Positions 1 to 64,000 of a stretch of DNA of 64,000 nucleotides are shown here, one piece after another. Location of the stretch: contig CAVVEU010000004.1 of the NCBI GenBank assembly GCA_963747235.1, positions 96,001-160,000 on the forward strand, written 5' to 3'. Made by a program: the position numbers and the translations under genes. The stretch's first letter is position 1, and the number at the start of each line of letters is the position of its first letter. A model generated the notes under the pieces. The model saw only the letters and a list, made by a program, of their open reading frames with translations, had not been told where the DNA came from and did not search any database. The stretch comes from an uncultured Candidatus Rokubacteria bacterium (GTDB lineage Bacteria; Methylomirabilota; Methylomirabilia; Rokubacteriales; CSP1-6).

Positions 1-219
1 CACGCTCCGGTAGGGGCCGTTCTGGGTGCCCACGTACACCACGTCCGGATTGGTCGGGTGCACCGTGATCGCCTGCACGTGCACGTCGTCCGGGAGGCCC
101 TTGTTGCAGAGCTCCCAGCGCGACTCGCCATCCCCGCGGCGGAACACCCCGCTCTTGCTTCCGCCGGTCCACTTCGCCGCTCCAACGTAGACGTGAGAGG
201 GACCCGTTGCCGTCGTCAT
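1..219 (-). CDS. N-terminus of a BNR/Asp-box beta-propeller (WD40/YVTN/sialidase-like) protein; runs off the window edge
   Basis: Not in the ORF track. ATG at 219 with GGGGAG RBS; reads MTTATGPSHVYVGAAKW...WELCNKGLPDDVHVQAITVHPTNPDVVYVGTQNGPYRS, a typical propeller-blade motif. Confidence 0.75.
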   Translation of the reverse strand, partial: MTTATGPSHVYVGAAKWTGGSKSGVFRRGDGESRWELCNKGLPDDVHVQAITVHPTNPDVVYVGTQNGPYRSV

Positions 220-304
220 GGACGCTCCCCTTTCGGTGCCGCGCTACCCTTGTGCGGCGTGGTGGGCCAAAGCATAAGCAGCCCCGGCGGTCTACGCAAG
301 CGCC

Positions 305-778
305 CTAAGCGCACCACTCGCGGGGCCCGTCGTCGGTGAAGCCGCACTGCTCGCACGGGTGGAAGAAGTGCCAGGCGGGCGGCATCGCCACCGCCAGGCG
401 CAGCGACAGCTCGGTGCCCACGTTCTTGATGTGGTGCACGGCGCCGCGCGGCACCCACACGATGTCGTCCTTGGCCGCGTCCACCACCACCCCGCCGGTC
501 AGCTCCCACTGAAGGCGCCCCGCCAGCACCACCCACCACTCGTCGAACTCGCGATGCCAGTGCGGCCGGTTGCCGCCGCCGGGCGGGGAGGCGATGAGGG
601 TCACCAGGTTGCGCTCGTCGCTGATGATGCGGCGCGACCACGGGCCCGGGCCCATCTGCGCGACGACCTCCGCGACCCGCGTGCGCAGCGGAGTCGAGCC
701 GGCGCCGCCCGCGGGGGCGGTGGGGCCCGCGGCCAGGCGATCGATGATGATGCTGATCGGGGACGAGACGGTGGACAT
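305..778 (-). CDS. Cupin domain protein
   Basis: ATG 778 after GGAGG; PHWHREFDEWW and VPRGAVHHIKNVG cupin motifs; C-terminal CxxC. Confidence 0.85.
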   Translation of the reverse strand: MSTVSSPISIIIDRLAAGPTAPAGGAGSTPLRTRVAEVVAQMGPGPWSRRIISDERNLVTLIASPPGGGNRPHWHREFDEWWVVLAGRLQWELTGGVVVDAAKDDIVWVPRGAVHHIKNVGTELSLRLAVAMPPAWHFFHPCEQCGFTDDGPREWCA

Positions 779-885
779 GGTGGCGCCTCCCGGCAGAGAG
801 CATACCCGCGGGGCCCGGGGGCGCAAGCGGTTGCGGGCGCCCGACCGGCTCGCTTATGATCGGGACCCCGGAAGGAGGGCACGCC

Positions 886-1824
886 ATGTCACTGACGACG
901 AGGACGCTCCACCCCCTGTTCGGCGCCGAGATCGTGGGCGTCGACGTCAAGAGCGTGGACGAGGCGACGTTCCAGGCCATCGTCGCCGCGTTCAACGAGC
1001 ACTCGGTGCTGCTCTTCCGCGGGCAGTCCCTCACCGACGAGGAGCAGGTCGCGTTCAGCCGGCGCTTCGGGCCCCTCGAGGTGACCATCCGGAGCATCAA
1101 TACCCTGGAGAACACCCCGCCCCACATCTCGAACCTCTCCAACGTGGACGCGGCCGGCCGGCTGATCCCGGCGGGGGACAAGCGCAACCTCTTCAACGCG
1201 GGCAACCAGATGTGGCACACCGACAGCTCGTTCAAGAAGGTGCCCGCGATGGCCTCGCTCCTGTCCGGGCGCGAGATCCCCCCCGAGGGCGGCGAGACGC
1301 AGTTCGCGAGCATGCGGGTGGCGTACGAGCGCCTGCCGGTGGACATGCAGCGCTTCCTCGAGGACAAGGTGGCCGTCCACAGCTTCGTGTACTCGCGCGG
1401 GCTCGTGGATGACGGCTTGATGCCGCCCGAGCACGCGGCCCAGGTGCCCCCGGTGCGCCAGGCCCTGGTGCGCGCGAACCCGGCCAACGGGCGCAAGGCG
1501 TTCTACGTGGGCTCGCACGCGTGCGAGATCGTGGGCATGCCCACCGCGGAGGCGCGCGCGCTCCTGCGCGAGCTGCGGGAGGCCGCCACGCGGCCGGAGC
1601 TGGTCTACACGCACGAGTGGCGCGTCGGCGATCTCGTCATGTGGGACAACCGCTGCATGCTCCACCGCGGCCGGCCGTGGGACGAGTCGCGCTACCGCCG
1701 CGTCATGCACCGCACCACGGTGGCCGGCGAGGGGCCGACCGCGCCCGACGAGGGGCCGGCCCAGGTCAGCCCGGCCCGCGAGGTGGACGTGACGTGGGGC
1801 CGCTCGCAGCTCGAGATGGTCTGA
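886..1824 (+). CDS. TauD/TfdA family Fe(II)/2-oxoglutarate dioxygenase
   Basis: LHPLFGAEI start, WHTD (HxD) and WDNRCMLH motifs; GGAGG RBS. Confidence 0.92.
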   Translation: MSLTTRTLHPLFGAEIVGVDVKSVDEATFQAIVAAFNEHSVLLFRGQSLTDEEQVAFSRRFGPLEVTIRSINTLENTPPHISNLSNVDAAGRLIPAGDKRNLFNAGNQMWHTDSSFKKVPAMASLLSGREIPPEGGETQFASMRVAYERLPVDMQRFLEDKVAVHSFVYSRGLVDDGLMPPEHAAQVPPVRQALVRANPANGRKAFYVGSHACEIVGMPTAEARALLRELREAATRPELVYTHEWRVGDLVMWDNRCMLHRGRPWDESRYRRVMHRTTVAGEGPTAPDEGPAQVSPAREVDVTWGRSQLEMV

Positions 1825-1827
1825 GCC

Positions 1828-2458
1828 CTGGACGACGTCGTCGTCATCGGCCATCCGCTCGTGCAGCACAAGCTCGGCCTCATGCGGAAGCGCGAGACGA
1901 GCACGTCCGAGTTCCGCAGCCTGCTCGCCGAGATCAGCATGCTGCTGGCCTACGAGGTGACCCGCGAGCTGCCCACCCACGAGGTCGCGGCGGAGACCCC
2001 GGTGGGCCCCACCACGATCCGGCTGCTCGACGGCAAGAAGATCGTGCTCATCTCGATCCTGCGCGCGGGCAACGGGCTCCTCGACGGCATGCTCCGCATC
2101 CTGCCGAGCGCGCGCGTCGGCCACGTGGGCCTCTACCGCGATCCGAAGACGCTCCAGGCGGTGGAGTACTACTTCAAGGTGCCGACCGGGATGGCGGATG
2201 CGGGACGCGGTCGTGCTCGACCCCATGCTCGCCACCGGCAACTCGGCGGTCGCGGCGGTGCACCGGGTGAAGGCGACCGGCCCGCGCTCGATCCGGTTCG
2301 TCTGCCTGCTGACCTGCCCGGAAGGGCTCGAGCACTTCCACCGCGAGCATCCCGACGTGCCGGTCTACACCGCGGCCATCGACAGCCACCTGAACGACCA
2401 TGGCTACATCGTCCCCGGCCTGGGCGACGCGGGCGACCGGCTCTTCGGCACCAAGTGA
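1828..2458 (+). CDS. upp: Uracil phosphoribosyltransferase (frameshift near 2195; start codon uncertain)
   Basis: [19 protein letters not shown] in one frame; DPMLATGNS and [17 protein letters not shown] in the next. Confidence 0.92.
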
Positions 2459-3207
2459 GACTCGCGGGCAAGGTCGCCCTGATCAGCGGGGGCGCGCGCG
2501 GCATGGGCGCGTCGGAGGCGATCCTGTTCGCGCGGGAAGGCGCCCGCGTGGTCCTGGGCGACATCCTCGACGCGGAGGGCAAGGCGGTCGAGGCCGAGAT
2601 CGCGGGCAAGGGCGGGGAGGCGGTCTACGTGCGCCTCGACGTGACGAGCGAGCCGGACTGGGAGCGCGCGGTGGCCACCGCGGTCTCGCGCTTCGGGCGG
2701 CTCGACGTGCTCGTGAACAACGCGGGGGTGGGCGGCGGCAGCCTGCTCGAGCACACCACCGCGGAGGCGTGGGACCACGGCATGGACGTCAACGCCAAGG
2801 GCGTGTTCCTCGGCACCAAGGCCGCGATCCCCGCGATGCGCCGGAGCGGCGGCGGCTCGATCGTCAACATCTCCTCGCAGCTCGGGATGGTGGGGCTCGA
2901 GCGCAGCAGCCCGCAGTACCAGGCCAGCAAGGGCGCGGTGCGCACGCTGACCAAGCTGACCGCGGTGCAGTACGCGCGCGAGCGCATCCGCGCCAACTCG
3001 GTGCACCCCGGGCCGATCGTGACCCCGATGACCGAGGCGCGCCGCGGCGACCCCGGCCACTACGAGTACATGGTCTCGCGCATCCCGCTCGGCCGCTACG
3101 GCGAGCCGGACGAGGTCGCCTACGGGGTGCTGTACCTCGCCTCGGACGAGTCGTCGTTCGTCACCGGGAGCGAGCTGGTGATCGACGGAGGCTGGACGGC
3201 CCAGTAG
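2455..3207 (+). CDS. Short-chain dehydrogenase/reductase (SDR)
   Basis: GTG overlaps the upp stop (GTGA); [24 protein letters not shown]. Confidence 0.92.
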
Positions 3208-3262
3208 CATCGGATCAACCGCAGCGCCCGAAGCTCCCACGCAGTCGAAAAGGAGTGGAGTC

Positions 3263-3880
3263 ATGATCTACGAGATCCGCACGTACCGCGTGAAGGTGGG
3301 CAGCCTCCCCGAGGTGGAGAAGCGCTTCGGCGAGGGTTACGAGCACCGCAAGAAGATCTCCCCGCTCGCCGCGTTCTGGCACACCGAGATCGGGCCGCTG
3401 AACGAGATCATCCACGTCTGGCCCTACGAGAACATCGGCGAGCGCAACCGCCTGCGGGCGGACGCGGTGAAGGCGGGCAACTGGCCCCCCAAGATCGCCG
3501 AGTTCATCGAGACCATGCAGTCGGAGATCGTGGTGCCGTTCGCGTTCCTGCCCGATCTGAAGCCGGGCAAGATGGGTCCGTTCTTCGAGATGCGCTACTA
3601 CGCGATGAAGGCGGGCACGCTCCCGGACCTGATCAAGCGCTGGGAGTCGAAGATCGAGGAGCGCGTCAAGATGTCCCCGATCGCGCTCGCCGGCCACGTC
3701 GAGCACGGCGAGGCCAACCGCTTCATCCACATCTGGGCCTACAAGAGCCTCGACGAGCGGACCGCGGTGCGGAACAAGGCGCGGGAGATGGGCGTGTGGC
3801 CGCCCCCGGGCGGCAGCGACACGCTGCTCACGATGGCCAACAAGATCATGCTCCCGTCGGCCTTCTCGCCCGTCCAGTAA
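3263..3880 (+). CDS. NIPSNAP family protein (two domains)
   Basis: IYEIRTY and FFEMRYY repeats, IIHVWPY/FIHIWAY, PSAFSP end; AAGGAG RBS. Confidence 0.9.
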   Translation: MIYEIRTYRVKVGSLPEVEKRFGEGYEHRKKISPLAAFWHTEIGPLNEIIHVWPYENIGERNRLRADAVKAGNWPPKIAEFIETMQSEIVVPFAFLPDLKPGKMGPFFEMRYYAMKAGTLPDLIKRWESKIEERVKMSPIALAGHVEHGEANRFIHIWAYKSLDERTAVRNKAREMGVWPPPGGSDTLLTMANKIMLPSAFSPVQ

Positions 3881-3887
3881 CCGGCGT

Positions 3888-4659
3888 CTAGGCGGGCGGC
3901 AAGCCGTCGAGGAAGTCGAGCAGCACGCGGTTGAAGGCCTCCGGCTGGTCGAGGTTCGAGGAGTGTCCGGCGCCCCGGATCACCTCGAGCCTCGCCCCGG
4001 GGATCTTCTTCGCCATGTACTCGCAGGGGGCGAGGAACGGCTGGTCCTGATCGCCCACGATGATGAGGGTGGGCACCCGGATGCCCGCGAGCCCGTCCAT
4101 CACCCGCGAGCCCTCCTGCGCGAGCATGCCCCGCGCGGCGTGGGCGAGGCCCTGGGCCGAGCGGTGGAGGCTCGCCGATTCCCGGACCTCGCGGCTCTGG
4201 CCGAGGGCCTCGAGGCCGCGCGTCTCGAGCGACCACCGCGCGCTCGCGGGCGCGCGCGTTCCACGCCTCGCGCGCGTCCGCGCTGCGGTAGCCGGGGCCG
4301 GAGTCGCAGATCACGAGCGCGCGCGTCATCTGGGGATGCTCGAGCGCGAAGCCGAGCGAGACGTACCCGCCGAGAGACAGCCCGCCGATCACCGCCCGCT
4401 CCACCCCCAGGTGGCCGAGCAGGGCCTTCATGTCCGCGATGGTGAGCGGGGACGAATACCGCGCCGGGTCCGCCGGGCTCTCGGTCGCGCCGTGCCCGCG
4501 CATGCTCCAGCTGATGACGCGATAGCGGTCGCCGAGCGCGCGGTGCTGGTCGTCCCACATGCGGCGGGTGGCGGAATAGCCGTGGCTCAGGAGCACCGCG
4601 GGGCCGGCGCCGGTCGCCTCGTAGTCGATCTCGATGCCGTTCAGATTCGCTCGCGCCAT
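3888..4659 (-). CDS. Alpha/beta fold hydrolase (frameshifts near 4200-4240)
   Basis: LLSHGY, GLSLGG nucleophile elbow, VGDQD and AGHSSN across frames. Confidence 0.88.
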
Positions 4660-4756
4660 CGGGAGCCGCTCCTTTCGCGCCGGATTGCGCCCGAGTATGC
4701 CAGAATCCCCGCATGCAAACCATCCGGCGCCGGCGCCGCGCCGTGAGGAGCCGGCC

Positions 4757-6255
4757 ATGAGACTGCTGAGCCCCGACGAGCTGCATGCAGCTCCTGCCCG
4801 CCGAGACCCACGCCTTCCGCGGGCCCGTGCCCACCCAGATCGTGTCCAGCGAGGAGTATTTCCCGACGCCGCAGACCGCGGCGCAGCGGGAGGTCGAGGC
4901 GCGGCTCCGGGCGCTGGGCGACGAGCTGGGCGCGCGCCAGGGCGTGAGCCGCCGCGCCTTCTTCCGCACCGCGGCGGGCATGGCGGCGGCCTACGTGGCC
5001 ATGAACGAGGTGTACGGGCCGCTCTTCGCGGCCACGCGCGCCGAGGCCGCCGACAAGGATATGGCCGCGGACCGCGCGAAGGCCCTCGCGGGGCAGTTCA
5101 TCATGGACACCCACACGCATTTCTTGAAGGACGACACGCGTCTCACCGGCTTCGTGCGGATGCGGGAATCGGTGGGCCGGGCGGGCTGGAACCCGGGGCT
5201 GGCGGGCCGGCCGCAGACCATCGAAGATCTGAAATTCGACAACTACTTCAAGGAGATCTTCCTCGACAGCGACACCAAGGTCGCGCTCATCAGCAGCGCG
5301 CCCTCCGACGTGCCGTCCGACTGGTTCCTCACCAATGAGATGATGGCGCAGGCCCGCGCCACCGTGAACGCGCGCCTCGGCGGGCGCCGGCTGCTCACCC
5401 ACGCCATCTTCACGCCGGGGCAGCCCGGCTGGATGGAGGCGCTCGAGCGCGCCCTCGTGGATCTCAAGCCCGATTCGATGAAGGGCTACACGATCGGCGA
5501 CAACACCAACAAGGACCAGAGCCGGCACCCGTGGCGGCTCGACGACGAGAAGCTCCTCTACCCGGCCTACGAGAAGATGGCGAAGGCGGGCGTCGTCAAC
5601 GTCTGCGTCCACAAGGGCCTCTTCGCGCCCGCGCTCGACCAGCGGTTCCCGACCCTGCGCGCCTACTGCGACGTGCGCGACGTGGGCAAGGCGGCCAAGG
5701 ACTGGCCGCAGCTCAACTTCATCATCTACCACGGGGCCTATCGCTTCGCGGGCGGCGGCGATCCCGCCGACGCGCTGGCCCAGTTCGAGCAGACCGGCCG
5801 CGTGGAGTGGGTGACCGACCTGGCCGAGATCCCCGGGAAGTACGGCGTGAGCAACGTCTACGCCGATCTCGGCCAGCTCTTCGCGCTGACGACGGTGGCC
5901 CAGCCGCGGCTCACCGCGGCGCTCATGGGCATGCTGGTGCGCGGCATGGGCGCCGATCACGTCATCTGGGGGACCGACGCGGTGTGGACCGGGCGCGCCG
6001 CAATGGCAGATCGAAGGGCTGCGCCGGCTCGAGATCCCGGAGGACATGCAGAAGAAGCACGGCTTCACGCCACTCGGCGCGGCCGACGGCCCGGTGAAGA
6101 CCGCGATCTTCGGGGAGAACGTCGCGCGCCTCTACCGCTACAACCGCCACGCGGAGCTGGCCGGGCCGAGCCGGCTCGCCGAGCTCCAGGCCGAGTACGA
6201 GCGCCGCGGGATGGGCCGCAGCAACCGCCGCTACGGCTACGTCGTGCGCGGCTGA
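4757..6255 (+). CDS. Amidohydrolase family protein (frameshifts near 4783 and 5993)
   Basis: DTHTH (HxH), CVHKG, IIYHG, WGTD; GAGGAG RBS before ATG 4757. Confidence 0.88.
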
Positions 6256-6279
6256 GCCGGCGGAGGGATCACGAGGCCT

Positions 6280-7025
6280 TCACGGGAAGGTCTCGCCCTT
6301 GCGCTGGTAGGTGATCTCGAGCTGCAGGGACTTGAGGATCGTCGAGCAGTGGATGTTTTCCTTCCCCGGCAGGCTCTCGGCGTAGGCGGACGGCGCGAAG
6401 AAGAACCCGAAGGCCGTTCCGGTGTCCACCCACTTCTGGATCACCTTCCGGAGATCCTCGGTCGCGATGCCCTTGGCGAGCGGCGGCTGATCGAGCTCGT
6501 CGGAGAGGAGATTGCCGGGCGTGCCGGACGACGTGCTCCAGGGGGCGGTCGCCTCGAAGAGTCGCCTGAAGCAGTCGGCGGGCTGGTTCGAGGAGTGGCT
6601 CCCGCCGTGCTGATGCGCCGACCACGGATCCCAGGCGAGCCTGGCCGTGACGACCTTCTCGATCGGCGGAACGATCGTGAGGTTGAAGTTGACGTAGGCC
6701 CGCGTCGCCGTGCTCGCCCACTTCCAGCACGGCACGGGCTCGGTCCCGGGGTCGTGGATCCGGTCCGAGCCGACCTCGGGCGGTTTCCCGGCGAGGTCCT
6801 CGAGCGTCCAGGCCGGCGGGCACGTGGTGTACAGATTGATTCCGCAGCTCCCGAGCAAAGCCTCCGCCCGAGCCCGAAGCTCCCTTGCAGGCCTGAGCCG
6901 TCACCATCCCGACCTGCGAGGTCGAGCTGGGCTGGAAGACGTGTTGGTAGGTGGTCTTCCCGCTACAGGCGAGTAGCAGGGCGAACAGGGCGCAGTAGAG
7001 GCCGACGCGGGCGAGAGAGGTTCAT
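6280..7025 (-). CDS. Cys-rich lipoprotein with a DNRLRE/CBM96-like C-terminal region (two frameshifts)
   Basis: ATG 7025 after GGGAGG; stitched signal ARVGLYCALFALLLAC (lipobox); TRAYVNFNL..VVTARL and DLRKVIQKWVDTGTAFGFFF. Confidence 0.55.
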
Positions 7026-7174
7026 GGCGTTCCTCCCGCGCGGAAGCCGAGCATTCGGTATGCCAGCGCGGAGCGCCTGCCAACATCGCGTCCGGTCACG
7101 ACATGCGCCTTGTGCGGTCCGGCGCAACTGTCGTCGCGAGAACGGCCGTCAGGGCACGGACGTCGAGGGGCCGC

Positions 7175-7564
7175 TCAGCGCGTGGCGGCGGGGCCCGCCC
7201 ACACCCAGACGTAGGGGTAGTCCACGCCGTTGCCGTGGCGCGCCCAGCGTCCGGTCGGCAGCGTGATCTCGGGCGCGGGCTCGACTCGCGGCGTCGGCAC
7301 GTAGACCAGGCTCGGCGGCGACGGGACGATCACGTAGACCGGGGGCGGCGGGATCACGACCACCGGCGGCGCCGGCGGGAGATACCCCCCGCCCAGACAG
7401 CAGCCGATGAACGGATGCGGCCGGGCAATCGGCCGGGACGGGCGGTGATGCGGGCGGGACATCGAGCCTGGGCCGCCGCCCGTCCGGTCGTCGGCCCAGG
7501 CGCCCGCGGGACCCAGCGTGAGCAGGCCGAGGGCGACCAGCGCGAGGCTGATGAGACGGCGCAT
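7175..7564 (-). CDS. Secreted proline-rich hypothetical protein
   Basis: GGAGGAGG RBS; signal peptide MRRLISLALVALGLL..AWA; Pro/Val/Tyr-rich body. Confidence 0.7.
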   Translation of the reverse strand: MRRLISLALVALGLLTLGPAGAWADDRTGGGPGSMSRPHHRPSRPIARPHPFIGCCLGGGYLPPAPPVVVIPPPPVYVIVPSPPSLVYVPTPRVEPAPEITLPTGRWARHGNGVDYPYVWVWAGPAATR

Positions 7565-7825
7565 GACCGAAGTCTACTCCTCCTCCCGCTTGACAACGAG
7601 CGCGCGCGGCGGTCTTCTGGAAATCGACGGAGGGTGAGGCGCCGCCGACCGTCGTGCGGTGAACCCCCAAGGAGGTCAGGATATGGAGAACACGCCACCC
7701 GGCTCGTACGGCGCGTCGTCGGGCGTGGGACCTGCCTGATGACGCGCGAGCTCAGCTAGAGCACCCCAGATCCCGGCCCTTGGTCGGGACATGCCGCAGG
7801 CATGAGCCTGCGCGCGAGAAAGCAA

Positions 7826-7870
7826 GGCCCGGCAGGCGGCTGACCGGTTCCGCCGCCGGGCCGTTTCTCT
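7826..7870 (+). terminator. Intrinsic terminator-like hairpin
   Basis: GGCCCGGC(A)GGCGG pairs with CCGCCGCCGGGCC, followed by GTTTCTCT. Confidence 0.55.
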
Positions 7871-7898
7871 CACGAGCGTACTTGGAGGAAGACGCGGC

Positions 7899-8644
7899 AT
7901 GGCGCAGTGGGACCAGATGGCCGTCGACGGGTCCCCGATGCGTCTCTACGTCGGCATGCCGAGCCTCGGCCGGGCCTTCCCCGCGGTGATCGTCATCCAC
8001 CACGGCCCCGGCGTGGACAAGTTCGTCGAGGACCGGGTGGAGAACCTGGCCCAGCAGGGCTACCTGGCCATCGCCCCCGACCTCTACCATCGCCAGACGA
8101 GCGCCCGGTATGTCGCGACGACGGCGACATGATGACCCGCATCGGCCGGCTCCGGGATCCGGAGGTGATCGCCGACGTCAACGCCGCGGTCAACTACGCG
8201 CGACGGCTGAAGGACACGCAGCTCGGCGACGTCGGGATCATCGGCTTCTGCATGGGCGGGCGCGTGGCCTACCTGATGGCGGCCTCCAAGCCGGTGTTCA
8301 AGGCGGCGGCGGTCTTCTACGGCGGCAACATCATGAAGGCGTGGGGGAACGGGCCGACCCCGTTCGACCTGACGCCCTACATCCACTGTCCGATCGCGGG
8401 GTTCTTCGGCGCGGAGGATGCCAATCCCTCGCCGGCGGACGTGGACCGGATCTCCGCCCAGCTCGACAAGTACCGCAAGGCTCATGAGTTCCACCGCTAC
8501 CCGGACGCGGGGCACGCGTTTGCCAACTTCACGAATCCGGCCGCCTACCGGGAAGGCCCCGCGCGCGACGCGTGGGACAAGCTCATCCCGTTCCTGCAGC
8601 GCAGCCTGCAGACGAGCCGCCAGCCGCGCCAGCGACTGACCTGA
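7899..8644 (+). CDS. Dienelactone hydrolase family protein (frameshift near 8100)
   Basis: AIAPDLY, GFCMGG, GAED, AGHAF catalytic motifs. Confidence 0.9.
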
Positions 8645-8650
8645 GCCCGG

Positions 8651-8845
8651 TCAGGCCGCGGTGGGCGAGAGCCTCGGCGCGGGGGCGTCGCCCCGTCGCG
8701 CGGGGGGCGGCGTGACCGGGTAGCCCTGGAGCACGTCGTAGAAGACCTGGCACCAGGGGCAATCCACGCCGCCGTCCATGGCCGCGCAGGTACAGCGGCC
8801 TTCGAACTGGGTCGCGATCTTCGCTGCGTTCTCGCGAACGTTCAT
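8651..8845 (-). CDS. Small Cys-rich hypothetical protein (64 aa)
   Basis: GGAGG RBS before ATG 8845; CTC...CPWC. Confidence 0.6.
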   Translation of the reverse strand: MNVRENAAKIATQFEGRCTCAAMDGGVDCPWCQVFYDVLQGYPVTPPPARRGDAPAPRLSPTAA

Positions 8846-9016
8846 GATCGGCCTCCGTGATCTGGACGGTAGCCCCGACCTGCGACGGCTTGATGGCAGC
8901 CGGATGAAGAGCTCATCACTCTCATGAATAGCAATCGAGATGCCACGCGGGAGGTTCCGCGAAGGTGGCGACAACACAGCCCGGGCGGGCCGGTCCGGTC
9001 GGAAATCCGGGTGTTC

Positions 9017-10146
9017 TTACCGAGTCGAGACGGGGCGAAACGCCGCGTGCTCCGCGGTCCAGCGCTTCGAGCAGCTCCGGGTCGGGCGCCTGGGCGATGC
9101 CCGGCACCCGCGAGGTGGCGACCTCGCCGCGGCCGCTCAGCACGATCTCGGGCTTGCCGAGGTCGTTCGTGTAGAAGTACGAGGACGGGAAGATGTCGCC
9201 CGCGTAGGTGAAGTTGGGCAGGGTGGCCAGCTCGGCGCAGATGGCCCCGCCGATCGCGCTCTCCAGCATGCCGCCCACCCAGCAGGGGATGTCGTGCTGG
9301 GCGCACAGGGCGGCGATCTCGCGCGACTCGGTGAGCCCGCCCACCCGCGCCATCTTGATGTTCACGACCCGGCAGCTCTTCAGCCGGATGGCCGCCTGCA
9401 CGTGGGCCAGGCTCTGGGCGCTCTCGTCCAGGCAGACCGGCGTCCCGATCCGCTGCTGCAGATCCGCGTGGTTGACCAGGCTCATGCCGTCGTCGGCCAG
9501 CGGCTGCTCGATCATGGCGAGCCGGAACCGGTCGAGCTTGCGGAAGAGCTCGGTGTCGGCGGGGGTGTAGGCCGCGTTGCAGTCGATGTGAAAGGTGAAG
9601 TCGGGGAACGTCGACCGGACGGCCTCGACCATGAAGAGATCCCAGCCGGGCCGGAACTTGAGCTTGACCCGCGGGAAGCCCGGCGTCGATGGCCCCCTGG
9701 ATCTTCTTCATCAGGTCGTCGAGCGAGTCCTGGATCCCGAAGTCGGCGCCCACCGCCACGCGGTCCGCGGTCCCCCCGAGCGCGCGATGCAGCGGCAGGC
9801 CGCGCCGCTTGGCGTCCAGCACCCACCAGGCGATGTCCAGCGCGGCCCGCGCGAACTGGTTGCCCTTGATGAAGGCCAGCCGGTCGAGCAGGTCCCGGGC
9901 GGTCTCGATGTCCTGGCCGATGATGCGCGGGACCATGTGCTCGCGCAGGGTGTGGAAGACGGCGAGGGTGTGCTCGGCGGAGTAGCCCGGGATGAACGGC
10001 GGGCAGCTCTCGCCCCAGGCCTCGTGGCCGCCGCCCTCCATGCGCACCAGGATGGTGTCGGTGAAGGACTGGTCGGCGTAGGACGTCTTCCACACGAAGG
10101 CCAGCGGGAGCTTCATCCAGTAGACGTCGATCGCGTCGATCTTCAT
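9017..10146 (-). CDS. menC: o-succinylbenzoate synthase / N-acylamino acid racemase (enolase superfamily; frameshifts near 9680 and 9070)
   Basis: AWGES, KLK, DCN, IEQP, CLDES, NIKMARVGGL, WVGGMLES, GDI motifs. Confidence 0.82.
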
Positions 10147-10156
10147 GCCGCCCTCC

Positions 10157-10924
10157 TCAGCGCGCCCGGGCCACGATGAAGAGGCGCCGAAATGGAAACA
10201 GCGTGCGCCCGTCCGCCCGCGGAGGGTAGGCGCGGGCCACCAGCTGAGCGTAATGCGCCTCGAAGCGGCTTCGCTCCGGCTCCTCGAGCGCGTCGAGCAG
10301 CGGCTTGAGCCACGTGCCCTTGGTCCACTCCTTGACCGGATCGGCGCCCTCGAGGATCTGGAGGTACTCCGTCTCCCAGATGTCGAGGTTCGCGGCGCGG
10401 GGCGCGAGGGCGTCATAGTAGAAGTCGGGATCGGCCACCGGCGCCGGCCGGAGCAGGGGCTCGAGCGTCGCGCGCCACGCCCCGCCGCGCGCGGCCTCCG
10501 AGATCAGCGTGTGCGACGGCGCCCCGAAGTTGCGCGGCATCTGGACGGCCAGCACCCCCGCGGGCGCCAGGGCCGCGAGCAGCGCGGGGAACAGCCGCTC
10601 GTGGCCGGTGAGCCAGTGGAGCGCGGCGTTCGAGTAGATGAGATCGGCCGGCCGCGCCGGCGCCCAGGTGGCCAGGTCCGCCTGCTGCCAGGTGATCGCG
10701 GGAGCGGTGGCGGCGGCCTTGGCCAGCATGGCCGGCGAGTCGTCCACGCCGGTGACGCGCGCGTCGGGCCAGCGCTCCTTGATGAGACGCGTGACATTGC
10801 CCGCGCCGGCGCCCAGGTCGTAGACCTCGTCCGGGCGCTCCAGGGCGACGCGGTTCAGCAGGTCGATCGCCGGCCGCAGCCGGTGGTCGGCGAACTTCAG
10901 GTACTGCGCCGGATCCCAGGCCAT
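10157..10924 (-). CDS. tam: Trans-aconitate 2-methyltransferase
   Basis: MAWDPAQYLKFADHRLRPAIDLL, DLGAGAG, SNAALHW, FPFRRLFIVA. Confidence 0.9.
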   Translation of the reverse strand: MAWDPAQYLKFADHRLRPAIDLLNRVALERPDEVYDLGAGAGNVTRLIKERWPDARVTGVDDSPAMLAKAAATAPAITWQQADLATWAPARPADLIYSNAALHWLTGHERLFPALLAALAPAGVLAVQMPRNFGAPSHTLISEAARGGAWRATLEPLLRPAPVADPDFYYDALAPRAANLDIWETEYLQILEGADPVKEWTKGTWLKPLLDALEEPERSRFEAHYAQLVARAYPPRADGRTLFPFRRLFIVARAR

Positions 10925-10925
10925 G

Positions 10926-11312
10926 TCAGCGGGTCGGGGCGGGCGGCGGGGGCGGAGGCGGCGGCGGCCCGGCCGGGGGCAGCGGGATGCGCGCGGGCGC
11001 GGTGCCCGGCGCGGCGGCGGGCGGGTCGCCGCAGCGGAACACCTCGGCGTAGATCACGGAGAGGTCCTCGGTGCCGCCGAAGGCCATGACCGCGGTGTTG
11101 CCGCCCATCTTCACGATCTTGCGCCGCAGGTCCTTGACGGAATCGTCGCGCACGGGGCCGATGCGCGAGCAGCCCTGGGTCAAGCCGGGCTCGGTGGTGA
11201 GCCGCACCCGCGCCATCGCGATCTTCTCCGCGTCCTGGGCGTCCGCCGGTCCCGCCAGCGCCGTGGTCATCAGCAGCAGCGCTCCCGCCACGCCCGTCGC
11301 CTGCCTGTTCAT
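10926..11312 (-). CDS. Secreted hypothetical protein with Pro-rich tail
   Basis: GGGAG RBS; signal peptide ending ADA; GCSRIG..MGGNT..FRC. Confidence 0.65.
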   Translation of the reverse strand: MNRQATGVAGALLLMTTALAGPADAQDAEKIAMARVRLTTEPGLTQGCSRIGPVRDDSVKDLRRKIVKMGGNTAVMAFGGTEDLSVIYAEVFRCGDPPAAAPGTAPARIPLPPAGPPPPPPPPPAPTR

Positions 11313-11349
11313 GGCCGTCTCCCGGTTCCTGCTATATGCTGTGTTCGCC

Positions 11350-12684
11350 ATGATACTTCGGATGCTCCTGGTCGCGGTGTCAGTCCTCATGGCCGGCCCC
11401 GCGGCCGCTCAGCAGCCGGTGCAGACGCCCCTGCTGCTCATGATCTCGATCGACGGGCTCCGGCCCGACTACGTGACCGCCGCCGACGCGCACGGCGCGA
11501 AGATCCCGAACCTGCGCCGCTTCCTGAAAGAGGGCGCCTTCGCCCAGGGCGTGGTGGGCGTGATCCCCACCGTCACGTATCCGAGCCACACGACGCTCAT
11601 CACCGGCGTGTCGCCGGCCACCCACGGGATCTTCGCCAATCTCACGTTCGACCCGCTGCGCGAGAACCAGCAGGGCTGGTACTGGTACAGCGAGGACATC
11701 CGGGTGGCCACCCTCTGGGACGCGGCGGCCCGCGCCGGGCTCAGCACCGCCAGCGTGCAGTGGCCGGTCAGCGTGGGCGCGCGCGTGACCTGGAACATTC
11801 CCGAGTTCTGGCGGTCGGGCGCGCCCGACGACGCCAAGCTGCTGCGGGCGGTGTCCACGCCGGGCCTGCTCGCCGAGCTCGAGCCGGAGCTGGGTCCCTA
11901 TCCGCGCGCGCTCACCGTGGAGTCGGACGAGCAGCGCGCGCGGTACGCGGCGCGCATCCTCGAGAAGAAGCGGCCGAATCTCATGACGCTCCACCTCATC
12001 GCGCTCGATCACGTGCAGCACGTCACGGGGCCGTTCACCGCCGAGACCATGGCGGTGCTCGAGCGCCTCGACACCCTCGTGGGCACGCTGCGCACCACCG
12101 CGGAGACGGTGGCGCCGGGGGGCGCCCACGTCGCCATCGTGTCGGACCACGGCTTCGGCAAGACCGCGATGGAGCTCAACCTGTACGCCGAGCTCCGCCG
12201 CGCGGGGCTGGTCACGGTGAGCGGCGGCAAGGTCACCGACTGGAAGGCGATGCCGTGGACGGCCGGCGGCGCGATCGCGGTGGTGCTGAAAGACCCGGGT
12301 GACGCGGCCACCCTGGCGACGGTGCGCGCCCTGCTCGACCGCCTGGCCGCCGACCCCGCTCACGGGATCGACCGCGTGCTGGACGCGGCCGCGCTCCGCG
12401 CCCGGGGCGGATTCCCCACCGCCGCGTTCCTCGTCGGGCTCAAGCCGGACTGGCACGCGGGCTCGAGCCTGACCGGCCCGCTGGTGGGCAAGGCGGCGAT
12501 GGCGGGCACGCACGGCCATCTGCCGGACCTGCCCGACCTGCACGCGTCCTTCTTCGTGGTCGGGCCCGGCGTGCCGGCCGGCCGGGCGCTCGGCCTCATC
12601 GACATGCGTGACATCGCGACGACGCTCGCCCGCCGTCTCAACCTCTCGCTGCCCGCCGCCGAGGGCAAGGAGCTCTGGCCGTGA
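11350..12684 (+). CDS. Alkaline phosphatase superfamily nucleotide pyrophosphatase/phosphodiesterase
   Basis: ISIDGLR, PTVTYPSHTTLITG, DHVQH, VSDHG, GTHG; signal peptide. Confidence 0.92.
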   Translation: MILRMLLVAVSVLMAGPAAAQQPVQTPLLLMISIDGLRPDYVTAADAHGAKIPNLRRFLKEGAFAQGVVGVIPTVTYPSHTTLITGVSPATHGIFANLTFDPLRENQQGWYWYSEDIRVATLWDAAARAGLSTASVQWPVSVGARVTWNIPEFWRSGAPDDAKLLRAVSTPGLLAELEPELGPYPRALTVESDEQRARYAARILEKKRPNLMTLHLIALDHVQHVTGPFTAETMAVLERLDTLVGTLRTTAETVAPGGAHVAIVSDHGFGKTAMELNLYAELRRAGLVTVSGGKVTDWKAMPWTAGGAIAVVLKDPGDAATLATVRALLDRLAADPAHGIDRVLDAAALRARGGFPTAAFLVGLKPDWHAGSSLTGPLVGKAAMAGTHGHLPDLPDLHASFFVVGPGVPAGRALGLIDMRDIATTLARRLNLSLPAAEGKELWP

Positions 12685-12735
12685 TCCCCGAGTCGGCCGG
12701 GTTCGTCCCCTCGATGTGAGGGGAGACGCGCCCCT

Positions 12736-13042
12736 CTACCGGGCGCGCCAGTACCCCTCCACCCACACGAACGCGCCCTCGCGCGGCATCCAGCCGCCCG
12801 GCACCCACACGAGCCCCGGGGAGGGCGGCACGTCCCAGCGCCCCGGCACCCACACGTAGCGCTCGTGATGCCACGACCACTGGCCGGGCACCCAGACGTG
12901 CGCGCGCGTGGGCGCCACCGGCGCGATCTCGGCCCGCCGCGGCGGCTGCGGCGGCGGGCGCTTGACCACGCCGGGCTGGGTGGCCGCGCAGCCCGCCAGG
13001 AGCAGCGCGACGACCGCGGCCGCTAGTGCCCGGATGACGACG
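12736..13042 (-). CDS. WXXGXW (YXWGXW) repeat lipoprotein; start codon uncertain
   Basis: In-frame upstream AAVVALLLAGC lipobox; VWVPGQW, VWVPGRW, VWVPGGW, VWVEGYW repeats. Confidence 0.82.
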
Positions 13043-13060
13043 GCGCGCTCTCCCGCGCGG

Positions 13061-13477
13061 CTAGCGGCTCGGGGCGGTCGGCCGCCCGACGATCCGCGTG
13101 GTGGAGACTTCCGTCCACGTGTAGTACCACCCCTCGTAGATCATGATCTGCAGCGAGCTGTCCTGCTTCTCGTAGACCTGGGTCGTGCCCTTGGAGGACG
13201 ACGTGGTGGAGGAGACGTGGCGCCAGCCGTTGGCCTCGAGCGAGGCCCGGTAGGCGAGCGCGAGGCTCTCCGGCCTGATCCGGCTCTTGTAGAAGAGGCG
13301 GGCCGCCTTCACGGTCGGCGACTCGATGATGGTGGTCCGGCTCTGGTCCAGGGTGAGGCCGGCGGGAACCGGAACGTCCTCGAACTCGCTGCGCTGCCGC
13401 GCCGGTCCGGACGAGGAGGCGCACGACGCCAGGGTGAGCCCGAGCGTGCACACGATGAGGACACGTGACATTGACAT
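13061..13477 (-). CDS. Lipoprotein of unknown function
   Basis: MSMSRVLIVCTLGLTLASC lipobox; FEDVPVP..LEANGW; GGGAGG RBS. Confidence 0.75.
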   Translation of the reverse strand: MSMSRVLIVCTLGLTLASCASSSGPARQRSEFEDVPVPAGLTLDQSRTTIIESPTVKAARLFYKSRIRPESLALAYRASLEANGWRHVSSTTSSSKGTTQVYEKQDSSLQIMIYEGWYYTWTEVSTTRIVGRPTAPSR

Positions 13478-13561
13478 GGAGGTGACCTCCCATTGGGGCC
13501 GCGAGTAGTGTGGCATCCCCATTCTATGCACGAGCGGCCGGACTTTTGTAGTATGGGCTCG

Positions 13562-14789
13562 ATGACGCGCCGCGGTCTCCTGGCCCTCGTCCTTCTCGGC
13601 GCGGCCGCGCTCGTCCCGGGCGGCTGCGGCGGCGACAAGCCCCAATCCATCAAGGTGGTCATCGCGGAGTACAGCCGCGACCACACCCGCGCGTTCTGGC
13701 AGGCCCTGGCCGAGCAGTACACCAAGCAGACCGGCGTCAAGGTGGACCTGCAGGTGATCGACTGGAACTCCATCGATCAGCAGGTCAGCACCATGATCCA
13801 GAACAACCAGCCGCCCGACGTGCTCAACCTGAACTCGTTCTCGAGCTACGCCAAGGACGGCCTCCTCTACACGGGCGACGAGGCCCTGTCGCCGAAGACG
13901 CGGGACGATTTCCTCGAGGCCTTCGCGCGGGGCGGCACCTATCGCGACAAGCTCTACGGCTTCCCGATCCTGGCCAGCGCGCGCGCCTTCTTCTACAACC
14001 GCGACCTGCTCGCCCGAGCCGGGAGTGGCCGCGCCGCCGCGCACGTGGGACGAGTTCGTGCAGGCCGCGAAGCGGGTGCAGGCGCTGGGGGGCGGGACCA
14101 TCGGCTACGCGCTGCCGCTCGGGCCCGAGGAGGCGCAGGCCGAGTGGTCCATCTGGATGTGGAACAACGGCGGCGACTGGAAGGCCGGCGAGACGTGGGC
14201 CATCAACAGCGAGAAGAACGTGCAGACGCTCCAGTTCCTCGCCGCGCTCGCCAATACCCACAAGGTCACCCAGATCAACCCGGGCAAGACCAACCGCACC
14301 GACGGCGCGTTCCAGCTCTTCAAGGACGGCAAGGTCGGCATGGTGATGGGCTTCAGCCCGCTCGCCGCGCAGCTGGACGTCGAGAAGAAGGTGAGCTACG
14401 GCGTCACCCAGATGCCGACCAACGTGGGGGCGCCGGTGACGCTCGGGGTCGAGGACTACCTCATGGCCTTCAAGAAGAAGGGCAACCAGGAGGCGGTGCG
14501 CCAGTTCCTCGACCTCTACTACCAGCCCGAGCAGATCACCCGCTGGATCACCGCGGAGGGCTTCCTGCCCGTGACCAAGTCGGGCCGCGAGCGCATGAGC
14601 GGCAACGAGAAGCTCAAGCCGTACCTCGACGCGCTGCCGAGCGCGCGCCTGGCGCCCACCACCGATCCCACCTGGGACAAGGTGAAGCTCGACGTCCAGC
14701 AGAGCATCGGGGCGGCCGTCCAGCCGGGCGGCGACCCGAAGCAGGTCCTCGACCGCCTCCAGAAGAACGCGGCGGAGAGCGCTCGCTGA
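13562..14789 (+). CDS. Carbohydrate ABC transporter substrate-binding lipoprotein (frameshift near 14022)
   Basis: Lipobox PGGC; PPDVL, FFYNRDL, PRTWDEF, FKDGKVGM. Confidence 0.9.
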
Positions 14790-15679
14790 CGGGCTCGCGC
14801 CCACGGGGCCCGGGCGCGGGCCGGGCGCTCCTGTGGCTCGGCCCGAGCCTCCTCCTGATCGCGGGGGTGGTGATCTACCCCGCGGTCGAGCTGGTCCGCG
14901 CCTCCCTCGGCCGCTACTCGATCACCGGCCTCTACCAGGGCGCGGTGGGCCTGCGCAACTACACGCGCCTGCTCGAGCAGGAGGCGCTGCCGGCGGTGGC
15001 CGCGAACACCGTGGTCTGGGTCGCGATGGTGGTGGCGATCACGATCGCGCTCTCGCTCGGGCTGGCCCAGCTCCTGAACGAATCCTTCCCGGGCCGCCGG
15101 CTGGTGCGGTGGGCGCTCATCGTGCCGTGGGCCGCCTCGCTCATCATGACCTCGAAGCTCTTCGTGTGGCTCTACGACTACTACTTCGGCCTGCTCAACC
15201 GCGTGACCGGCGCGGCGGGCCTGGCGCCGCTCGACTGGCTCGGCGACGACCGCACCGTGATGGGCGCGATGATCGCGGTGGGCGTGTTCGTGTCGCTGCC
15301 GTTCACGACCTACGTCCTGCTCGCGGGGCTCCAGACCATTCCGGGCGAGGTCTACGAGGCGGCGCGGGTGGACGGGGCGGCGGGCTGGCGCAGCTACCGG
15401 CTGATCACGCTGCCCCTGCTGCGGCCCGCGCTGCTGGTGGCCGCGGTGCTGAACCTGATCTACGTGTTCAACTCCTTCCCGATCGTGTGGACGCTCAACG
15501 ACCGTAACCCCGGCTTCGCCCACGACACCATGATCACGTTCATGTACAAGATCGCGTTCAAGAGCGCGCTGCGCGACGTGGGCCTGGCCGCCGCGCTCGG
15601 CGTGGTCAACGTGCTGCTGATCCTGGTCGCGGTCGTCGCCTACCTGCGGGTGGCGCGGTGGCGGGAGGAGCCGGTCTGA
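14786..15679 (+). CDS. Carbohydrate ABC permease (MalF/UgpA type); start approximate
   Basis: VGLRNY, multiple TM segments, EAA motif YEAARVDGA. Confidence 0.9.
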   Translation: MTGSRPRGPGAGRALLWLGPSLLLIAGVVIYPAVELVRASLGRYSITGLYQGAVGLRNYTRLLEQEALPAVAANTVVWVAMVVAITIALSLGLAQLLNESFPGRRLVRWALIVPWAASLIMTSKLFVWLYDYYFGLLNRVTGAAGLAPLDWLGDDRTVMGAMIAVGVFVSLPFTTYVLLAGLQTIPGEVYEAARVDGAAGWRSYRLITLPLLRPALLVAAVLNLIYVFNSFPIVWTLNDRNPGFAHDTMITFMYKIAFKSALRDVGLAAALGVVNVLLILVAVVAYLRVARWREEPV

Positions 15680-16491
15680 GCCGCCGGCTCGCCCTGAGCG
15701 CGGCGGGGTGGCTGCTCGCCGCGGCGCTGCTGGCGCCCTACGCGGTGATGCTGCTCACCGCGCTCAAGCCGGAGGCCGAGCTGCGCGTCAGCCCGCCGCG
15801 CCTGCTGCCGCTCGAGTGGCGGCCGCAGAACTTCTGGACGGTGCTGCGCGACCCGGAGTTCCAGTCCTGGCTCACCGTCTCGCTGGTGGTGGCCGTCGTG
15901 TCCACGCTGCTGGTGCTGGTGGCCGCGGTGCCCGCCGCGTACCACACCGCGCGCCACCGCTTCCCGGGCCGCGCCGCCTTCCTGTTCCTGGTCCTGGTGA
16001 CCCAGATGTTCGCGCCCACCGCCCTGGTCGTCGGCCTCTACCGCGAGTTCTTCGACCTCGGCCTGATCAACACCTACGCCGCGCTCATCGCGGTCAACGC
16101 GGCCTTCAACCTGGCCTTCGCGATCTGGATCCTCCGCGCCTTCTTCGCCTCCATCCCCCGCGAGATCGAGGAAGCCGCCGCCGTCGACGGCTGCGGAGCC
16201 GCGGGCACCCTCTTCCGCATCATCCTCCCGGTGGCGACGCCCGGCATCGTGACCGCGGCCATCTTCGCCTTCATCGCCGCCTGGAACGAATACATCGTCG
16301 CCCTGACCCTGATGACCGACGCCTCCATGCGCCCCCTCACCGTCGGCATCACCTCCTACGTCACCGCCTACGTCCAGCACTGGGACCTGCTCTTCGCGGC
16401 CTCGACGATCGCCATCGTCCCAGTCGTCATCCTCTTCGCCCTGATCGAGCCCTACCTGGTCGGCGGCCTGACCGCCGGAAGCGTGAAGTAG
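15658..16491 (+). CDS. Carbohydrate ABC permease (MalG/UgpE type)
   Basis: EEAAAVDGC, AAWNEY, GLTAGSVK end. Confidence 0.9.
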   Translation: MAGGAGLSRRLALSAAGWLLAAALLAPYAVMLLTALKPEAELRVSPPRLLPLEWRPQNFWTVLRDPEFQSWLTVSLVVAVVSTLLVLVAAVPAAYHTARHRFPGRAAFLFLVLVTQMFAPTALVVGLYREFFDLGLINTYAALIAVNAAFNLAFAIWILRAFFASIPREIEEAAAVDGCGAAGTLFRIILPVATPGIVTAAIFAFIAAWNEYIVALTLMTDASMRPLTVGITSYVTAYVQHWDLLFAASTIAIVPVVILFALIEPYLVGGLTAGSVK

Positions 16492-16503
16492 CCGGAACAG
16501 CGG

Positions 16504-16538
16504 CCCCTCACCCTGCCCTCTCCCCAGAGGGGAGAGGG
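16504..16538 (+). repeat. REP-like palindromic repeat, copy 1
   Basis: CCCCTCACCCTGCCCTCTCCCCAGAGGGGAGAGGG; exact reverse complement at 37262-37296. Confidence 0.85.
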
Positions 16539-16560
16539 AGGAGTGGAAGAACCACGCGGG

Positions 16561-16724
16561 AGGCCGGACGCGGGCGGGGTGGCGGGGGGTGGGGCGGCTG
16601 ACCCGTTCCCCGCCAACGAACGCCGGAGCCGAGCCATCCCGGATTGGGAACTCCTCCCGCGAGCAGGCGAGAAAGCGGGTCGTGGTCAGAGCCCCACCCC
16701 CCGCCACCCCGCCCGGGTCCGGCC
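16561..16724. repeat. Long inverted-repeat element (about 33-bp arms, one mismatch), MITE-like or structured RNA-like
   Basis: GGCCGGACGCGGGCGGGGTGGCGGGGGGTGGGGC ... GCCCCACCCCCCGCCACCCCGCCCGGGTCCGGCC. Confidence 0.75.
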
Positions 16725-16729
16725 GCGGC

Positions 16730-17575
16730 GCAGCCCTTGACGGCCCCCGCGGTGAGCCCGGCGACGTAGTACTTCACGAAGAACGAGTAGATGAGGGCGA
16801 CGGGGATGGAGCCCAGGAGCGCCCCGGCCATGAGCTGGCCCCAGTAGAAGGCGTCGCCTCGGATCAGCTCGCCGACCACGCCGACCGGCACGGTGCGCAC
16901 GCTCGACTTGGTGAGGAAGAGCAGTGCGTAGAGGAACTCGTTCTGCGACAGCGTGAAGGCGAAGATGCCGGCGGAGAGGAAGCCGGGCAGGCAGAGCGGC
17001 AGGATGATCCGCGTCATGGCGCGCCAGCGGCTGGCGCCGTCGATCATGGCCTGCTCTTCGAGCTCCTTCGGTACCGTCTTGAAGTAGCCCATCAGGAGCC
17101 AGGCGATGAAGGGCACGAGCAGCGTCGGATAGGTCAGCATCACGGCGGTGAGTGTGTTGCCGAGCTTCAGCCGGCCGATGAGATCGGCCATCGGCACGAA
17201 GAGCAGCGTCTGGGGGATCAGATAGGTGATGGCCACCGTGATGGCCAGCAGCGCCGAGCCGCGAAACCGCATGCGCGCCAGGGGGTAGGCGAGCATGCTC
17301 CCGAGCAGGAGCGAGATGAACGTCGCGATCATGGCCACCAGCATGGTGTTGCCGACCCACATCAGGAAGTTGGTCTCCTTGAGGAGGTCGATGTAGTGCA
17401 CCAGCGATGGGTGCTGGATCATCAGAGGGCTGGCCTTCGGGTTGTACAGCTCGGCATTGGTCTTGAGCGACGTGGCCGCCATCCAGGTGAACGGAAACAG
17501 CGCGATCACGACGAACCCCACCAGCGGCAGCCAGAGGCCGAAGAGGCGCTTGCGCCAGGTCAGCTCGCCGACCAT
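16730..17575 (-). CDS. Carbohydrate ABC permease (MalG type); stop apparently lost after AGAVKG
   Basis: EEQAMIDGA; paralog at 19995 ends AGSVKS*, so read-through to 16508 is artefactual. Confidence 0.88.
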
Positions 17576-17593
17576 TCGCTCATTCTCTGGCGC

Positions 17594-18532
17594 TCAGTCC
17601 TTGCGCACGTAGAAGGTGAGGAGCACCAGCAGGAGACCCAGGACCGGCACCATGCTGAGCGCCACCGCGGAGCCGAGCCCCATCTGGCCCGCGCCCATGC
17701 TCAGGCTGTAGGCGTACGTCGCCATGAGGTGCGTGGAGTTGGCGGGCCCGCCGCCGGTGAGCACGTAGACGAGCTGGAAGTCGAAGAAGGTGATGACGAT
17801 CGAGAACGTGGTCACGATGAAGATCACGGGCAGGAGCGAGGGCAGCGTGACGTACCGGAAGCGACCCCAGGTGCCCGCGCCGTCGATGGTCGCCGACTCG
17901 TGCAGCTCGACGGGGATGGTCTGCAGCCCCGCGAGGATCGAGATGCCGAAGAAGGGCAGACCGCGCCACGTGTTGACCATGATGATGGAGATCATGGCCA
18001 TCGTCGGGTTGCCGAGCCAGGACGGCCCCGTCGTGGCCAGCCCGCTCACCACCAGCAGACGGTTGAACAGGCCCATGCCGGGGTCCAGGATCCACTGCCA
18101 GGCCACGGTGCTGAGCACCGTGGGCACGATGAACGGGAGCAGGAGCATCGCGCGCGTGGCGGCCTTCATCCGGAAGTCCTGGTTCATGACGAGCGCCATG
18201 CCGAGCCCGCCGGAGGCCTTCAGGATGGTCGCGACCCCGGTGAAGATGATCGTGTTCCGCACCGATTGCCAGAAGATCGGGTCGTTGTAGAGCTTGACGA
18301 AGTTGTCGAAGCCGACGTAGGTGGCGGCGCGGGCCACCTCCTTGTGGAAGAAGCTCAGGTACACGCCGTAGACGAACGGGTAGCCCAGGAACAGCAACAG
18401 GAACAGCACGGGTGGCGTGAGCATGAGCCAGGAAAATACGGACTCGCGCTCGAGAAACGCGGCCAGCCGGAAGGGCAGGCGGGCGGGCGCCGGTAGCGCG
18501 CCCGCCCGCGAGACCTCGAGAATCTTGCTCAT
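17594..18532 (-). CDS. Carbohydrate ABC permease (MalF type)
   Basis: MSKILEV start; VGFDNF, WRGLPF, HESATIDGA, LTGGGPANST. Confidence 0.9.
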   Translation of the reverse strand: MSKILEVSRAGALPAPARLPFRLAAFLERESVFSWLMLTPPVLFLLLFLGYPFVYGVYLSFFHKEVARAATYVGFDNFVKLYNDPIFWQSVRNTIIFTGVATILKASGGLGMALVMNQDFRMKAATRAMLLLPFIVPTVLSTVAWQWILDPGMGLFNRLLVVSGLATTGPSWLGNPTMAMISIIMVNTWRGLPFFGISILAGLQTIPVELHESATIDGAGTWGRFRYVTLPSLLPVIFIVTTFSIVITFFDFQLVYVLTGGGPANSTHLMATYAYSLSMGAGQMGLGSAVALSMVPVLGLLLVLLTFYVRKD

Positions 18533-18534
18533 CC

Positions 18535-19833
18535 CTACCCGTAGATGGTCTTGAGCTGCTTCACGGCCTCCGCGATGGCCGCCTTGACCGGCGTGCCCGT
18601 GCAGGCCTTGGTGAACATGTCGATCACGATCCAGCGATTGACCACTTCGCCGTGCTGGCGGTTGGCGGGCGCCGGCCAGGACGTGAGCTTGCCTGTCTCG
18701 AGCACCTTCTGGAACGGCTTGACACGCGGCTCGATGTCCCACTCGGGCACCTTGTCGAAGGCGTGCAGATACGGAGCGAAGTACATGTCGCCCGAGGCGA
18801 TCCAGGGCCGGTACTGCTTCGGGTCCATCATCCAGCGGAGGAAATCCTTGGCCGCCTGGGGGTCCTTGCTGTGGGCGAACACGCCGTGCGTCACGGGCAC
18901 GAGGGCGTGGTAGCGCTGGCCGGTGGGGCCCTTGGGATTGAGGCCGTGCTCGATCACCTTGCCCATCTCGGGCAGGTCGCGCTTGGCCGAGACCATGATG
19001 CTGTAGGCGTTGTTGGTGCACGAGATCTGGCTGGTCAGGAAGGCCTTGTTGTTGGCCGGATCCAGCCACCCGAGGCAGTCTTCGATGCACGCTTCCTTGT
19101 AGAGCCGCTTGACGTACTCCACGGCCTTCGCGGTCTCGTTGGTGTCGAGCGCCACCTTCTTGCCGTCCTTGTCCATGACCGTCACCCCGTAGGACCACAG
19201 CAGGGGGTAGAGCCAGGAGTAGTTGTCCGCGAATCCATGCCCCATGGACATGCCGAACGGATGGCCCTTGGCCTTGAGCTTGATGCCGGCTTCCAGGAAC
19301 TCGTCCCAGGTCTCGGGGAAGCTCTTGACCCCGACCTCGTCGAACCAGTCCTTCCGGTAGTTCATCAGCTGGCCGATGTTCCCGTTGGGCACGGACTTCC
19401 ACTTCCCCTTGTCCACGGACAGGCGCTTGATCTCGTCGTACCAGCCGCCCTGCTGCTTGCCCACTTCCTCGGCGATGTCGGACACGTCCACCAGGGCATC
19501 GCGATAGAGCCACTCCTGCTGCACCCAGGCCAGGTCGGCGCCGGCCTTGTTCTCGACCATGGAGACGAGCTGGGGCACCGCGCTGCCGCCCGCGGCCTGG
19601 ACCTGGTAGTCGATCTTGATGCCGGTGGCCTTTTCGTAGGCCGGCGCCATCACGTTCTGGAAGTGCACGTCGAAGTTCTTCACGTAGGAGCTCTCACGCG
19701 CGAACGTGATGGATACCGGCTTGGCCTGGGCATTGCGGGAGACCCAGGGCCCTGCGGCGACCCCGGCGGCCCCGGCGGCGGCCAGCTTCAGGAAGCTACG
19801 ACGGGTGGCCTTCGACTGTGTGGGCTGTGCCAT
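18535..19833 (-). CDS. Tat-exported carbohydrate-type ABC substrate-binding protein
   Basis: TRRSFLK twin-arginine signal; YRKDWF, FPETWDEF, NPKGP. Confidence 0.9.
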   Translation of the reverse strand: MAQPTQSKATRRSFLKLAAAGAAGVAAGPWVSRNAQAKPVSITFARESSYVKNFDVHFQNVMAPAYEKATGIKIDYQVQAAGGSAVPQLVSMVENKAGADLAWVQQEWLYRDALVDVSDIAEEVGKQQGGWYDEIKRLSVDKGKWKSVPNGNIGQLMNYRKDWFDEVGVKSFPETWDEFLEAGIKLKAKGHPFGMSMGHGFADNYSWLYPLLWSYGVTVMDKDGKKVALDTNETAKAVEYVKRLYKEACIEDCLGWLDPANNKAFLTSQISCTNNAYSIMVSAKRDLPEMGKVIEHGLNPKGPTGQRYHALVPVTHGVFAHSKDPQAAKDFLRWMMDPKQYRPWIASGDMYFAPYLHAFDKVPEWDIEPRVKPFQKVLETGKLTSWPAPANRQHGEVVNRWIVIDMFTKACTGTPVKAAIAEAVKQLKTIYG

Positions 19834-19928
19834 GCATTTCCCCTTGTAGGTGGCGTGTATTGCCATTGGCTCCTGCGCGATGCCAGATCAGTGCCCCAAG
19901 GATATCAGCCGGTTGAGGCGTGTGCGGA

Positions 19929-19958
19929 ACTTTAGGCTGGGCGCCCCGGCCGTGTCAA
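19929..19958 (-). promoter_or_regulatory. Sigma70-type promoter for the ABC cassette at 19833
   Basis: TTGACA-N18-TAAAGT on the minus strand. Confidence 0.6.
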
Positions 19959-19994
19959 GGCGGCCGCCGCTACGCCGGCCGGAGGGGCGGGACG

Positions 19995-20841
19995 CTAGCT
20001 CTTGACGGACCCCGCGGTGAGCCCGGCCACGTAGTAGTCGACGAAGAAGGAGTAGATGACCGCGACCGGGATGGAGCCGAGCAGCGCCGCCGCCATGAGC
20101 TGCCCCCAGTAGAAGACGTCCCCGCGGATCAGCTCGGTGATCGCGCCCACCGGCACGGTGCGCACCTCGCTCTTGGCGAGGAAGATCAGCGCGTAGAGGA
20201 ACTCGTTCTGGGCCAGGGTGAAGGCGAAGATCCCGGCGGAGAGCAGGCCCGGGGTGGTCAGCGGCAGCACCACGCGCCACATGGCCTGGAAGCGGCTCGC
20301 TCCGTCGATGCGCGCGGCTTCCTCGAGCTCGCGCGGCACGCTCTTGAAGTAGCCCATGAGCAGCCACGCGCAGAACGGGATCAGCAGGGTGGGGTAGGTC
20401 AGCATCACCGCGCTCAGCGTGTTCCCCAGGTCGAGCCGGTTGATGATGTCGGCCATCGGGATGAAGAGGAGCGGCTGGGGCACCAGGTAGGTCGCGGCGA
20501 CCCCGATGGCGACGATCGCGGCGCCGGGGAAGTTCAGGCGGGCGAGCGGGTAGGCGATCATCGCGCCCGAGGACCAGCGAGATCGCGGTGGTGATCACCG
20601 CCACCAGCATGGTGTTGTAGGTCCACAGCAGGAAGTTCGTGTCGGCGAGCAGGTCGTGGTAGTGCTTGAGCGTCGGCTGGTAGACGACCAGCGGCATGAT
20701 CTTGGCGTTGTAGAGCTCCCGGTTCGGCTTGATGGACGCGATGAGCATCCAGTAGAACGGGAACAGCATCACCACCAGGCAGACCAGCACCGGCAGGTAG
20801 ATCCGGAGGATCCGCGAGCCCCAGCCGCGCCCGTCGATCAC
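19995..20841 (-). CDS. Carbohydrate ABC permease (MalG type; frameshift near 20565)
   Basis: GTG 20841 overlaps upstream stop; EEAARIDGA; close paralog of 16730-17575. Confidence 0.9.
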
Positions 20842-21774
20842 GTCTGGCGCCTCAGGTAGAGCGTGAGCGCCACGATCATGACCGCGAGGGCCGGAAGCAT
20901 GGCGAGGGCCGCCGCCGCGCCCATGCCGAGCTGTCCACCCGACATCCCGAGGTCGAAGGCGTAGGTGACGAAGACCTGGGTGGCATTGGCGGGCCCGCCG
21001 TGGGTGAGGGCGTAGACGATCTGGAAGTCGGAGAAGGTGAAGATCACCGAGAACATGGTCACGATGATCAGGATCGGCATGATGATCGGCAGCGTCACGT
21101 GAAGAAACCGCTGTCGAACCGAGGCGCCGTCGATGGCGGCGGCCTCGTAGAGCTCGGGCGAGATCGTCTGTAGCCCGGCCAGGAGGGTGATGCCGTAGAA
21201 GGGGATGCCGCGCCAGGTGTTGACGATGATGATCGCCACCATGGCGAGCGTCTTGTTGCCGAGCCAGGAGAAGCCGCTGCTGACCACGCCGGTATGCACG
21301 AGCACCCAGTTGATGACGCTGAAGGTGGGATCGAAGATCCACATCCAGGCGACCGTGCTGAGGATGGTCGGCACGATGAAGGGCAGGAGCAGGAAGGCGC
21401 GGACGAGACTCCGGCCGCGGAAGTGCTGGTTGATGATGAGGGCCATCGCGAGGCCGCCCAGCAGCTTCAGGATCGTGGTGACGATGGTGTAGACGAAGGT
21501 GTTGCGGGTCACCTGCCAGAACACCGCGTCGTGGGCGAGGGTGATGAAGTTGCCGAGCCCGATGAACACGCCGGGCTTGGCGACCGGCCGATCGTGCAGG
21601 CTCAGCCAGACGCCGTAGAAGAGCGGATAGGCCACGAACGCGAGCAGGAAGAGGACGCCCGGCGCCAGCATGATCCAGCTGAACGCCCCTTCCCGCTCGA
21701 GCACGCCGTGGAAGCAGGCGCGGCCGGACCACGACCGAGGCCGATCGGGCCACCAGGTCGGGCCGGACCGCCAT
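20838..21774 (-). CDS. Carbohydrate ABC permease (MalF type; probable N-terminal frameshift near 21710)
   Basis: IGLGNF, WRGIPF, YEAAAIDGA, LTHGGPANAT. Confidence 0.9.
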
Positions 21775-21777
21775 CGC

Positions 21778-23052
21778 CTACTTCGCCTTGTAGATCTGCT
21801 TGAGCTGCGCGGCCGCGGTGGCGATGACGTCCTTCGTCGAATCGCCCCGGCAGGCCTTGGCGAACATGTCGCAGAGCACGTACTTCGCCACGCTCTCCGA
21901 CATCGCGTGGCCGGGAGGGCCGGGCCACCCGTGGAGCCGCGAGGTCTTCAGCGATTCCTTGAAGGGCATGTAGCGCGGATCCGCGTTCCACATCGGATGG
22001 TTGTCGTAGCCGTTCAGGAACGGCGCGTAGTAGGCGTCGCCCGCGACGAGCCAGCGCGAGAGCTGCTTGTCGTCGTAGAGCCAGCGCAGGAAGGCCTTGG
22101 CCGCGGCCGGGTCGGGCGCGTGCGAGGCGATCGCGTGGGACTGCGGGTTGTAGAGGTGGTAGCGGCCCTTCGGCCCCTGGGGATTGAGGCCGTGGTCGGT
22201 GACCTTGGCGATGTCCGGGAAGTCACGCTTGGCCACGATCAGGATGGACATGGCGTTGTTGGTGCAGGAGATCTGCTCGCCGAAGAACGCCTTGTTGTTG
22301 TTGACGTCGGTCCAGCCGAGCACGTCCTCGAGCATCGTCTCCTGGTAGAACCTCCGGCAGAAGTCCACCGCCTGGGCGGTCTCGGCCGAGTCGATCAGCA
22401 CGGTCTTGCCGTCCTTGTCGACCTCGCGGCCGCCGTACGACCAGAGGAGCGGGTACATCCAGCCGTGGTTGTCGCCGAAGCCGTGGCCCAGCTCGAAGCC
22501 GAAGGGGTGGCCCTTCTTCTTGAGCATGCGGCCGACCGTGAGGAGGTCCTCCCAGGTGTCGGGGAACTTGGTCACGCCCACTTCCTTGAACCAGTCGGTG
22601 CGGTAGCACTCGAGCTGGCCGATGTTGCCCCAGGGCAGGGCCTTCCACTTCTTGTTCACCACCACCGAGTCGAGGATGTTGTCGTGCCAGGGGCCGAGCT
22701 TCTTGCCGATCTCGTTGGCCACGTCGGTGACGTCGAGCAGGCCCTGGTCGAAGAGGTGGGGCCAGTTGACGCCGGTGGCGACGATCTCGGGGCCGGACTT
22801 GGTCTCGACGATCGTGGTGAGCCGGGTGAGCATGCTGCCCACGCTCACCGGCTCGTAGCCGACCTTGATGCCGGTGAGCTTCTCGTACTCGGGGGAGAGC
22901 GTCTTCACGAAGAAGTCGTCGAAGCCCTTGATGAACGAGCTCTCGTGGACGACCGTCATCGACTTGACCGCGGCGCTCGCGCGCCGGGGAGCTACCGCGG
23001 CGGCCGCGCCGCCGACGAGGGTCGAGGTCAGGAATTCGCGTCGAGTGCTCAT
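21778..23052 (-). CDS. Tat-exported carbohydrate-type ABC substrate-binding protein
   Basis: MSTRREFL; GGAGGAGG RBS; paralog of 18535-19833. Confidence 0.9.
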   Translation of the reverse strand: MSTRREFLTSTLVGGAAAAVAPRRASAAVKSMTVVHESSFIKGFDDFFVKTLSPEYEKLTGIKVGYEPVSVGSMLTRLTTIVETKSGPEIVATGVNWPHLFDQGLLDVTDVANEIGKKLGPWHDNILDSVVVNKKWKALPWGNIGQLECYRTDWFKEVGVTKFPDTWEDLLTVGRMLKKKGHPFGFELGHGFGDNHGWMYPLLWSYGGREVDKDGKTVLIDSAETAQAVDFCRRFYQETMLEDVLGWTDVNNNKAFFGEQISCTNNAMSILIVAKRDFPDIAKVTDHGLNPQGPKGRYHLYNPQSHAIASHAPDPAAAKAFLRWLYDDKQLSRWLVAGDAYYAPFLNGYDNHPMWNADPRYMPFKESLKTSRLHGWPGPPGHAMSESVAKYVLCDMFAKACRGDSTKDVIATAAAQLKQIYKAK

Positions 23053-23214
23053 GAGACCTCCTCCGCGACGAGGCGGACAGGTGGGGGACGGTTCACTGCT
23101 CGAGGAGCATAGCGAGAGGGTTTGCGCGCGCGGCGCACCGAGTGGAGCGTTCGTGATCGGGCGCCGATTCCATCCGGGCCTCCGAGAAGCGGCCAACTGG
23201 CAAGCGTGTCCGGG

Positions 23215-23244
23215 ACTCTAGGCCCGCCGGCGGGGGCCTGTCAA
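23215..23244 (-). promoter_or_regulatory. Sigma70-type promoter for the ABC cassette at 23052
   Basis: TTGACA-N18-TAGAGT on the minus strand. Confidence 0.6.
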
Positions 23245-23249
23245 GGCGA

Positions 23250-23633
23250 TCAGCGGGGGGCGGGGCCCACGACCTCCATGAGGGCGCCGAGCCCCCGGTG
23301 GAACGTGGGCGCGCCGCCCGGCACCACGCAGGCCTCGAGCACCTCGAACAGCTCGGCGGGGGTCGCGCCGAACTGGATCGCCCGCCGCATGTGCGCCACC
23401 AGCCCGGCCCGCTCCCCGCCGCGGAAGCAGAGCAGCGCGATGGCCACGAACTCGCGCACCTTGGCCGAGACGTGCTGGCCCTCGCCCAGGGAGAGCTCGT
23501 AGAGGCGGTTGTAGGCCTCGACGAACTCGGGGTCCTGCCGCGCCGCGAACTCCCACTCGGGGTACATGTAGCCCCGCGCCGCCTTCATCTTGGCGATGAG
23601 CGCTTCCGCCTGCTGCTCCCGATTGTCTGGCAT
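23250..23633 (-). CDS. Carboxymuconolactone decarboxylase (CMD/AhpD) family protein
   Basis: KVREFVAIALL, HMRRAIQFGATPAELFEVL. Confidence 0.85.
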   Translation of the reverse strand: MPDNREQQAEALIAKMKAARGYMYPEWEFAARQDPEFVEAYNRLYELSLGEGQHVSAKVREFVAIALLCFRGGERAGLVAHMRRAIQFGATPAELFEVLEACVVPGGAPTFHRGLGALMEVVGPAPR

Positions 23634-23638
23634 GGTCT

Positions 23639-24829
23639 CTAGTCCTTTGGCAGCCCGAGGACCCGCTCGCCGATGATGTTGCGCTGGATCTCGCTGGTGC
23701 CCCCCGCGATCGTGTACTGCCGTGCGCTCAGCACGCGGTTGTACCAGCGCGGGCCGTCGGGCACCTGCGGGCTGGCGCGGTTCACGAGCGCGTGCGGGCC
23801 GAGCAGCTCGCCCGCGAAGTCGGCGATGCGCACGCCCAGCTCGGAGCCGAAGAGCTTCAGGATGGAGCCCTCGGGCCCGGGCGGCTCGCCGCGGAGCTGC
23901 CGGGTCAGGTTGCGCATGCGCGTGTAGCGCTGGCACTGCGCGTCGATCAGGAGCTGGGCGAAGCGCTGGCGGATCACCGGGTGCTCCCACGCGGGCCGGC
24001 CGTCGAGCGGCACCGTCATGGCCAGCGCGCGCAGCCGCGCGAGCTGCTCCTCGTGGCCGCGTCCGCCGCCGCCCTTGCGCTCGTACATGAGCGTGGTCAT
24101 CGCGGGCTTCCAGCCCTCGTTCTGCCGGCCGATCAGGTTGGCCTTCGGCACCGCCACGTCCACGAAGAACACTTCGTTGAAGTGCCGGTGGCCGTTGAGC
24201 AGCACGAGCGGGCGCACCGTGATGCCGGGCGTCTTCATGTCCACCAGAAGATAGCTGATGCCGCGATGCTTGGGCGCGCTCGGATCGGTGCGCACGAGGA
24301 GATAGATCCAGTCCGCGTACTGCGCGCCCGACGTCCACACCTTCTGCCCGTTGACGACGAAGTGGTCGCCGCGGTCGTCGGCGCGGGTGCTGAGGCCGGC
24401 CAGGTCCGAGCCCGCGCCGGGCTCCGAGTAGCCCTGGCACCAGATGTCGTCGCCGCCCAGGATGCGCGGCAGGTAGCGCTGCTTCTGCGCCTCGGTGCCC
24501 CACTCGATGATGGTCGGACCCGCCATGCCGATGCCGGAGTAGCCGGGGAGCACGGGCGCCCGCGCCCGGAAGCATTCCTCGTCGTAGATGACCTGCTCCA
24601 TCAGGGTGGCGCCGCGCCCGCCGTAGTCCTTGGGCCACGAGATCCCGACCCAGCCCGCCGCGTACATGCGGCGCTGCCAGTCGCGCCGGCGCTCGAAGGT
24701 CGCGCGATCCGGGGCCACCCGCTCGTCGGTCGGGTCCTCGATGCGGAGATCGTCGGTGAGGTTGGCGGCGAGCCAGCGGCGGATCTCGGCGCGGAAGTGC
24801 TCCTGCTCGGGCGTGTAGGTGAAATCCAT
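23639..24829 (-). CDS. Acyl-CoA dehydrogenase family protein
   Basis: WCQGYSEPGAGSDL, NGQKVWTS, FNEVFF, TIAGGTSEIQRNII. Confidence 0.94.
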   Translation of the reverse strand: MDFTYTPEQEHFRAEIRRWLAANLTDDLRIEDPTDERVAPDRATFERRRDWQRRMYAAGWVGISWPKDYGGRGATLMEQVIYDEECFRARAPVLPGYSGIGMAGPTIIEWGTEAQKQRYLPRILGGDDIWCQGYSEPGAGSDLAGLSTRADDRGDHFVVNGQKVWTSGAQYADWIYLLVRTDPSAPKHRGISYLLVDMKTPGITVRPLVLLNGHRHFNEVFFVDVAVPKANLIGRQNEGWKPAMTTLMYERKGGGGRGHEEQLARLRALAMTVPLDGRPAWEHPVIRQRFAQLLIDAQCQRYTRMRNLTRQLRGEPPGPEGSILKLFGSELGVRIADFAGELLGPHALVNRASPQVPDGPRWYNRVLSARQYTIAGGTSEIQRNIIGERVLGLPKD

Positions 24830-24936
24830 GGGCCCTCTTCTAGCACCGCTGCGCCCGCGACTCAAGGCGTGCTACATTCAGCGGTATCTCGACGCGGTAT
24901 TCCCTGGCCACGGAGGCGGCATTGGCTCACAAAGGC

Positions 24937-26136
24937 ATGAAGTTCGGCATCTTCCTCGCGCCCTTCCACAAGGTCGGCGAGAACCCCACGCTCGCGATGA
25001 GCCGCGACATGGAGCTGATCGAGTGGATGGACCACCTCGGCTACGACGAGGTGTGGATCGGCGAGCACCACTCGGCGGGCTGGGAGCTGATCGCCTCGCC
25101 CGAGGTCTTCATCGCCGCCGCGGCCGAGCGCACGCGCCACATCATGCTGGGCTCCGGGGTCACGAGCCTCCCCTACCACCACCCGCTGATGGTCGCCCAG
25201 CGCTTCGTGCAGCTCGACCACATGACGCGCGGCCGCGCCATGCTCGGCATCGGGCCCGGCGCCCTCGTCTCCGACGCCTACATGATGGGGATCGAGCCGG
25301 TGACCCAGCGCGCGCGGATGGACGAGTCCCTCGACGCGATCATGCAGCTCTTGAAGTGCGAGGAGCCGGTGACGCTCAAGACCGACTGGTTCGAGCTGCG
25401 CGAGGCCCGGCTGCACCTCGCGCCCTACACCGATCCGCACTTCCCGATCGCGGTGGCCAGCACGATCACCCCGGCGGGAGTGATGACCGCGGGCAAGCAC
25501 GGCATCGGCGTGCTCTCGCTCGGGGCGGGCTTGCCCGGCGGGCCGGAGGCGCTCTCCAACCAGTGGAAGATCGCCGAGGAGACCGCGGCCAAGCACGGCA
25601 AGACCATGGACCGGAAGAACTGGCGGCTCGTGGTCAACGTGCACGTCTCCGACGACGACGAGCTGGCGCTCCGGGAGGTGTCCCGGGGCGAGCGCCACGA
25701 GACCATCACCTACTTCGAGGACACGCTCGGCCGGCCGCCCGGCCGCGCCGACGATCCGCTCCGCGAAGGGGTCAAGATGGGCACCACGCTGGTCGGCACG
25801 CCCGACACCGTGATCCGCGGCATCGAGCGGCTGGAGACGCTGAGTGCGGGCGGCTTCGGCGGCGTCCTCTTCCGCGCCCACGAGTGGGCCAACCGCGAGC
25901 AGACCCTCAAGAGCTACGAGCTGTTCGCGCGCTACGTGATGCCGCGCTTCCAGGGCTCGCTCGGCCCCATCCGCGAGTCCAACGAGTGGGCGCGGAGCAA
26001 CCGCAAGACCATCTTCAGCCCCAACGTCGAGGCGGTGCGCCGCGCGTTCACGGACGCGGGCCGGGATGTGCCGGCCGAGTTCCGCAACCGCACCGTGGGC
26101 GCGCGGGACGTGGACGACTCGAACCCGCCCCGGTAG
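24937..26136 (+). CDS. LLM-class flavin-dependent monooxygenase (limonene 1,2-monooxygenase-like)
   Basis: MKFGIFLAPFH, WIGEHHS, LDHMTRGR, ELFARYVMP. Confidence 0.9.
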   Translation: MKFGIFLAPFHKVGENPTLAMSRDMELIEWMDHLGYDEVWIGEHHSAGWELIASPEVFIAAAAERTRHIMLGSGVTSLPYHHPLMVAQRFVQLDHMTRGRAMLGIGPGALVSDAYMMGIEPVTQRARMDESLDAIMQLLKCEEPVTLKTDWFELREARLHLAPYTDPHFPIAVASTITPAGVMTAGKHGIGVLSLGAGLPGGPEALSNQWKIAEETAAKHGKTMDRKNWRLVVNVHVSDDDELALREVSRGERHETITYFEDTLGRPPGRADDPLREGVKMGTTLVGTPDTVIRGIERLETLSAGGFGGVLFRAHEWANREQTLKSYELFARYVMPRFQGSLGPIRESNEWARSNRKTIFSPNVEAVRRAFTDAGRDVPAEFRNRTVGARDVDDSNPPR

Positions 26137-26155
26137 GGGCGGTCCCCGCGGGGCG

Positions 26156-26656
26156 ATGAGCATCGAGCTGCGCGATGCGCGTCGCTCGCTGGTCGATCGG
26201 GAGTGGCTGATCAACGTCTACCCGGTCTATCTCCACGACCTCTCCGCCTTCGACAGCACCTACTACACCCTGGACGAGCGCGGTCTCTGGAGTCCGGATC
26301 ATCTGCCGGGCTGGCTCAAGGAGGACCCGGATCACCCGCTGATCATCGTGGAGGCCGGCCGTCGTGTCGGCTTCGCGCTGGTCAACCAGGCCCCGTCTCC
26401 CCACATGCAGCCGGGGATGGACTTCCGGATGTCGGAGTTCTTCGTGCTGCGGGCGGCGCGCGGCCGCGGGATCGGACGGCGGGCGGTGTTCGCGCTCTTC
26501 GACCGGTTCCGCGGGAAATGGGAGATCTTCGAGCTCCCGCGCAACGCGCCCGCGATCAGGTTCTGGCGCGGAGCGCTCGGCGCGTACCGCGACGGTCGCT
26601 TTGCCGAGACGAGCGACGCGTCCCACGTGCGCCAGGTCATCGATACTACCGGGTAG
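26156..26656 (+). CDS. GNAT family acetyltransferase
   Basis: YLHDLS, VGFALV, EFFVLRAARGRGIG, NAPAIRFW. Confidence 0.85.
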   Translation: MSIELRDARRSLVDREWLINVYPVYLHDLSAFDSTYYTLDERGLWSPDHLPGWLKEDPDHPLIIVEAGRRVGFALVNQAPSPHMQPGMDFRMSEFFVLRAARGRGIGRRAVFALFDRFRGKWEIFELPRNAPAIRFWRGALGAYRDGRFAETSDASHVRQVIDTTG

Positions 26657-26783
26657 TTCGTTCCAACCGCGCGGTTCTGGCGGGGCCCCACCGAGCGGAA
26701 ACGCCATATCGATCGCGCATAGCTCGCGGCATGCTTGTTGCTCACTTCGACCACGAATCAAATCGCCTCGAAAGGAGCGTCCC

Positions 26784-27111
26784 ATGCTGCGACCGATCAA
26801 GAACGTGCTCAACTACCGGATCCTCGCCACCGACGGGGAGATCGGCAGCGTCAGCGATCTCATCGTGGATGACCAGGAGATGAAGCTGCGCTACCTCGTC
26901 ATCGACACCGGTAACTGGCTGCCCGGGCAAGAAGGTGGTGCTCTCGACCGCCTGGATCAGCAGCGTCGCCCCCGAGCGCGAGACGGTGGTGATGAACATC
27001 GAGAAGAAGCGGATCCAGGAAGCGCCCGAGTACAAGCCGGACGCCGATTGGAGCCGCGAGTACGAGACGCGGCTGCACGATTACTACCGGTTTCCGTACT
27101 ACTGGCTGTAG
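26784..27111 (+). CDS. PRC-barrel domain protein (frameshift near 26928)
   Basis: ATDGEIGSVSDLIVDD..RYLVIDTGNWLPG, then KKVVLS..IQEAPEY..YYRFPYYWL; AAGGAG RBS. Confidence 0.85.
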
Positions 27112-27113
27112 AT

Positions 27114-28204
27114 CTACCAGGTCCGGGTTTCGCCGGGCTTGAGGATCCAGGCGGTGGCGGGGTCGATCCCGCGCCGCTCGATCTCGGCGCGCATCCGGGT
27201 CGGCGGCTCGTCGTAGGGCTCGCGAGCGAGGGCGAACGTGCCCCAGTGCACGCCGAGCAGGTGGGAGGCGCGCAGGTCCAGCGTGGCCTGCAGCGCCTCC
27301 TCCGGCGACATGTGCACGGGCTTGGCGATGTCGCGCGGGGTGTAGGATCCGATCGGCAGCGCGGCCAGGTCGAACGGGCCGAGCCGGTTCCCCGTTTCCG
27401 TGAAGTGGCGAAAGTATCCCGTGTCGCCGCCGAAGTAGAAGCGCTTCGAGCCCAGCACCGCCCACGAGGACCAGAGGCGACGGCCCTGGTCGATGACGGT
27501 GCGGCCGCCGCCGTGCTGGGCGGGTGTGCACACCACCGTCAGTCCCTTGACCGTGACCGATTCGCCCCAGTCGAGCTCCACCGCGTTGGTGATGCCGCGA
27601 TCGGCGAGCCACGCCTTGATGCCGAGGGGCACGACGAAGAGCGGGTCGAACTTCCGGGCGAGGCGGCGCACGGTGGGCTCGTCGAGATGATCGTAGTGAT
27701 CGTGCGAGATCAGGACGAAGTCGATGGGCGGCAGGTCGTCGAACGCGATGCCGGGCGGCGTGTAGCGGCGCACGCCGATGAAGCCGCTGAAGGGGCCGCT
27801 GCGCTCGGCCCAGTTCGGATCGGTCAGGAAGGTGACCCCGTCGAGCTGGACCAGCACGGTGGAGTGGCCGATCCAGGTCACGGTCGGGGCGTGCGCGCGG
27901 TCGCGCAGGGCGGCCCAGTCGGGCGTGCCGAGCGGGAGCGCCGCGACGCGACTCTCCGAGACGAGCCAGGTGGCGCCCATCACCAGCGAGTGCAGGCGCG
28001 CCCAGTAGGACGCGCGCCGGTACTCCGGGTCGACGTTCTTGTAGGCGCTGCCCGCCCGCTTCGCGGGATCGAAGAAGCCGGGCGCGACGTGGGGAACCGG
28101 CGTCTCGGCGCTCGACGCCGCGGGCCCGAAGGCGGCGGAAATCCATCGCCGGCGATCAGGGTCAGGACGACGACGAGTAGGAGCGATGGCACGCGGCGAT
28201 GCAT
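27114..28204 (-). CDS. MBL-fold metallo-hydrolase (NAPE-PLD/RomA-like); N-terminal frameshifts
   Basis: TWIGHST, SHDHYDHLD, GGDTGY, LPIGSY, HWGTF; signal peptide at 28204. Confidence 0.87.
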
Positions 28205-28228
28205 ACCTTCAGCGCTAGCGTCCGGCCG

Positions 28229-29513
28229 TCAATCGGCGTCCGCGATCAGAGCTGACCCGGACCGGGAGCGAGAGGATCTCGAGGATGCGGTCGATGAGTC
28301 CCGCGGTTCCTCCATTCCTCGTAGGTGACCTGGCGGGACTCGTCCGAGATCCTTCTCGAAGACGCGCTCGAGCCGGCGCGCGATGCCCCCGTCGTAGACG
28401 ACCAGGTTCAGCTCCTCGTTCAGCTCGAACGAGCGACGGTCGAGGTTGGTGCTGCCCACGGTGGCCCAGATCGAGTCGATCACCATGGTCTTGGAATGCA
28501 GCAGCGCCGCCCGGTACTCGTGGATCTCGACGCCTGCCAGGAGCAGCCGGCCGAGCTGGCCCGGCTCGCCTGCCGGACGAGATTGTGGTCGATCGCTCCG
28601 GGCAGGAGCAGGACGACGCGCACGCCGCGCCGGCGGGCCTGCACCAGCGTCTCGATCATCTTGTCGTCGGGCACGAAGTACGGATTGGTGATGTAGATCG
28701 ACCGGCGTGCCGAGGCCATCGCGAGCAGGAACATGGTGTACATCGCCACGCTGCCGCCCGCGGGCGAGCTGCGCACGATCTGCGACTCGACCGCGCCCTG
28801 GCGTCGCAGCGGCCGGGGAAGTAGTCGGCCCCCCCAGAGCACGCTCCCGGTCGCCTCGAGCCAGTTCTCCGCGAACGCACCCTGGAGCTGCTCACCACCG
28901 GGCCCTCGACCCGCATGTCGGTGTCGCGCCACTGGCCTTCCTGCTTGCCGTCGCCGCTCCACTTGCCGCTCGTGCCCGAGCCTCCGGTGATACCCACTCG
29001 CCCGTCCGCGACGAGGATGCGTCGATGGTTCCGGTAGTTGACCCGATCGATCGTCCACGGGGTCAGCGGCCGGTAGACAGCCACCTCGCAGCCGGCCTCG
29101 GTCATCCAGTGGCGGTACTGCGACGGCATCAGCAGCGAGCCGACCGCGTCGAGCAGCACGTGCACCTTGACGCCCGCCCGGCAGCGCTCCGCGAGCGCCT
29201 GGGCGGTGTCCGCGGCGGGCTCACCCTCCTCGAACACGTACTGCGCGTAGGTGATGGTCTTGCGCGCGGCCCCGGATCACCGTGAGCTTGGCCGGGAAGA
29301 TCTCCTCCCCGTTCAGGAGGACGTCGACCCGGTTGCCCGGCTACGACCGCCGCGCCGGTGTAACCGACGAGGGTGGCCGGAGCGCGGGCTCCGCGATCCG
29401 CAGCTCGGGGATCTTGAGGTGGGGCTGGACGTGGTTGCAGCCGGCCAGCCCCAGCAGAAGAAGACAGGCGGCGAAGAGTCCGGCGAGGGCTGCCCGCCGG
29501 CGGCCGGGCTCAC
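28229..29513 (-). CDS. cls: Cardiolipin synthase / phospholipase D family (multiple frameshifts; ends approximate)
   Basis: LLDAVGS, NYRNHRRILVADGRVGITGG, WRDT, ITNPYFVP, VGSTNLDRRSFELNEE in successive frames. Confidence 0.85.
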
Positions 29514-30204
29514 AGCTTGCGGAGAACTTCGATCCGATCTCCGTCGCGGGGTGGGTGCTGAGGAAGCCGCCGCCCCCTCCGTCCCGTTCCGCGCTCATCA
29601 GCCACGTGAGGGTGTTGATCATGACGTCCTTCGGCTGCGACCGATCCGCTTGAGCAGCTCGACGCCGTGGCGGTCGGCCTCGTACTCCTCGTTGCGGCTG
29701 TAGCTTGCGCGTGGATCGAGCGCGCCCGCGATCGGCACGACGCTGGCCTGCGCCCGGAATGATCTGGTCGAGGATGACCGCGCCGATCCCGATCCCGGTG
29801 CCGAGCGCCTGGGCTTTCGCCACGTGTCCCAGGTCGTCGTGCGCGACCTCGTGCGCCATCACCGCCAGGAGCTGGTCGTCGTTGGCCTTCTGCAGGAGAC
29901 CGGTCGTGACGTAGAACTCACCGTTGCCCGCGTTGGCCGCGTTGATCGCCGGGTCGTCGATGATGCCGACCTTGACCTGACCCGGTCGCCTTCGGCTTGT
30001 TCATGACGGCCAGCAGCGGGACCATCACCTTCTTCAGCCGTTCGACCTGGGCCGGGTCGACCGTCTTCTTGGCGGTGGTCGGGGCGGGCCGGCGAGGGCC
30101 GCGTCGGTCCGTCCGCTCGAGGGCGGCGCCGAGGTGGTCTCGACGGCGCAGCCGCCGAGCAGGGCCGCCAGGAGCGCCCCTCCGACCGACCGCCGCGCGC
30201 TCAT
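29510..30204 (-). CDS. M48 family metalloprotease lipoprotein (multiple frameshifts)
   Basis: LLGGC lipobox; INAA..YVTTGLL, AHEVAH (HExxH), EEYEAD, FLSTHP. Confidence 0.82.
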
Positions 30205-30449
30205 CGCCGCTCCCGGGGGTTCGCGTGGGCCGGACCGCGTCCTGACCCGACCTGGAGCGTCGAGGTGACCTGATCCTTCGCGGAGTCGAAGATGCTCCTC
30301 GGCGGTGGACTGGACCGACTGGAGCGTATCGGCCGCCACCAGCGCGCGCGGTCCGGCCCTTGGTGTTGGCGAGGCGCCGCAGATCCGTCGCCCCACACGT
30401 AGACCGCGATGCCGCCCACGATGGCTCCCAGCAGGAATCGACTCAGCAT
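30201..30449 (-). CDS. Small YtxH-like membrane-anchored protein (frameshifted)
   Basis: MLSRFLLGAIVGGIAVYVW hydrophobic N-terminus; hydrophilic helical tail; GGAG RBS. Confidence 0.55.
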   Translation of the reverse strand: MLSRFLLGAIVGGIAVYVWGDGSAAPRQHQGPDRARWWRPIRSSRSSPPPRSIFDSAKDQVTSTLQVGSGRGPAHANPRERR

Positions 30450-30462
30450 GATGCTCTCCTTC

Positions 30463-30627
30463 TCACGCCGCTACGTTGTGGATGGGCCACTCGACTCCGG
30501 CGCTCCGCCGGATCTCGTGCCCGCAGGGACCGAGCGCGATCACGAGGGCCTCGCCCCGCTCGCGCCAGTCTTCGACCTCCCGAAAGGTGTTGCACGTCCG
30601 ACAGTACAGCGCCGGCATCCCGTTCAT
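30463..30627 (-). CDS. Small zinc-ribbon-like protein (54 aa)
   Basis: GGGAGG RBS; YCRTC..PCGH; ATGA overlap with the upstream gene. Confidence 0.55.
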   Translation of the reverse strand: MNGMPALYCRTCNTFREVEDWRERGEALVIALGPCGHEIRRSAGVEWPIHNVAA

Positions 30628-30839
30628 CGCGTGCCTCCCTTTCTTCCCGCCGCGTCCGTCTTGGCGCAGTCGGGACACACCTCGAGTTCGGCATCGTAGG
30701 CGATGCCGTGTATCGGACAGCGCGCCACCGGGAGCGGATCGGAGCGACGGCCGCCCAGCAGGAGGAGCCCCAGTCCGAGGCCGCCCATGGCGAGGACCAC
30801 CGCCGCCGCGATCCGTCCCGATGCCGCGTACGCGTTCAT
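30624..30839 (-). CDS. Small membrane protein with CPxH..CPxC motif
   Basis: N-terminal TM helix; CPIHG..CPDC; starts 1 nt after the DUF3309 stop. Confidence 0.55.
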   Translation of the reverse strand: MNAYAASGRIAAAVVLAMGGLGLGLLLLGGRRSDPLPVARCPIHGIAYDAELEVCPDCAKTDAAGRKGGTR

Positions 30840-30840
30840 G

Positions 30841-30993
30841 TCAGAGCCGACCCGTCAGCATGAGGATGATGAGGATCAAGAGCACGAGCCCGACGCCCCC
30901 GCTCGGGTAAGGGCCCCAGCCCGAGCTGTAGCCCCACGTCGGCAAGCTCCCGACCAGGATGAGTACCAGGATGATGATCAGGATCAGTGACAC
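30841..30993 (-). CDS. DUF3309 family small membrane protein
   Basis: ILIIILVLILVGSLPTWGYSSGWGPYPSGG..LLILIILMLTGRL; GGAGGA RBS. Confidence 0.9.
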   Translation of the reverse strand: MSLILIIILVLILVGSLPTWGYSSGWGPYPSGGVGLVLLILIILMLTGRL

Positions 30994-31091
30994 CGCGCGT
31001 CCTCCTCTTCTCGTCGATTCCGTGGCGTGTTCTCTTGTTGCCCGGCGGGCGACGGGGATCATTCCCCGCCGCCCGCCCTCGAGGCGACGAC

Positions 31092-31237
31092 CTAGCGGCT
31101 GCGCTCGCCCTGACCGCCACCCGGCTGCGGGTTGCGGCCCGGTTCCTGCTGCTGCTGGCCCTGACGGTCCTTGTCCCGATCGTGACCGGGCTGGCCGGCG
31201 GCTGGCCCTGCTGTCCCTGCTTCTCCGTCGTGCCCAT
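31092..31237 (-). CDS. Small hydrophilic Gly/Gln-rich peptide (one frameshift)
   Basis: AAGGAG RBS; MGTTEKQGQQGQPP..DRDKDRQGQQQQEPGRNPQPGGGQGERSR*. Confidence 0.5.
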
Positions 31238-31293
31238 GTCGTCGTGCTCCTTTCTGTTTTCCGACGCGCTCGCGCCGGATCTTCCCGGCCGCG

Positions 31294-31485
31294 TCAGCGG
31301 GCCCGGGATGTCCGCCGTCGTCGCGGAATGCGGGCTCCCGCTTCGCGAGCCTCGCTCAGCGCGATGGCGACGGCCTGCTTGCGCTTGCGAACTTTCCCTC
31401 CCGAGGACGAGCGGAGCGTGCCCCGCTTGTACTCGCCCATCACCTTCTTGACCTTGCGGCTGCCCTTGCCTCTCGGCTTGGCCAT
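31294..31485 (-). CDS. DUF6496 family small basic protein
   Basis: KVKKVMGEYKRGTLRSSSGGKVRKRKQAVAIALSEAR. Confidence 0.85.
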   Translation of the reverse strand: MAKPRGKGSRKVKKVMGEYKRGTLRSSSGGKVRKRKQAVAIALSEAREAGARIPRRRRTSRAR

Positions 31486-31523
31486 GTCGGTTGCTCCGTG
31501 CCGCGGTCTCTGAGGAGCTTTGC

Positions 31524-32117
31524 TTACTTGCCGGCCTGGCGAACCGTCAGCTCGTTCTTGACCCACTTCACGCCGGCCGTGTTGCGGGCCACTTCGGAGG
31601 CCTTGGCCGCCACCATGATGCTCGGCACCTCTCCGGTCAGCGTCGCCACGCCCGCGTCGATGCGCACGTCCACCTTCTTGAGCTGGGCGTCGCGGGAGAA
31701 GCGGTTCTCCACCGCCTTGGTGATGTCCTCGTCCTTGGCGTCCACCATCTTGCGGCTGCCCGGGGCCACGACCTGGAGGTCGTTCTTCACCGACTGCGCG
31801 CCCTCGATGCCCTTGGCGATCTCGCCGGCCGCCGACTTGGCCTCGGCGGAGTCGACCTTGCCGCGCAGATGCACGACGCCGCCCTTCATGGTATCGACGC
31901 TGATCTGCGTGCCCTTCACGCGCTCGTCCGCGTAGAGGGCGATCTTGGTCTTGGAGGTGATCCAGGTGTCGCTGACCGCGGTCTTCGCGTCCTGGGTCAT
32001 GACCTTGGCCTTGTCCTTGGTCTCTTCCATCTTGCTCTGCGCGCCCGCGGTGAGCGGAGCCGCCGCGAGAAGCGCGGTGAGAATCGTGGCCGTCGTCATC
32101 GTCTTGCCGTACCGCAT
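31524..32117 (-). CDS. Dual BON domain protein (OsmY-like)
   Basis: Signal peptide; SDTWITSKTK..GVVHLRG..VKNDL and DEDIT..GVATLTG..VKNEL; AAGGAGG RBS. Confidence 0.92.
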   Translation of the reverse strand: MRYGKTMTTATILTALLAAAPLTAGAQSKMEETKDKAKVMTQDAKTAVSDTWITSKTKIALYADERVKGTQISVDTMKGGVVHLRGKVDSAEAKSAAGEIAKGIEGAQSVKNDLQVVAPGSRKMVDAKDEDITKAVENRFSRDAQLKKVDVRIDAGVATLTGEVPSIMVAAKASEVARNTAGVKWVKNELTVRQAGK

Positions 32118-32152
32118 GGTTGCTTCCTCCTTGAAACGGGTTTGGTTGCTTC

Positions 32153-32359
32153 TTACTTCGCTACCGGGGCGTCGTCGCTCGGACGCGAGCGCCCTTCCTC
32201 GTCGAGCTGCACGGGCCGCCCCGCCCCGGCATCCCGGTCACTGCGCTCGCCATCGGGCTCCACGTTCCCCTTCCGCGGGCTGCGCACGTCGCGGTCCGGA
32301 TCCTGAAGATCCTTCCGCCCGATGCGCGGCTCCCCGGTCGTCTTCGACTTGCGAGTCAT
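32153..32359 (-). CDS. Small hydrophilic, disordered hypothetical protein
   Basis: AGGAGG RBS; charged low-complexity 68 aa; directly upstream of the BON gene. Confidence 0.6.
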   Translation of the reverse strand: MTRKSKTTGEPRIGRKDLQDPDRDVRSPRKGNVEPDGERSDRDAGAGRPVQLDEEGRSRPSDDAPVAK

Positions 32360-32597
32360 GGTGTCCTCCTGTGCGCTTCGTGATTGCTCTGGCTACCTGA
32401 CGCGGTGGAAGGGGAGCAAGCGGTATGCCACGGGGTAAAGCCACGAAGATGCACGCCGATCGGCGCTCGCGCGGGCAAGGCGCCGGCTCGGTCCGGTAAA
32501 GAGTGCCGCGTAGTTTCTTCCGGCGCGGGAGACGCCCGAGACACGCCATTTCCCTGGTCCCGAATGTGCAGTCCGAGACAGACGGGAGGACACGACA

Positions 32598-33131
32598 ATG
32601 AGTGAGGCGACGATGCGGTATGGGACGAGGCCGCGCGTGTCGCGGCGATCAGCTCACGCGCTGCGCGAGGGCATCACGGTGGGGCTCATCGGAGCCGCGA
32701 TCGTGATGCTGTGGTTCTTCATCGTGGATCTGGCCGCGGGCGTGCCGCTCCGGACCCCCGCGCTCCTGGGGGCCGCGCTCTTCGACGGCGCGCGCCACGC
32801 GGACGCGGTGACGCCCACCGCGCGCCTGGTGGTGAGTTACACCGCGCTGCACCTGGCCGGCTTCGTGGCCCTGGGGGTCGGGGTGGCGGGGCTCTTCGCG
32901 CTCGCCGAGCGCGAGAAGCGCGTCCTCGCGCTGATCTTCATCTTCGGCTGCTGCCTCGCGGTGGTATTTCTCGCGATGGTCTACGTGCTCTCGCTCTGGC
33001 TCGGCCAGGCGGTGACGCCGGCGATCTTCCTCGCCGGGCATGTCCTGGGGTTCGTGTCGATGGTCGGCGCGCTCACGTATTTTCACGGGCGCCTGCTGCG
33101 CAGAATGCCCGAAGCCCTCGACGGCGAGTGA
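32598..33131 (+). CDS. Hypothetical 4-TM membrane protein
   Basis: GGGAGG RBS; REGITVGLIGA..WFFIVD..TPALLG..YTALH; four hydrophobic segments. Confidence 0.75.
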   Translation: MSEATMRYGTRPRVSRRSAHALREGITVGLIGAAIVMLWFFIVDLAAGVPLRTPALLGAALFDGARHADAVTPTARLVVSYTALHLAGFVALGVGVAGLFALAEREKRVLALIFIFGCCLAVVFLAMVYVLSLWLGQAVTPAIFLAGHVLGFVSMVGALTYFHGRLLRRMPEALDGE

Positions 33132-33201
33132 AGAGACGCGGGCTAGACGCTGAAGCCACGGGGAGCGTCCGCCGGACACGGACGTCCGCGGACGGGGGGA
33201 G

Positions 33202-33231
33202 TGCGGGGGCCATTTCTGGGCCCCCGCATTT
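33202..33231 (+). terminator. GC-rich hairpin between convergent genes
   Basis: TGCGGGGGCC-N7-GGCCCCCGCA followed by TTT. Confidence 0.5.
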
Positions 33232-33303
33232 CAACAGAGAAGCTATCCGGTGGTAAGACCTACCCGGTAGCTCCGACCCGATAGCCCTCCGCGCGGAACT
33301 GAC

Positions 33304-34669
33304 CTACGCGATCCACACCGCCTTGATATTCACGAACTCGCGGATGCCGTATTCGGAGAGCTCGCGGCCGTAGCCGGAGCGCTTGATGCCGCCGAAGGGC
33401 AGGCGCGGGTCGGACTTCACGATCCCGTTGACGAAGATCGCGCCCGCCTCGATCTGCACGGCGAGGCGCTCGGCGCGGGCGCGATCGGCCGTCCACAGCG
33501 CGGCGCCCAGGCCGTAGGGGGAGTCGTTGGCGAGGCGGATCGCGTCGGTCTCGTCCTTGGCCGCGATCACCGCGGCCACCGGGCCGAAGGTCTCCTCGTC
33601 GAAGGCGGGCATGCCCTTGTCCACCGCGGCCAGCAGCGTCGGCGGGTAGAAGGCGCCCTTGCCCGCGGGCACCTCGGCGCCCAGCATCCGCCGGGCCCCG
33701 CGCTTGATGGACTCGGTGACCTGCTTGTGGAGCTCGTCGCGCAGGTCCACGCGCGCCTGGGGCCCGACCTGCGTGTCGCGGGACGTCGGATCGCCCATGC
33801 GCCGCGCGCCCAGCTCCGACTTGAAGCGCTCGAGGAACCGGTCCACCACCGGCTCCACCACGATGAAGCGCTTGGCCGCGATGCAGCTCTGGCCGCTGTT
33901 GATCAGGCGCGCGTCCGCCGCCGCTCGGGCCGCCGCGTCCACATCGGCGTCGGCCAGCACGATGAAGGGATCGCTCCCGCCCAGCTCGAGCACCGTCTTC
34001 TTCAGCATGCGGCCCGCCTGCTCGGCGACCGCCATGCCCGCGCGCTCGCTGCCGGTGAGCGTGGCCGCGACGATGCGCGGGTCGGCGATGATCTCCTTCA
34101 CGCCCGCCGCGTTCGTGAGCACGGTCTGGAAGAGCCCCTCGGGGAAGCCGGCGCGGCGGAACACCTGCTCGATCTGGAGCGCGCAGCGCGGAACGTTCGA
34201 GGCGTGCTTGAGGATGCCGCCGTTGCCCGCCATGAGGGCCGGCGCCGCGAAACGGAAGACCTGCCAGTAGGGGAAGTTCCACGGCATCACGGCCAGCACC
34301 ACCCCGAGCGGGTCGAAGCGGACATAGCTCCGGGTCGCGTCGGTCTCCCGCGGCTGCTGCGGCCAGGAACGCCTCCGCGTGCTCGGCGTAGTAGTCGCAG
34401 GTGCCCGCGCTCTTCTCCACCTCGGCTTCCGCCTGGGTGATGGGCTTGCCCATCTCCCGGGTCATGGTCATGGCGTATTCCGCCTTGTTCGCGCGGAGCT
34501 CCCTGGCGGCGGCCCGCATCAGCCGGGCCCGATCGGCGAACGGCCGGGTGCGCCATTCGAGGAAGGCGGCGTGCGTCCGCGCCAGGGCCTGCTCGATCTG
34601 GGTCTTCGACATCTCCTCGATCGTCTCGAGGATCTCGCCGGTGGCCGGATTGACGGATTGAACGCTCAT
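33304..34669 (-). CDS. NAD(P)-dependent succinate-semialdehyde dehydrogenase family aldehyde dehydrogenase (frameshift near 34360)
   Basis: SVNPATGE, MPWNFP, TGSE, LELGGSD, NSGQSCIA, EETFGP, PFGGIKRSG. Confidence 0.92.
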
Positions 34670-34754
34670 GACGTCCTCCTGTCTCATCATCGTGCGCCCG
34701 ACAAGGACGCGCGGCAAGCGATGCCCGGGCGTAGACTGCGAGTGGAGGTGGCCG

Positions 34755-36389
34755 ATGAAAGCATCCGAGCTGATCGCCCGGTGTCTCGAGAACGAGGGCG
34801 TCAAGTACGTGTTCGGGGTCCCCGGCGAGGAGATCCTCGACATCGTGGACTCCATGATCGACTCGAGCGTGCGCTTCATCCCCACCCGGCACGAGCAGGG
34901 CGCCGCGTTCATGGCCGATGCCTACGGGCGGCTCACCGGCCGCGCGGGCGTCTGCCTCGCCACGCTGGGCCCCGGCGCCACCAACCTGGCCACCGGGGTG
35001 GCCGACGCCAACCTCGACCACGCGCCCCTCGTGGCGATCACCGGGCAGGCGGGCCGCGACCGCGTCCACAAGGAGTCGCACCAGTACGTGGACATCGTCG
35101 AGCTCATGCGCCCGCTCACCAAGTGGAACACGCGCACCGAGATGCCGGTGGTGATCCCCGAGGTCATCCGCAAGGCCTTCAAGGTGGCGGAGGCCGAGAA
35201 GCCGGGCGCCTGCCACATCGAGGTGCCGGAGGACGTGGCGGAGGAGATGGCCGAGGGCGAGCCGCTCTCGCCCGAGCGGCCGCGGCGCCCGTCGCCGGAC
35301 GGTCCGGCGCTGCGGTCGGCCGCGCAGCTCATCGAGGCCGCGTCGTTCCCGCTCATCTTCGCGGGCAACGGAGTGATCCGCGGCGGCGCCTCCAAGGAGC
35401 TGCGCGACTTCTCCCGCGCCCACGGCATCCCGGTGGTCAACACCTTCATGGCGAAGGGGTGCATGCCGTACGACGATCCCCTCGCGCTGCTCACCGCCGG
35501 GCTGCAGGCGCGCGACTACATCTCCTGCGGCTTCGAGAAGGCGGACCTGATCATCGCGGTGGGCTACGACGTGGTCGAGTACGCGCCCAAGTTCTGGAAC
35601 CCGGAGCGCAAGAAGCACATCATCCACATCGACTTCACCCCCGCCGAGGTGGACAGCCACTATCAGCCGGCGGTCGAGGTGGTGGCGGACGTGCGCGAGG
35701 CGCTCGAGCTGCTCAACGGGCTCGTGAAGGGGCAGAAGGATCCCGCGCCCTATCGCGAGCTGCGGCGCTTCATCCTCGAGCAGCTCGCGGAGGGCGCGGA
35801 CGACGATACCTTCCCGATCAAGCCGCAGCGCATCCTGCGCGACCTGCGGCGGGCGATGGGGCGCGAGGACATCCTGATCTCGGACGTGGGCAGCCACAAG
35901 CTGTGGATCGCGCGCACCTTCCCGGCCTACGAGCCGAACAGCGTGCTCATCTCCAACGGCCTCGCCGCGATGGGCTTCGCGCTGCCCGCGGCGGTGGCGG
36001 CCAAGCTCGTGCACCCGGACCGCAAGGTGGTGGCGGTGAGCGGCGACGGCGGGTTCCTCATGAACGTCCAGGAGCTCGAGACCGCCAAGCGCCTGAATCT
36101 CGCCATCGTCAACGTGATCTTCCGCGACGGCGGCTACAACCTCATCCAGTGGAAGCAGCAGACGCGCCTCGGCCGCGAGTCGGGCGTGGAGTTCACCAAC
36201 CCGGACTTCGTGACGCTGGCCCAGGCCTTCGGCGCCAAGGGCTTCCGGGTGGAGTCCGCGCGGGGCCTGGCCCCGGTCCTCGCGGAGGCGCTCGCGTGGC
36301 CGGGCCCGTCCATCGTGGACGTGCCGGTGGACTACCGGGAGAACCCGAAGCTGACCGAGCGCCTCGGTCAGCTCGTCTGCCCGATCTGA
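34755..36389 (+). CDS. Acetolactate synthase large subunit family TPP enzyme
   Basis: FGVPGEE, RHEQGAAFMA, TLGPGATN, GDGGF..ELET; GGAGG RBS. Confidence 0.92.
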   Translation: MKASELIARCLENEGVKYVFGVPGEEILDIVDSMIDSSVRFIPTRHEQGAAFMADAYGRLTGRAGVCLATLGPGATNLATGVADANLDHAPLVAITGQAGRDRVHKESHQYVDIVELMRPLTKWNTRTEMPVVIPEVIRKAFKVAEAEKPGACHIEVPEDVAEEMAEGEPLSPERPRRPSPDGPALRSAAQLIEAASFPLIFAGNGVIRGGASKELRDFSRAHGIPVVNTFMAKGCMPYDDPLALLTAGLQARDYISCGFEKADLIIAVGYDVVEYAPKFWNPERKKHIIHIDFTPAEVDSHYQPAVEVVADVREALELLNGLVKGQKDPAPYRELRRFILEQLAEGADDDTFPIKPQRILRDLRRAMGREDILISDVGSHKLWIARTFPAYEPNSVLISNGLAAMGFALPAAVAAKLVHPDRKVVAVSGDGGFLMNVQELETAKRLNLAIVNVIFRDGGYNLIQWKQQTRLGRESGVEFTNPDFVTLAQAFGAKGFRVESARGLAPVLAEALAWPGPSIVDVPVDYRENPKLTERLGQLVCPI

Positions 36390-36417
36390 CGGCACGCGCC
36401 TTGCTGTACCCCGGACC

Positions 36418-37292
36418 GTGAGACCTGTCTGGGGGCTGGTGAAGCGCGCCGCGATCAAGTGGAACCGCGACGACTGCCTGACGCTCGGGGCCGCGCTCGC
36501 CTACTACACGGTCTTCTCGCTCGCCCCCATCCTGGTCATCGCGATCGCGGTGGCCGGCGCGCTGTTCGGCGAGGAGGCGGCCCAGGGCGAGATCGTCGGC
36601 CAGATCCGGACCCTGGTCGGAGAGGAAGGCGCCACCGCGATCCAGTCGCTGATCGAGAGCGCCGGCCGCCAGGACGCCGGCGCGCTCGCCACCTCATCGG
36701 GCTCGCGGTCCTGCTCTTCGGCTCGACCAGCGCGTTCAGCCAGCTCCAGTCGGCGCTGAACACGATCTGGGAGGTGGAGGCCGAGACCCACAGCGGGATC
36801 TGGGACATGGTCCGGGCCCGCTTCCTGTCGTTCACGGCGGTGCTGGGCACCGGCTTCCTGCTGAGCGTCTCGCTGGTGCTGAGCGCCGCGGGCGCCGCCT
36901 TCGGCCGCTACGGCTGGGGCTGGATGCCCGCGATCGGCCGCATGCTCGAGCTGGCCGACTTCCTCGGGTCCATGCTGGTGCACACCCTGCTCTTCGCGAT
37001 GATCTTCAAGCTGCTGCCCGACGCGGCGATCCGGTGGCGCGACGTGTGGGTGGGCGCCGGCGTCACCGCCGGGCTCTTCTTCGTCGGCAAGCTGGCGATC
37101 GGCCTGTACCTCGGCACCAGCGAGGTGGGGGCGGCCTACGGCGCGGCGGGCTGGGTCATCCTCATCCTCGCCTGGGTCTACTACTCGGCCCAGATCGTGC
37201 TCTTCGGCGCCGAGTTCACCCGCGCCTTCGCCACGCGTCAGAAAAGCCGCTCCTCCTCTCCCCCTCTCCCCTCTGGGGAGAGGGCAGGGTGA
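36418..37292 (+). CDS. YihY/virulence factor BrkB family membrane protein (frameshift near 36692)
   Basis: GAALAYYTVFSLAP, LQSALNTIW, YGAAG..WVYYSAQIVLFGAEF. Confidence 0.9.
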
Positions 37293-37296
37293 GGGG
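37262..37296 (-). repeat. REP-like palindromic repeat, copy 2
   Basis: Exact reverse complement of 16504-16538. Confidence 0.85.
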
Positions 37297-37297
37297 T

Positions 37298-38062
37298 CTA
37301 CATCTCCACGATCCCGTCACCGACCTTCTTGAGCCGCTCGAGCACCAGCGGGTCGTGGCCGGGCAGCACCAGGTCCTCCGACGACGCCAGCGAGCGGATC
37401 TTCTCGAAGGCCGAGTACATGCGTGGCAGATCCTGGAGGGTGTTGAACGGGATGCGCTCCTCGAAGTTGCGATAGTAGTGCGAGGCGTCGGAGGCCACCA
37501 CCGCCTGGCCCCGCGCGTGCGCCACCGAGACGATCTGCATGCCCGCGGTGTGGCCGCCCACGTGGTGCACCGCGATGCCGGGCACGATCTCGCGTGAGCC
37601 GTCCACGAACTGCATGCGCTTGTCGTAGTTGAGGCGGATGAGCGCGCACACGTCGTCCACCTCGACCGAGTGGCGGAAGGCGGGGAGGGCCGCGTTGCGG
37701 CCGGTGTAGAACGCCATCTCGGAGTCCTGCACGTAGAAGGTGGCGTTGGGGAAGAGCGCGTAGTTGCCCACGTGGTCGTAGTGGAAGTGGCTCAGGATCA
37801 CGTGCTTGACCGAGGCCGCCTCCACGCCGATCTCGGCCAGGCCCTTGCCCGGGCAGCGCAGGAACTGGCGGCCCCGCCGCGTGCCGACGTCTTCCGTGAA
37901 GCCGAGGTCCACCACCACCGTCTCGGTGCCGTTGGTGAGCGCCCACACGAAGTAGTCCATCGTCATGGGGCCCTTGTGGTAGTCGCCGTAGAACGCCTCC
38001 GAGGTGGTGCAGGTGCGGTGGGCGTAGCGCACGGCGTAGATGCGGTAGGGCGCATTGGGCAT
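37298..38062 (-). CDS. N-acyl-homoserine lactonase family MBL hydrolase
   Basis: SHFHYDHVG, GGHTAG, ASDA, PGHDP; AAGGAG RBS. Confidence 0.87.
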   Translation of the reverse strand: MPNAPYRIYAVRYAHRTCTTSEAFYGDYHKGPMTMDYFVWALTNGTETVVVDLGFTEDVGTRRGRQFLRCPGKGLAEIGVEAASVKHVILSHFHYDHVGNYALFPNATFYVQDSEMAFYTGRNAALPAFRHSVEVDDVCALIRLNYDKRMQFVDGSREIVPGIAVHHVGGHTAGMQIVSVAHARGQAVVASDASHYYRNFEERIPFNTLQDLPRMYSAFEKIRSLASSEDLVLPGHDPLVLERLKKVGDGIVEM

Positions 38063-38162
38063 GGTCAAGTCTCCTTTCCCGTGGCAGGATTCTACGCGTT
38101 TCCCAGTTGACACGGAAGGCCCACTTGAACACGCACGACCGCTCTCACGAGGAGGAGCCCGC

Positions 38163-38495
38163 ATGACCCTAGCCGCCGCGGTATCGACGTCTCGCAACGA
38201 GGTTCGCACGGTCGCTCCCAGGCTCATCGAGCTGACCGAGACCCTGGTCTATCCCGACATCTGGGAGCGCCCCGGTCTTTCCAAGCGCGACCGGAGCCTC
38301 ATCACGGTGGCGGCCCTGATGGCGATGTACCGTCCCGATCAGCTCAAGGGCCACACCGAGCGGGCCCTCGCCAACGGCGTCACCAAGGAGGAGATCGGCG
38401 AGCTCATCACCCATCTGGCGTTCTACGCGGGCTGGCCCAGCGCGATGTCGGCGGCCAAGATCGTGAAACAGGTCTACGAGGAGAACAAGGTATGA
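38163..38495 (+). CDS. Carboxymuconolactone decarboxylase family protein
   Basis: DIWERPGLSKRDRSLITVAAL, HLAFYAGWP. Confidence 0.9.
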   Translation: MTLAAAVSTSRNEVRTVAPRLIELTETLVYPDIWERPGLSKRDRSLITVAALMAMYRPDQLKGHTERALANGVTKEEIGELITHLAFYAGWPSAMSAAKIVKQVYEENKV

Positions 38496-39424
38496 AGGTC
38501 GGGTTCATCGGGCTGGGCACCATGGGCGCCAGCATGGCGTCCAATCTCCAGGCGGGCGGGCACGAGCTCTCGGTGAGCGACGTGCGGCGCGAGGCGGCGG
38601 CGGCGCATCTGAAGGCGGGCGCGACCTGGAAGGACACGCCGCGGCAGGTGGCGGAGGGCGTGGAGGTCGTCTTCACCTCGCTCCCCGGGCCGAAGGAAGT
38701 GGAGCAGGTCGCCCTCGGGCCGGACGGGCTGATCCACGGCATGAAGAAGGGCGCGGCCTACTTCGATCTGAGCACGAACTCACCCGCGCTGATGCGCCGG
38801 CTCTACCCCGCGTTCAAGGAGAAGGGCATCCACGTGCTCGACGCGCCGGTGAGCGGCGGGCCCAAGGGCGCCAAGTCGCGGAAGCTCGCGCTGTGGATCG
38901 GCGGCGACCGCGAGGTCTACGATCGCTTCAAGCCGGTGCTGGACGCCATCGGGGATCAGCCCTACTACGTGGGGCCGATCGGGGCGGGCTCGGTGGCCAA
39001 GCTGGTGCACAACTGCGCGGGGTACGCGGTGCAGACCGCGCTGGCCGAGGTCTTCACGATGGGGGTGAAGGGCGGGGTGGACGCGCTCACGCTCTGGAAG
39101 GCGGTGCGGCAGGGCGCGGGCGGCCGGCGGCGCACCTTCGACGGGCTGGCCGACCAGTTCCTGCCCGGCGTCTTCGACCCGCCCGCGTTCAGCCTGCGGC
39201 TGAGCCACAAGGACGTCTCGCTGGCCGTCGCCCTCGGCCGGGAGCTGGGCGTGCCGATGCGGATGGCCAATCTCGCGCTGGAGGAGCTGACCGAGGCGAT
39301 CAACCGCGGCTGGAGCGAGCGGGACTCGCGCGTGGCCATGCTGCTGCAGGAGGAGCGGGCGGGGGTGAAGATCGCGGTGCCCGTCGAGCAGATCCGGGAG
39401 GTGCTGGAGAAAGACGGCCGCTAG
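38492..39424 (+). CDS. 3-hydroxyisobutyrate / 2-hydroxy-3-oxopropionate dehydrogenase family NAD(P) oxidoreductase
   Basis: VGFIGLGTMG, DAPVSGG, AKLVHN, HKD. Confidence 0.9.
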   Translation: MKVGFIGLGTMGASMASNLQAGGHELSVSDVRREAAAAHLKAGATWKDTPRQVAEGVEVVFTSLPGPKEVEQVALGPDGLIHGMKKGAAYFDLSTNSPALMRRLYPAFKEKGIHVLDAPVSGGPKGAKSRKLALWIGGDREVYDRFKPVLDAIGDQPYYVGPIGAGSVAKLVHNCAGYAVQTALAEVFTMGVKGGVDALTLWKAVRQGAGGRRRTFDGLADQFLPGVFDPPAFSLRLSHKDVSLAVALGRELGVPMRMANLALEELTEAINRGWSERDSRVAMLLQEERAGVKIAVPVEQIREVLEKDGR

Positions 39425-40113
39425 GGCTCGCGGAAGAAGAGGGGCTCGATCCTCGAGAGGTCCTTCGAGATCGCCATGGTGAGGAGGTCGGCGAAGCTCT
39501 GAAGGATGATGAGGGCGTTGAGGTCTGCGTCGTTCTGGACCACGCCCTGGATGCGCGCGAGGATGCCGTCGTTCACCTGCTGGATGTTCTCGTAGTGCGT
39601 CTCGAGCTGCTCGAGGCCGAGATCGGGCGCCCCCCCGCGCTTGGCCACGAAGTACTGCTTCAGGAGGTACAGGGAGACCGACCGCACGATGGTCTCCTCC
39701 ACGCTGGAGAACGGCAGGTGGAAGCGGGCCATCGGCTTGAGGAAGTCCATGTAGGGGCATGAGCTGGTGGCCATGACGAGGCCGAAGATGCCGAAGATGC
39801 CCCGCTGCAGCGGGAGCTGCTTGACGTAGGTCCGCTCCTCCGTCGTCACCGTGACCGTGGCCTCGGCCACCGAGGCCTTGTCCTTGAAGAACTCCACGAC
39901 GCTCGACAGGTTGGTGGCCACCGGGCAGTAGGGGTGCTCGGCCGGTTCTAGCGGGCAATGCCCGCATTGGTGGTTCTCGAGCCGCGCCCACGCGGGCGGC
40001 CGCTCGGTCACGGAGGGGTGGTAAGACAGCGTGGCGCGGTCCAGCTCCACGGTGTAGGCCTTGGAGCCCCCGTCCGGAAACGCGAAGTCGTAGACGATCT
40101 TGATGGGGTTCAC
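39421..40113 (-). CDS. DUF6901-like Cys-containing protein
   Basis: WARLENHQCGHCPL..CP, ATSSCP, PMARFHLPF. Confidence 0.75.
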   Translation of the reverse strand: MNPIKIVYDFAFPDGGSKAYTVELDRATLSYHPSVTERPPAWARLENHQCGHCPLEPAEHPYCPVATNLSSVVEFFKDKASVAEATVTVTTEERTYVKQLPLQRGIFGIFGLVMATSSCPYMDFLKPMARFHLPFSSVEETIVRSVSLYLLKQYFVAKRGGAPDLGLEQLETHYENIQQVNDGILARIQGVVQNDADLNALIILQSFADLLTMAISKDLSRIEPLFFREP

Positions 40114-40202
40114 TGGTTACCGCGAGGGTAGCGAGCCGGGGGCGGCTCCGTCAATAAATCAATCTGGTCGGGGCCTTGCGGGCCGCGTGCTATCGTGGGC
40201 CC

Positions 40203-40841
40203 GTGGCGTCCGTTCCCGAGCCTCCGGCCGTCGGCCAGCCGGCGCCGCTCTTCAGCTTGACCTCGGTGCAGGGCGAGCCCGTGGAGCTCGCGGCGTATCG
40301 CGGGCGCCGCAACGTCGTGGTCTGGTTCTCCCGGGGCTTCACCTGCCCGTTCTGTCGCGTCTACATGGACGGCATGCGCGAGGGCTATGAGCTCCTCCAG
40401 GCCGCCGACGCCGAGATCATCCAGGTCGGCCCCAACCTGCTGCAGTCGGCCCGCATCTTCTTCGGCCACAGCCCGACGCCCTACCCCTTCGTCTGCGATC
40501 CCGACAAGCGGCTCTTCGCGGTCTACGGGCTCGGCGACCGGGGCGCCCTCGAGGCGACCCGCTCGGCGGTGGTGAGCTTCTCGTACGCGTTCACCCATGG
40601 GGACACGGGGCCCCAGCTCCGGGGCGCCTGGCTCGACGTCATGAACCGGAACTTCGTCCGCCGGCTGCACCACCACGCCATGACCGCCATGGAGCAGGGG
40701 ATCTTCCTGGTCGACCGGGAGGGCGTCATCCGCCACCGCTCGGTGGTCGGGCCTCTCGACCCGGTCCCCCGGGGCGACAGCCTGGCCGACCTGGTCCGGA
40801 CCCACTGCACCGCCGGCCCCGTAGATCCGCCGCGGCCGTAG
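40203..40841 (+). CDS. Peroxiredoxin-like / AhpC-TSA family redoxin
   Basis: GQPAPLFSL, FTCPFC (CxxC), CDPDKRLFAVYGL, GIFLVDREG. Confidence 0.8.
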   Translation: MASVPEPPAVGQPAPLFSLTSVQGEPVELAAYRGRRNVVVWFSRGFTCPFCRVYMDGMREGYELLQAADAEIIQVGPNLLQSARIFFGHSPTPYPFVCDPDKRLFAVYGLGDRGALEATRSAVVSFSYAFTHGDTGPQLRGAWLDVMNRNFVRRLHHHAMTAMEQGIFLVDREGVIRHRSVVGPLDPVPRGDSLADLVRTHCTAGPVDPPRP

Positions 40842-40878
40842 TTCAGGCAGGGATCAACATGTCGGGGGGGCTTGGGCA

Positions 40879-40907
40879 TTGAAATACTACCGGCAGTGTC
40901 GTATGAC
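40879..40907 (+). promoter_or_regulatory. Sigma70-type promoter for the diiron/reductase operon
   Basis: TTGAAA-N17-TATGAC in an AT-richer patch, ending 12 nt before ATG 40920. Confidence 0.5.
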
Positions 40908-40919
40908 TTGAGACGACCG

Positions 40920-41756
40920 ATGCCTGCTTTCGACATCGACTCCTACGTCGGGCGCTCGAGGGCGGTGGACCTTGCGGCCATCGACTGGGCCGCGGTCCCA
41001 CGGTATCCCGTGCCTCCCGAGGCCCTCCGCACCATGCGCTTCATGCAGGACATCGAGAGCCACACCATCATCTACCTGCGCGCCCTGCTGGCCACCCGCG
41101 CCATCGACGACCCGGACGTCGCCACCTTCCTGGCCTGCTGGGTCTACGAGGAGACCTTCCACGGCCTGGCCCTCCAGCGCTTCCTGCAAGCGGCCGGCAC
41201 GCCGGTGGGCGAGCGTCCGCTGCCCCGCGGGCAGGAGCCCTGGCCGAAGCGCATCGAGGCGGCGGCGACCGCGATGGTGTCGAAGGCCTGGCCCAGCTTC
41301 TGCGCGGTGCACATGACCTGGGGCGCGATCAACGAGCTGACCACGCTCACCGGCTATCGGCGCCTGGCCGCGCTCACCGATCACCCGGTGCTCGCGGATC
41401 TGCTCGAGCGGATCGCGCTCGACGAATCGCGGCACTTCTTCTTCTACTACCGCCAGGCCGAGCTCCGCCTGCGGCGCCGCGGGGTCGCGCGGACCGCGCG
41501 CTTCCTGGTGGACCGGTTCTGGGCCCCGGTGGGCAGCGGGGTCCAGCCCGACGCCGAGCTGCGCTTCCTGGCCACCTATCTCTTCGGCGGGCCGGAGGGG
41601 CTGGCCGCGGCGCGAAAGGTGGACGAGACGATCCGGCGCCTGCCCGGTTTCGAGACGGTGCAGCTCCTCGAGTCCTGGATGGACCGGCACGCCGGGGGGC
41701 CCGCCGGCGCTCCCGCGGGGCCACAAGGAGGACCCAATGGCAACGGCAACCACTGA
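40920..41756 (+). CDS. Ferritin-like diiron protein (acyl-ACP desaturase-like)
   Basis: Ligand pattern DIESH / YEETFH / INE / DESRH (E..ExxH..E..ExxH); FWAPVG. Confidence 0.8.
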   Translation: MPAFDIDSYVGRSRAVDLAAIDWAAVPRYPVPPEALRTMRFMQDIESHTIIYLRALLATRAIDDPDVATFLACWVYEETFHGLALQRFLQAAGTPVGERPLPRGQEPWPKRIEAAATAMVSKAWPSFCAVHMTWGAINELTTLTGYRRLAALTDHPVLADLLERIALDESRHFFFYYRQAELRLRRRGVARTARFLVDRFWAPVGSGVQPDAELRFLATYLFGGPEGLAAARKVDETIRRLPGFETVQLLESWMDRHAGGPAGAPAGPQGGPNGNGNH

Positions 41757-43279
41757 GCGCCCAGGTGATCCGCAAGCTGCGGCCGGCCACTACCGCGCCT
41801 ACACCCCGCGCCCCTTCACGCGCGCCGAGCGTGATTCGGTGACGATCCTCTTCGGCGGCCTGCACTGGCGCGTCGAGCGGATCCTGCAGGCGGTGCTGGA
41901 GAGCGGCGGGCACAAGGCGCAGGTCTTGCCCGTGGCCACCAGGGACGACCTCCTCACCGGCCGCGAGGTCGCCGACATCGGCCAGTGCTGCCCGACCAGC
42001 TTCACCACCGGCAACCTGGTCAACTTCCTCAAGAAGGAAGCGAAGGCGACCAGCCCCGAGGACGTCAACAAGAAGTTCGTCTATCTCACGGCCGGCTCGT
42101 GCGGGGCCTGCCGCTTCGGCCAGTATCACCAGAGCTACGAGCTGGCCCTGCGCAACTCCGGGCTCGACGCCTTCCGCATGTTCCTGCTCGCCCAGGACCA
42201 GCTCGACCAGAAGGCGGCGATGGGCGACGGGCTCGATCTCAACCTGCCGGTCACGCTGGGATGCCTCTGGGCGATCTTCTGCACGGACCTGGTGCAGGAC
42301 CTCGAGTACCAGGTGCGGCCGTATGAAGTCGTGCCCGGCCAGACCGAGGCGGTGGTCAAGGAGTCGGTGGAGCTGCTCTACGAGGCGTTCCGGAACCGGC
42401 CCACGCGCGGGCCGTGGCAGTCGGTCCTGCTGGTTCCTGACCACCGGTTACTTCGTGCGCGTCATGAAGCGTATCCGTACGAATTTCGCCGCGATCGAGG
42501 TCGACCGGCTGCGGGTGAAGCCGACCGTGAAGATCACCGGCGAGTTCTACCTCCAGACCGTCGAGGGCGATCCCAACTACAACATCCACCGCTGGCTCGA
42601 GGCGGAAGGCGCCGAGGTCTATCCGGCCGGCATCACGGTGTGGATGGACTACCTGCTGCGCCTGGGCCTGCAGCGCTTCGAGGACTACTCGGGCATCGAG
42701 AAGGGCGCGCGGCTGAAGCTCGGCGCTGGGTCGCGCCGTGCAGGCGATCTACCGGGGCGTGGTCGACCGGCTCCGCCGGGCCATGGGCAACCTGCCCCGG
42801 GCCATCCCGCATCAGCTCGAGCTGCGGCGGCTGGCCGCGCCCTACTTCCACAGCCGGCTGGACGGCGGCGAGGGCGACATGCTGGTCGGCAAGGCGATCT
42901 GGGCGCACCAGAAGAAGAAGGCCCACATGATCTGCGAGCTCTCGCCCTACTCCTGCATGCCCAACACGATGTCCATCGGCGCGATGGCGGGCGTGCTCGG
43001 CAAGTATCCCCGACCTGCTCTACGCCCCGCTCGAGATCAAGGGCGACGCCGAGGTGCACGCGCTCTCGCGCTGCCAGATGATCCTGACCGAGGCCAAGAA
43101 GCGCGCCCAGCGCGAGTTCGACGAGGCGCTCGAGCGGAGCGGCATGACGCTCGAGCAGGTGCGCGCCTACCTGGACGCGCACCCGAAGATGAAGCGCGCG
43201 ACCTACCGCGTGCCCCACATGGGCTGCGCGGGCCAGGCCGCCAACCTGGTCCTGCACGTCGGCGCAGAAGGCGCGGTAA
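41737..43279 (+). CDS. 2-hydroxyacyl-CoA dehydratase-related reductase subunit (COG3581, PlsR-like; about four frameshifts)
   Basis: GQCCPTSFTTG, GSCGACRFGQY, VRPYE, TGEFY, GGEG, PYSCMPN; GGAGG RBS. Confidence 0.8.
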
Positions 43280-45484
43280 TGAAGCTCATCGGGATGGACG
43301 TCGGCTCCACCACGCGTCAAAGCGGTCGCGCGAGTGACCGAGGAGTCGGGCGCGCAGGTGCGTCACTGGCAGGACTACCAGCGGCACAACACGCGCCAGG
43401 CGGAGAAGGTGCTCGAGTTCCTCGGGCGCATGGAGGAGGAGGCGCAGGTCGTGGCGGGCCGCGATCGCGTCTTCTTCACCGGCTCGGGCGCGGGCCTGCT
43501 GGGCCCGCTGGTCGGCGCCAAGATGATCCAGGAAGTGGTGGCGGTCGCCGCGTGCGTCGAGCGGCTGCACCCGGACGTGCGCTTCGTGTCCGAGATCGGC
43601 GGCGAGGACATGAAGACGATCTTCTTCACGCGCGACCGGCACCGGCCGCTCCAAGCAGGTCTACATGCAGTCGGCGTGCAGCGGCGGCACCGGGACGTTC
43701 ATCGAGAAGACCGCGCGCAAGCTCCAGGTGGCGAGCGAGCAGCTCGCGGCCCTGCCGTACGCGGGCATGAGCCTGCACAAGGTCAGCAGCAAGTGCGGCA
43801 TCTTCGCCGAGACCGACGCCAACACGCTCGTGAAGACCGGCGTGCCGGTCGAGGAGATCATCGCGAGCCTCTTCGAGGCGGTGGTGTACCAGAACCTCGC
43901 CACGCTGACCAAGGGCAATACCCCGGCGCCCGAGGTGCTGCTGCTGGGCGGCCCGAACCTCTTCTTCAAGGGGCTGCAGGAGGCCTGGCGGCACCACCTG
44001 GGCAAGCTGTGGGAGCAGCGGAAGCTCGCGCTGCCCGAGGGGCGCGATCCGGCCTCGCTGATCACGGTGCCGGCGGAGGCGCTCTACTACGCCTGTCTCG
44101 GCTGCGTGGAGATCGGCGCGGGCGAGGCCGACGGCGTCGCGGTCTACGAGGGCCGCGACCGGCTGCGCTGGTGGGTGGAGGAGGGCCAGCAGGAGGAGAA
44201 GGCCAAGGCGGGCGGCGCGCGCGCTCGTGGCCTGCGCGGAGGATCTCACCTCGTTCGTGGCCGAGTTCGACCTCAAGCGCTCCGCGTCCGCGCGGGCCGC
44301 GGCGGAGCTGGCGGGCCCGGTGCTGGTCGGCTGCGACTTCGGCAGCACCACCGCCAAGGCGGTCGTGCTCTCGCCCGCGCGCGAGCTGCTCTTCACCTGC
44401 TACGCGCTCTCCAAGGGCAACCCGATCGAGGACGCCCAGTCGCTCTTCCGCCAGGTCCGCGAGGCCGGGCTACACCGAGGTCGGCGGGCTCGCGCTCACC
44501 GGCTACGGCAAGGATCTTCTGAAGGACATCGTCGGCGCCGACGTGGCGGTGGTGGAGACGGTGGCCCACGCCACCGGCACGCTGCACTTCCACCCCGACG
44601 CCGACGTGATCTGCGACGTGGGCGGCACCGACGTCAAGATCATGATCCTGCGCCAGGGCACGGTGGCCGACTTCCGGCTGAACTCGCAGTGCTCCTCCGG
44701 CAACGGCGCGTTCCTGCAGGGCGTGGCCGAGCGCTACGCGATCCCGCTCGAGGCCTACGCCGAGAAGGCCTTCGCGGCCAAGGCGATGCCGCACGCTCGC
44801 GATGGGCTGCGGCGTGTTCCTCCAGTCCGACATCGTCAACCAGCAGCGCAAGGGCTGGGCCGCCGAGGAGATCATGGCCGCGCTGGCCGCGGTGCTGCCG
44901 ATCAACGTCTGGATCTACGCCGGCCAGCTCCAGAACCTCCGCGCGGTGGGGCGCAAGTTCGTGCTGCAGGGCGGCACCCATCGCAACATGGCGGTGGTGA
45001 AGGCCCAGGTGGACTTCATCCGCGGCAAGGTGCCGGAGGCCGACGTGGTGCTGCATCCGTACTCGGGCGAGGCGGGCGCCATCGGCGCCGCGCTGTGCGC
45101 GGCCGACTGGCGCGAAGGGGGCGGCGGGCGCGCGAGCCGCTTCCGCGGCTTCGAGGCCATCGCGGCGCTCGACCTACACGAGCACGACCGCGGCCGACAC
45201 GGTCTGCAAGTGGTGCCCGATCAACTGCACGCGCACCTTCATCGACGTGCAGCTGCCCGGGCGCCACGGGACGGCCGTGGAGCAAGCTGCCCCTGGCCGC
45301 GGGCTGGGAGCGCGTCATCAGCGGCAACTCCTGCCCGAAGGGGCTGGTCGAGGACGTGAACGAGCTGCGCGAGGTGAAGGCGAAGCTGGAGGAGGTCAAG
45401 CGTGACTACCCTAACGTTGCCGAGATGGTTCGGAAGGACGCGTTCCGCCGCTCCCGCGCCGGATCCGAGGCCGTCGCGGGCTAA
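43279..45484 (+). CDS. Tandem BadF/BadG/BcrA/BcrD-type ASKHA ATPase (CoA-substrate-specific enzyme activase, COG1924; several frameshifts)
   Basis: GMDVGSTT, EIGGED, ACSGGTG, SKCGIF; then GCDFGSTT, TGYG, DVGGTD, QCSSGNG, GCGVF; C-terminal CKWCPINC..SGNSCPKG. Confidence 0.88.
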
Positions 45485-46627
45485 GCTCCGGATCGGGATT
45501 CCGCGCGTCCTGAACCTCTGGTCCACCCATCAGTTCTGGGTGGGCTTCTTCGGCGAGCTGGGGGTCGAGGCGCGCCAGCTCGTCTTCTCCTCCGACACCT
45601 CGGAGGAGCAGGGGCGGCAGTTCGGCAAGGGCCGGGGCACGGTGGACTGCTGCTACCCGGTCAAGTGCATCGCCGGCCACTACGGCGAGCTGATCTTCGG
45701 CCAGCGCGAGAAGCTCGACATCCTCTTCTCGCCGATGATCTACAACCTGCCCTCGTTCCTCTCCGGCCACGTGGCGCGCACGCTGACCTGCCCGCGCGTC
45801 ATGGCCGCGCCCGAGAACATCAAGGCCGGCTTCATGAAGGAGCGCGACGTCTTCGCCGAGCAGGGCATCCGCTACGCCGCCCCGTTCGTCTCGCTCGACG
45901 AGCCGCGGCTCGTGCCCAAGCAGCTCTGGGAGGGGCTCGACGGCGTGATCCCCGGCGCTGACCGCCGAGGAGACGGCCGGGGCGGTGGAGGCGGGCTACC
46001 GCGCCCTGGCCGAGTTCAACGCGCGCCTGCGGCGCAAGGGCCGAGAAGTCCTCGAGTGGTGCGCGCGCGAGAACCGCGGGTGCCTGATGGTCCTGGCCCG
46101 GCCCTACCACATGGATCCGGGCATCGGCCACGAGATCGAGGTGGATCTGCAGGCCTACGGCTACCCGGTGCTGTGGGCGCAGTACTTCCCGATCGACGAC
46201 GACCTGATGCAGTGGGCCTTCGGCCCGGACATCCGGGCCGGCCACATCAAGTCGCCCTTCGACATCCGTGACGTGTGGCCGTCTTCTTACAGCAGCAACA
46301 CCAACGAGATCCTGTGGGGCGCCAAGGCGGCCGCGCGGATGCCGTGGGTCGCCTGCGTGGTGCGCCTGGCCAGCTACGAGTGCGGCATGGACCAGCCGAC
46401 CTACACGCCGGTGCAGCAGATCGTGGAGCGCTCCGGCACGCTCTTCTTCTCCTTCCAGGACCTGGACTCGACCAAGCCGGCCGGATCGGTGAAGATCCGG
46501 GTGGAGACCATCGCCCACTACCTCGAGAAGTACGCGGGCGACATCATCGACAAGAAGAAGGCGGCCATGGGCGCCCGGCTGCCCGCTGCTGCCCCGGGCG
46601 GCGGAGGTATCTTTGACAGGGGTTTAG
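45402..46627 (+). CDS. DUF2229 / COG3580 acyl-CoA dehydratase activase-related subunit (frameshifts near 45955 and 46570)
   Basis: RIGIPRVLN, DCCYPVK..GH, TCP, LARPYHMDPGIGH, ECGMD, GSVKIRVET. Confidence 0.82.
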
Positions 46628-46642
46628 CCCCCGGCCTACACT
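46613..46642 (+). promoter_or_regulatory. Sigma70-type promoter for the sensor kinase operon
   Basis: TTGACA-N18-TACACT, ending 11 nt before ATG 46654. Confidence 0.6.
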
Positions 46643-46653
46643 CGCCGGATACG

Positions 46654-49526
<2,873 letters not shown>

Positions 49527-49542
<16 letters not shown>

Positions 49543-49924
49543 TCCTGATCGTCGAGGACAACGAGAAGAACCGGAAGCTGGAGCGCGACATCCTCCAGTT
49601 CCACGGCTACCGGACCGCGGAGGCCGAGAACGCGGAGGACGGGATCGCGCTGGCGCAGGCCACCCCGCCCGCCCTGGTCCTCATGGACATCCAGCTCCCG
49701 CGCATGAACGGGATCGAGGCGCTCCAGGTCCTGCGATCCGACGCGCGGACGCGGGCCATCCCGGTGATCGCGGTGACCGCCTCGGCCATGACCCAGGACC
49801 GGCAGAAGATCATGGCCGCGGGCTTCGACGGCTACCAGGCCAAGCCCATCGACGTGACCCAGTTCGTGGCCGCGGTGCGCGCGATGCTGGATCGCCCCGC
49901 GCAAGGGTCGAGCCCGCGCGGTGA
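49527..49924 (+). CDS. Single-domain response regulator (DivK-like receiver); stop approximate
   Basis: LIVEDN, LMDIQLP, AVTASAM, AKP. Confidence 0.88.
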
Positions 49925-51017
49925 GCGAGCCGGCCCGCATCCTGGTGGTGGACGACACCCCGATGAACGTCAAGCTGCTCGAGGGCGTGCTCGTCGGCCA
50001 CGGCTACGCGGTGATCACCGCGTCCGTCCGGCGCGATCGCCCTGGAGCGGGTGCGGGCCGAGCAGCCGGATCTCGTCCTCCTGGACGTGGTGATGCCGGA
50101 GATGAGCGGCTACGAGGTCTGCCGGCGGCTGCGGGCCGACGAGGCGACGCGGCTCCTGCCGATCGTCATGGTGACCGCGCTCGATCCGGCGACGGAGCGG
50201 GTCAAGGGCATCGAGGTGGGCGCCGACGACTTCCTGACGCAAGCCGATCAACCAGCCCGAGCTGCTGGCCCGCGTGCGCTCGCTGCTGCGCATCCGCGCG
50301 CTGCACCAGGAGCTCGAGGAGCTGAACCGGACGCTCGAGCAGCGCGTGCGGGACCAGGTGGCCCAGCTCGAGCGCCTGGGGCGCCTGCGCCGCTTCTTCT
50401 CGCCCCAGCTCGCCGAGCTGATCGTGGCCGGCGACACCGAGGACCCGCTCAAGAGCCATCGCCGGGAGATCACGGTGGTCTTCCTCGATCTGCGCGGCTT
50501 CACCGCGTTCGCGGAGACCGCCGAGCCGGAAGAGGTCATGACCGTGCTGCGCGAGTACCACGGGGAGATGGGCCGGCTGATCGTGGCCGCGGAGGGCACG
50601 CTCGAGCGCTTCGCGGGCGACGGCATGATGATCTTCTTCAACGACCCGGTGGAGGTCCCCGACCCGGCGGTGCGGGCCGTCCGCATGGCCGGCGCGATGC
50701 GCGAGCGCATCGCCACGCTGACCGGCGCCTGGCGCAAGCGCGGCTTCGATCTCGACTTCGGGGTGGGCATCGCGCAGGGCTACGCCACCATCGGCGCGGT
50801 CGGCTTCGAGGGCCGCCTCGACTACGGCGCCATCGGCACCGTGACCAACCTCGCCTCGCGGCTCTGCGGCGAGGCCAAGCCGGGGCAGATCCTGCTCTCG
50901 CAGCGGGTGGCGGGCGGGGTGGAGGAGATCGCGGAGGTCGAGACCGTCGGCGAGCTCACCCTGAAGGGCTTCCAGCGGCCGGTGAAGGCCTTCAACGTCG
51001 TGCGCCTGAAGGAATGA
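49921..51017 (+). CDS. Receiver domain fused to a class III adenylate/guanylate cyclase (frameshifts near 50025 and 50240)
   Basis: LVVDD, LLDVVMP, then VFLDLRGFT, FAGDG, YGAIGTVTNLASRLC, LTLKG. Confidence 0.9.
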
Positions 51018-52016
51018 AGTTGTCGACGGATCGCCGAGGTTCCTGAGTGCGCTGGCGTCCGGGACTCTCGTCGCGCCGCGCGCTGCTTCGGCTCAGTCGC
51101 CGGCCGCGAAGACGGTCAAGGTCGGGCGTGCTCCGGAACGCGCCGGATGGTCCCGTCTTCCGGCAGAACTTCGGCTGGGTTCCGGCGGGCCCTCCACGAG
51201 ATCGGGCTCGTCGAGGGCGAGGGGCTCGTCATCGAGTACCGCGTGCGCGCGGGCACCGCCGAGGAGATCGCCGCGTTGGCCGGAGAGCTGTCACGCCTCC
51301 GGATGAACGCGATCGTGGCGATCGGGCCGGCGTCGGTGCGGGCCGCCGCCGACGCGACGAGAGTCGATACCGATCGTGGCGGTGGATCTGGAATCGGATC
51401 CGATCGCCGAGAAGTTCGTGACCGGTCTCGCCCGGCCCGGGGGGAACGTCACCGGGCTCTTCCTGGATTTCCCGGAGCTGAGCGGGAAGTGGATCGAGCT
51501 CCTGAGGGAGATGGTCCCGCGGCTCTCACGGGTCACGGTGGCCTGGGATCCCTCCACGCCCCACGAACCTGCTCCGGGGCGCCGAGGCGGCGGCCCGGAC
51601 GCTGCGGGTCGATCTCGCGTCGGTGGAGATCCCGGGACCCGAGGCGCTCGCCGCCGCCTTCCGCACGGCCGCCGGCACCCGGGGTGGCGCGATGGTCGTG
51701 CTGCCCTCGCCCGTGGTCAACTCGGCGCGGCGGGAGATCGTCGCGATGGCCGCGAAGCATCGCGTCCCCACGATCATGGCGTTTCCCGAGTTCGCCGAGG
51801 AGGGCGGGCTGATCGCCTACGGTCCCGAACGTCCCCGCCATGTTCCGGCAGGCGGGCGACGTGATGGCGAAGGTTCTGCGCGGAACGTCGCCGGCCGAGA
51901 TCCCGATCGAGCGGCCGGCGCGCTTCGAGCTGATCGTGAATCGAAAGACCGCCGCGAGCCTCGGGCTGACCGTGCCGCGCTCGCTGCTCGCGCGGGCAGA
52001 CACGGTGATCGAGTGA
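51014..52016 (+). CDS. COG2984-type ABC transporter substrate-binding protein (multiple frameshifts)
   Basis: GLARPGGNVTG, KWIELLREMVP, GGLIAYGP, PIERPARFELIVNRKTA, LLARADTVIE. Confidence 0.85.
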
Positions 52017-52992
52017 AGCGCGTCTGCGTGGTCGGCGCGGGCGCCATCGGCACGTTCCTCGGCACGTACCTGGCCCGGACCGGCGCGGACGTCTCGGTCC
52101 TCGCGCGCGGGGAAGACCGCGGCCGCGCTGCGCGCCCACGGCTTCCGGTTCGAGGAAGGCGGCGCGCGACTCACCGCGCCGGTGCGCGTGGCGGAGGAGA
52201 CGGCCGCGCTCGGGCCTCAGGATCTGGTTGTCCTCGCGGTGAAGGGGCCGTCGCTGCCGGGCCTCGCCCCGGCGATCCGGCCGCTGCTGGGCCCGGAGAC
52301 CGTGGTGCTCACCGCGATGAACGGGGTGCCGTGGTGGTTCTTCCACGGCCTCGGCGGGCCCCACGAGGGCGCCGCGGTCCAGGCGGTGGACCCGGACGGC
52401 GGGATCGCGGCCGCGATCCCGGTGCGGCACGTGATCGGCTGCGTGGTGCACGCCACCTGCTCGGTGCGGGAGCCGGGCCTGGTGAAACACGGCTTCGGCC
52501 GCGGCCTGATCGTGGGCGAGCCCACCGGCGGCGCGTCGGGCCGGCTGAGCGCGCTGGCCGATCGGCTGACCGCGGCCGGCTTCGAGACCACGGTCAGCAC
52601 AGCGCATCCAGGCCGACGTCTGGTACAAGCTGTGGGGCAACATGACCATGAACCCGATGTCCGCGCTGACCGGCGCCACCTGCGACCGCCTCCTCGACGA
52701 TCCGCTGCTCGACCGCTTCACGCTCGCGATCATGGCGGAGGCGGCGGCCATCGGCGACCGCATCGGCTGCCCGATTCACCAGAGCGGCGAGGAGCGCAAC
52801 GCGGTGACGCGCAAGCTCGGCGCGTTCAAGACCTCCATGCTGCAGGACGTGGAGGCGGGCAAGCCGCTCGAGATCGACGGGCTCCTCACCGCGGTGAGCG
52901 AGATCGGCCGGCGCGTGAGCGTGCCCACGCCCAGCACCGACGCGCTGCTCGGCCTCACCCGGGTCTTCGCGGCCGGGCGGGGGCTCTACTAG
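52013..52992 (+). CDS. panE: 2-dehydropantoate 2-reductase family (frameshifts near 52112 and 52600)
   Basis: VVGAGAIG, AVK, MNGVPWWF, WYKLWGN, TSMLQD..LEID. Confidence 0.85.
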
Positions 52993-52993
52993 C

Positions 52994-54115
52994 ATGGCGC
53001 CGCCCCGCGCGCCGTTCCGCGCCGACCACGTGGGCAGCCTGCTGCGGCCGCCCGCGCTCAAGGCGCTGCGCCTCGAGCGGGACTCGGGCCGCGCGACCGC
53101 GGCCGAGCTGGCCGCCGCCGAGGACACCGCGATCCTCGGGGCGGTGCGTCTTCAGGAGGAAGCCGGGCTCCTGGGCGTGACGGACGGCGAGATGCGCCGC
53201 AAGTCCTGGCACATGGACTTCCTCACCCGGCTGGGCGGTCTCGTCAGCGAGGGCAAGCAGCTCCCGGTGACCTTCCACGGCCGCGCGGGCGACGTGAACT
53301 TCACGCGGCCCGACCTGCGCATCGCCTCGCGCGTCGGGCGCCCGGCGCCGATCTTCGTGGACGCGTTCCGGTTTCTCCGATCGGCCACCTGCGCGCACCG
53401 CCAAGCTGACGATCCCGTCGCCCTGCATGCTCTACTCCCAGGTGGGGCGCGCCAACATCGACCGGGCGGTGTACCCGGATCTCGACGGCTTCGTGGAGGA
53501 CACCGCCGCGGCCTACCGCGCCGAGATCGCCGATCTCTACGCGGCGGGCTGCCGGTATCTCCAGCTCGACGACGTGAGCCTGGCCTATCTCTGCGACGAG
53601 GACATGCGCGCGCAGGGCCGCGCCCGCGGCGAGGACCCCGACGAGGTGCTGGCGCTGTCGGTGAAGCTGATCCAGGCCACCCTGCGCGACCGGCCGAAGG
53701 ACCTGGTGGTCTGCACGCATCTCTGCCGCGGCAACTTCCGCTCGAGCTGGCGCGCCCAGGGCGGCTACGAGAAGGTGGCGGAGGCCATCTTCAACCAGAT
53801 GCCCTACGACGGCTTCTTCCTCGAGTTCGACGACGCGCGCTCCGGGGACTTCTCGCCCCTGCGCCACGCCCCGAAGCACGTCCGGGTGGTGCTGGGCCTC
53901 GTGACCACCAAGATCGGCCGCGCTCGAGCGGAAGGCCGACCTGAGGCGTCGCCTCGACGAGGCGTCGAAGTACATCGCGCTCGACCAGCTCTGCGTGAGC
54001 CCGCAGTGCGGCTTCTCCTCGACGCTCGAGGGCAACGAGGTCACCGTCGAGCACCAGAAGGCGAAGCTCGCGCTCTGCGTCGAGCTCGCCCACGAGGTCT
54101 GGGGCGGCCTTGTAG
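52994..54115 (+). CDS. Cobalamin-independent methionine synthase II family (MetE C-terminal-like; frameshifts; stop approximate)
   Basis: RADHVGSLLRP, TDGEMRR, HLCRGN, FLEFD, SPQCGF. Confidence 0.88.
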
Positions 54116-54129
54116 TCGCGCCCCACCGA

Positions 54130-54173
54130 CCCTCTCCCCCGGGAGGGGAGAGAGCCGGTCGAGGGTGAGGGGG
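54130..54173 (-). repeat. REP-like palindromic repeat, degenerate copy 3
   Basis: CCCTCTCCCC..GGGGAGAG..AGGGTGAGGGG between convergent genes. Confidence 0.6.
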
Positions 54174-54182
54174 GCGGGCCGG

Positions 54183-55269
54183 TCAGTCGTCGGCGGGCAG
54201 TAGCACGCAGGCCTCGGCCGCGACCGTCACCGAGACCGGGTCGCCCGCGCGGGCGCGCGCCGGGGTGGGGCCGGTGACGCGCAGGACGACGTCGCTGCCC
54301 TCCAGCGCGATCTGGTAGTCCACCGTGTCGCCGAGGTAGCTCGCCCGCAGCACGGTGCCCGCGAGCGCGTTCGTGCCCGGCGCCGGTGTCCGCGCGCTCG
54401 GTCCGCGGGCCGAGCGCGATCAGGTGCGGCCGGATCGACACCACCGCGGGCGTCCCGGGCGTCAGGCCGTCGGCGGCCACGCGCAGCCGCAGGCGGGCCG
54501 CGCGCGACGGTGGCCGCGCCGTCGGCGACCGCGTCGATCAGGTTGGTCTTGCCGATGAACTCGGCGACGAAGCGGGTGCGCGGCCGCTCGAAGAGCTCGT
54601 GCGGCGCGCCGATCTGCTCCACGCGGCCGTTGCGGATCACCGCGGCCCGGTCCGAGATCACCATGGCCTCCGCCTGATCGTGGGTGACGTAGAGCGTGGT
54701 GATGCCGAAGCGCTCGTGCAGGCGGCGGATCTCGAAGCGCATCTCCTCGCGGAGGCTCGCGTCGAGGTTGGAGAGCGGCTCGTCCAATAACAGAATTTCG
54801 GGCTCCACCACCAGGGCGCGCGCCACCGCCACCCGCTGCTGCTGGCCGCCCGACAGCTCGCCGGGATAGCGCGCGCCGTAGCCCGCGAGCTGCACCGCCC
54901 GGAGGATCTCGTCGACCTTCCCGTCTCGCTGGGCGCGCGGCGTGTTCGCCGAAGCGCAGCCCGTAGGCCACGTTCTGCGCCACCGTCATGTGCGGCCAGA
55001 GCGCGTAGCTCTGGAAGATCATCGCCATGCGCCGCCGCTCGGGCGGGATCACGGAGCCCGGTGACGGAGAGCACGCGGTCGCCCACGCGGATCTCCCCCG
55101 CGTCCGGCGCCATGAAGCCCGCCACCAGCCGCAGCGTCGTCGTCTTGCCGCAGCCGGAGGGGCCGAGCAGGGCGACCAGCTCGCCGGGCCGCACCGTGAG
55201 GTCGAGGCCGGCCACCGCCGCGACGTCGCCGTAGCGCTTGGTGAGGCCGGTGATGACGACGCCGGGCAT
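54183..55269 (-). CDS. ABC transporter ATP-binding protein (PotA/FbpC type with TOBE domain; frameshifts)
   Basis: [37 protein letters not shown]. Confidence 0.9.
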
Positions 55270-55273
55270 GGGC

Positions 55274-56999
55274 TCAGCCCGATCCGCTCGAGGACCGCGC
55301 GCCCATGACGTCGCGGCCGAGCAGGGCCTGCATCGCCGCCACGATGGCGAAGGTCATCACGAGCATGAAGATGCCCAGCACCGCGATGGCGCCGAACTGG
55401 CCTTCTTCCTTCAGGTCGAAGATCACCACCGACATGACCTTCGTATTCGGGCTGAACAGGATGATGGAGGCCGACAGCTCCCGGATGACCCCGATGAAGA
55501 CGAAGCACCACGTGGCGATGATGCCGCTCCGGGCGAGCGGCGCGGTGATCTCGCGCAGCACGCGCAGCCGCCCCGCGCCCAGGATGCGGCCCGCTTCCTC
55601 GAGCTCGGGATGGATGCCCCGCATGGTGGCGTCGGCCTGCGAGTAGCCGACCGGCATCTCCTTGGTCAGGTAGGCGATGAAGAGGATCCAGAGCGTGCCG
55701 TAGAGCAGGAAGGGCGGCCGGGTGTAGGCGACGAAGAGCGCCACCGCGAGCACCACGCCCGGGATGACCACCGGCGAGACCGCGAGGAAGCCCAGCACCT
55801 GGTGGCCCAGCACGAGCTTCCGGTTGGTCACGTAGGCGAGCAGGGTGGCGAGTCCCGCGCCCACGCAGGCGGTGAGCACGCCCAGCTCCAGCGTGTTGAC
55901 GATCGCGGACTGGGTCGCGCTGTGGAGAAAAGTGAACGACCAGTTCTCGAGGGTGAAGTTCGCGGCCGTGAGCGGCTGCGCCCAGGCCCGCGCGAACGCG
56001 GTCTTCAGCAGGATGCCGTAGGGCAGGAACACCGCGCAGGCCAGCACGGCCAGGCAGCCCGCGAGCGCGGGCCCGCGCCAGGGCCCGAGCCGGATGATGC
56101 GCCGCTGCCCGCCCTTGCCGCCCACCGCGGCGTAGCCGCGCCGGCCGAGCAGCTTCTTCTGCGCGAGCAGCAGGAGCGCGGTGGCGAGCAGGAGCGGGAT
56201 CGAGAACGCGGCGGCCAGCTCGGCGCGCGGCGGGTACTGGAAGAACGACCACATCTGGGTCGTCACGGTGTGAAAGCCCGCGGGCAGCGCCAGGATGGCC
56301 GGCGAGCCGAAGAGGGCCAGCGCCTGCAGCACGGCCAGGATGAAGCCGCTGAGGATGGCGGGCAGCACCATCGGCAGCGTGATCGTGCGCGCCACCTGCA
56401 GGCGGCCCGCGCCCAGGATGGCCGCCGCGTCCTCGAGATCGGAGGCGATCAGGCCGAGCGTGTTGGCGATCATGATGTACACGTAGGGGAACGTGTAGAT
56501 CGCCACCACGAAGATCAGCCCCGGCATCGAGAAGATGTTGAGCAGCGGCCCCTCCGCGCCGGTGAGGCCGCGGTAGAGCTGGTTGAGATACCCCGCGTTG
56601 GGGCCGGCGAGCATCACCCACGCGAAGGCGCCCAGGAAGGGCGGCGTCACGAACGACGCCATGATCAGGCTCTGGATGATCCGGCGCCCGGGCAGATCGG
56701 TGCGGGCGGAGAGCCAGGCCATCGGCGCGCCGATCGCGAGGGCGACGAGGCCGGACCAGAAGGCGAGCACCACCGTGTTCCAGAGCGCCTTCTGCAGCGG
56801 CGGGTCCCCCAGCACGCGCGCGTAGTGGGCGAGCGTGAAGCCGCCCCGCGGGCCGGTCACGCTGATGTAGGCGAGCCAGCCCATCGGGCAGCAGGATCAG
56901 CATGACCAGGGCGGCCGCCGCGAGCAGCCAGACCGGCGCGGCGCGGTCGAGCCCTTCGAGACGGCCGGGCCTGAGCGATGCCGCCGACGCCTCCGCCAT
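55274..56999 (-). CDS. FbpB/ThiP-type double ABC permease (frameshift near 56885)
   Basis: Two EAA motifs ([20 protein letters not shown]); many TM segments. Confidence 0.9.
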
Positions 57000-57010
57000 G
57001 AGGCGGCGCG

Positions 57011-58036
57011 CTAGGCGCCGAAGAACTCCACGAAGCGCGTCTTGATCTCCTCGGTCCGCTTCTCGAGCTCCTCCGGATCCACCTGCAGGAGCTTGAGGTC
57101 GCCGAGCTTCGGCCGGTCGGCCGGGTACTTCACGTCCGGGTGCCCGGTGTAGAGGCCCTCGGTGTCGGCCAGGACCTGCTGGATCTCGCGGCTGAAGATG
57201 AAGTCGGTGAAGAGACGGGCCGCGTTGGGATGCGGCGCGAAGCTGGTGATCGCGCTCGGGGAGACCACCAGGGGCACGCCTTCCTTGGGGAAGACGATCT
57301 CCACCGGATTGCCCTTCTTCTTGAGCTGGTAGAAGGTGTAGTCGCCGCCGTTGACCGCGACCGGCCGCTCGCCGGAGGCCACGATGCCGCCCGGATCCAC
57401 CGCCGACTGCACCAGCATCGGCTTGTTCTGGGCCAGCGCCTTGAAGTAGTCCCAGCCGTGGAGGTGCACGAGGGCCAGGACGTGCGTGGCGATCACCCCG
57501 CTGTAGCCGGGATGGGCGGTGACGAGCTTTCCGCGCCACTTCGGATCGAGCAGGTCCTTCCAGGTGCGCGGGGCCTCCGCGGCGGTGACCTTCTGCGTGT
57601 TGTAGGCGATGACGTTCACGGTGGCGCGCAGGCCGTAGTGGAAGCCGTCGCGGTCCTTGAAGCCGGGCGCGAAGCGGTCCACCCCGGCCGGGGTGTAGCG
57701 CATCAGGAGCTGCTTTTCCTTCAGCAGCACGTAGTGGCCGGCGTCGGAGGTGTGGACGACGTCCACGTTCTTGATGTTGGCCTGGAGCTCCTGCATCATC
57801 CGCTGCAGGATCCGCTGCGAGCCGGTGCGGTGCACCTCGACCTTCACGCCCGGATACGCGGTCTCGAAGAGCTTGGCCACCTTCTCCGAGCTGGTCAGCG
57901 CGAGCGAGGTGTACCAGACGACCTTGCCCTCCTTGCGCGCGGCCTCGAGCCGCGCATCCTGCGCGGCCGCGGGGGCGGCGGAAACGATGAAGGCCGAGAC
58001 CAGCAGGACCAGCGCGCGGCAGTGATATCTCATCAC
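57011..58036 (-). CDS. FbpA/AfuA-like ABC substrate-binding protein
   Basis: Signal peptide; ARKEGKVVWYTS, PRTWKDLLDPKW, APHPNAARLF. Confidence 0.9.
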   Translation of the reverse strand: MMRYHCRALVLLVSAFIVSAAPAAAQDARLEAARKEGKVVWYTSLALTSSEKVAKLFETAYPGVKVEVHRTGSQRILQRMMQELQANIKNVDVVHTSDAGHYVLLKEKQLLMRYTPAGVDRFAPGFKDRDGFHYGLRATVNVIAYNTQKVTAAEAPRTWKDLLDPKWRGKLVTAHPGYSGVIATHVLALVHLHGWDYFKALAQNKPMLVQSAVDPGGIVASGERPVAVNGGDYTFYQLKKKGNPVEIVFPKEGVPLVVSPSAITSFAPHPNAARLFTDFIFSREIQQVLADTEGLYTGHPDVKYPADRPKLGDLKLLQVDPEELEKRTEEIKTRFVEFFGA

Positions 58037-58043
58037 GACTCCT

Positions 58044-59441
58044 CTAGGCGGTGAGGGCGTCCATCAGGGGGGCGAGGCGCGGCTGCGCGGCCAGCGCGTC
58101 CACGAGCGCGACCACGCGCGTGGCCTGCGCGTCGGGTACGGCCTCCGCCGCGTTGGCGCGGAACTTGGCGGTGAGCTCCTCGCGCGTCATCGGGGCATCG
58201 GGCCCGCCGCGCGGGTGGTCCTGCCGCTCCTCCAGCACGCGCCCGTCGGTCAGGCGCACCGCCACGTGCCCGATGAAGTGACGCGGGTAGTCGATGGTCG
58301 GGTCGATGTCGTAGTAGACCTTGGCCGCCACCGCGCGCAGCGTCTCGTCGCGCACCGCCTCGTCGGTGAAGTCGGCGAGGGTGGCCCGGCCGTTGACCAG
58401 GATCGAGGCGAGCAGGTAGGGCAGGCTGAACTTGGCCGCGTAGCCGTTCTTCGGCCGGTGCTTGGCCGCGAGCGGCTCCCAGAGGCGCGGGATCGGGCCC
58501 TCCGCGGTGCGGCAGCGGATCTCGGCGATGTCCTCGGGCCGCGGCCGGTGGCGCTCGCGGAGGCGCAGCGCGCAGTCCATGTAGGGATGCGCGATGGAGC
58601 CGCACGGATAGGGCTTGAAGGTGAGGTTGCCGATCTCCCACGTCCGCCCCAGGCTCTCGACCAGCGCCTCCAGACGGGCCGCTTCGTGGCCGCCCGCGAA
58701 GGCCGCGTAGAAGCCGTGCTCGCCCTCGAAGACCGTCTCCGGCCCGGTGAAGCCGGCGCGCGCCAGCAGGGCCGCGGTCACGCCCGCGTGGGCGGCCCAC
58801 CCGGGATGCAGGCGCTTGGTCCAGGAGCCGTCGGCCAGGTACTCGATGATGCCGGAGGCCTGGCTGCCGCAGATGCCGAGGGCGTGCACGAGCTGGTCCT
58901 CGGTCAATCCGTAGAGCCGCCCCGCCACGGCGGCGGCCGCGAAGCTGCCGGTGAGCGCGGTGGGGTGGTAGTGGCGCGCGTGAAAGCGCCCCGGCACCGC
59001 GAGGCCGACCCGGCACATCACCTCGACGCCCACGATCAGCGCCTCGAGCGTGGCGCGGCCGGAGGCCTCCACCGCCTCGCCGACCGCCAGCGCGGTCGTG
59101 ACGGCCACGCAGCCGGTGTGGACGATGGCGTCCTCGCGCGTGTCGTCGAAATCGAGCCCGTGGGCCAGCGTGCCGTTGGCGAGCACGGCGGCGGCGGCGC
59201 CGATCCGGGCCTTGCTGCCGATCACCACGCTCTCCGGCGGGCCCCCGAGGCGGCCCGCGGCCTCCATCACCGAGCGGCCGAAGTCCTGTCGAGAGGACGC
59301 CAGGCAGCTCCCGAGGGTGTCCAGCGCCAGGAGGGTCGCCTGCGCGGAGACAGCGGGCGGCACCGCGTCGAGCGAGAAGCCGGACACGAATCGCGCGAAG
59401 CGCCGAGCGACCGAGAGGGACGAGGCGGGAGGCTGTGGCAC
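58044..59441 (-). CDS. MmgE/PrpD family protein
   Basis: ANGTLAHGLDFDD, KRLHPG, FKPYPCG, AKFSLPY. Confidence 0.92.
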   Translation of the reverse strand: MPQPPASSLSVARRFARFVSGFSLDAVPPAVSAQATLLALDTLGSCLASSRQDFGRSVMEAAGRLGGPPESVVIGSKARIGAAAAVLANGTLAHGLDFDDTREDAIVHTGCVAVTTALAVGEAVEASGRATLEALIVGVEVMCRVGLAVPGRFHARHYHPTALTGSFAAAAVAGRLYGLTEDQLVHALGICGSQASGIIEYLADGSWTKRLHPGWAAHAGVTAALLARAGFTGPETVFEGEHGFYAAFAGGHEAARLEALVESLGRTWEIGNLTFKPYPCGSIAHPYMDCALRLRERHRPRPEDIAEIRCRTAEGPIPRLWEPLAAKHRPKNGYAAKFSLPYLLASILVNGRATLADFTDEAVRDETLRAVAAKVYYDIDPTIDYPRHFIGHVAVRLTDGRVLEERQDHPRGGPDAPMTREELTAKFRANAAEAVPDAQATRVVALVDALAAQPRLAPLMDALTA

Positions 59442-59453
59442 GGCCGTCGGCTT

Positions 59454-59482
59454 GTTCTACTGAACGGGTCGGGGGATGTCAA
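59454..59482 (-). promoter_or_regulatory. Sigma70-type promoter for the PrpD-ABC operon
   Basis: TTGACA-N17-TAGAAC on the minus strand, 12 nt before GTG 59441. Confidence 0.55.
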
Positions 59483-59552
59483 CGACGAACTTCCGCTGCT
59501 CCGCGGCGGGCCGGTGGCGGACGCGTCGCCGGCGCGCTATGATCCGGGCGCA

Positions 59553-59947
59553 ATGGAAGAGATGGTGACCTCGCGTGCGACTGGGGTAGCGCAGGTCTTC
59601 GATCTGCACGCGTTGAAGGCGTTCGCCCCCGACAAGCGCGTGCGCAAGATGCTCTTCAAGACCGACCAGCTCTGGTCGGAGATCGCCTGCTACGAGCCGG
59701 GCCAGTCCACCGTGATGCACACGCACCCGAAGGAGGAGGAGGCGATCTTCGTCCTGGAGGGGACCGCCCACATGAGCATCGACGGCGAGGAAGTGGTCGT
59801 CGAGGCGGGCTCCATCGTGAAGTTTCCCCGGAGCGTCATGCACGACGTCCGGAATCTGGGTCCCGAGCGCTGCGTCATCATGTTCCTCAAGGTCAATCCC
59901 AAGGGCTGTCCGGGCCCAGGGTGCTGTCCGCGAAGGCCGATGGGTAA
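59553..59947 (+). CDS. Cupin domain protein (C-terminus disturbed near 59900-59925)
   Basis: MHTHPKEEEAIFVLEG, FPRSVMHDVRN; TATGAT -10-like box upstream. Confidence 0.82.
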
Positions 59948-60287
59948 CGTCGAGCGCTGCGACAAGACCCTGCCGGTGAACGAGATGATCTTCTACGTTC
60001 GCCGGGACGCGGTGCTGCGGGCCCGCTGGCTCAGCGACCTCGAAGGCCTCGCGCGCGAGTTCGGCCTGAGCCGGGAGGAGTACGAGGCGGTCCGCGACAA
60101 GGACGTCCGGCGGCTCAACGAGATGGGGGTGCACCAGTACTACATCCCCCAGATCCTCCGGCTCTTCTACGGGGCCTCCGCCAACAGCAATAGCCACCCG
60201 GCGCTCGAGGCCTACCGCCGGGCCTACCCGGCCGAGACCGCCGCCGCGGAGCGGTTGCTCGCCCCGCCCGCGCGGCGGGAGGGCTGA
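59940..60287 (+). CDS. LigA-like small subunit of an extradiol ring-cleavage dioxygenase
   Basis: FGLSREEYEAVRDKDVRRLNEMGVHQY helical LigA-type pattern; immediately upstream of a LigB-like gene. Confidence 0.72.
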   Translation: MGNVERCDKTLPVNEMIFYVRRDAVLRARWLSDLEGLAREFGLSREEYEAVRDKDVRRLNEMGVHQYYIPQILRLFYGASANSNSHPALEAYRRAYPAETAAAERLLAPPARREG

Positions 60288-60289
60288 GC

Positions 60290-61132
60290 GTGGCGCGCAT
60301 CGTGGCCGCGATGGCGATGACGCACTCCCCCGGGCTCACCGGCTGGTTCGACCGGGCCCCCGAGGACCAGCGGCTCGAGGCCCGGCGCGCGCTGGACGAG
60401 ATGCGGGAGCGGCTGCGGGCCGCCCGGCCCGACGTGATCCTGCTATTCAGCAACGATCACCTGCTCAACTGGCCGATCAACAACACGCCCGAGTACACGG
60501 TCGGCATCGGGGCCGAGCACGTGGGCCCCGCCGACTGGTACGACGAGTGGCTCGCGCTGGCGAAGTACCGCATCCCCGGGCAGCCCGCGCTCGCCCGCCA
60601 CCTGGTCAACGAGGGCGCGCGGCGGCGGCTCGCCTTCTCGTACCTGCGCGAGATGCAATTCGACGACGGGGTGTCGGTGCCGATGCACTACCTGAATCCC
60701 GAGGGTGATATCCCGCTGGTGCCGGTGACGATGAACTGCACGGTCCCGCCCATCCCGACGCCCGCGCGCGCCTACGAGGTGGGGACGATCGTCCGGGAGA
60801 TGGTGCGGGCCTATCCGGGCGACGAGCGCGTCGCGGTGGTCGCCACCGGCGGCCTCTCGCACGAGCCGGGCGGCCCGCGCTACTTCTGGGTGGACGAGGA
60901 GTTCGACCGGTGGTTCCTCGGCCTGCTCGAGCAGGGCGATCACGCGGCGCTGCTGCGCGAGTGCACGCTCGAGCGCATGGAGGCCGCGGGCTCCGGCGGC
61001 ACCGCGGAGCTGCTCGCGTGGATTCTCGCGCTCGCGTTCACGAGTGGCCCCGCCGAGGTGCTCGCGTACATGCCCGCGGTGGCCTGGCGATCGGGTACCG
61101 GCATGGTGGTCTGGCCGGAGGTCAAAAATTGA
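60290..61132 (+). CDS. LigB-like (type II extradiol) ring-cleavage dioxygenase catalytic subunit
   Basis: MTHSPG, SNDH, TGGLSH, FDRWFL, AELLAW. Confidence 0.88.
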   Translation: MARIVAAMAMTHSPGLTGWFDRAPEDQRLEARRALDEMRERLRAARPDVILLFSNDHLLNWPINNTPEYTVGIGAEHVGPADWYDEWLALAKYRIPGQPALARHLVNEGARRRLAFSYLREMQFDDGVSVPMHYLNPEGDIPLVPVTMNCTVPPIPTPARAYEVGTIVREMVRAYPGDERVAVVATGGLSHEPGGPRYFWVDEEFDRWFLGLLEQGDHAALLRECTLERMEAAGSGGTAELLAWILALAFTSGPAEVLAYMPAVAWRSGTGMVVWPEVKN

Positions 61133-61274
61133 CACCCAGCAAGCGTCCTCCTGTGGACGACCGGAGTGACACGTGAGAATCGTTCATCAGCGAACCGCCG
61201 CTAAGTCCAAGCCCCGTCTCACCCGTCCGGCTGGCGCTGTTCTTGCTCCTTCCCGGCCCGGGGGAACGAGTGTC

Positions 61275-61700
61275 ATGAGGGTACAGACGGGGCAGGAATC
61301 GTCGGTGTTTCGCAAGCCGACCGCTCCGCCCCCCGATCGTGCCGCACAGCGGCGTGGCCCCGAGGCGCGCAGCGATCGGTCGGTGGTGATTCCCGCGCGG
61401 GTGGCGTCGTCCCTGTCGCGCACGGTGCGCGAGCAGCTCGCGTATCTCACGCCGGATCAGCAGCGCGCGTTCCTGTGGCGCTACCGGGCCCAGGCGAAGT
61501 CGCCGGTCGTCGCGCTCGCGTTCCTCCCCCTCGGCTGGCACTACCTCTATCTGCGCAAGCGCGGCCTCCAGGTCCTGTTCTGGATCACCCTGGGCGGGCT
61601 CGCGGCGTGGTGGGTGCTGGACTTCTTCCGCATCCACAAGCTCGTGCGCGATTACAACCGGCGCGTGGCGATGCACGTGATGCGGGCGCTCTGGGGGTAG
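61275..61700 (+). CDS. TM2 domain-like membrane protein; start uncertain
   Basis: KSPVVALAFLPLGWHYLYL..LFWITLGGLAAWWVLDFFRI..YN. Confidence 0.7.
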   Translation: MRVQTGQESSVFRKPTAPPPDRAAQRRGPEARSDRSVVIPARVASSLSRTVREQLAYLTPDQQRAFLWRYRAQAKSPVVALAFLPLGWHYLYLRKRGLQVLFWITLGGLAAWWVLDFFRIHKLVRDYNRRVAMHVMRALWG

Positions 61701-61726
61701 GGTAGCCGGCCGGTCCGTCCGTCCCC

Positions 61727-62041
61727 ATGGATTCCGCCTTCACCCGCGTCGCGGGCTGCGATCTCTGTCGCGCCGCGCGCATCACCCCGTGGTTCCACGA
61801 AGACGACATCTGCTGGATCGCGGAGTGTGAGATCTGCGCGGTGCCCATGGTGGTCTGGCGCTACCACGGCACCGAGCCGCCCGCCGAGCACCTCACCCAC
61901 ATGCACGCGCGCCTGCGCGAGATCGCGACCGCGCAGCTCGGCGACTGCTACATCGACGACCACATGCGCAACATCCCCGACCACTACCACGCCCACGGCC
62001 GACCCAAGGGCGGGTTCTTCGGCCCCGGCGCCCGGCGCTAG
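61727..62041 (+). CDS. Small HIT-like metal-binding hypothetical protein
   Basis: CDLC, CEIC, IPDHYHAH. Confidence 0.7.
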   Translation: MDSAFTRVAGCDLCRAARITPWFHEDDICWIAECEICAVPMVVWRYHGTEPPAEHLTHMHARLREIATAQLGDCYIDDHMRNIPDHYHAHGRPKGGFFGPGARR

Positions 62042-62094
62042 GGGACTCGGAGGGGGCGGTACTACGACCCTCACGATCCAGACAGGAGACGACC

Positions 62095-62487
62095 ATGGCA
62101 GAGAGCGAGCTCCACCGGAAGGGTAGCGAGATCCGCCGCAAGCTGCTGGGCGACAAGTACGTGGAGCGCGTGAACGCGACCACCTACAAGGACCCGGTCA
62201 TGCGCACGTTCATCGACGTGGCCACCGAGAACGTCTTCGGCGCGCTCTGGACGCGCCCGGGGCTCGATCTCAAGACGCGCACGCTGGTGTGCGTGGTCTC
62301 CGACGCGGCCACCGGCCGCGAGCCCGAGCTGCGCATCCACCTGCGCATGGCGCTGCGCCAGGGCTGGACCGAGACCGAGCTGATCGAGACCCTGATCCAC
62401 ATGTCGGGCTACGTGGGCGTGCCCATCATCCGCGAAGCCATGATCGCGGCGGGCCAGGTGTTCGCGGAGGTGAAGGCCGAGGGCTGA
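62095..62487 (+). CDS. Carboxymuconolactone decarboxylase family protein
   Basis: FGALWTRPGLDLKTRTL, HLRMAL, YVGVP; AGGAG RBS. Confidence 0.88.
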   Translation: MAESELHRKGSEIRRKLLGDKYVERVNATTYKDPVMRTFIDVATENVFGALWTRPGLDLKTRTLVCVVSDAATGREPELRIHLRMALRQGWTETELIETLIHMSGYVGVPIIREAMIAAGQVFAEVKAEG

Positions 62488-62490
62488 GGG

Positions 62491-63687
62491 TCAGCCGGGG
62501 ACGCCGCCCGGCAGCTCCACCCAGAACGTGCTGCCCGCGCCGTCGGTGCTCTCCACGCCGATGCGGCCGGCGTGCGCTTCCACGATGCTCCGGGTGATGG
62601 CCAGGCCGAGGCCGGTGCCCGAGATGCCCGCGGTCGCCTCGTTCGCTACCCGGTAGAACTTGTCGAAGACGTGCGGCCTGGTCCCGGGCGGGGATGCCGA
62701 TGCCGTTGTCGAGGACCCGGACGCGCACCGGGCTCCCGGTGTCGTCCGGCGCCTCCACCGTGACCCGCACCCGCCCACCGTCGCGGGTGTATTTGATCGC
62801 GTTGCCGATCAGGTTCATCAGCACCTGCTGCAGGCGCGCACCCACCCCCAGGACGGCGGCCGTGGATGGCGCCTCGATTGCGACCGTGATCCGTTTGCCC
62901 TCCGCCAGCGTGGCGAGCGCCTTCACCACGTCCCCGATCAGGGGCACGAGGTCGAGCGGCTCGCCGGCCCCCTCGAGGCCTGCTTCGATCTTGCCGAGGT
63001 CCAGGAGATCGGTCACGAGCTCGGTCATGTTCTTCGCGCTGCGCAGGATGCGCTCGCACCGGTCGCGATAGGCCTGCTCGCCGCCCGGCGTGGGTGGCGC
63101 CTTCAGCAGGAGCTCCGCGGTCATCGCGATCGCCATGATCGGGCTCTTGAGGTCGTGCGACACCGTGCTGACGAAATCGGTCTTCATCTGCTCGAGCTCT
63201 TTCAGCAGCGAGATGTCGCGCAGGATGGCGGTCAGGCCGACCGCCTCACCGTACTCGGTTGTCACGACGATGAGGCTGGCCTGGGCGGTGCGCCCATCGG
63301 GCAGGAGCAGCGCCGCGATGCCCGGCCGTCCGGCCTCGAGCAGGCGGCGGAGCGGCTCGTGCGCGATCGCCTCGGCGAACGGGCGGCCGGTCATGGTGTC
63401 CGGGGCCACGCCCAGCATCGCGCGCACCGCCGGATTGGCGAGGAGCACCAGGCCGTCCTGGCCGACCATGACCACCGCGTCGGCGGTGCTGGTCAGCACC
63501 GCGGCCAGCGTGCCGCGCTCGTCGGCCAGCGCCTGGTAGGCGCGACAGGTCTCGAGCCCGCCCGAGAGGCCCGCCGCCACGAGCGTGCCGATCTCGAGAT
63601 CGTCGAGCGTGTAGGGCGCGGCCGGGCGAAGAGCAGCGCGCCCAGGACCTGGGGGCTCGGAGGCGACTCCGGAGCGTCCGACGCCAT
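62491..63687 (-). CDS. PAS-domain sensor histidine kinase (frameshifts near 62680 and 63580-63600)
   Basis: PAS (ANPAVRAMLG..ILRDIS), SHDLKSP, NLIGNAIKY, DNGIG, GTGLGL. Confidence 0.88.
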
Positions 63688-63694
63688 GCCGGCC

Positions 63695-64000
63695 TCAGCG
63701 GCCCTCCATGATCTCCCGCATCCGCTTGAAGGTCAGGATACGCCGCCGATTCGCCTCCGGCATGTTCTCGAGATCCACCGGCTGCGTCACCGTGAGGCCG
63801 TAGGCCTGGTAGGTGGGGATGTCGGCCTCGGCCAGGCCCGCGGTCGCGCGCTTGCGCTCGAAGGCGGCCGCCACGTACGGGGCCAGCTCCTCCGCCTTGC
63901 GCGCCGCGCGCGCGGCCTCGCGCTCCTTGAACTCCGGCATCACCGAGGCCGCGAACAGCTCGAGCGACTCGCAGATGTGCTCGTGGCGATTCTTGCCGCC
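63695..64000 (-). CDS. C-terminus of an LLM-class flavin-dependent oxidoreductase; runs off the window edge
   Basis: GGKNRHEHICESLELFAASVMPEFKERE. Confidence 0.75.
   Translation of the reverse strand, partial: GGKNRHEHICESLELFAASVMPEFKEREAARAARKAEELAPYVAAAFERKRATAGLAEADIPTYQAYGLTVTQPVDLENMPEANRRRILTFKRMREIMEGR

Follow-up and report, generated by a model that had tools for sequence, protein, structure and literature searches.

Within the window, the 64,000-nucleotide stretch that we analysed from a soil Rokubacterium (Methylomirabilota; assembly in 42 contigs, 88% complete), we found four co-directional, overlapping genes on the forward strand (Table 1), as an earlier sequence-only reading had described. 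Successive genes overlap by 20, 1 and 83 nt, and in intact relatives genes 1–4 encode proteins of 292, 512, 743 and 405 aa. The promoter proposed in front of gene 1 exists as a pair of hexamers, but the consensus scan makes no call there; the promoter proposed to close the unit at 46613 was called by the scan as a promoter-like site, on a consensus match only. The gene 3′ of the operon encodes a histidine kinase with detected kinase domains. On the 5′ side, the peroxiredoxin-like gene precedes the diiron gene in genus-level loci only and lies downstream of gene 4 in a more distant locus (L029), and it is probably outside the four-gene unit. Haem-copper oxidase genes are present in the host genome and fit the aerobic or microaerobic life that had been presumed for this organism.

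Table 1. Features of the locus (window positions), with the single-base insertions located in genes 2–4.
Feature	Position	Strand	Basis or state
AhpC/TSA-type peroxiredoxin-like gene	40176-40841	+	Pfam AhpC-TSA E 1.7e-18; just upstream of gene 1
Promoter-like hexamers TTGAAA-N17-TATGAC	40879-40907	+	12 nt before gene 1 ATG
Gene 1, diiron protein	40920-41756	+	intact, 278 aa
Gene 2, PlsR-equivalent (second reductase/dehydratase) subunit	41737-43279	+	broken; 512 aa in relatives
Insertions in gene 2	42429, 42724, 43007, 43260	+	alignment with 9 relatives; tblastn frames 1>2>3>1
Gene 3, tandem BcrAD_BadFG (ASKHA) activase, C-terminal Cys4 motif	43279-45484	+	broken; 743 aa in relatives
Insertions in gene 3	43314, 43632, 44216, 44465, 44791, 45170, 45259	+	alignment with 9 relatives
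Gene 4, DUF2229 subunit (first reductase domain)	45402-46627	+	broken; 405 aa in relatives
Insertions in gene 4	45956, 46572	+	alignment with 9 relatives
Terminator-like hairpin	46583-46604	+	consensus scan
Promoter-like site TTGACA-N18-TACACT	46613-46642	+	consensus scan, 10/12 matches; before histidine kinase gene

The window holds no open frame for any of genes 2–4. In tblastn comparisons with intact relatives, the reading frame shifts by +1 at every break, and alignment with the relatives located 13 single-base insertions, present in the window only and spread over 4.9 kb. Nearly all of them occupy positions that are variable among the relatives, where the window often seems to retain both alleles; because the insertions fall where relatives differ, the 13 breaks look like assembly errors. 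The same alignment has a 14-nt gap near 43365, within a region of variable length among relatives. Once the insertion at 46572 is discounted, gene 4 ends at a TAG stop (46625-46627), which the insertion puts out of frame, so that a false 1185-aa ORF results in which gene 4 is fused with the next histidine kinase. So many frame breaks in so short a stretch might also suggest that in this genome the operon has become a row of decaying pseudogenes, which we regard as very improbable: every break is a +1 insertion of the kind just described, the fragments of genes 2–4 are still 81–99% identical to intact relatives, unrelated genes of the window are broken in a similar way, the frames are open in other assemblies of the same genus, and the genome itself is a fragmented, incomplete assembly (42 contigs, 88% complete). 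The operon is real and intact in nature in a Rokubacterium.

Gene 1 encodes a soluble diiron-carboxylate protein that is acyl-ACP-desaturase-like. Its product is 92% identical to the intact relative P0001, and each of the six diiron ligands E46, E78, H81, E139, E169 and H172 (pattern E, EXXH, E, EXXH) occurs in all, or in at least 90%, of 50 homologues. The best fold match of its AF2 model (pLDDT 90) is stearoyl-ACP desaturase 1oq4_A (Z 18.1, rmsd 3.4, 245 aligned residues), compared with Z 10-11 for ferritin, Dps and rubrerythrin-like proteins, and the 280-aa protein has extra helices typical of substrate-binding diiron enzymes. Profile matches were obtained to DesA2 (E 1.3e-6) and R2lox (E 5e-4), and FA_desaturase_2 (PF03405) scored below threshold (21.7 and 20.3 bits vs. 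a cut-off of 22.7). With about 1000 representative clusters, the proteins form a family of their own. Stearoyl-ACP desaturase, DesA2 and R2lox, which resemble gene 1 most closely in fold and profile, are all enzymes with fatty acyl chains as substrates or ligands, and gene 1 therefore looks lipid-related.

The product of gene 2, taken from an intact relative, matched no Pfam or NCBIfam family. It aligns, however, to residues 1116-1601 of the fused 1604-aa relative P0396 (41% identity), to residues 1016-1380 of P0401, and, in the fused PlsA-PlsR orthologue of Listeria, to the C-terminal part (24% identity, tblastn E 6e-24). Since gene 2 corresponds to the C-terminal part of these fused proteins, which are 1400-1600 aa long, the fused order is activase–activase–DUF2229–gene 2-like, and the operon can be described, as had been suggested, as a split and reordered PlsA/PlsR-type system in which gene 2 comes first. 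On these alignments we assign gene 2 as the PlsR-equivalent part. By fold, HadB/C, BzdO, MbdO and DCCP are tied as its nearest matches (Z 9.9-10.5; next match 5.6). Three of its cysteines are conserved in 55/55 sequences, and an additional one, C122, is found in 36/36 members of the operon's clade vs. 2/19 other sequences.

The activase encoded by gene 3 was recognised in an intact relative by PF01869 in two stretches (E 1.6e-66) and by TIGR00241 (E 2.9e-60), and the PDB entry closest to it in sequence is 1hux, the activator of 2-hydroxyglutaryl-CoA dehydratase (E 6.9e-23). Its cluster cysteines 144, 183, 481 and 520 occur in 53-54 of 54 sequences from all clades; in solved activases, four such cysteines of the two halves hold one bridging [4Fe-4S] cluster. 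A further CxxCxxxC...C motif at residues 652-694 is present in 33/34 rows of clade C. Gene 4 carries DUF2229 (PF09989; E 8e-45 in an intact relative, 153.6 bits vs. a cut-off of 29.4), with three cysteines in 53-54 of 54 sequences that are common also to the Listeria/Clostridia clade. BcrAD_BadFG and DUF2229 were both detected by Pfam on the window fragments, and DUF2229 was matched as well in Thermotoga maritima and Lactococcus lactis, whose genomes served as controls. Genes 4 and 2, with three conserved cysteines each, form the two catalytic halves. For neither of them (intact relatives) did we obtain a match to PF06050 (HGD-D) at E<=1, nor any match at E<=1 in a sequence search of the PDB that included the solved HadBC, BzdNO and MbdON chains; by sequence, they thus do not group with 2-hydroxyacyl-CoA dehydratases or benzoyl-CoA reductases, in line with the earlier reading. 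Its domain inventory is likewise right.

Trees of the DUF2229, gene 2 and activase domains were calculated with LG+G4 in quick searches and midpoint-rooted, Ger sequences not being among the taxa. All three place the operon's system outside the Listeria/Clostridia plasmalogen-synthase clade, in a clade of its own (SH-aLRT 100), and a grouping inside the plasmalogen synthases was not recovered. The Listeria/Clostridia group forms its own clade at 98 in the gene 2 and activase trees; its counterpart branch in the DUF2229 tree is supported at 92. Between the operon's clade and the Listeria/Clostridia clade lies a long stem of 0.95-1.33 substitutions per site, a length that suggests that the substrate of the triad (genes 2–4) may differ. 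All Fe-S cysteines of the triad are common to the plasmalogen-synthase clade. Because the three congruent domain trees give one clade, genes 2–4 evolve as a unit, and they constitute a system of three subunits within the PlsA/PlsR/Ger branch of ATP-driven Fe-S radical enzymes. The operon's clade consists mostly of aerobic lineages (Acidobacteriota, Betaproteobacteria, Aquificaceae). A split triad that starts with the PlsR-like gene is not special to this organism, since the triad loci that we examined in other phyla are normally arranged in this way; Bryobacterales MAGs have an identical three-gene order at 38-50% identity. In other phyla, some triad loci adjoin a gene for FA_hydroxylase (5 loci), for radical SAM (6 Bryobacterales loci) or for a TetR protein that matches a fatty-acid regulator best (4 loci), neighbours that we take as hints of a lipid role.

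The diiron gene is linked to the triad within Rokubacteriales only, and the linkage is lineage-specific. Gene 2 directly follows the diiron gene in 31 of 33 loci with a diiron protein 62-100% identical to P0001; the two exceptions are a locus of the same genus (L022, genome G106) with an intact diiron gene and no triad, and a locus (L031) at which the contig ends. The overlap of the diiron gene with gene 2 recurs across many genera. Among 121 sampled genomes of the phylum, the diiron gene and the triad occur together in 29; three carry just the diiron gene and 11 just the triad. A shared contig, with a spacing of about 4 kb, was seen in 21 of the 29. Six of the sampled genomes that carry the triad but lack the diiron gene belong to Rokubacteriales (families f1 and f4). 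In other phyla, the diiron gene was found within 9 kb of the triad at 0/71 triad loci, and the triad near the diiron gene at 0/47 diiron loci (up to 8 kb on each side); a close diiron orthologue was present in 0/5 triad genomes of other phyla, and DUF2229 in 0/5 diiron genomes. The idea that the diiron gene is a conserved neighbour thus holds inside Rokubacteriales and fails in other phyla.

We tentatively favour, as the best explanation, that the Pls/Ger-branch triad makes lipid ethers and that the diiron enzyme acts on the same chain; an ether-lipid function is plausible. In its favour count the family assignments of the intact genes, the alignment of gene 2 to the PlsR-like end of fused proteins, the Fe-S cysteines common to the plasmalogen-synthase clade, the joint evolution of genes 2–4, the linkage of the diiron gene within Rokubacteriales, the lipid-related look of gene 1, and the hypothesis published for Solibacter usitatus (below). 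ATP hydrolysis by the activase would push a low-potential electron into the catalytic pair formed by genes 4 and 2. The reaction of this pair would be the one known from characterised PlsA/PlsR and Ger: in a membrane glycerolipid, an acyl ester is reduced to an alkyl or alk-1-enyl ether. With O2, the diiron enzyme might then introduce a double bond or a hydroxyl group into that aliphatic chain; a vinyl ether could, for instance, arise from an alkyl ether in this way. O2 is required by a diiron oxygenase, whereas characterised PlsA and Ger are described as active mainly or only without oxygen (PMC13159169, PMC12838417), an opposition that counts against this explanation. No lipid-synthesis gene lies beside the operon within the window, which also counts against a lipid reading, as do the long stem of the clade, the lineage-specific linkage of the diiron gene and the published statement that sequence does not separate PlsA from Ger (PMC13274423).

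It is also quite possible, if somewhat doubtful, that the same enzyme family performs other chemistry here, as an ATP-driven Fe-S reductase or dehydratase with a possibly non-lipid substrate, while the diiron gene, as a lineage-specific neighbour, has a separate job. The separate clade and its long stem, the tied fold distances of gene 2 to hydroxyacyl-CoA dehydratase, benzoyl-CoA reductases and DCCP, and the clade-wide C122 all point that way, as do the separate occurrence of the diiron gene and the triad outside Rokubacteriales and sometimes inside, and the lack of conserved lipid genes close by in the neighbourhoods examined. Against it, the only functionally characterised relatives with the full domain set are lipid ester reductases, solved dehydratase and reductase subunits give no sequence match, neither a CoA ligase nor a CoA transferase was seen among the neighbours examined, and the diiron gene overlaps gene 2 in many genera. 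Alternatively, the diiron protein and the peroxiredoxin-like gene could shield an oxygen-sensitive Fe-S enzyme from O2 or peroxide, with no action on a substrate. The AhpC/TSA-like gene does adjoin the cluster in close relatives (it is placed elsewhere in L029), a homologue of the diiron protein is named 'rubrerythrin' in one source, and the host respires oxygen although the enzyme family is described as oxygen-sensitive (PMC12838417). Shielding nonetheless seems improbable to us, given a fold far nearer desaturases than the ferritin, Dps and rubrerythrin-like group, additional helices as in substrate-binding diiron enzymes, the 71 triad loci from other, mostly aerobic phyla without the diiron gene, and a peroxiredoxin neighbour kept at genus level only.

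Branched tetraethers serve as climate proxies, and ether-linked bacterial lipids occur in soils; to our knowledge, a proven ether-forming enzyme is still missing for the aerobic producers of soil ether lipids. We consider it unlikely, though worth stating, that the three-gene clade is this long-sought enzyme of aerobic or microaerobic soil bacteria and that the Rokubacteria diiron enzyme produces the vinyl ether. If so, its reach would include the Acidobacteriota lineages tied to branched tetraether lipids, and there would be an oxygen-using plasmalogen route whose components have no kinship with the animal and myxobacterial membrane desaturases. A distinct, widespread PlsA/PlsR-like clade lives mainly in aerobic lineages, one phylum ties it to a desaturase-like enzyme that is predicted to be oxygen-dependent, and the operon is a concrete, cloneable gene set that bears on the aerobic ether-lipid idea. 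Should the clade act on something else, it would stand for a part of the ATP-driven radical enzymes of aerobes that is still unexplored. Because the triad is split and has a fixed gene order, it can look incomplete in searches that use one fused query; matches without the second reduction domain are reported in one preprint.

Among known systems, soluble acyl-ACP desaturases, DesA2 and R2-like ligand-binding oxidases have a six-ligand site and overall fold like those of gene 1, which is, however, only 13-18% identical to them, falls under the Pfam cut-off and belongs to a separate family. The 2-hydroxyacyl-CoA dehydratases, benzoyl-CoA reductases and double-cubane proteins share the fold of gene 2 (Z 9.9-10.5) and have a homologous activase, whereas genes 2 and 4 lack sequence similarity to them and the operon's activase is tandem-fused; no CoA-activating genes, moreover, were seen near the operon. 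Ger (Thermotoga maritima Tmari_0479 and Desulfatibacillum alkenivorans SHJ90043) has the same activase–activase–DUF2229 core, which is described as being followed by further reductase/dehydratase segments (PMC13159169). It is, however, one polypeptide from anaerobes that is active only anaerobically in E. coli, compared with three genes here, of which genes 2 and 4 have no detectable PF06050 segment. Expression experiments are reported to have shown a Ger for T. maritima and a PlsA for L. cremoris, which is closely related to the L. lactis control (PMC13159169, PMC12838417), and PlsA and Ger are described as indistinguishable from sequence (PMC13274423).

PlsA/PlsR is encoded by two genes in Clostridium perfringens and by a single ORF in Listeria, which is named as a carrier of pls orthologues (PMC9702350), Enterococcus and Lactococcus. 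It has in common with the operon the two activase domains with their bridging-cluster cysteines, DUF2229, the PlsR-like second catalytic domain, all conserved cysteines and the Cys4 motif after the activase. The operon differs in comprising three genes with the PlsR-like gene first, in its identity of only 24-30% to the Listeria fused protein, in the extra conserved cysteine of gene 2 and the diiron partner gene, and in its hosts, which are mostly aerobic lineages. A precedent in setting is the proposal of Halamka et al. (2022) that PlsAR homologues carry out the ether-forming step in the aerobic Solibacter usitatus (PMC10087280), which is a published hypothesis and has no diiron partner, but places, like the present operon, a PlsAR-type enzyme in an aerobic soil bacterium.

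None of genes 2, 3 and 4 of the cluster is spanned by a single open frame in the window (G+C 70%; source assembly of 5.57 Mb in 42 contigs, 88% complete), and Pfam searches with fragments of the plus strand at 40.9-46.6 kb recovered FA_desaturase_2 (just below the cut-off), BcrAD_BadFG in three pieces, and DUF2229. A DNA search for copies of the cluster in 31 genomes (30 relatives and the window's own) identified the whole 5.7-kb stretch in nine genomes of the same genus, at 87-92% identity, and matches of at least 1.3 kb in 16 of the 18 same-genus genomes and in 4 of the 6 genomes of a genus from another family. In one of these relatives (L005), all four genes are open, with products of 292, 512, 743 and 405 aa, gene overlaps of 20, 1 and 83 nt, and GGAGG upstream of gene 2. 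Comparison of the window to the intact proteins of relatives by tblastn shows that gene 1 is unbroken, and that every break in genes 2-4 is a +1 frame shift. In an alignment with the nine relatives, 13 single-base insertions are unique to the window, nearly all at positions that are variable among the relatives, and at these sites both variants often seem to have been kept in tandem in the window; near 43365, the same alignment has a gap of 14 nt, at a place where the length of gene 3 differs from relative to relative. Frame steps of a like kind were found in other genes of the window by comparison to intact relatives. In our reading, the breaks come from the assembly, as artefacts of a consensus over mixed strains, rather than from decay of the genes, and the patchy single-base errors appear to extend well beyond the cluster. 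The DUF2229 gene seems to be fused at its end with a Cache-HAMP-GAF-GAF histidine kinase, an artefact that arises because an insertion at 46572 hides the stop codon of gene 4.

Coordinates of the cluster, its surroundings and frame-broken regions in the window, and of selected genes in other loci
Sequence	Feature	Position	Strand	Remark
Window	DUF6901 gene	39421-40113	-	E 2.5e-74; divergent from the AhpC-like gene; kept there in genus-level relatives
Window	AhpC/TSA-like gene	upstream of gene 1		adjoins the cluster in close relatives only
Window	Gene 1, diiron protein	40920-41756	+	
Window	Gene 2, PlsR equivalent	41737-43279	+	
Window	Gene 3, tandem activase	43279-45484	+	
Window	Gene 4, DUF2229	45402-46627	+	stop codon TAG at 46625-46627
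Window	ORF of apparent gene 4-kinase fusion	45985-49542		1185 aa
Window	Cache-HAMP-GAF histidine kinase, then response regulator	downstream of the cluster		
Window	Frame steps in other genes	33300-34700, 36400-38500, 51200-55350, 62500-63630		
Window	Mid-gene frame changes outside the cluster	54186-55341		example, in five pieces
L022	Intact diiron gene	8001-8771		
G106, contig C51	Intact diiron gene	5789-6571		
L151	Radical SAM gene	7506-8666		example from Bryobacterales
L124	FA_hydroxylase gene	14281-14916		example from Terriglobia
L176	Brevibacillus laterosporus triad	4361-9431		

Gene 3 contains two BcrAD_BadFG domains (E 1.6e-66) and matches TIGR00241 (E 2.9e-60), its best match among solved sequences being the activator of 2-hydroxyglutaryl-CoA dehydratase, and gene 4 matches DUF2229 (E 8e-45). 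The domain search suggested in the sequence-only reading thus recovered BcrAD_BadFG and DUF2229 but left gene 2 without any Pfam model; gene 2 also had no match in NCBIfam or among solved sequences, and no NCBIfam family was matched by genes 1 and 4. One source labels homologues of gene 2, in COG style, 'predicted nucleotide-binding protein'. Longer relatives of gene 2 recovered by search are fused proteins of 1395-1658 aa that also carry PF01869 and PF09989, and gene 2 aligns to the C-terminal ends of two of them (P0396, residues 1116-1601, 41% identity; P0401, residues 1016-1380, 25% identity). Four solved chains resemble the AF2 model of gene 2 (pLDDT 84) at Z 9.9-10.5 across some 285 residues: hydroxyisocaproyl-CoA dehydratase, two benzoyl-CoA reductases and a double-cubane protein; the next match is at Z 5.6. 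In the published descriptions, plsA-plsR of C. perfringens is a two-gene operon, and single-ORF forms contain both regions and comprise two activation and two reduction/dehydration domains (PMC12838417); Ger, the glycerol ester reductase, is described as activase-activase-DUF2229 with further short segments (PMC13159169). Given these architectures and the alignment of gene 2 to the C-termini of fused proteins, the earlier mapping of the cluster to a split and reordered PlsA/PlsR (plasmalogen synthase) holds: by sequence, both activation domains come from gene 3, the first reduction domain from gene 4, and a PlsR-like second reduction domain from gene 2, which has been moved to the front. The annotation as an ATP-driven Fe-S enzyme of the PlsA/PlsR/Ger type is firm.

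We scanned species-representative genomes with the gene 2 alignment and kept 80 loci, of which 79 were examined for gene order (L043 was examined separately). Gene 2 is followed by the activase and DUF2229 genes on one strand in every locus with enough sequence; three of the loci that carry this triad have 1.2-1.8 kb of additional sequence behind gene 2. According to the record titles, the hosts include Betaproteobacteria, Alphaproteobacteria, Aquificaceae, Binataceae, Dadabacteria, Zixibacteria and Krumholzibacteria, as well as many Acidobacteriota (Terriglobia, Bryobacterales, Vicinamibacteria and Blastocatellia). The split order of the triad is therefore fixed, a trait of the clade and no peculiarity of this genome.

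For phylogenetic comparison, named references were drawn from mislabelled chromosomes within a plasmid collection: Listeria monocytogenes (one ORF of 1475 aa), Fusobacterium animalis (the two-gene form), Collinsella, Haliovirga, Acetoanaerobium, Paraclostridium and Brevibacillus laterosporus. Listeria is described as having pls orthologues and making plasmalogens anaerobically (PMC9702350). Using the Listeria protein as query brought in relatives from Clostridia at 53-61% identity; all matches were from Listeria and Clostridia, with neither C. perfringens nor Enterococcus among them. Trees were built for each of the three parts from 54-55 sequences (quick IQ-TREE, LG+G4, SH-aLRT, midpoint root), after dropping rows that covered less than 60% of the query; no Ger is among the rows, and Ger and PlsA are described as indistinguishable by sequence at present (PMC13274423). 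The three trees agree on a Listeria/Clostridia/Fusobacteria clade (support 98 in the gene 2 and activase trees; 92 for the corresponding branch of the DUF2229 tree, with 99 for an inner branch without Haliovirga), a long-branched group of fused metagenomic proteins, and a third clade, with 34-36 rows, support of 100 and a stem of 0.95-1.33, that includes Rokubacteria, all other split triads, Brevibacillus and two fused proteins. The kinship with Pls proposed from the sequence alone was borne out at the level of the family, but the Rokubacterial triad belongs firmly to a separate clade, outside Listeria and Clostridia.

Four cysteines in the activase, three in DUF2229 and three in gene 2 are common to all clades, and the Listeria clade and the third clade both have the CxxCxxxC...C motif after the activase. 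An additional cysteine of gene 2, C122 in an SCGAC motif (numbering of P0002, the intact gene 2 protein of a relative; about 42100 in the window), occurs in 36 of 36 sequences of the third clade and in 2 of 19 elsewhere, and because it is universal in that clade and rare in the others, it may serve as a cluster ligand specific to the third clade. The third-clade member from Brevibacillus laterosporus has the usual gene order and is 34-40% identical; this cultured aerobic spore-former could be a test organism for the clade.

The family of gene 1 comprises 1033 representative clusters at E<=1e-3, and E46, E78, H81, E139, E169 and H172 are kept in fifty diverse members. The nearest fold to its AF2 model (pLDDT 90) is stearoyl-ACP desaturase (Z 18.1, rmsd 3.4, 245 residues), followed by DesA2 (Z 16.4), R2lox (15.2), and then aldehyde-deformylating oxygenase and ribonucleotide reductase R2 (15.0), with ferritin-like and Dps-like proteins at Z 10-11. 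Foldseek against the PDB gave weak rows only (best E 3.5e-3), a profile search of solved sequences recovered DesA2 (1.3e-6) and R2lox (5e-4), and in the Atlas clusters nearest to gene 1, PF03405 is found in 16-42% of members. The predicted complex of the diiron protein with gene 2 scored 0.00 against a mark of 0.32, which weighs neither way.

Searching with a 14-row alignment of the diiron protein, we obtained 80 loci with a relative. Gene 2 lies directly 3' of the diiron gene in 31 of these, mostly labelled Rokubacteria or Methylomirabilota with a few others; the identity of their diiron proteins to P0001, the intact gene 1 protein of a relative, is 62-100%. One contig (L031) ends at the diiron gene. 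In one same-genus locus (L022; G106, contig C51), an intact diiron gene has the DUF6901 gene on one side and the kinase on the other, without the triad or the AhpC-like gene; the diiron protein is therefore able to persist alone. Conservation of the diiron gene as a neighbour of the triad, which the sequence-only reading set as a check, stands within Rokubacteriales, where the link is tight, but fails elsewhere: the triad is found in none of the 47 diiron loci of other phyla (43-69% identity; sequence of each locus only), which come from Binatia, Myxococcota, Burkholderiales, Elusimicrobia, Actinomycetota and Gemmatimonadaceae, and the diiron gene is found within 9 kb of none of the 71 triad loci outside Rokubacteria. 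It is also absent from L098, a triad locus 85% identical to the query. At the genome level, none of five triad genomes from other phyla has a close diiron orthologue (three have matches at 25-31% only), and none of five diiron genomes from other phyla has DUF2229. Among 121 genomes drawn evenly from the phylum, the diiron gene occurs in 32 and DUF2229 in 40; the 29 with both carry them on the same contig about 4 kb apart (21 genomes) or on different contigs (8), whereas the diiron gene is alone in 3 and the triad in 11, of which five are from another family and one (G095) is flagged as unpublished. From these locus and genome counts, it follows that the link is tight and limited to Rokubacteriales, and that each part is able to stand alone; the diiron protein is, firmly, a Rokubacteria-specific partner of the triad.

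In one betaproteobacterial MAG, the diiron gene and the triad are on different contigs (L062 and L106), and each shares about 67-73% identity with its Rokubacterial counterpart; for phyla so far apart this value is high, which hints at transfer of the genes in soil. Five contigs that share 79-91% identity with the Rokubacterial cluster (L019, L022, L023, L041 and L098) come from MAGs labelled Dormiibacterota, Limnocylindria, Verrucomicrobiia and Nitrosocosmicus; these foreign labels probably reflect mis-binning.

Outside Rokubacteria, the diiron gene has no widely conserved neighbour (largest cluster, 10 of 48 loci), and neither has the triad (largest real cluster, a response regulator in 15 of 71 loci). 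Triads of other phyla have neighbours common to small subsets only: a TetR gene in 4 loci, with a fatty-acid regulator as its best, sub-threshold match; an MFS transporter in 7; an FA_hydroxylase gene convergent to the triad end in 5 Terriglobia loci; and, in 6 Bryobacterales loci, a co-directional radical SAM gene immediately 5' of the triad, with the tetraether synthase Tes among its weak NCBIfam matches (49 bits vs. a cut-off of 450). The AhpC-like gene lies downstream of gene 4 in one more distant locus. Soil, sediment and bog metagenomes share 37-48% of the sampled sequence words, a figure given no weight as evidence. The host genome contains two haem-copper oxidase genes. It has no tetraether synthase above the cut-off and no PF10520 lipid desaturase, the latter being missing from every control genome as well; at 88% completeness, absence is not implied in either case.

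We infer a possible role in ether lipid formation from the sole characterised relatives of the triad and from the folds nearest to gene 1, which are fatty-acyl in character. The main tension is oxygen: characterised PlsA and Ger are best or only active without O2, whereas a diiron oxygenase requires it. This conflict could be resolved by a microaerobic lifestyle or by separation of the two in time. The literature searched yielded neither the clade structure nor the gene order nor the diiron coupling, the listed papers on DUF2229 do not describe the split form, and the search for Rokubacteria with ether lipids gave unrelated work only. The general idea of PlsAR-type ether formation in an aerobe is not new, because PlsAR homologues were already proposed for this role in an aerobic acidobacterium by Halamka et al. 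(PMC10087280). A 2026 preprint describes activase-plus-DUF2229 'ger homologs' in MAGs of Acidobacteriota and others and reports the second reduction domain as absent (10.64898/2026.06.23.733905); a separate upstream gene, as in the split triads, could account for the reported absence.
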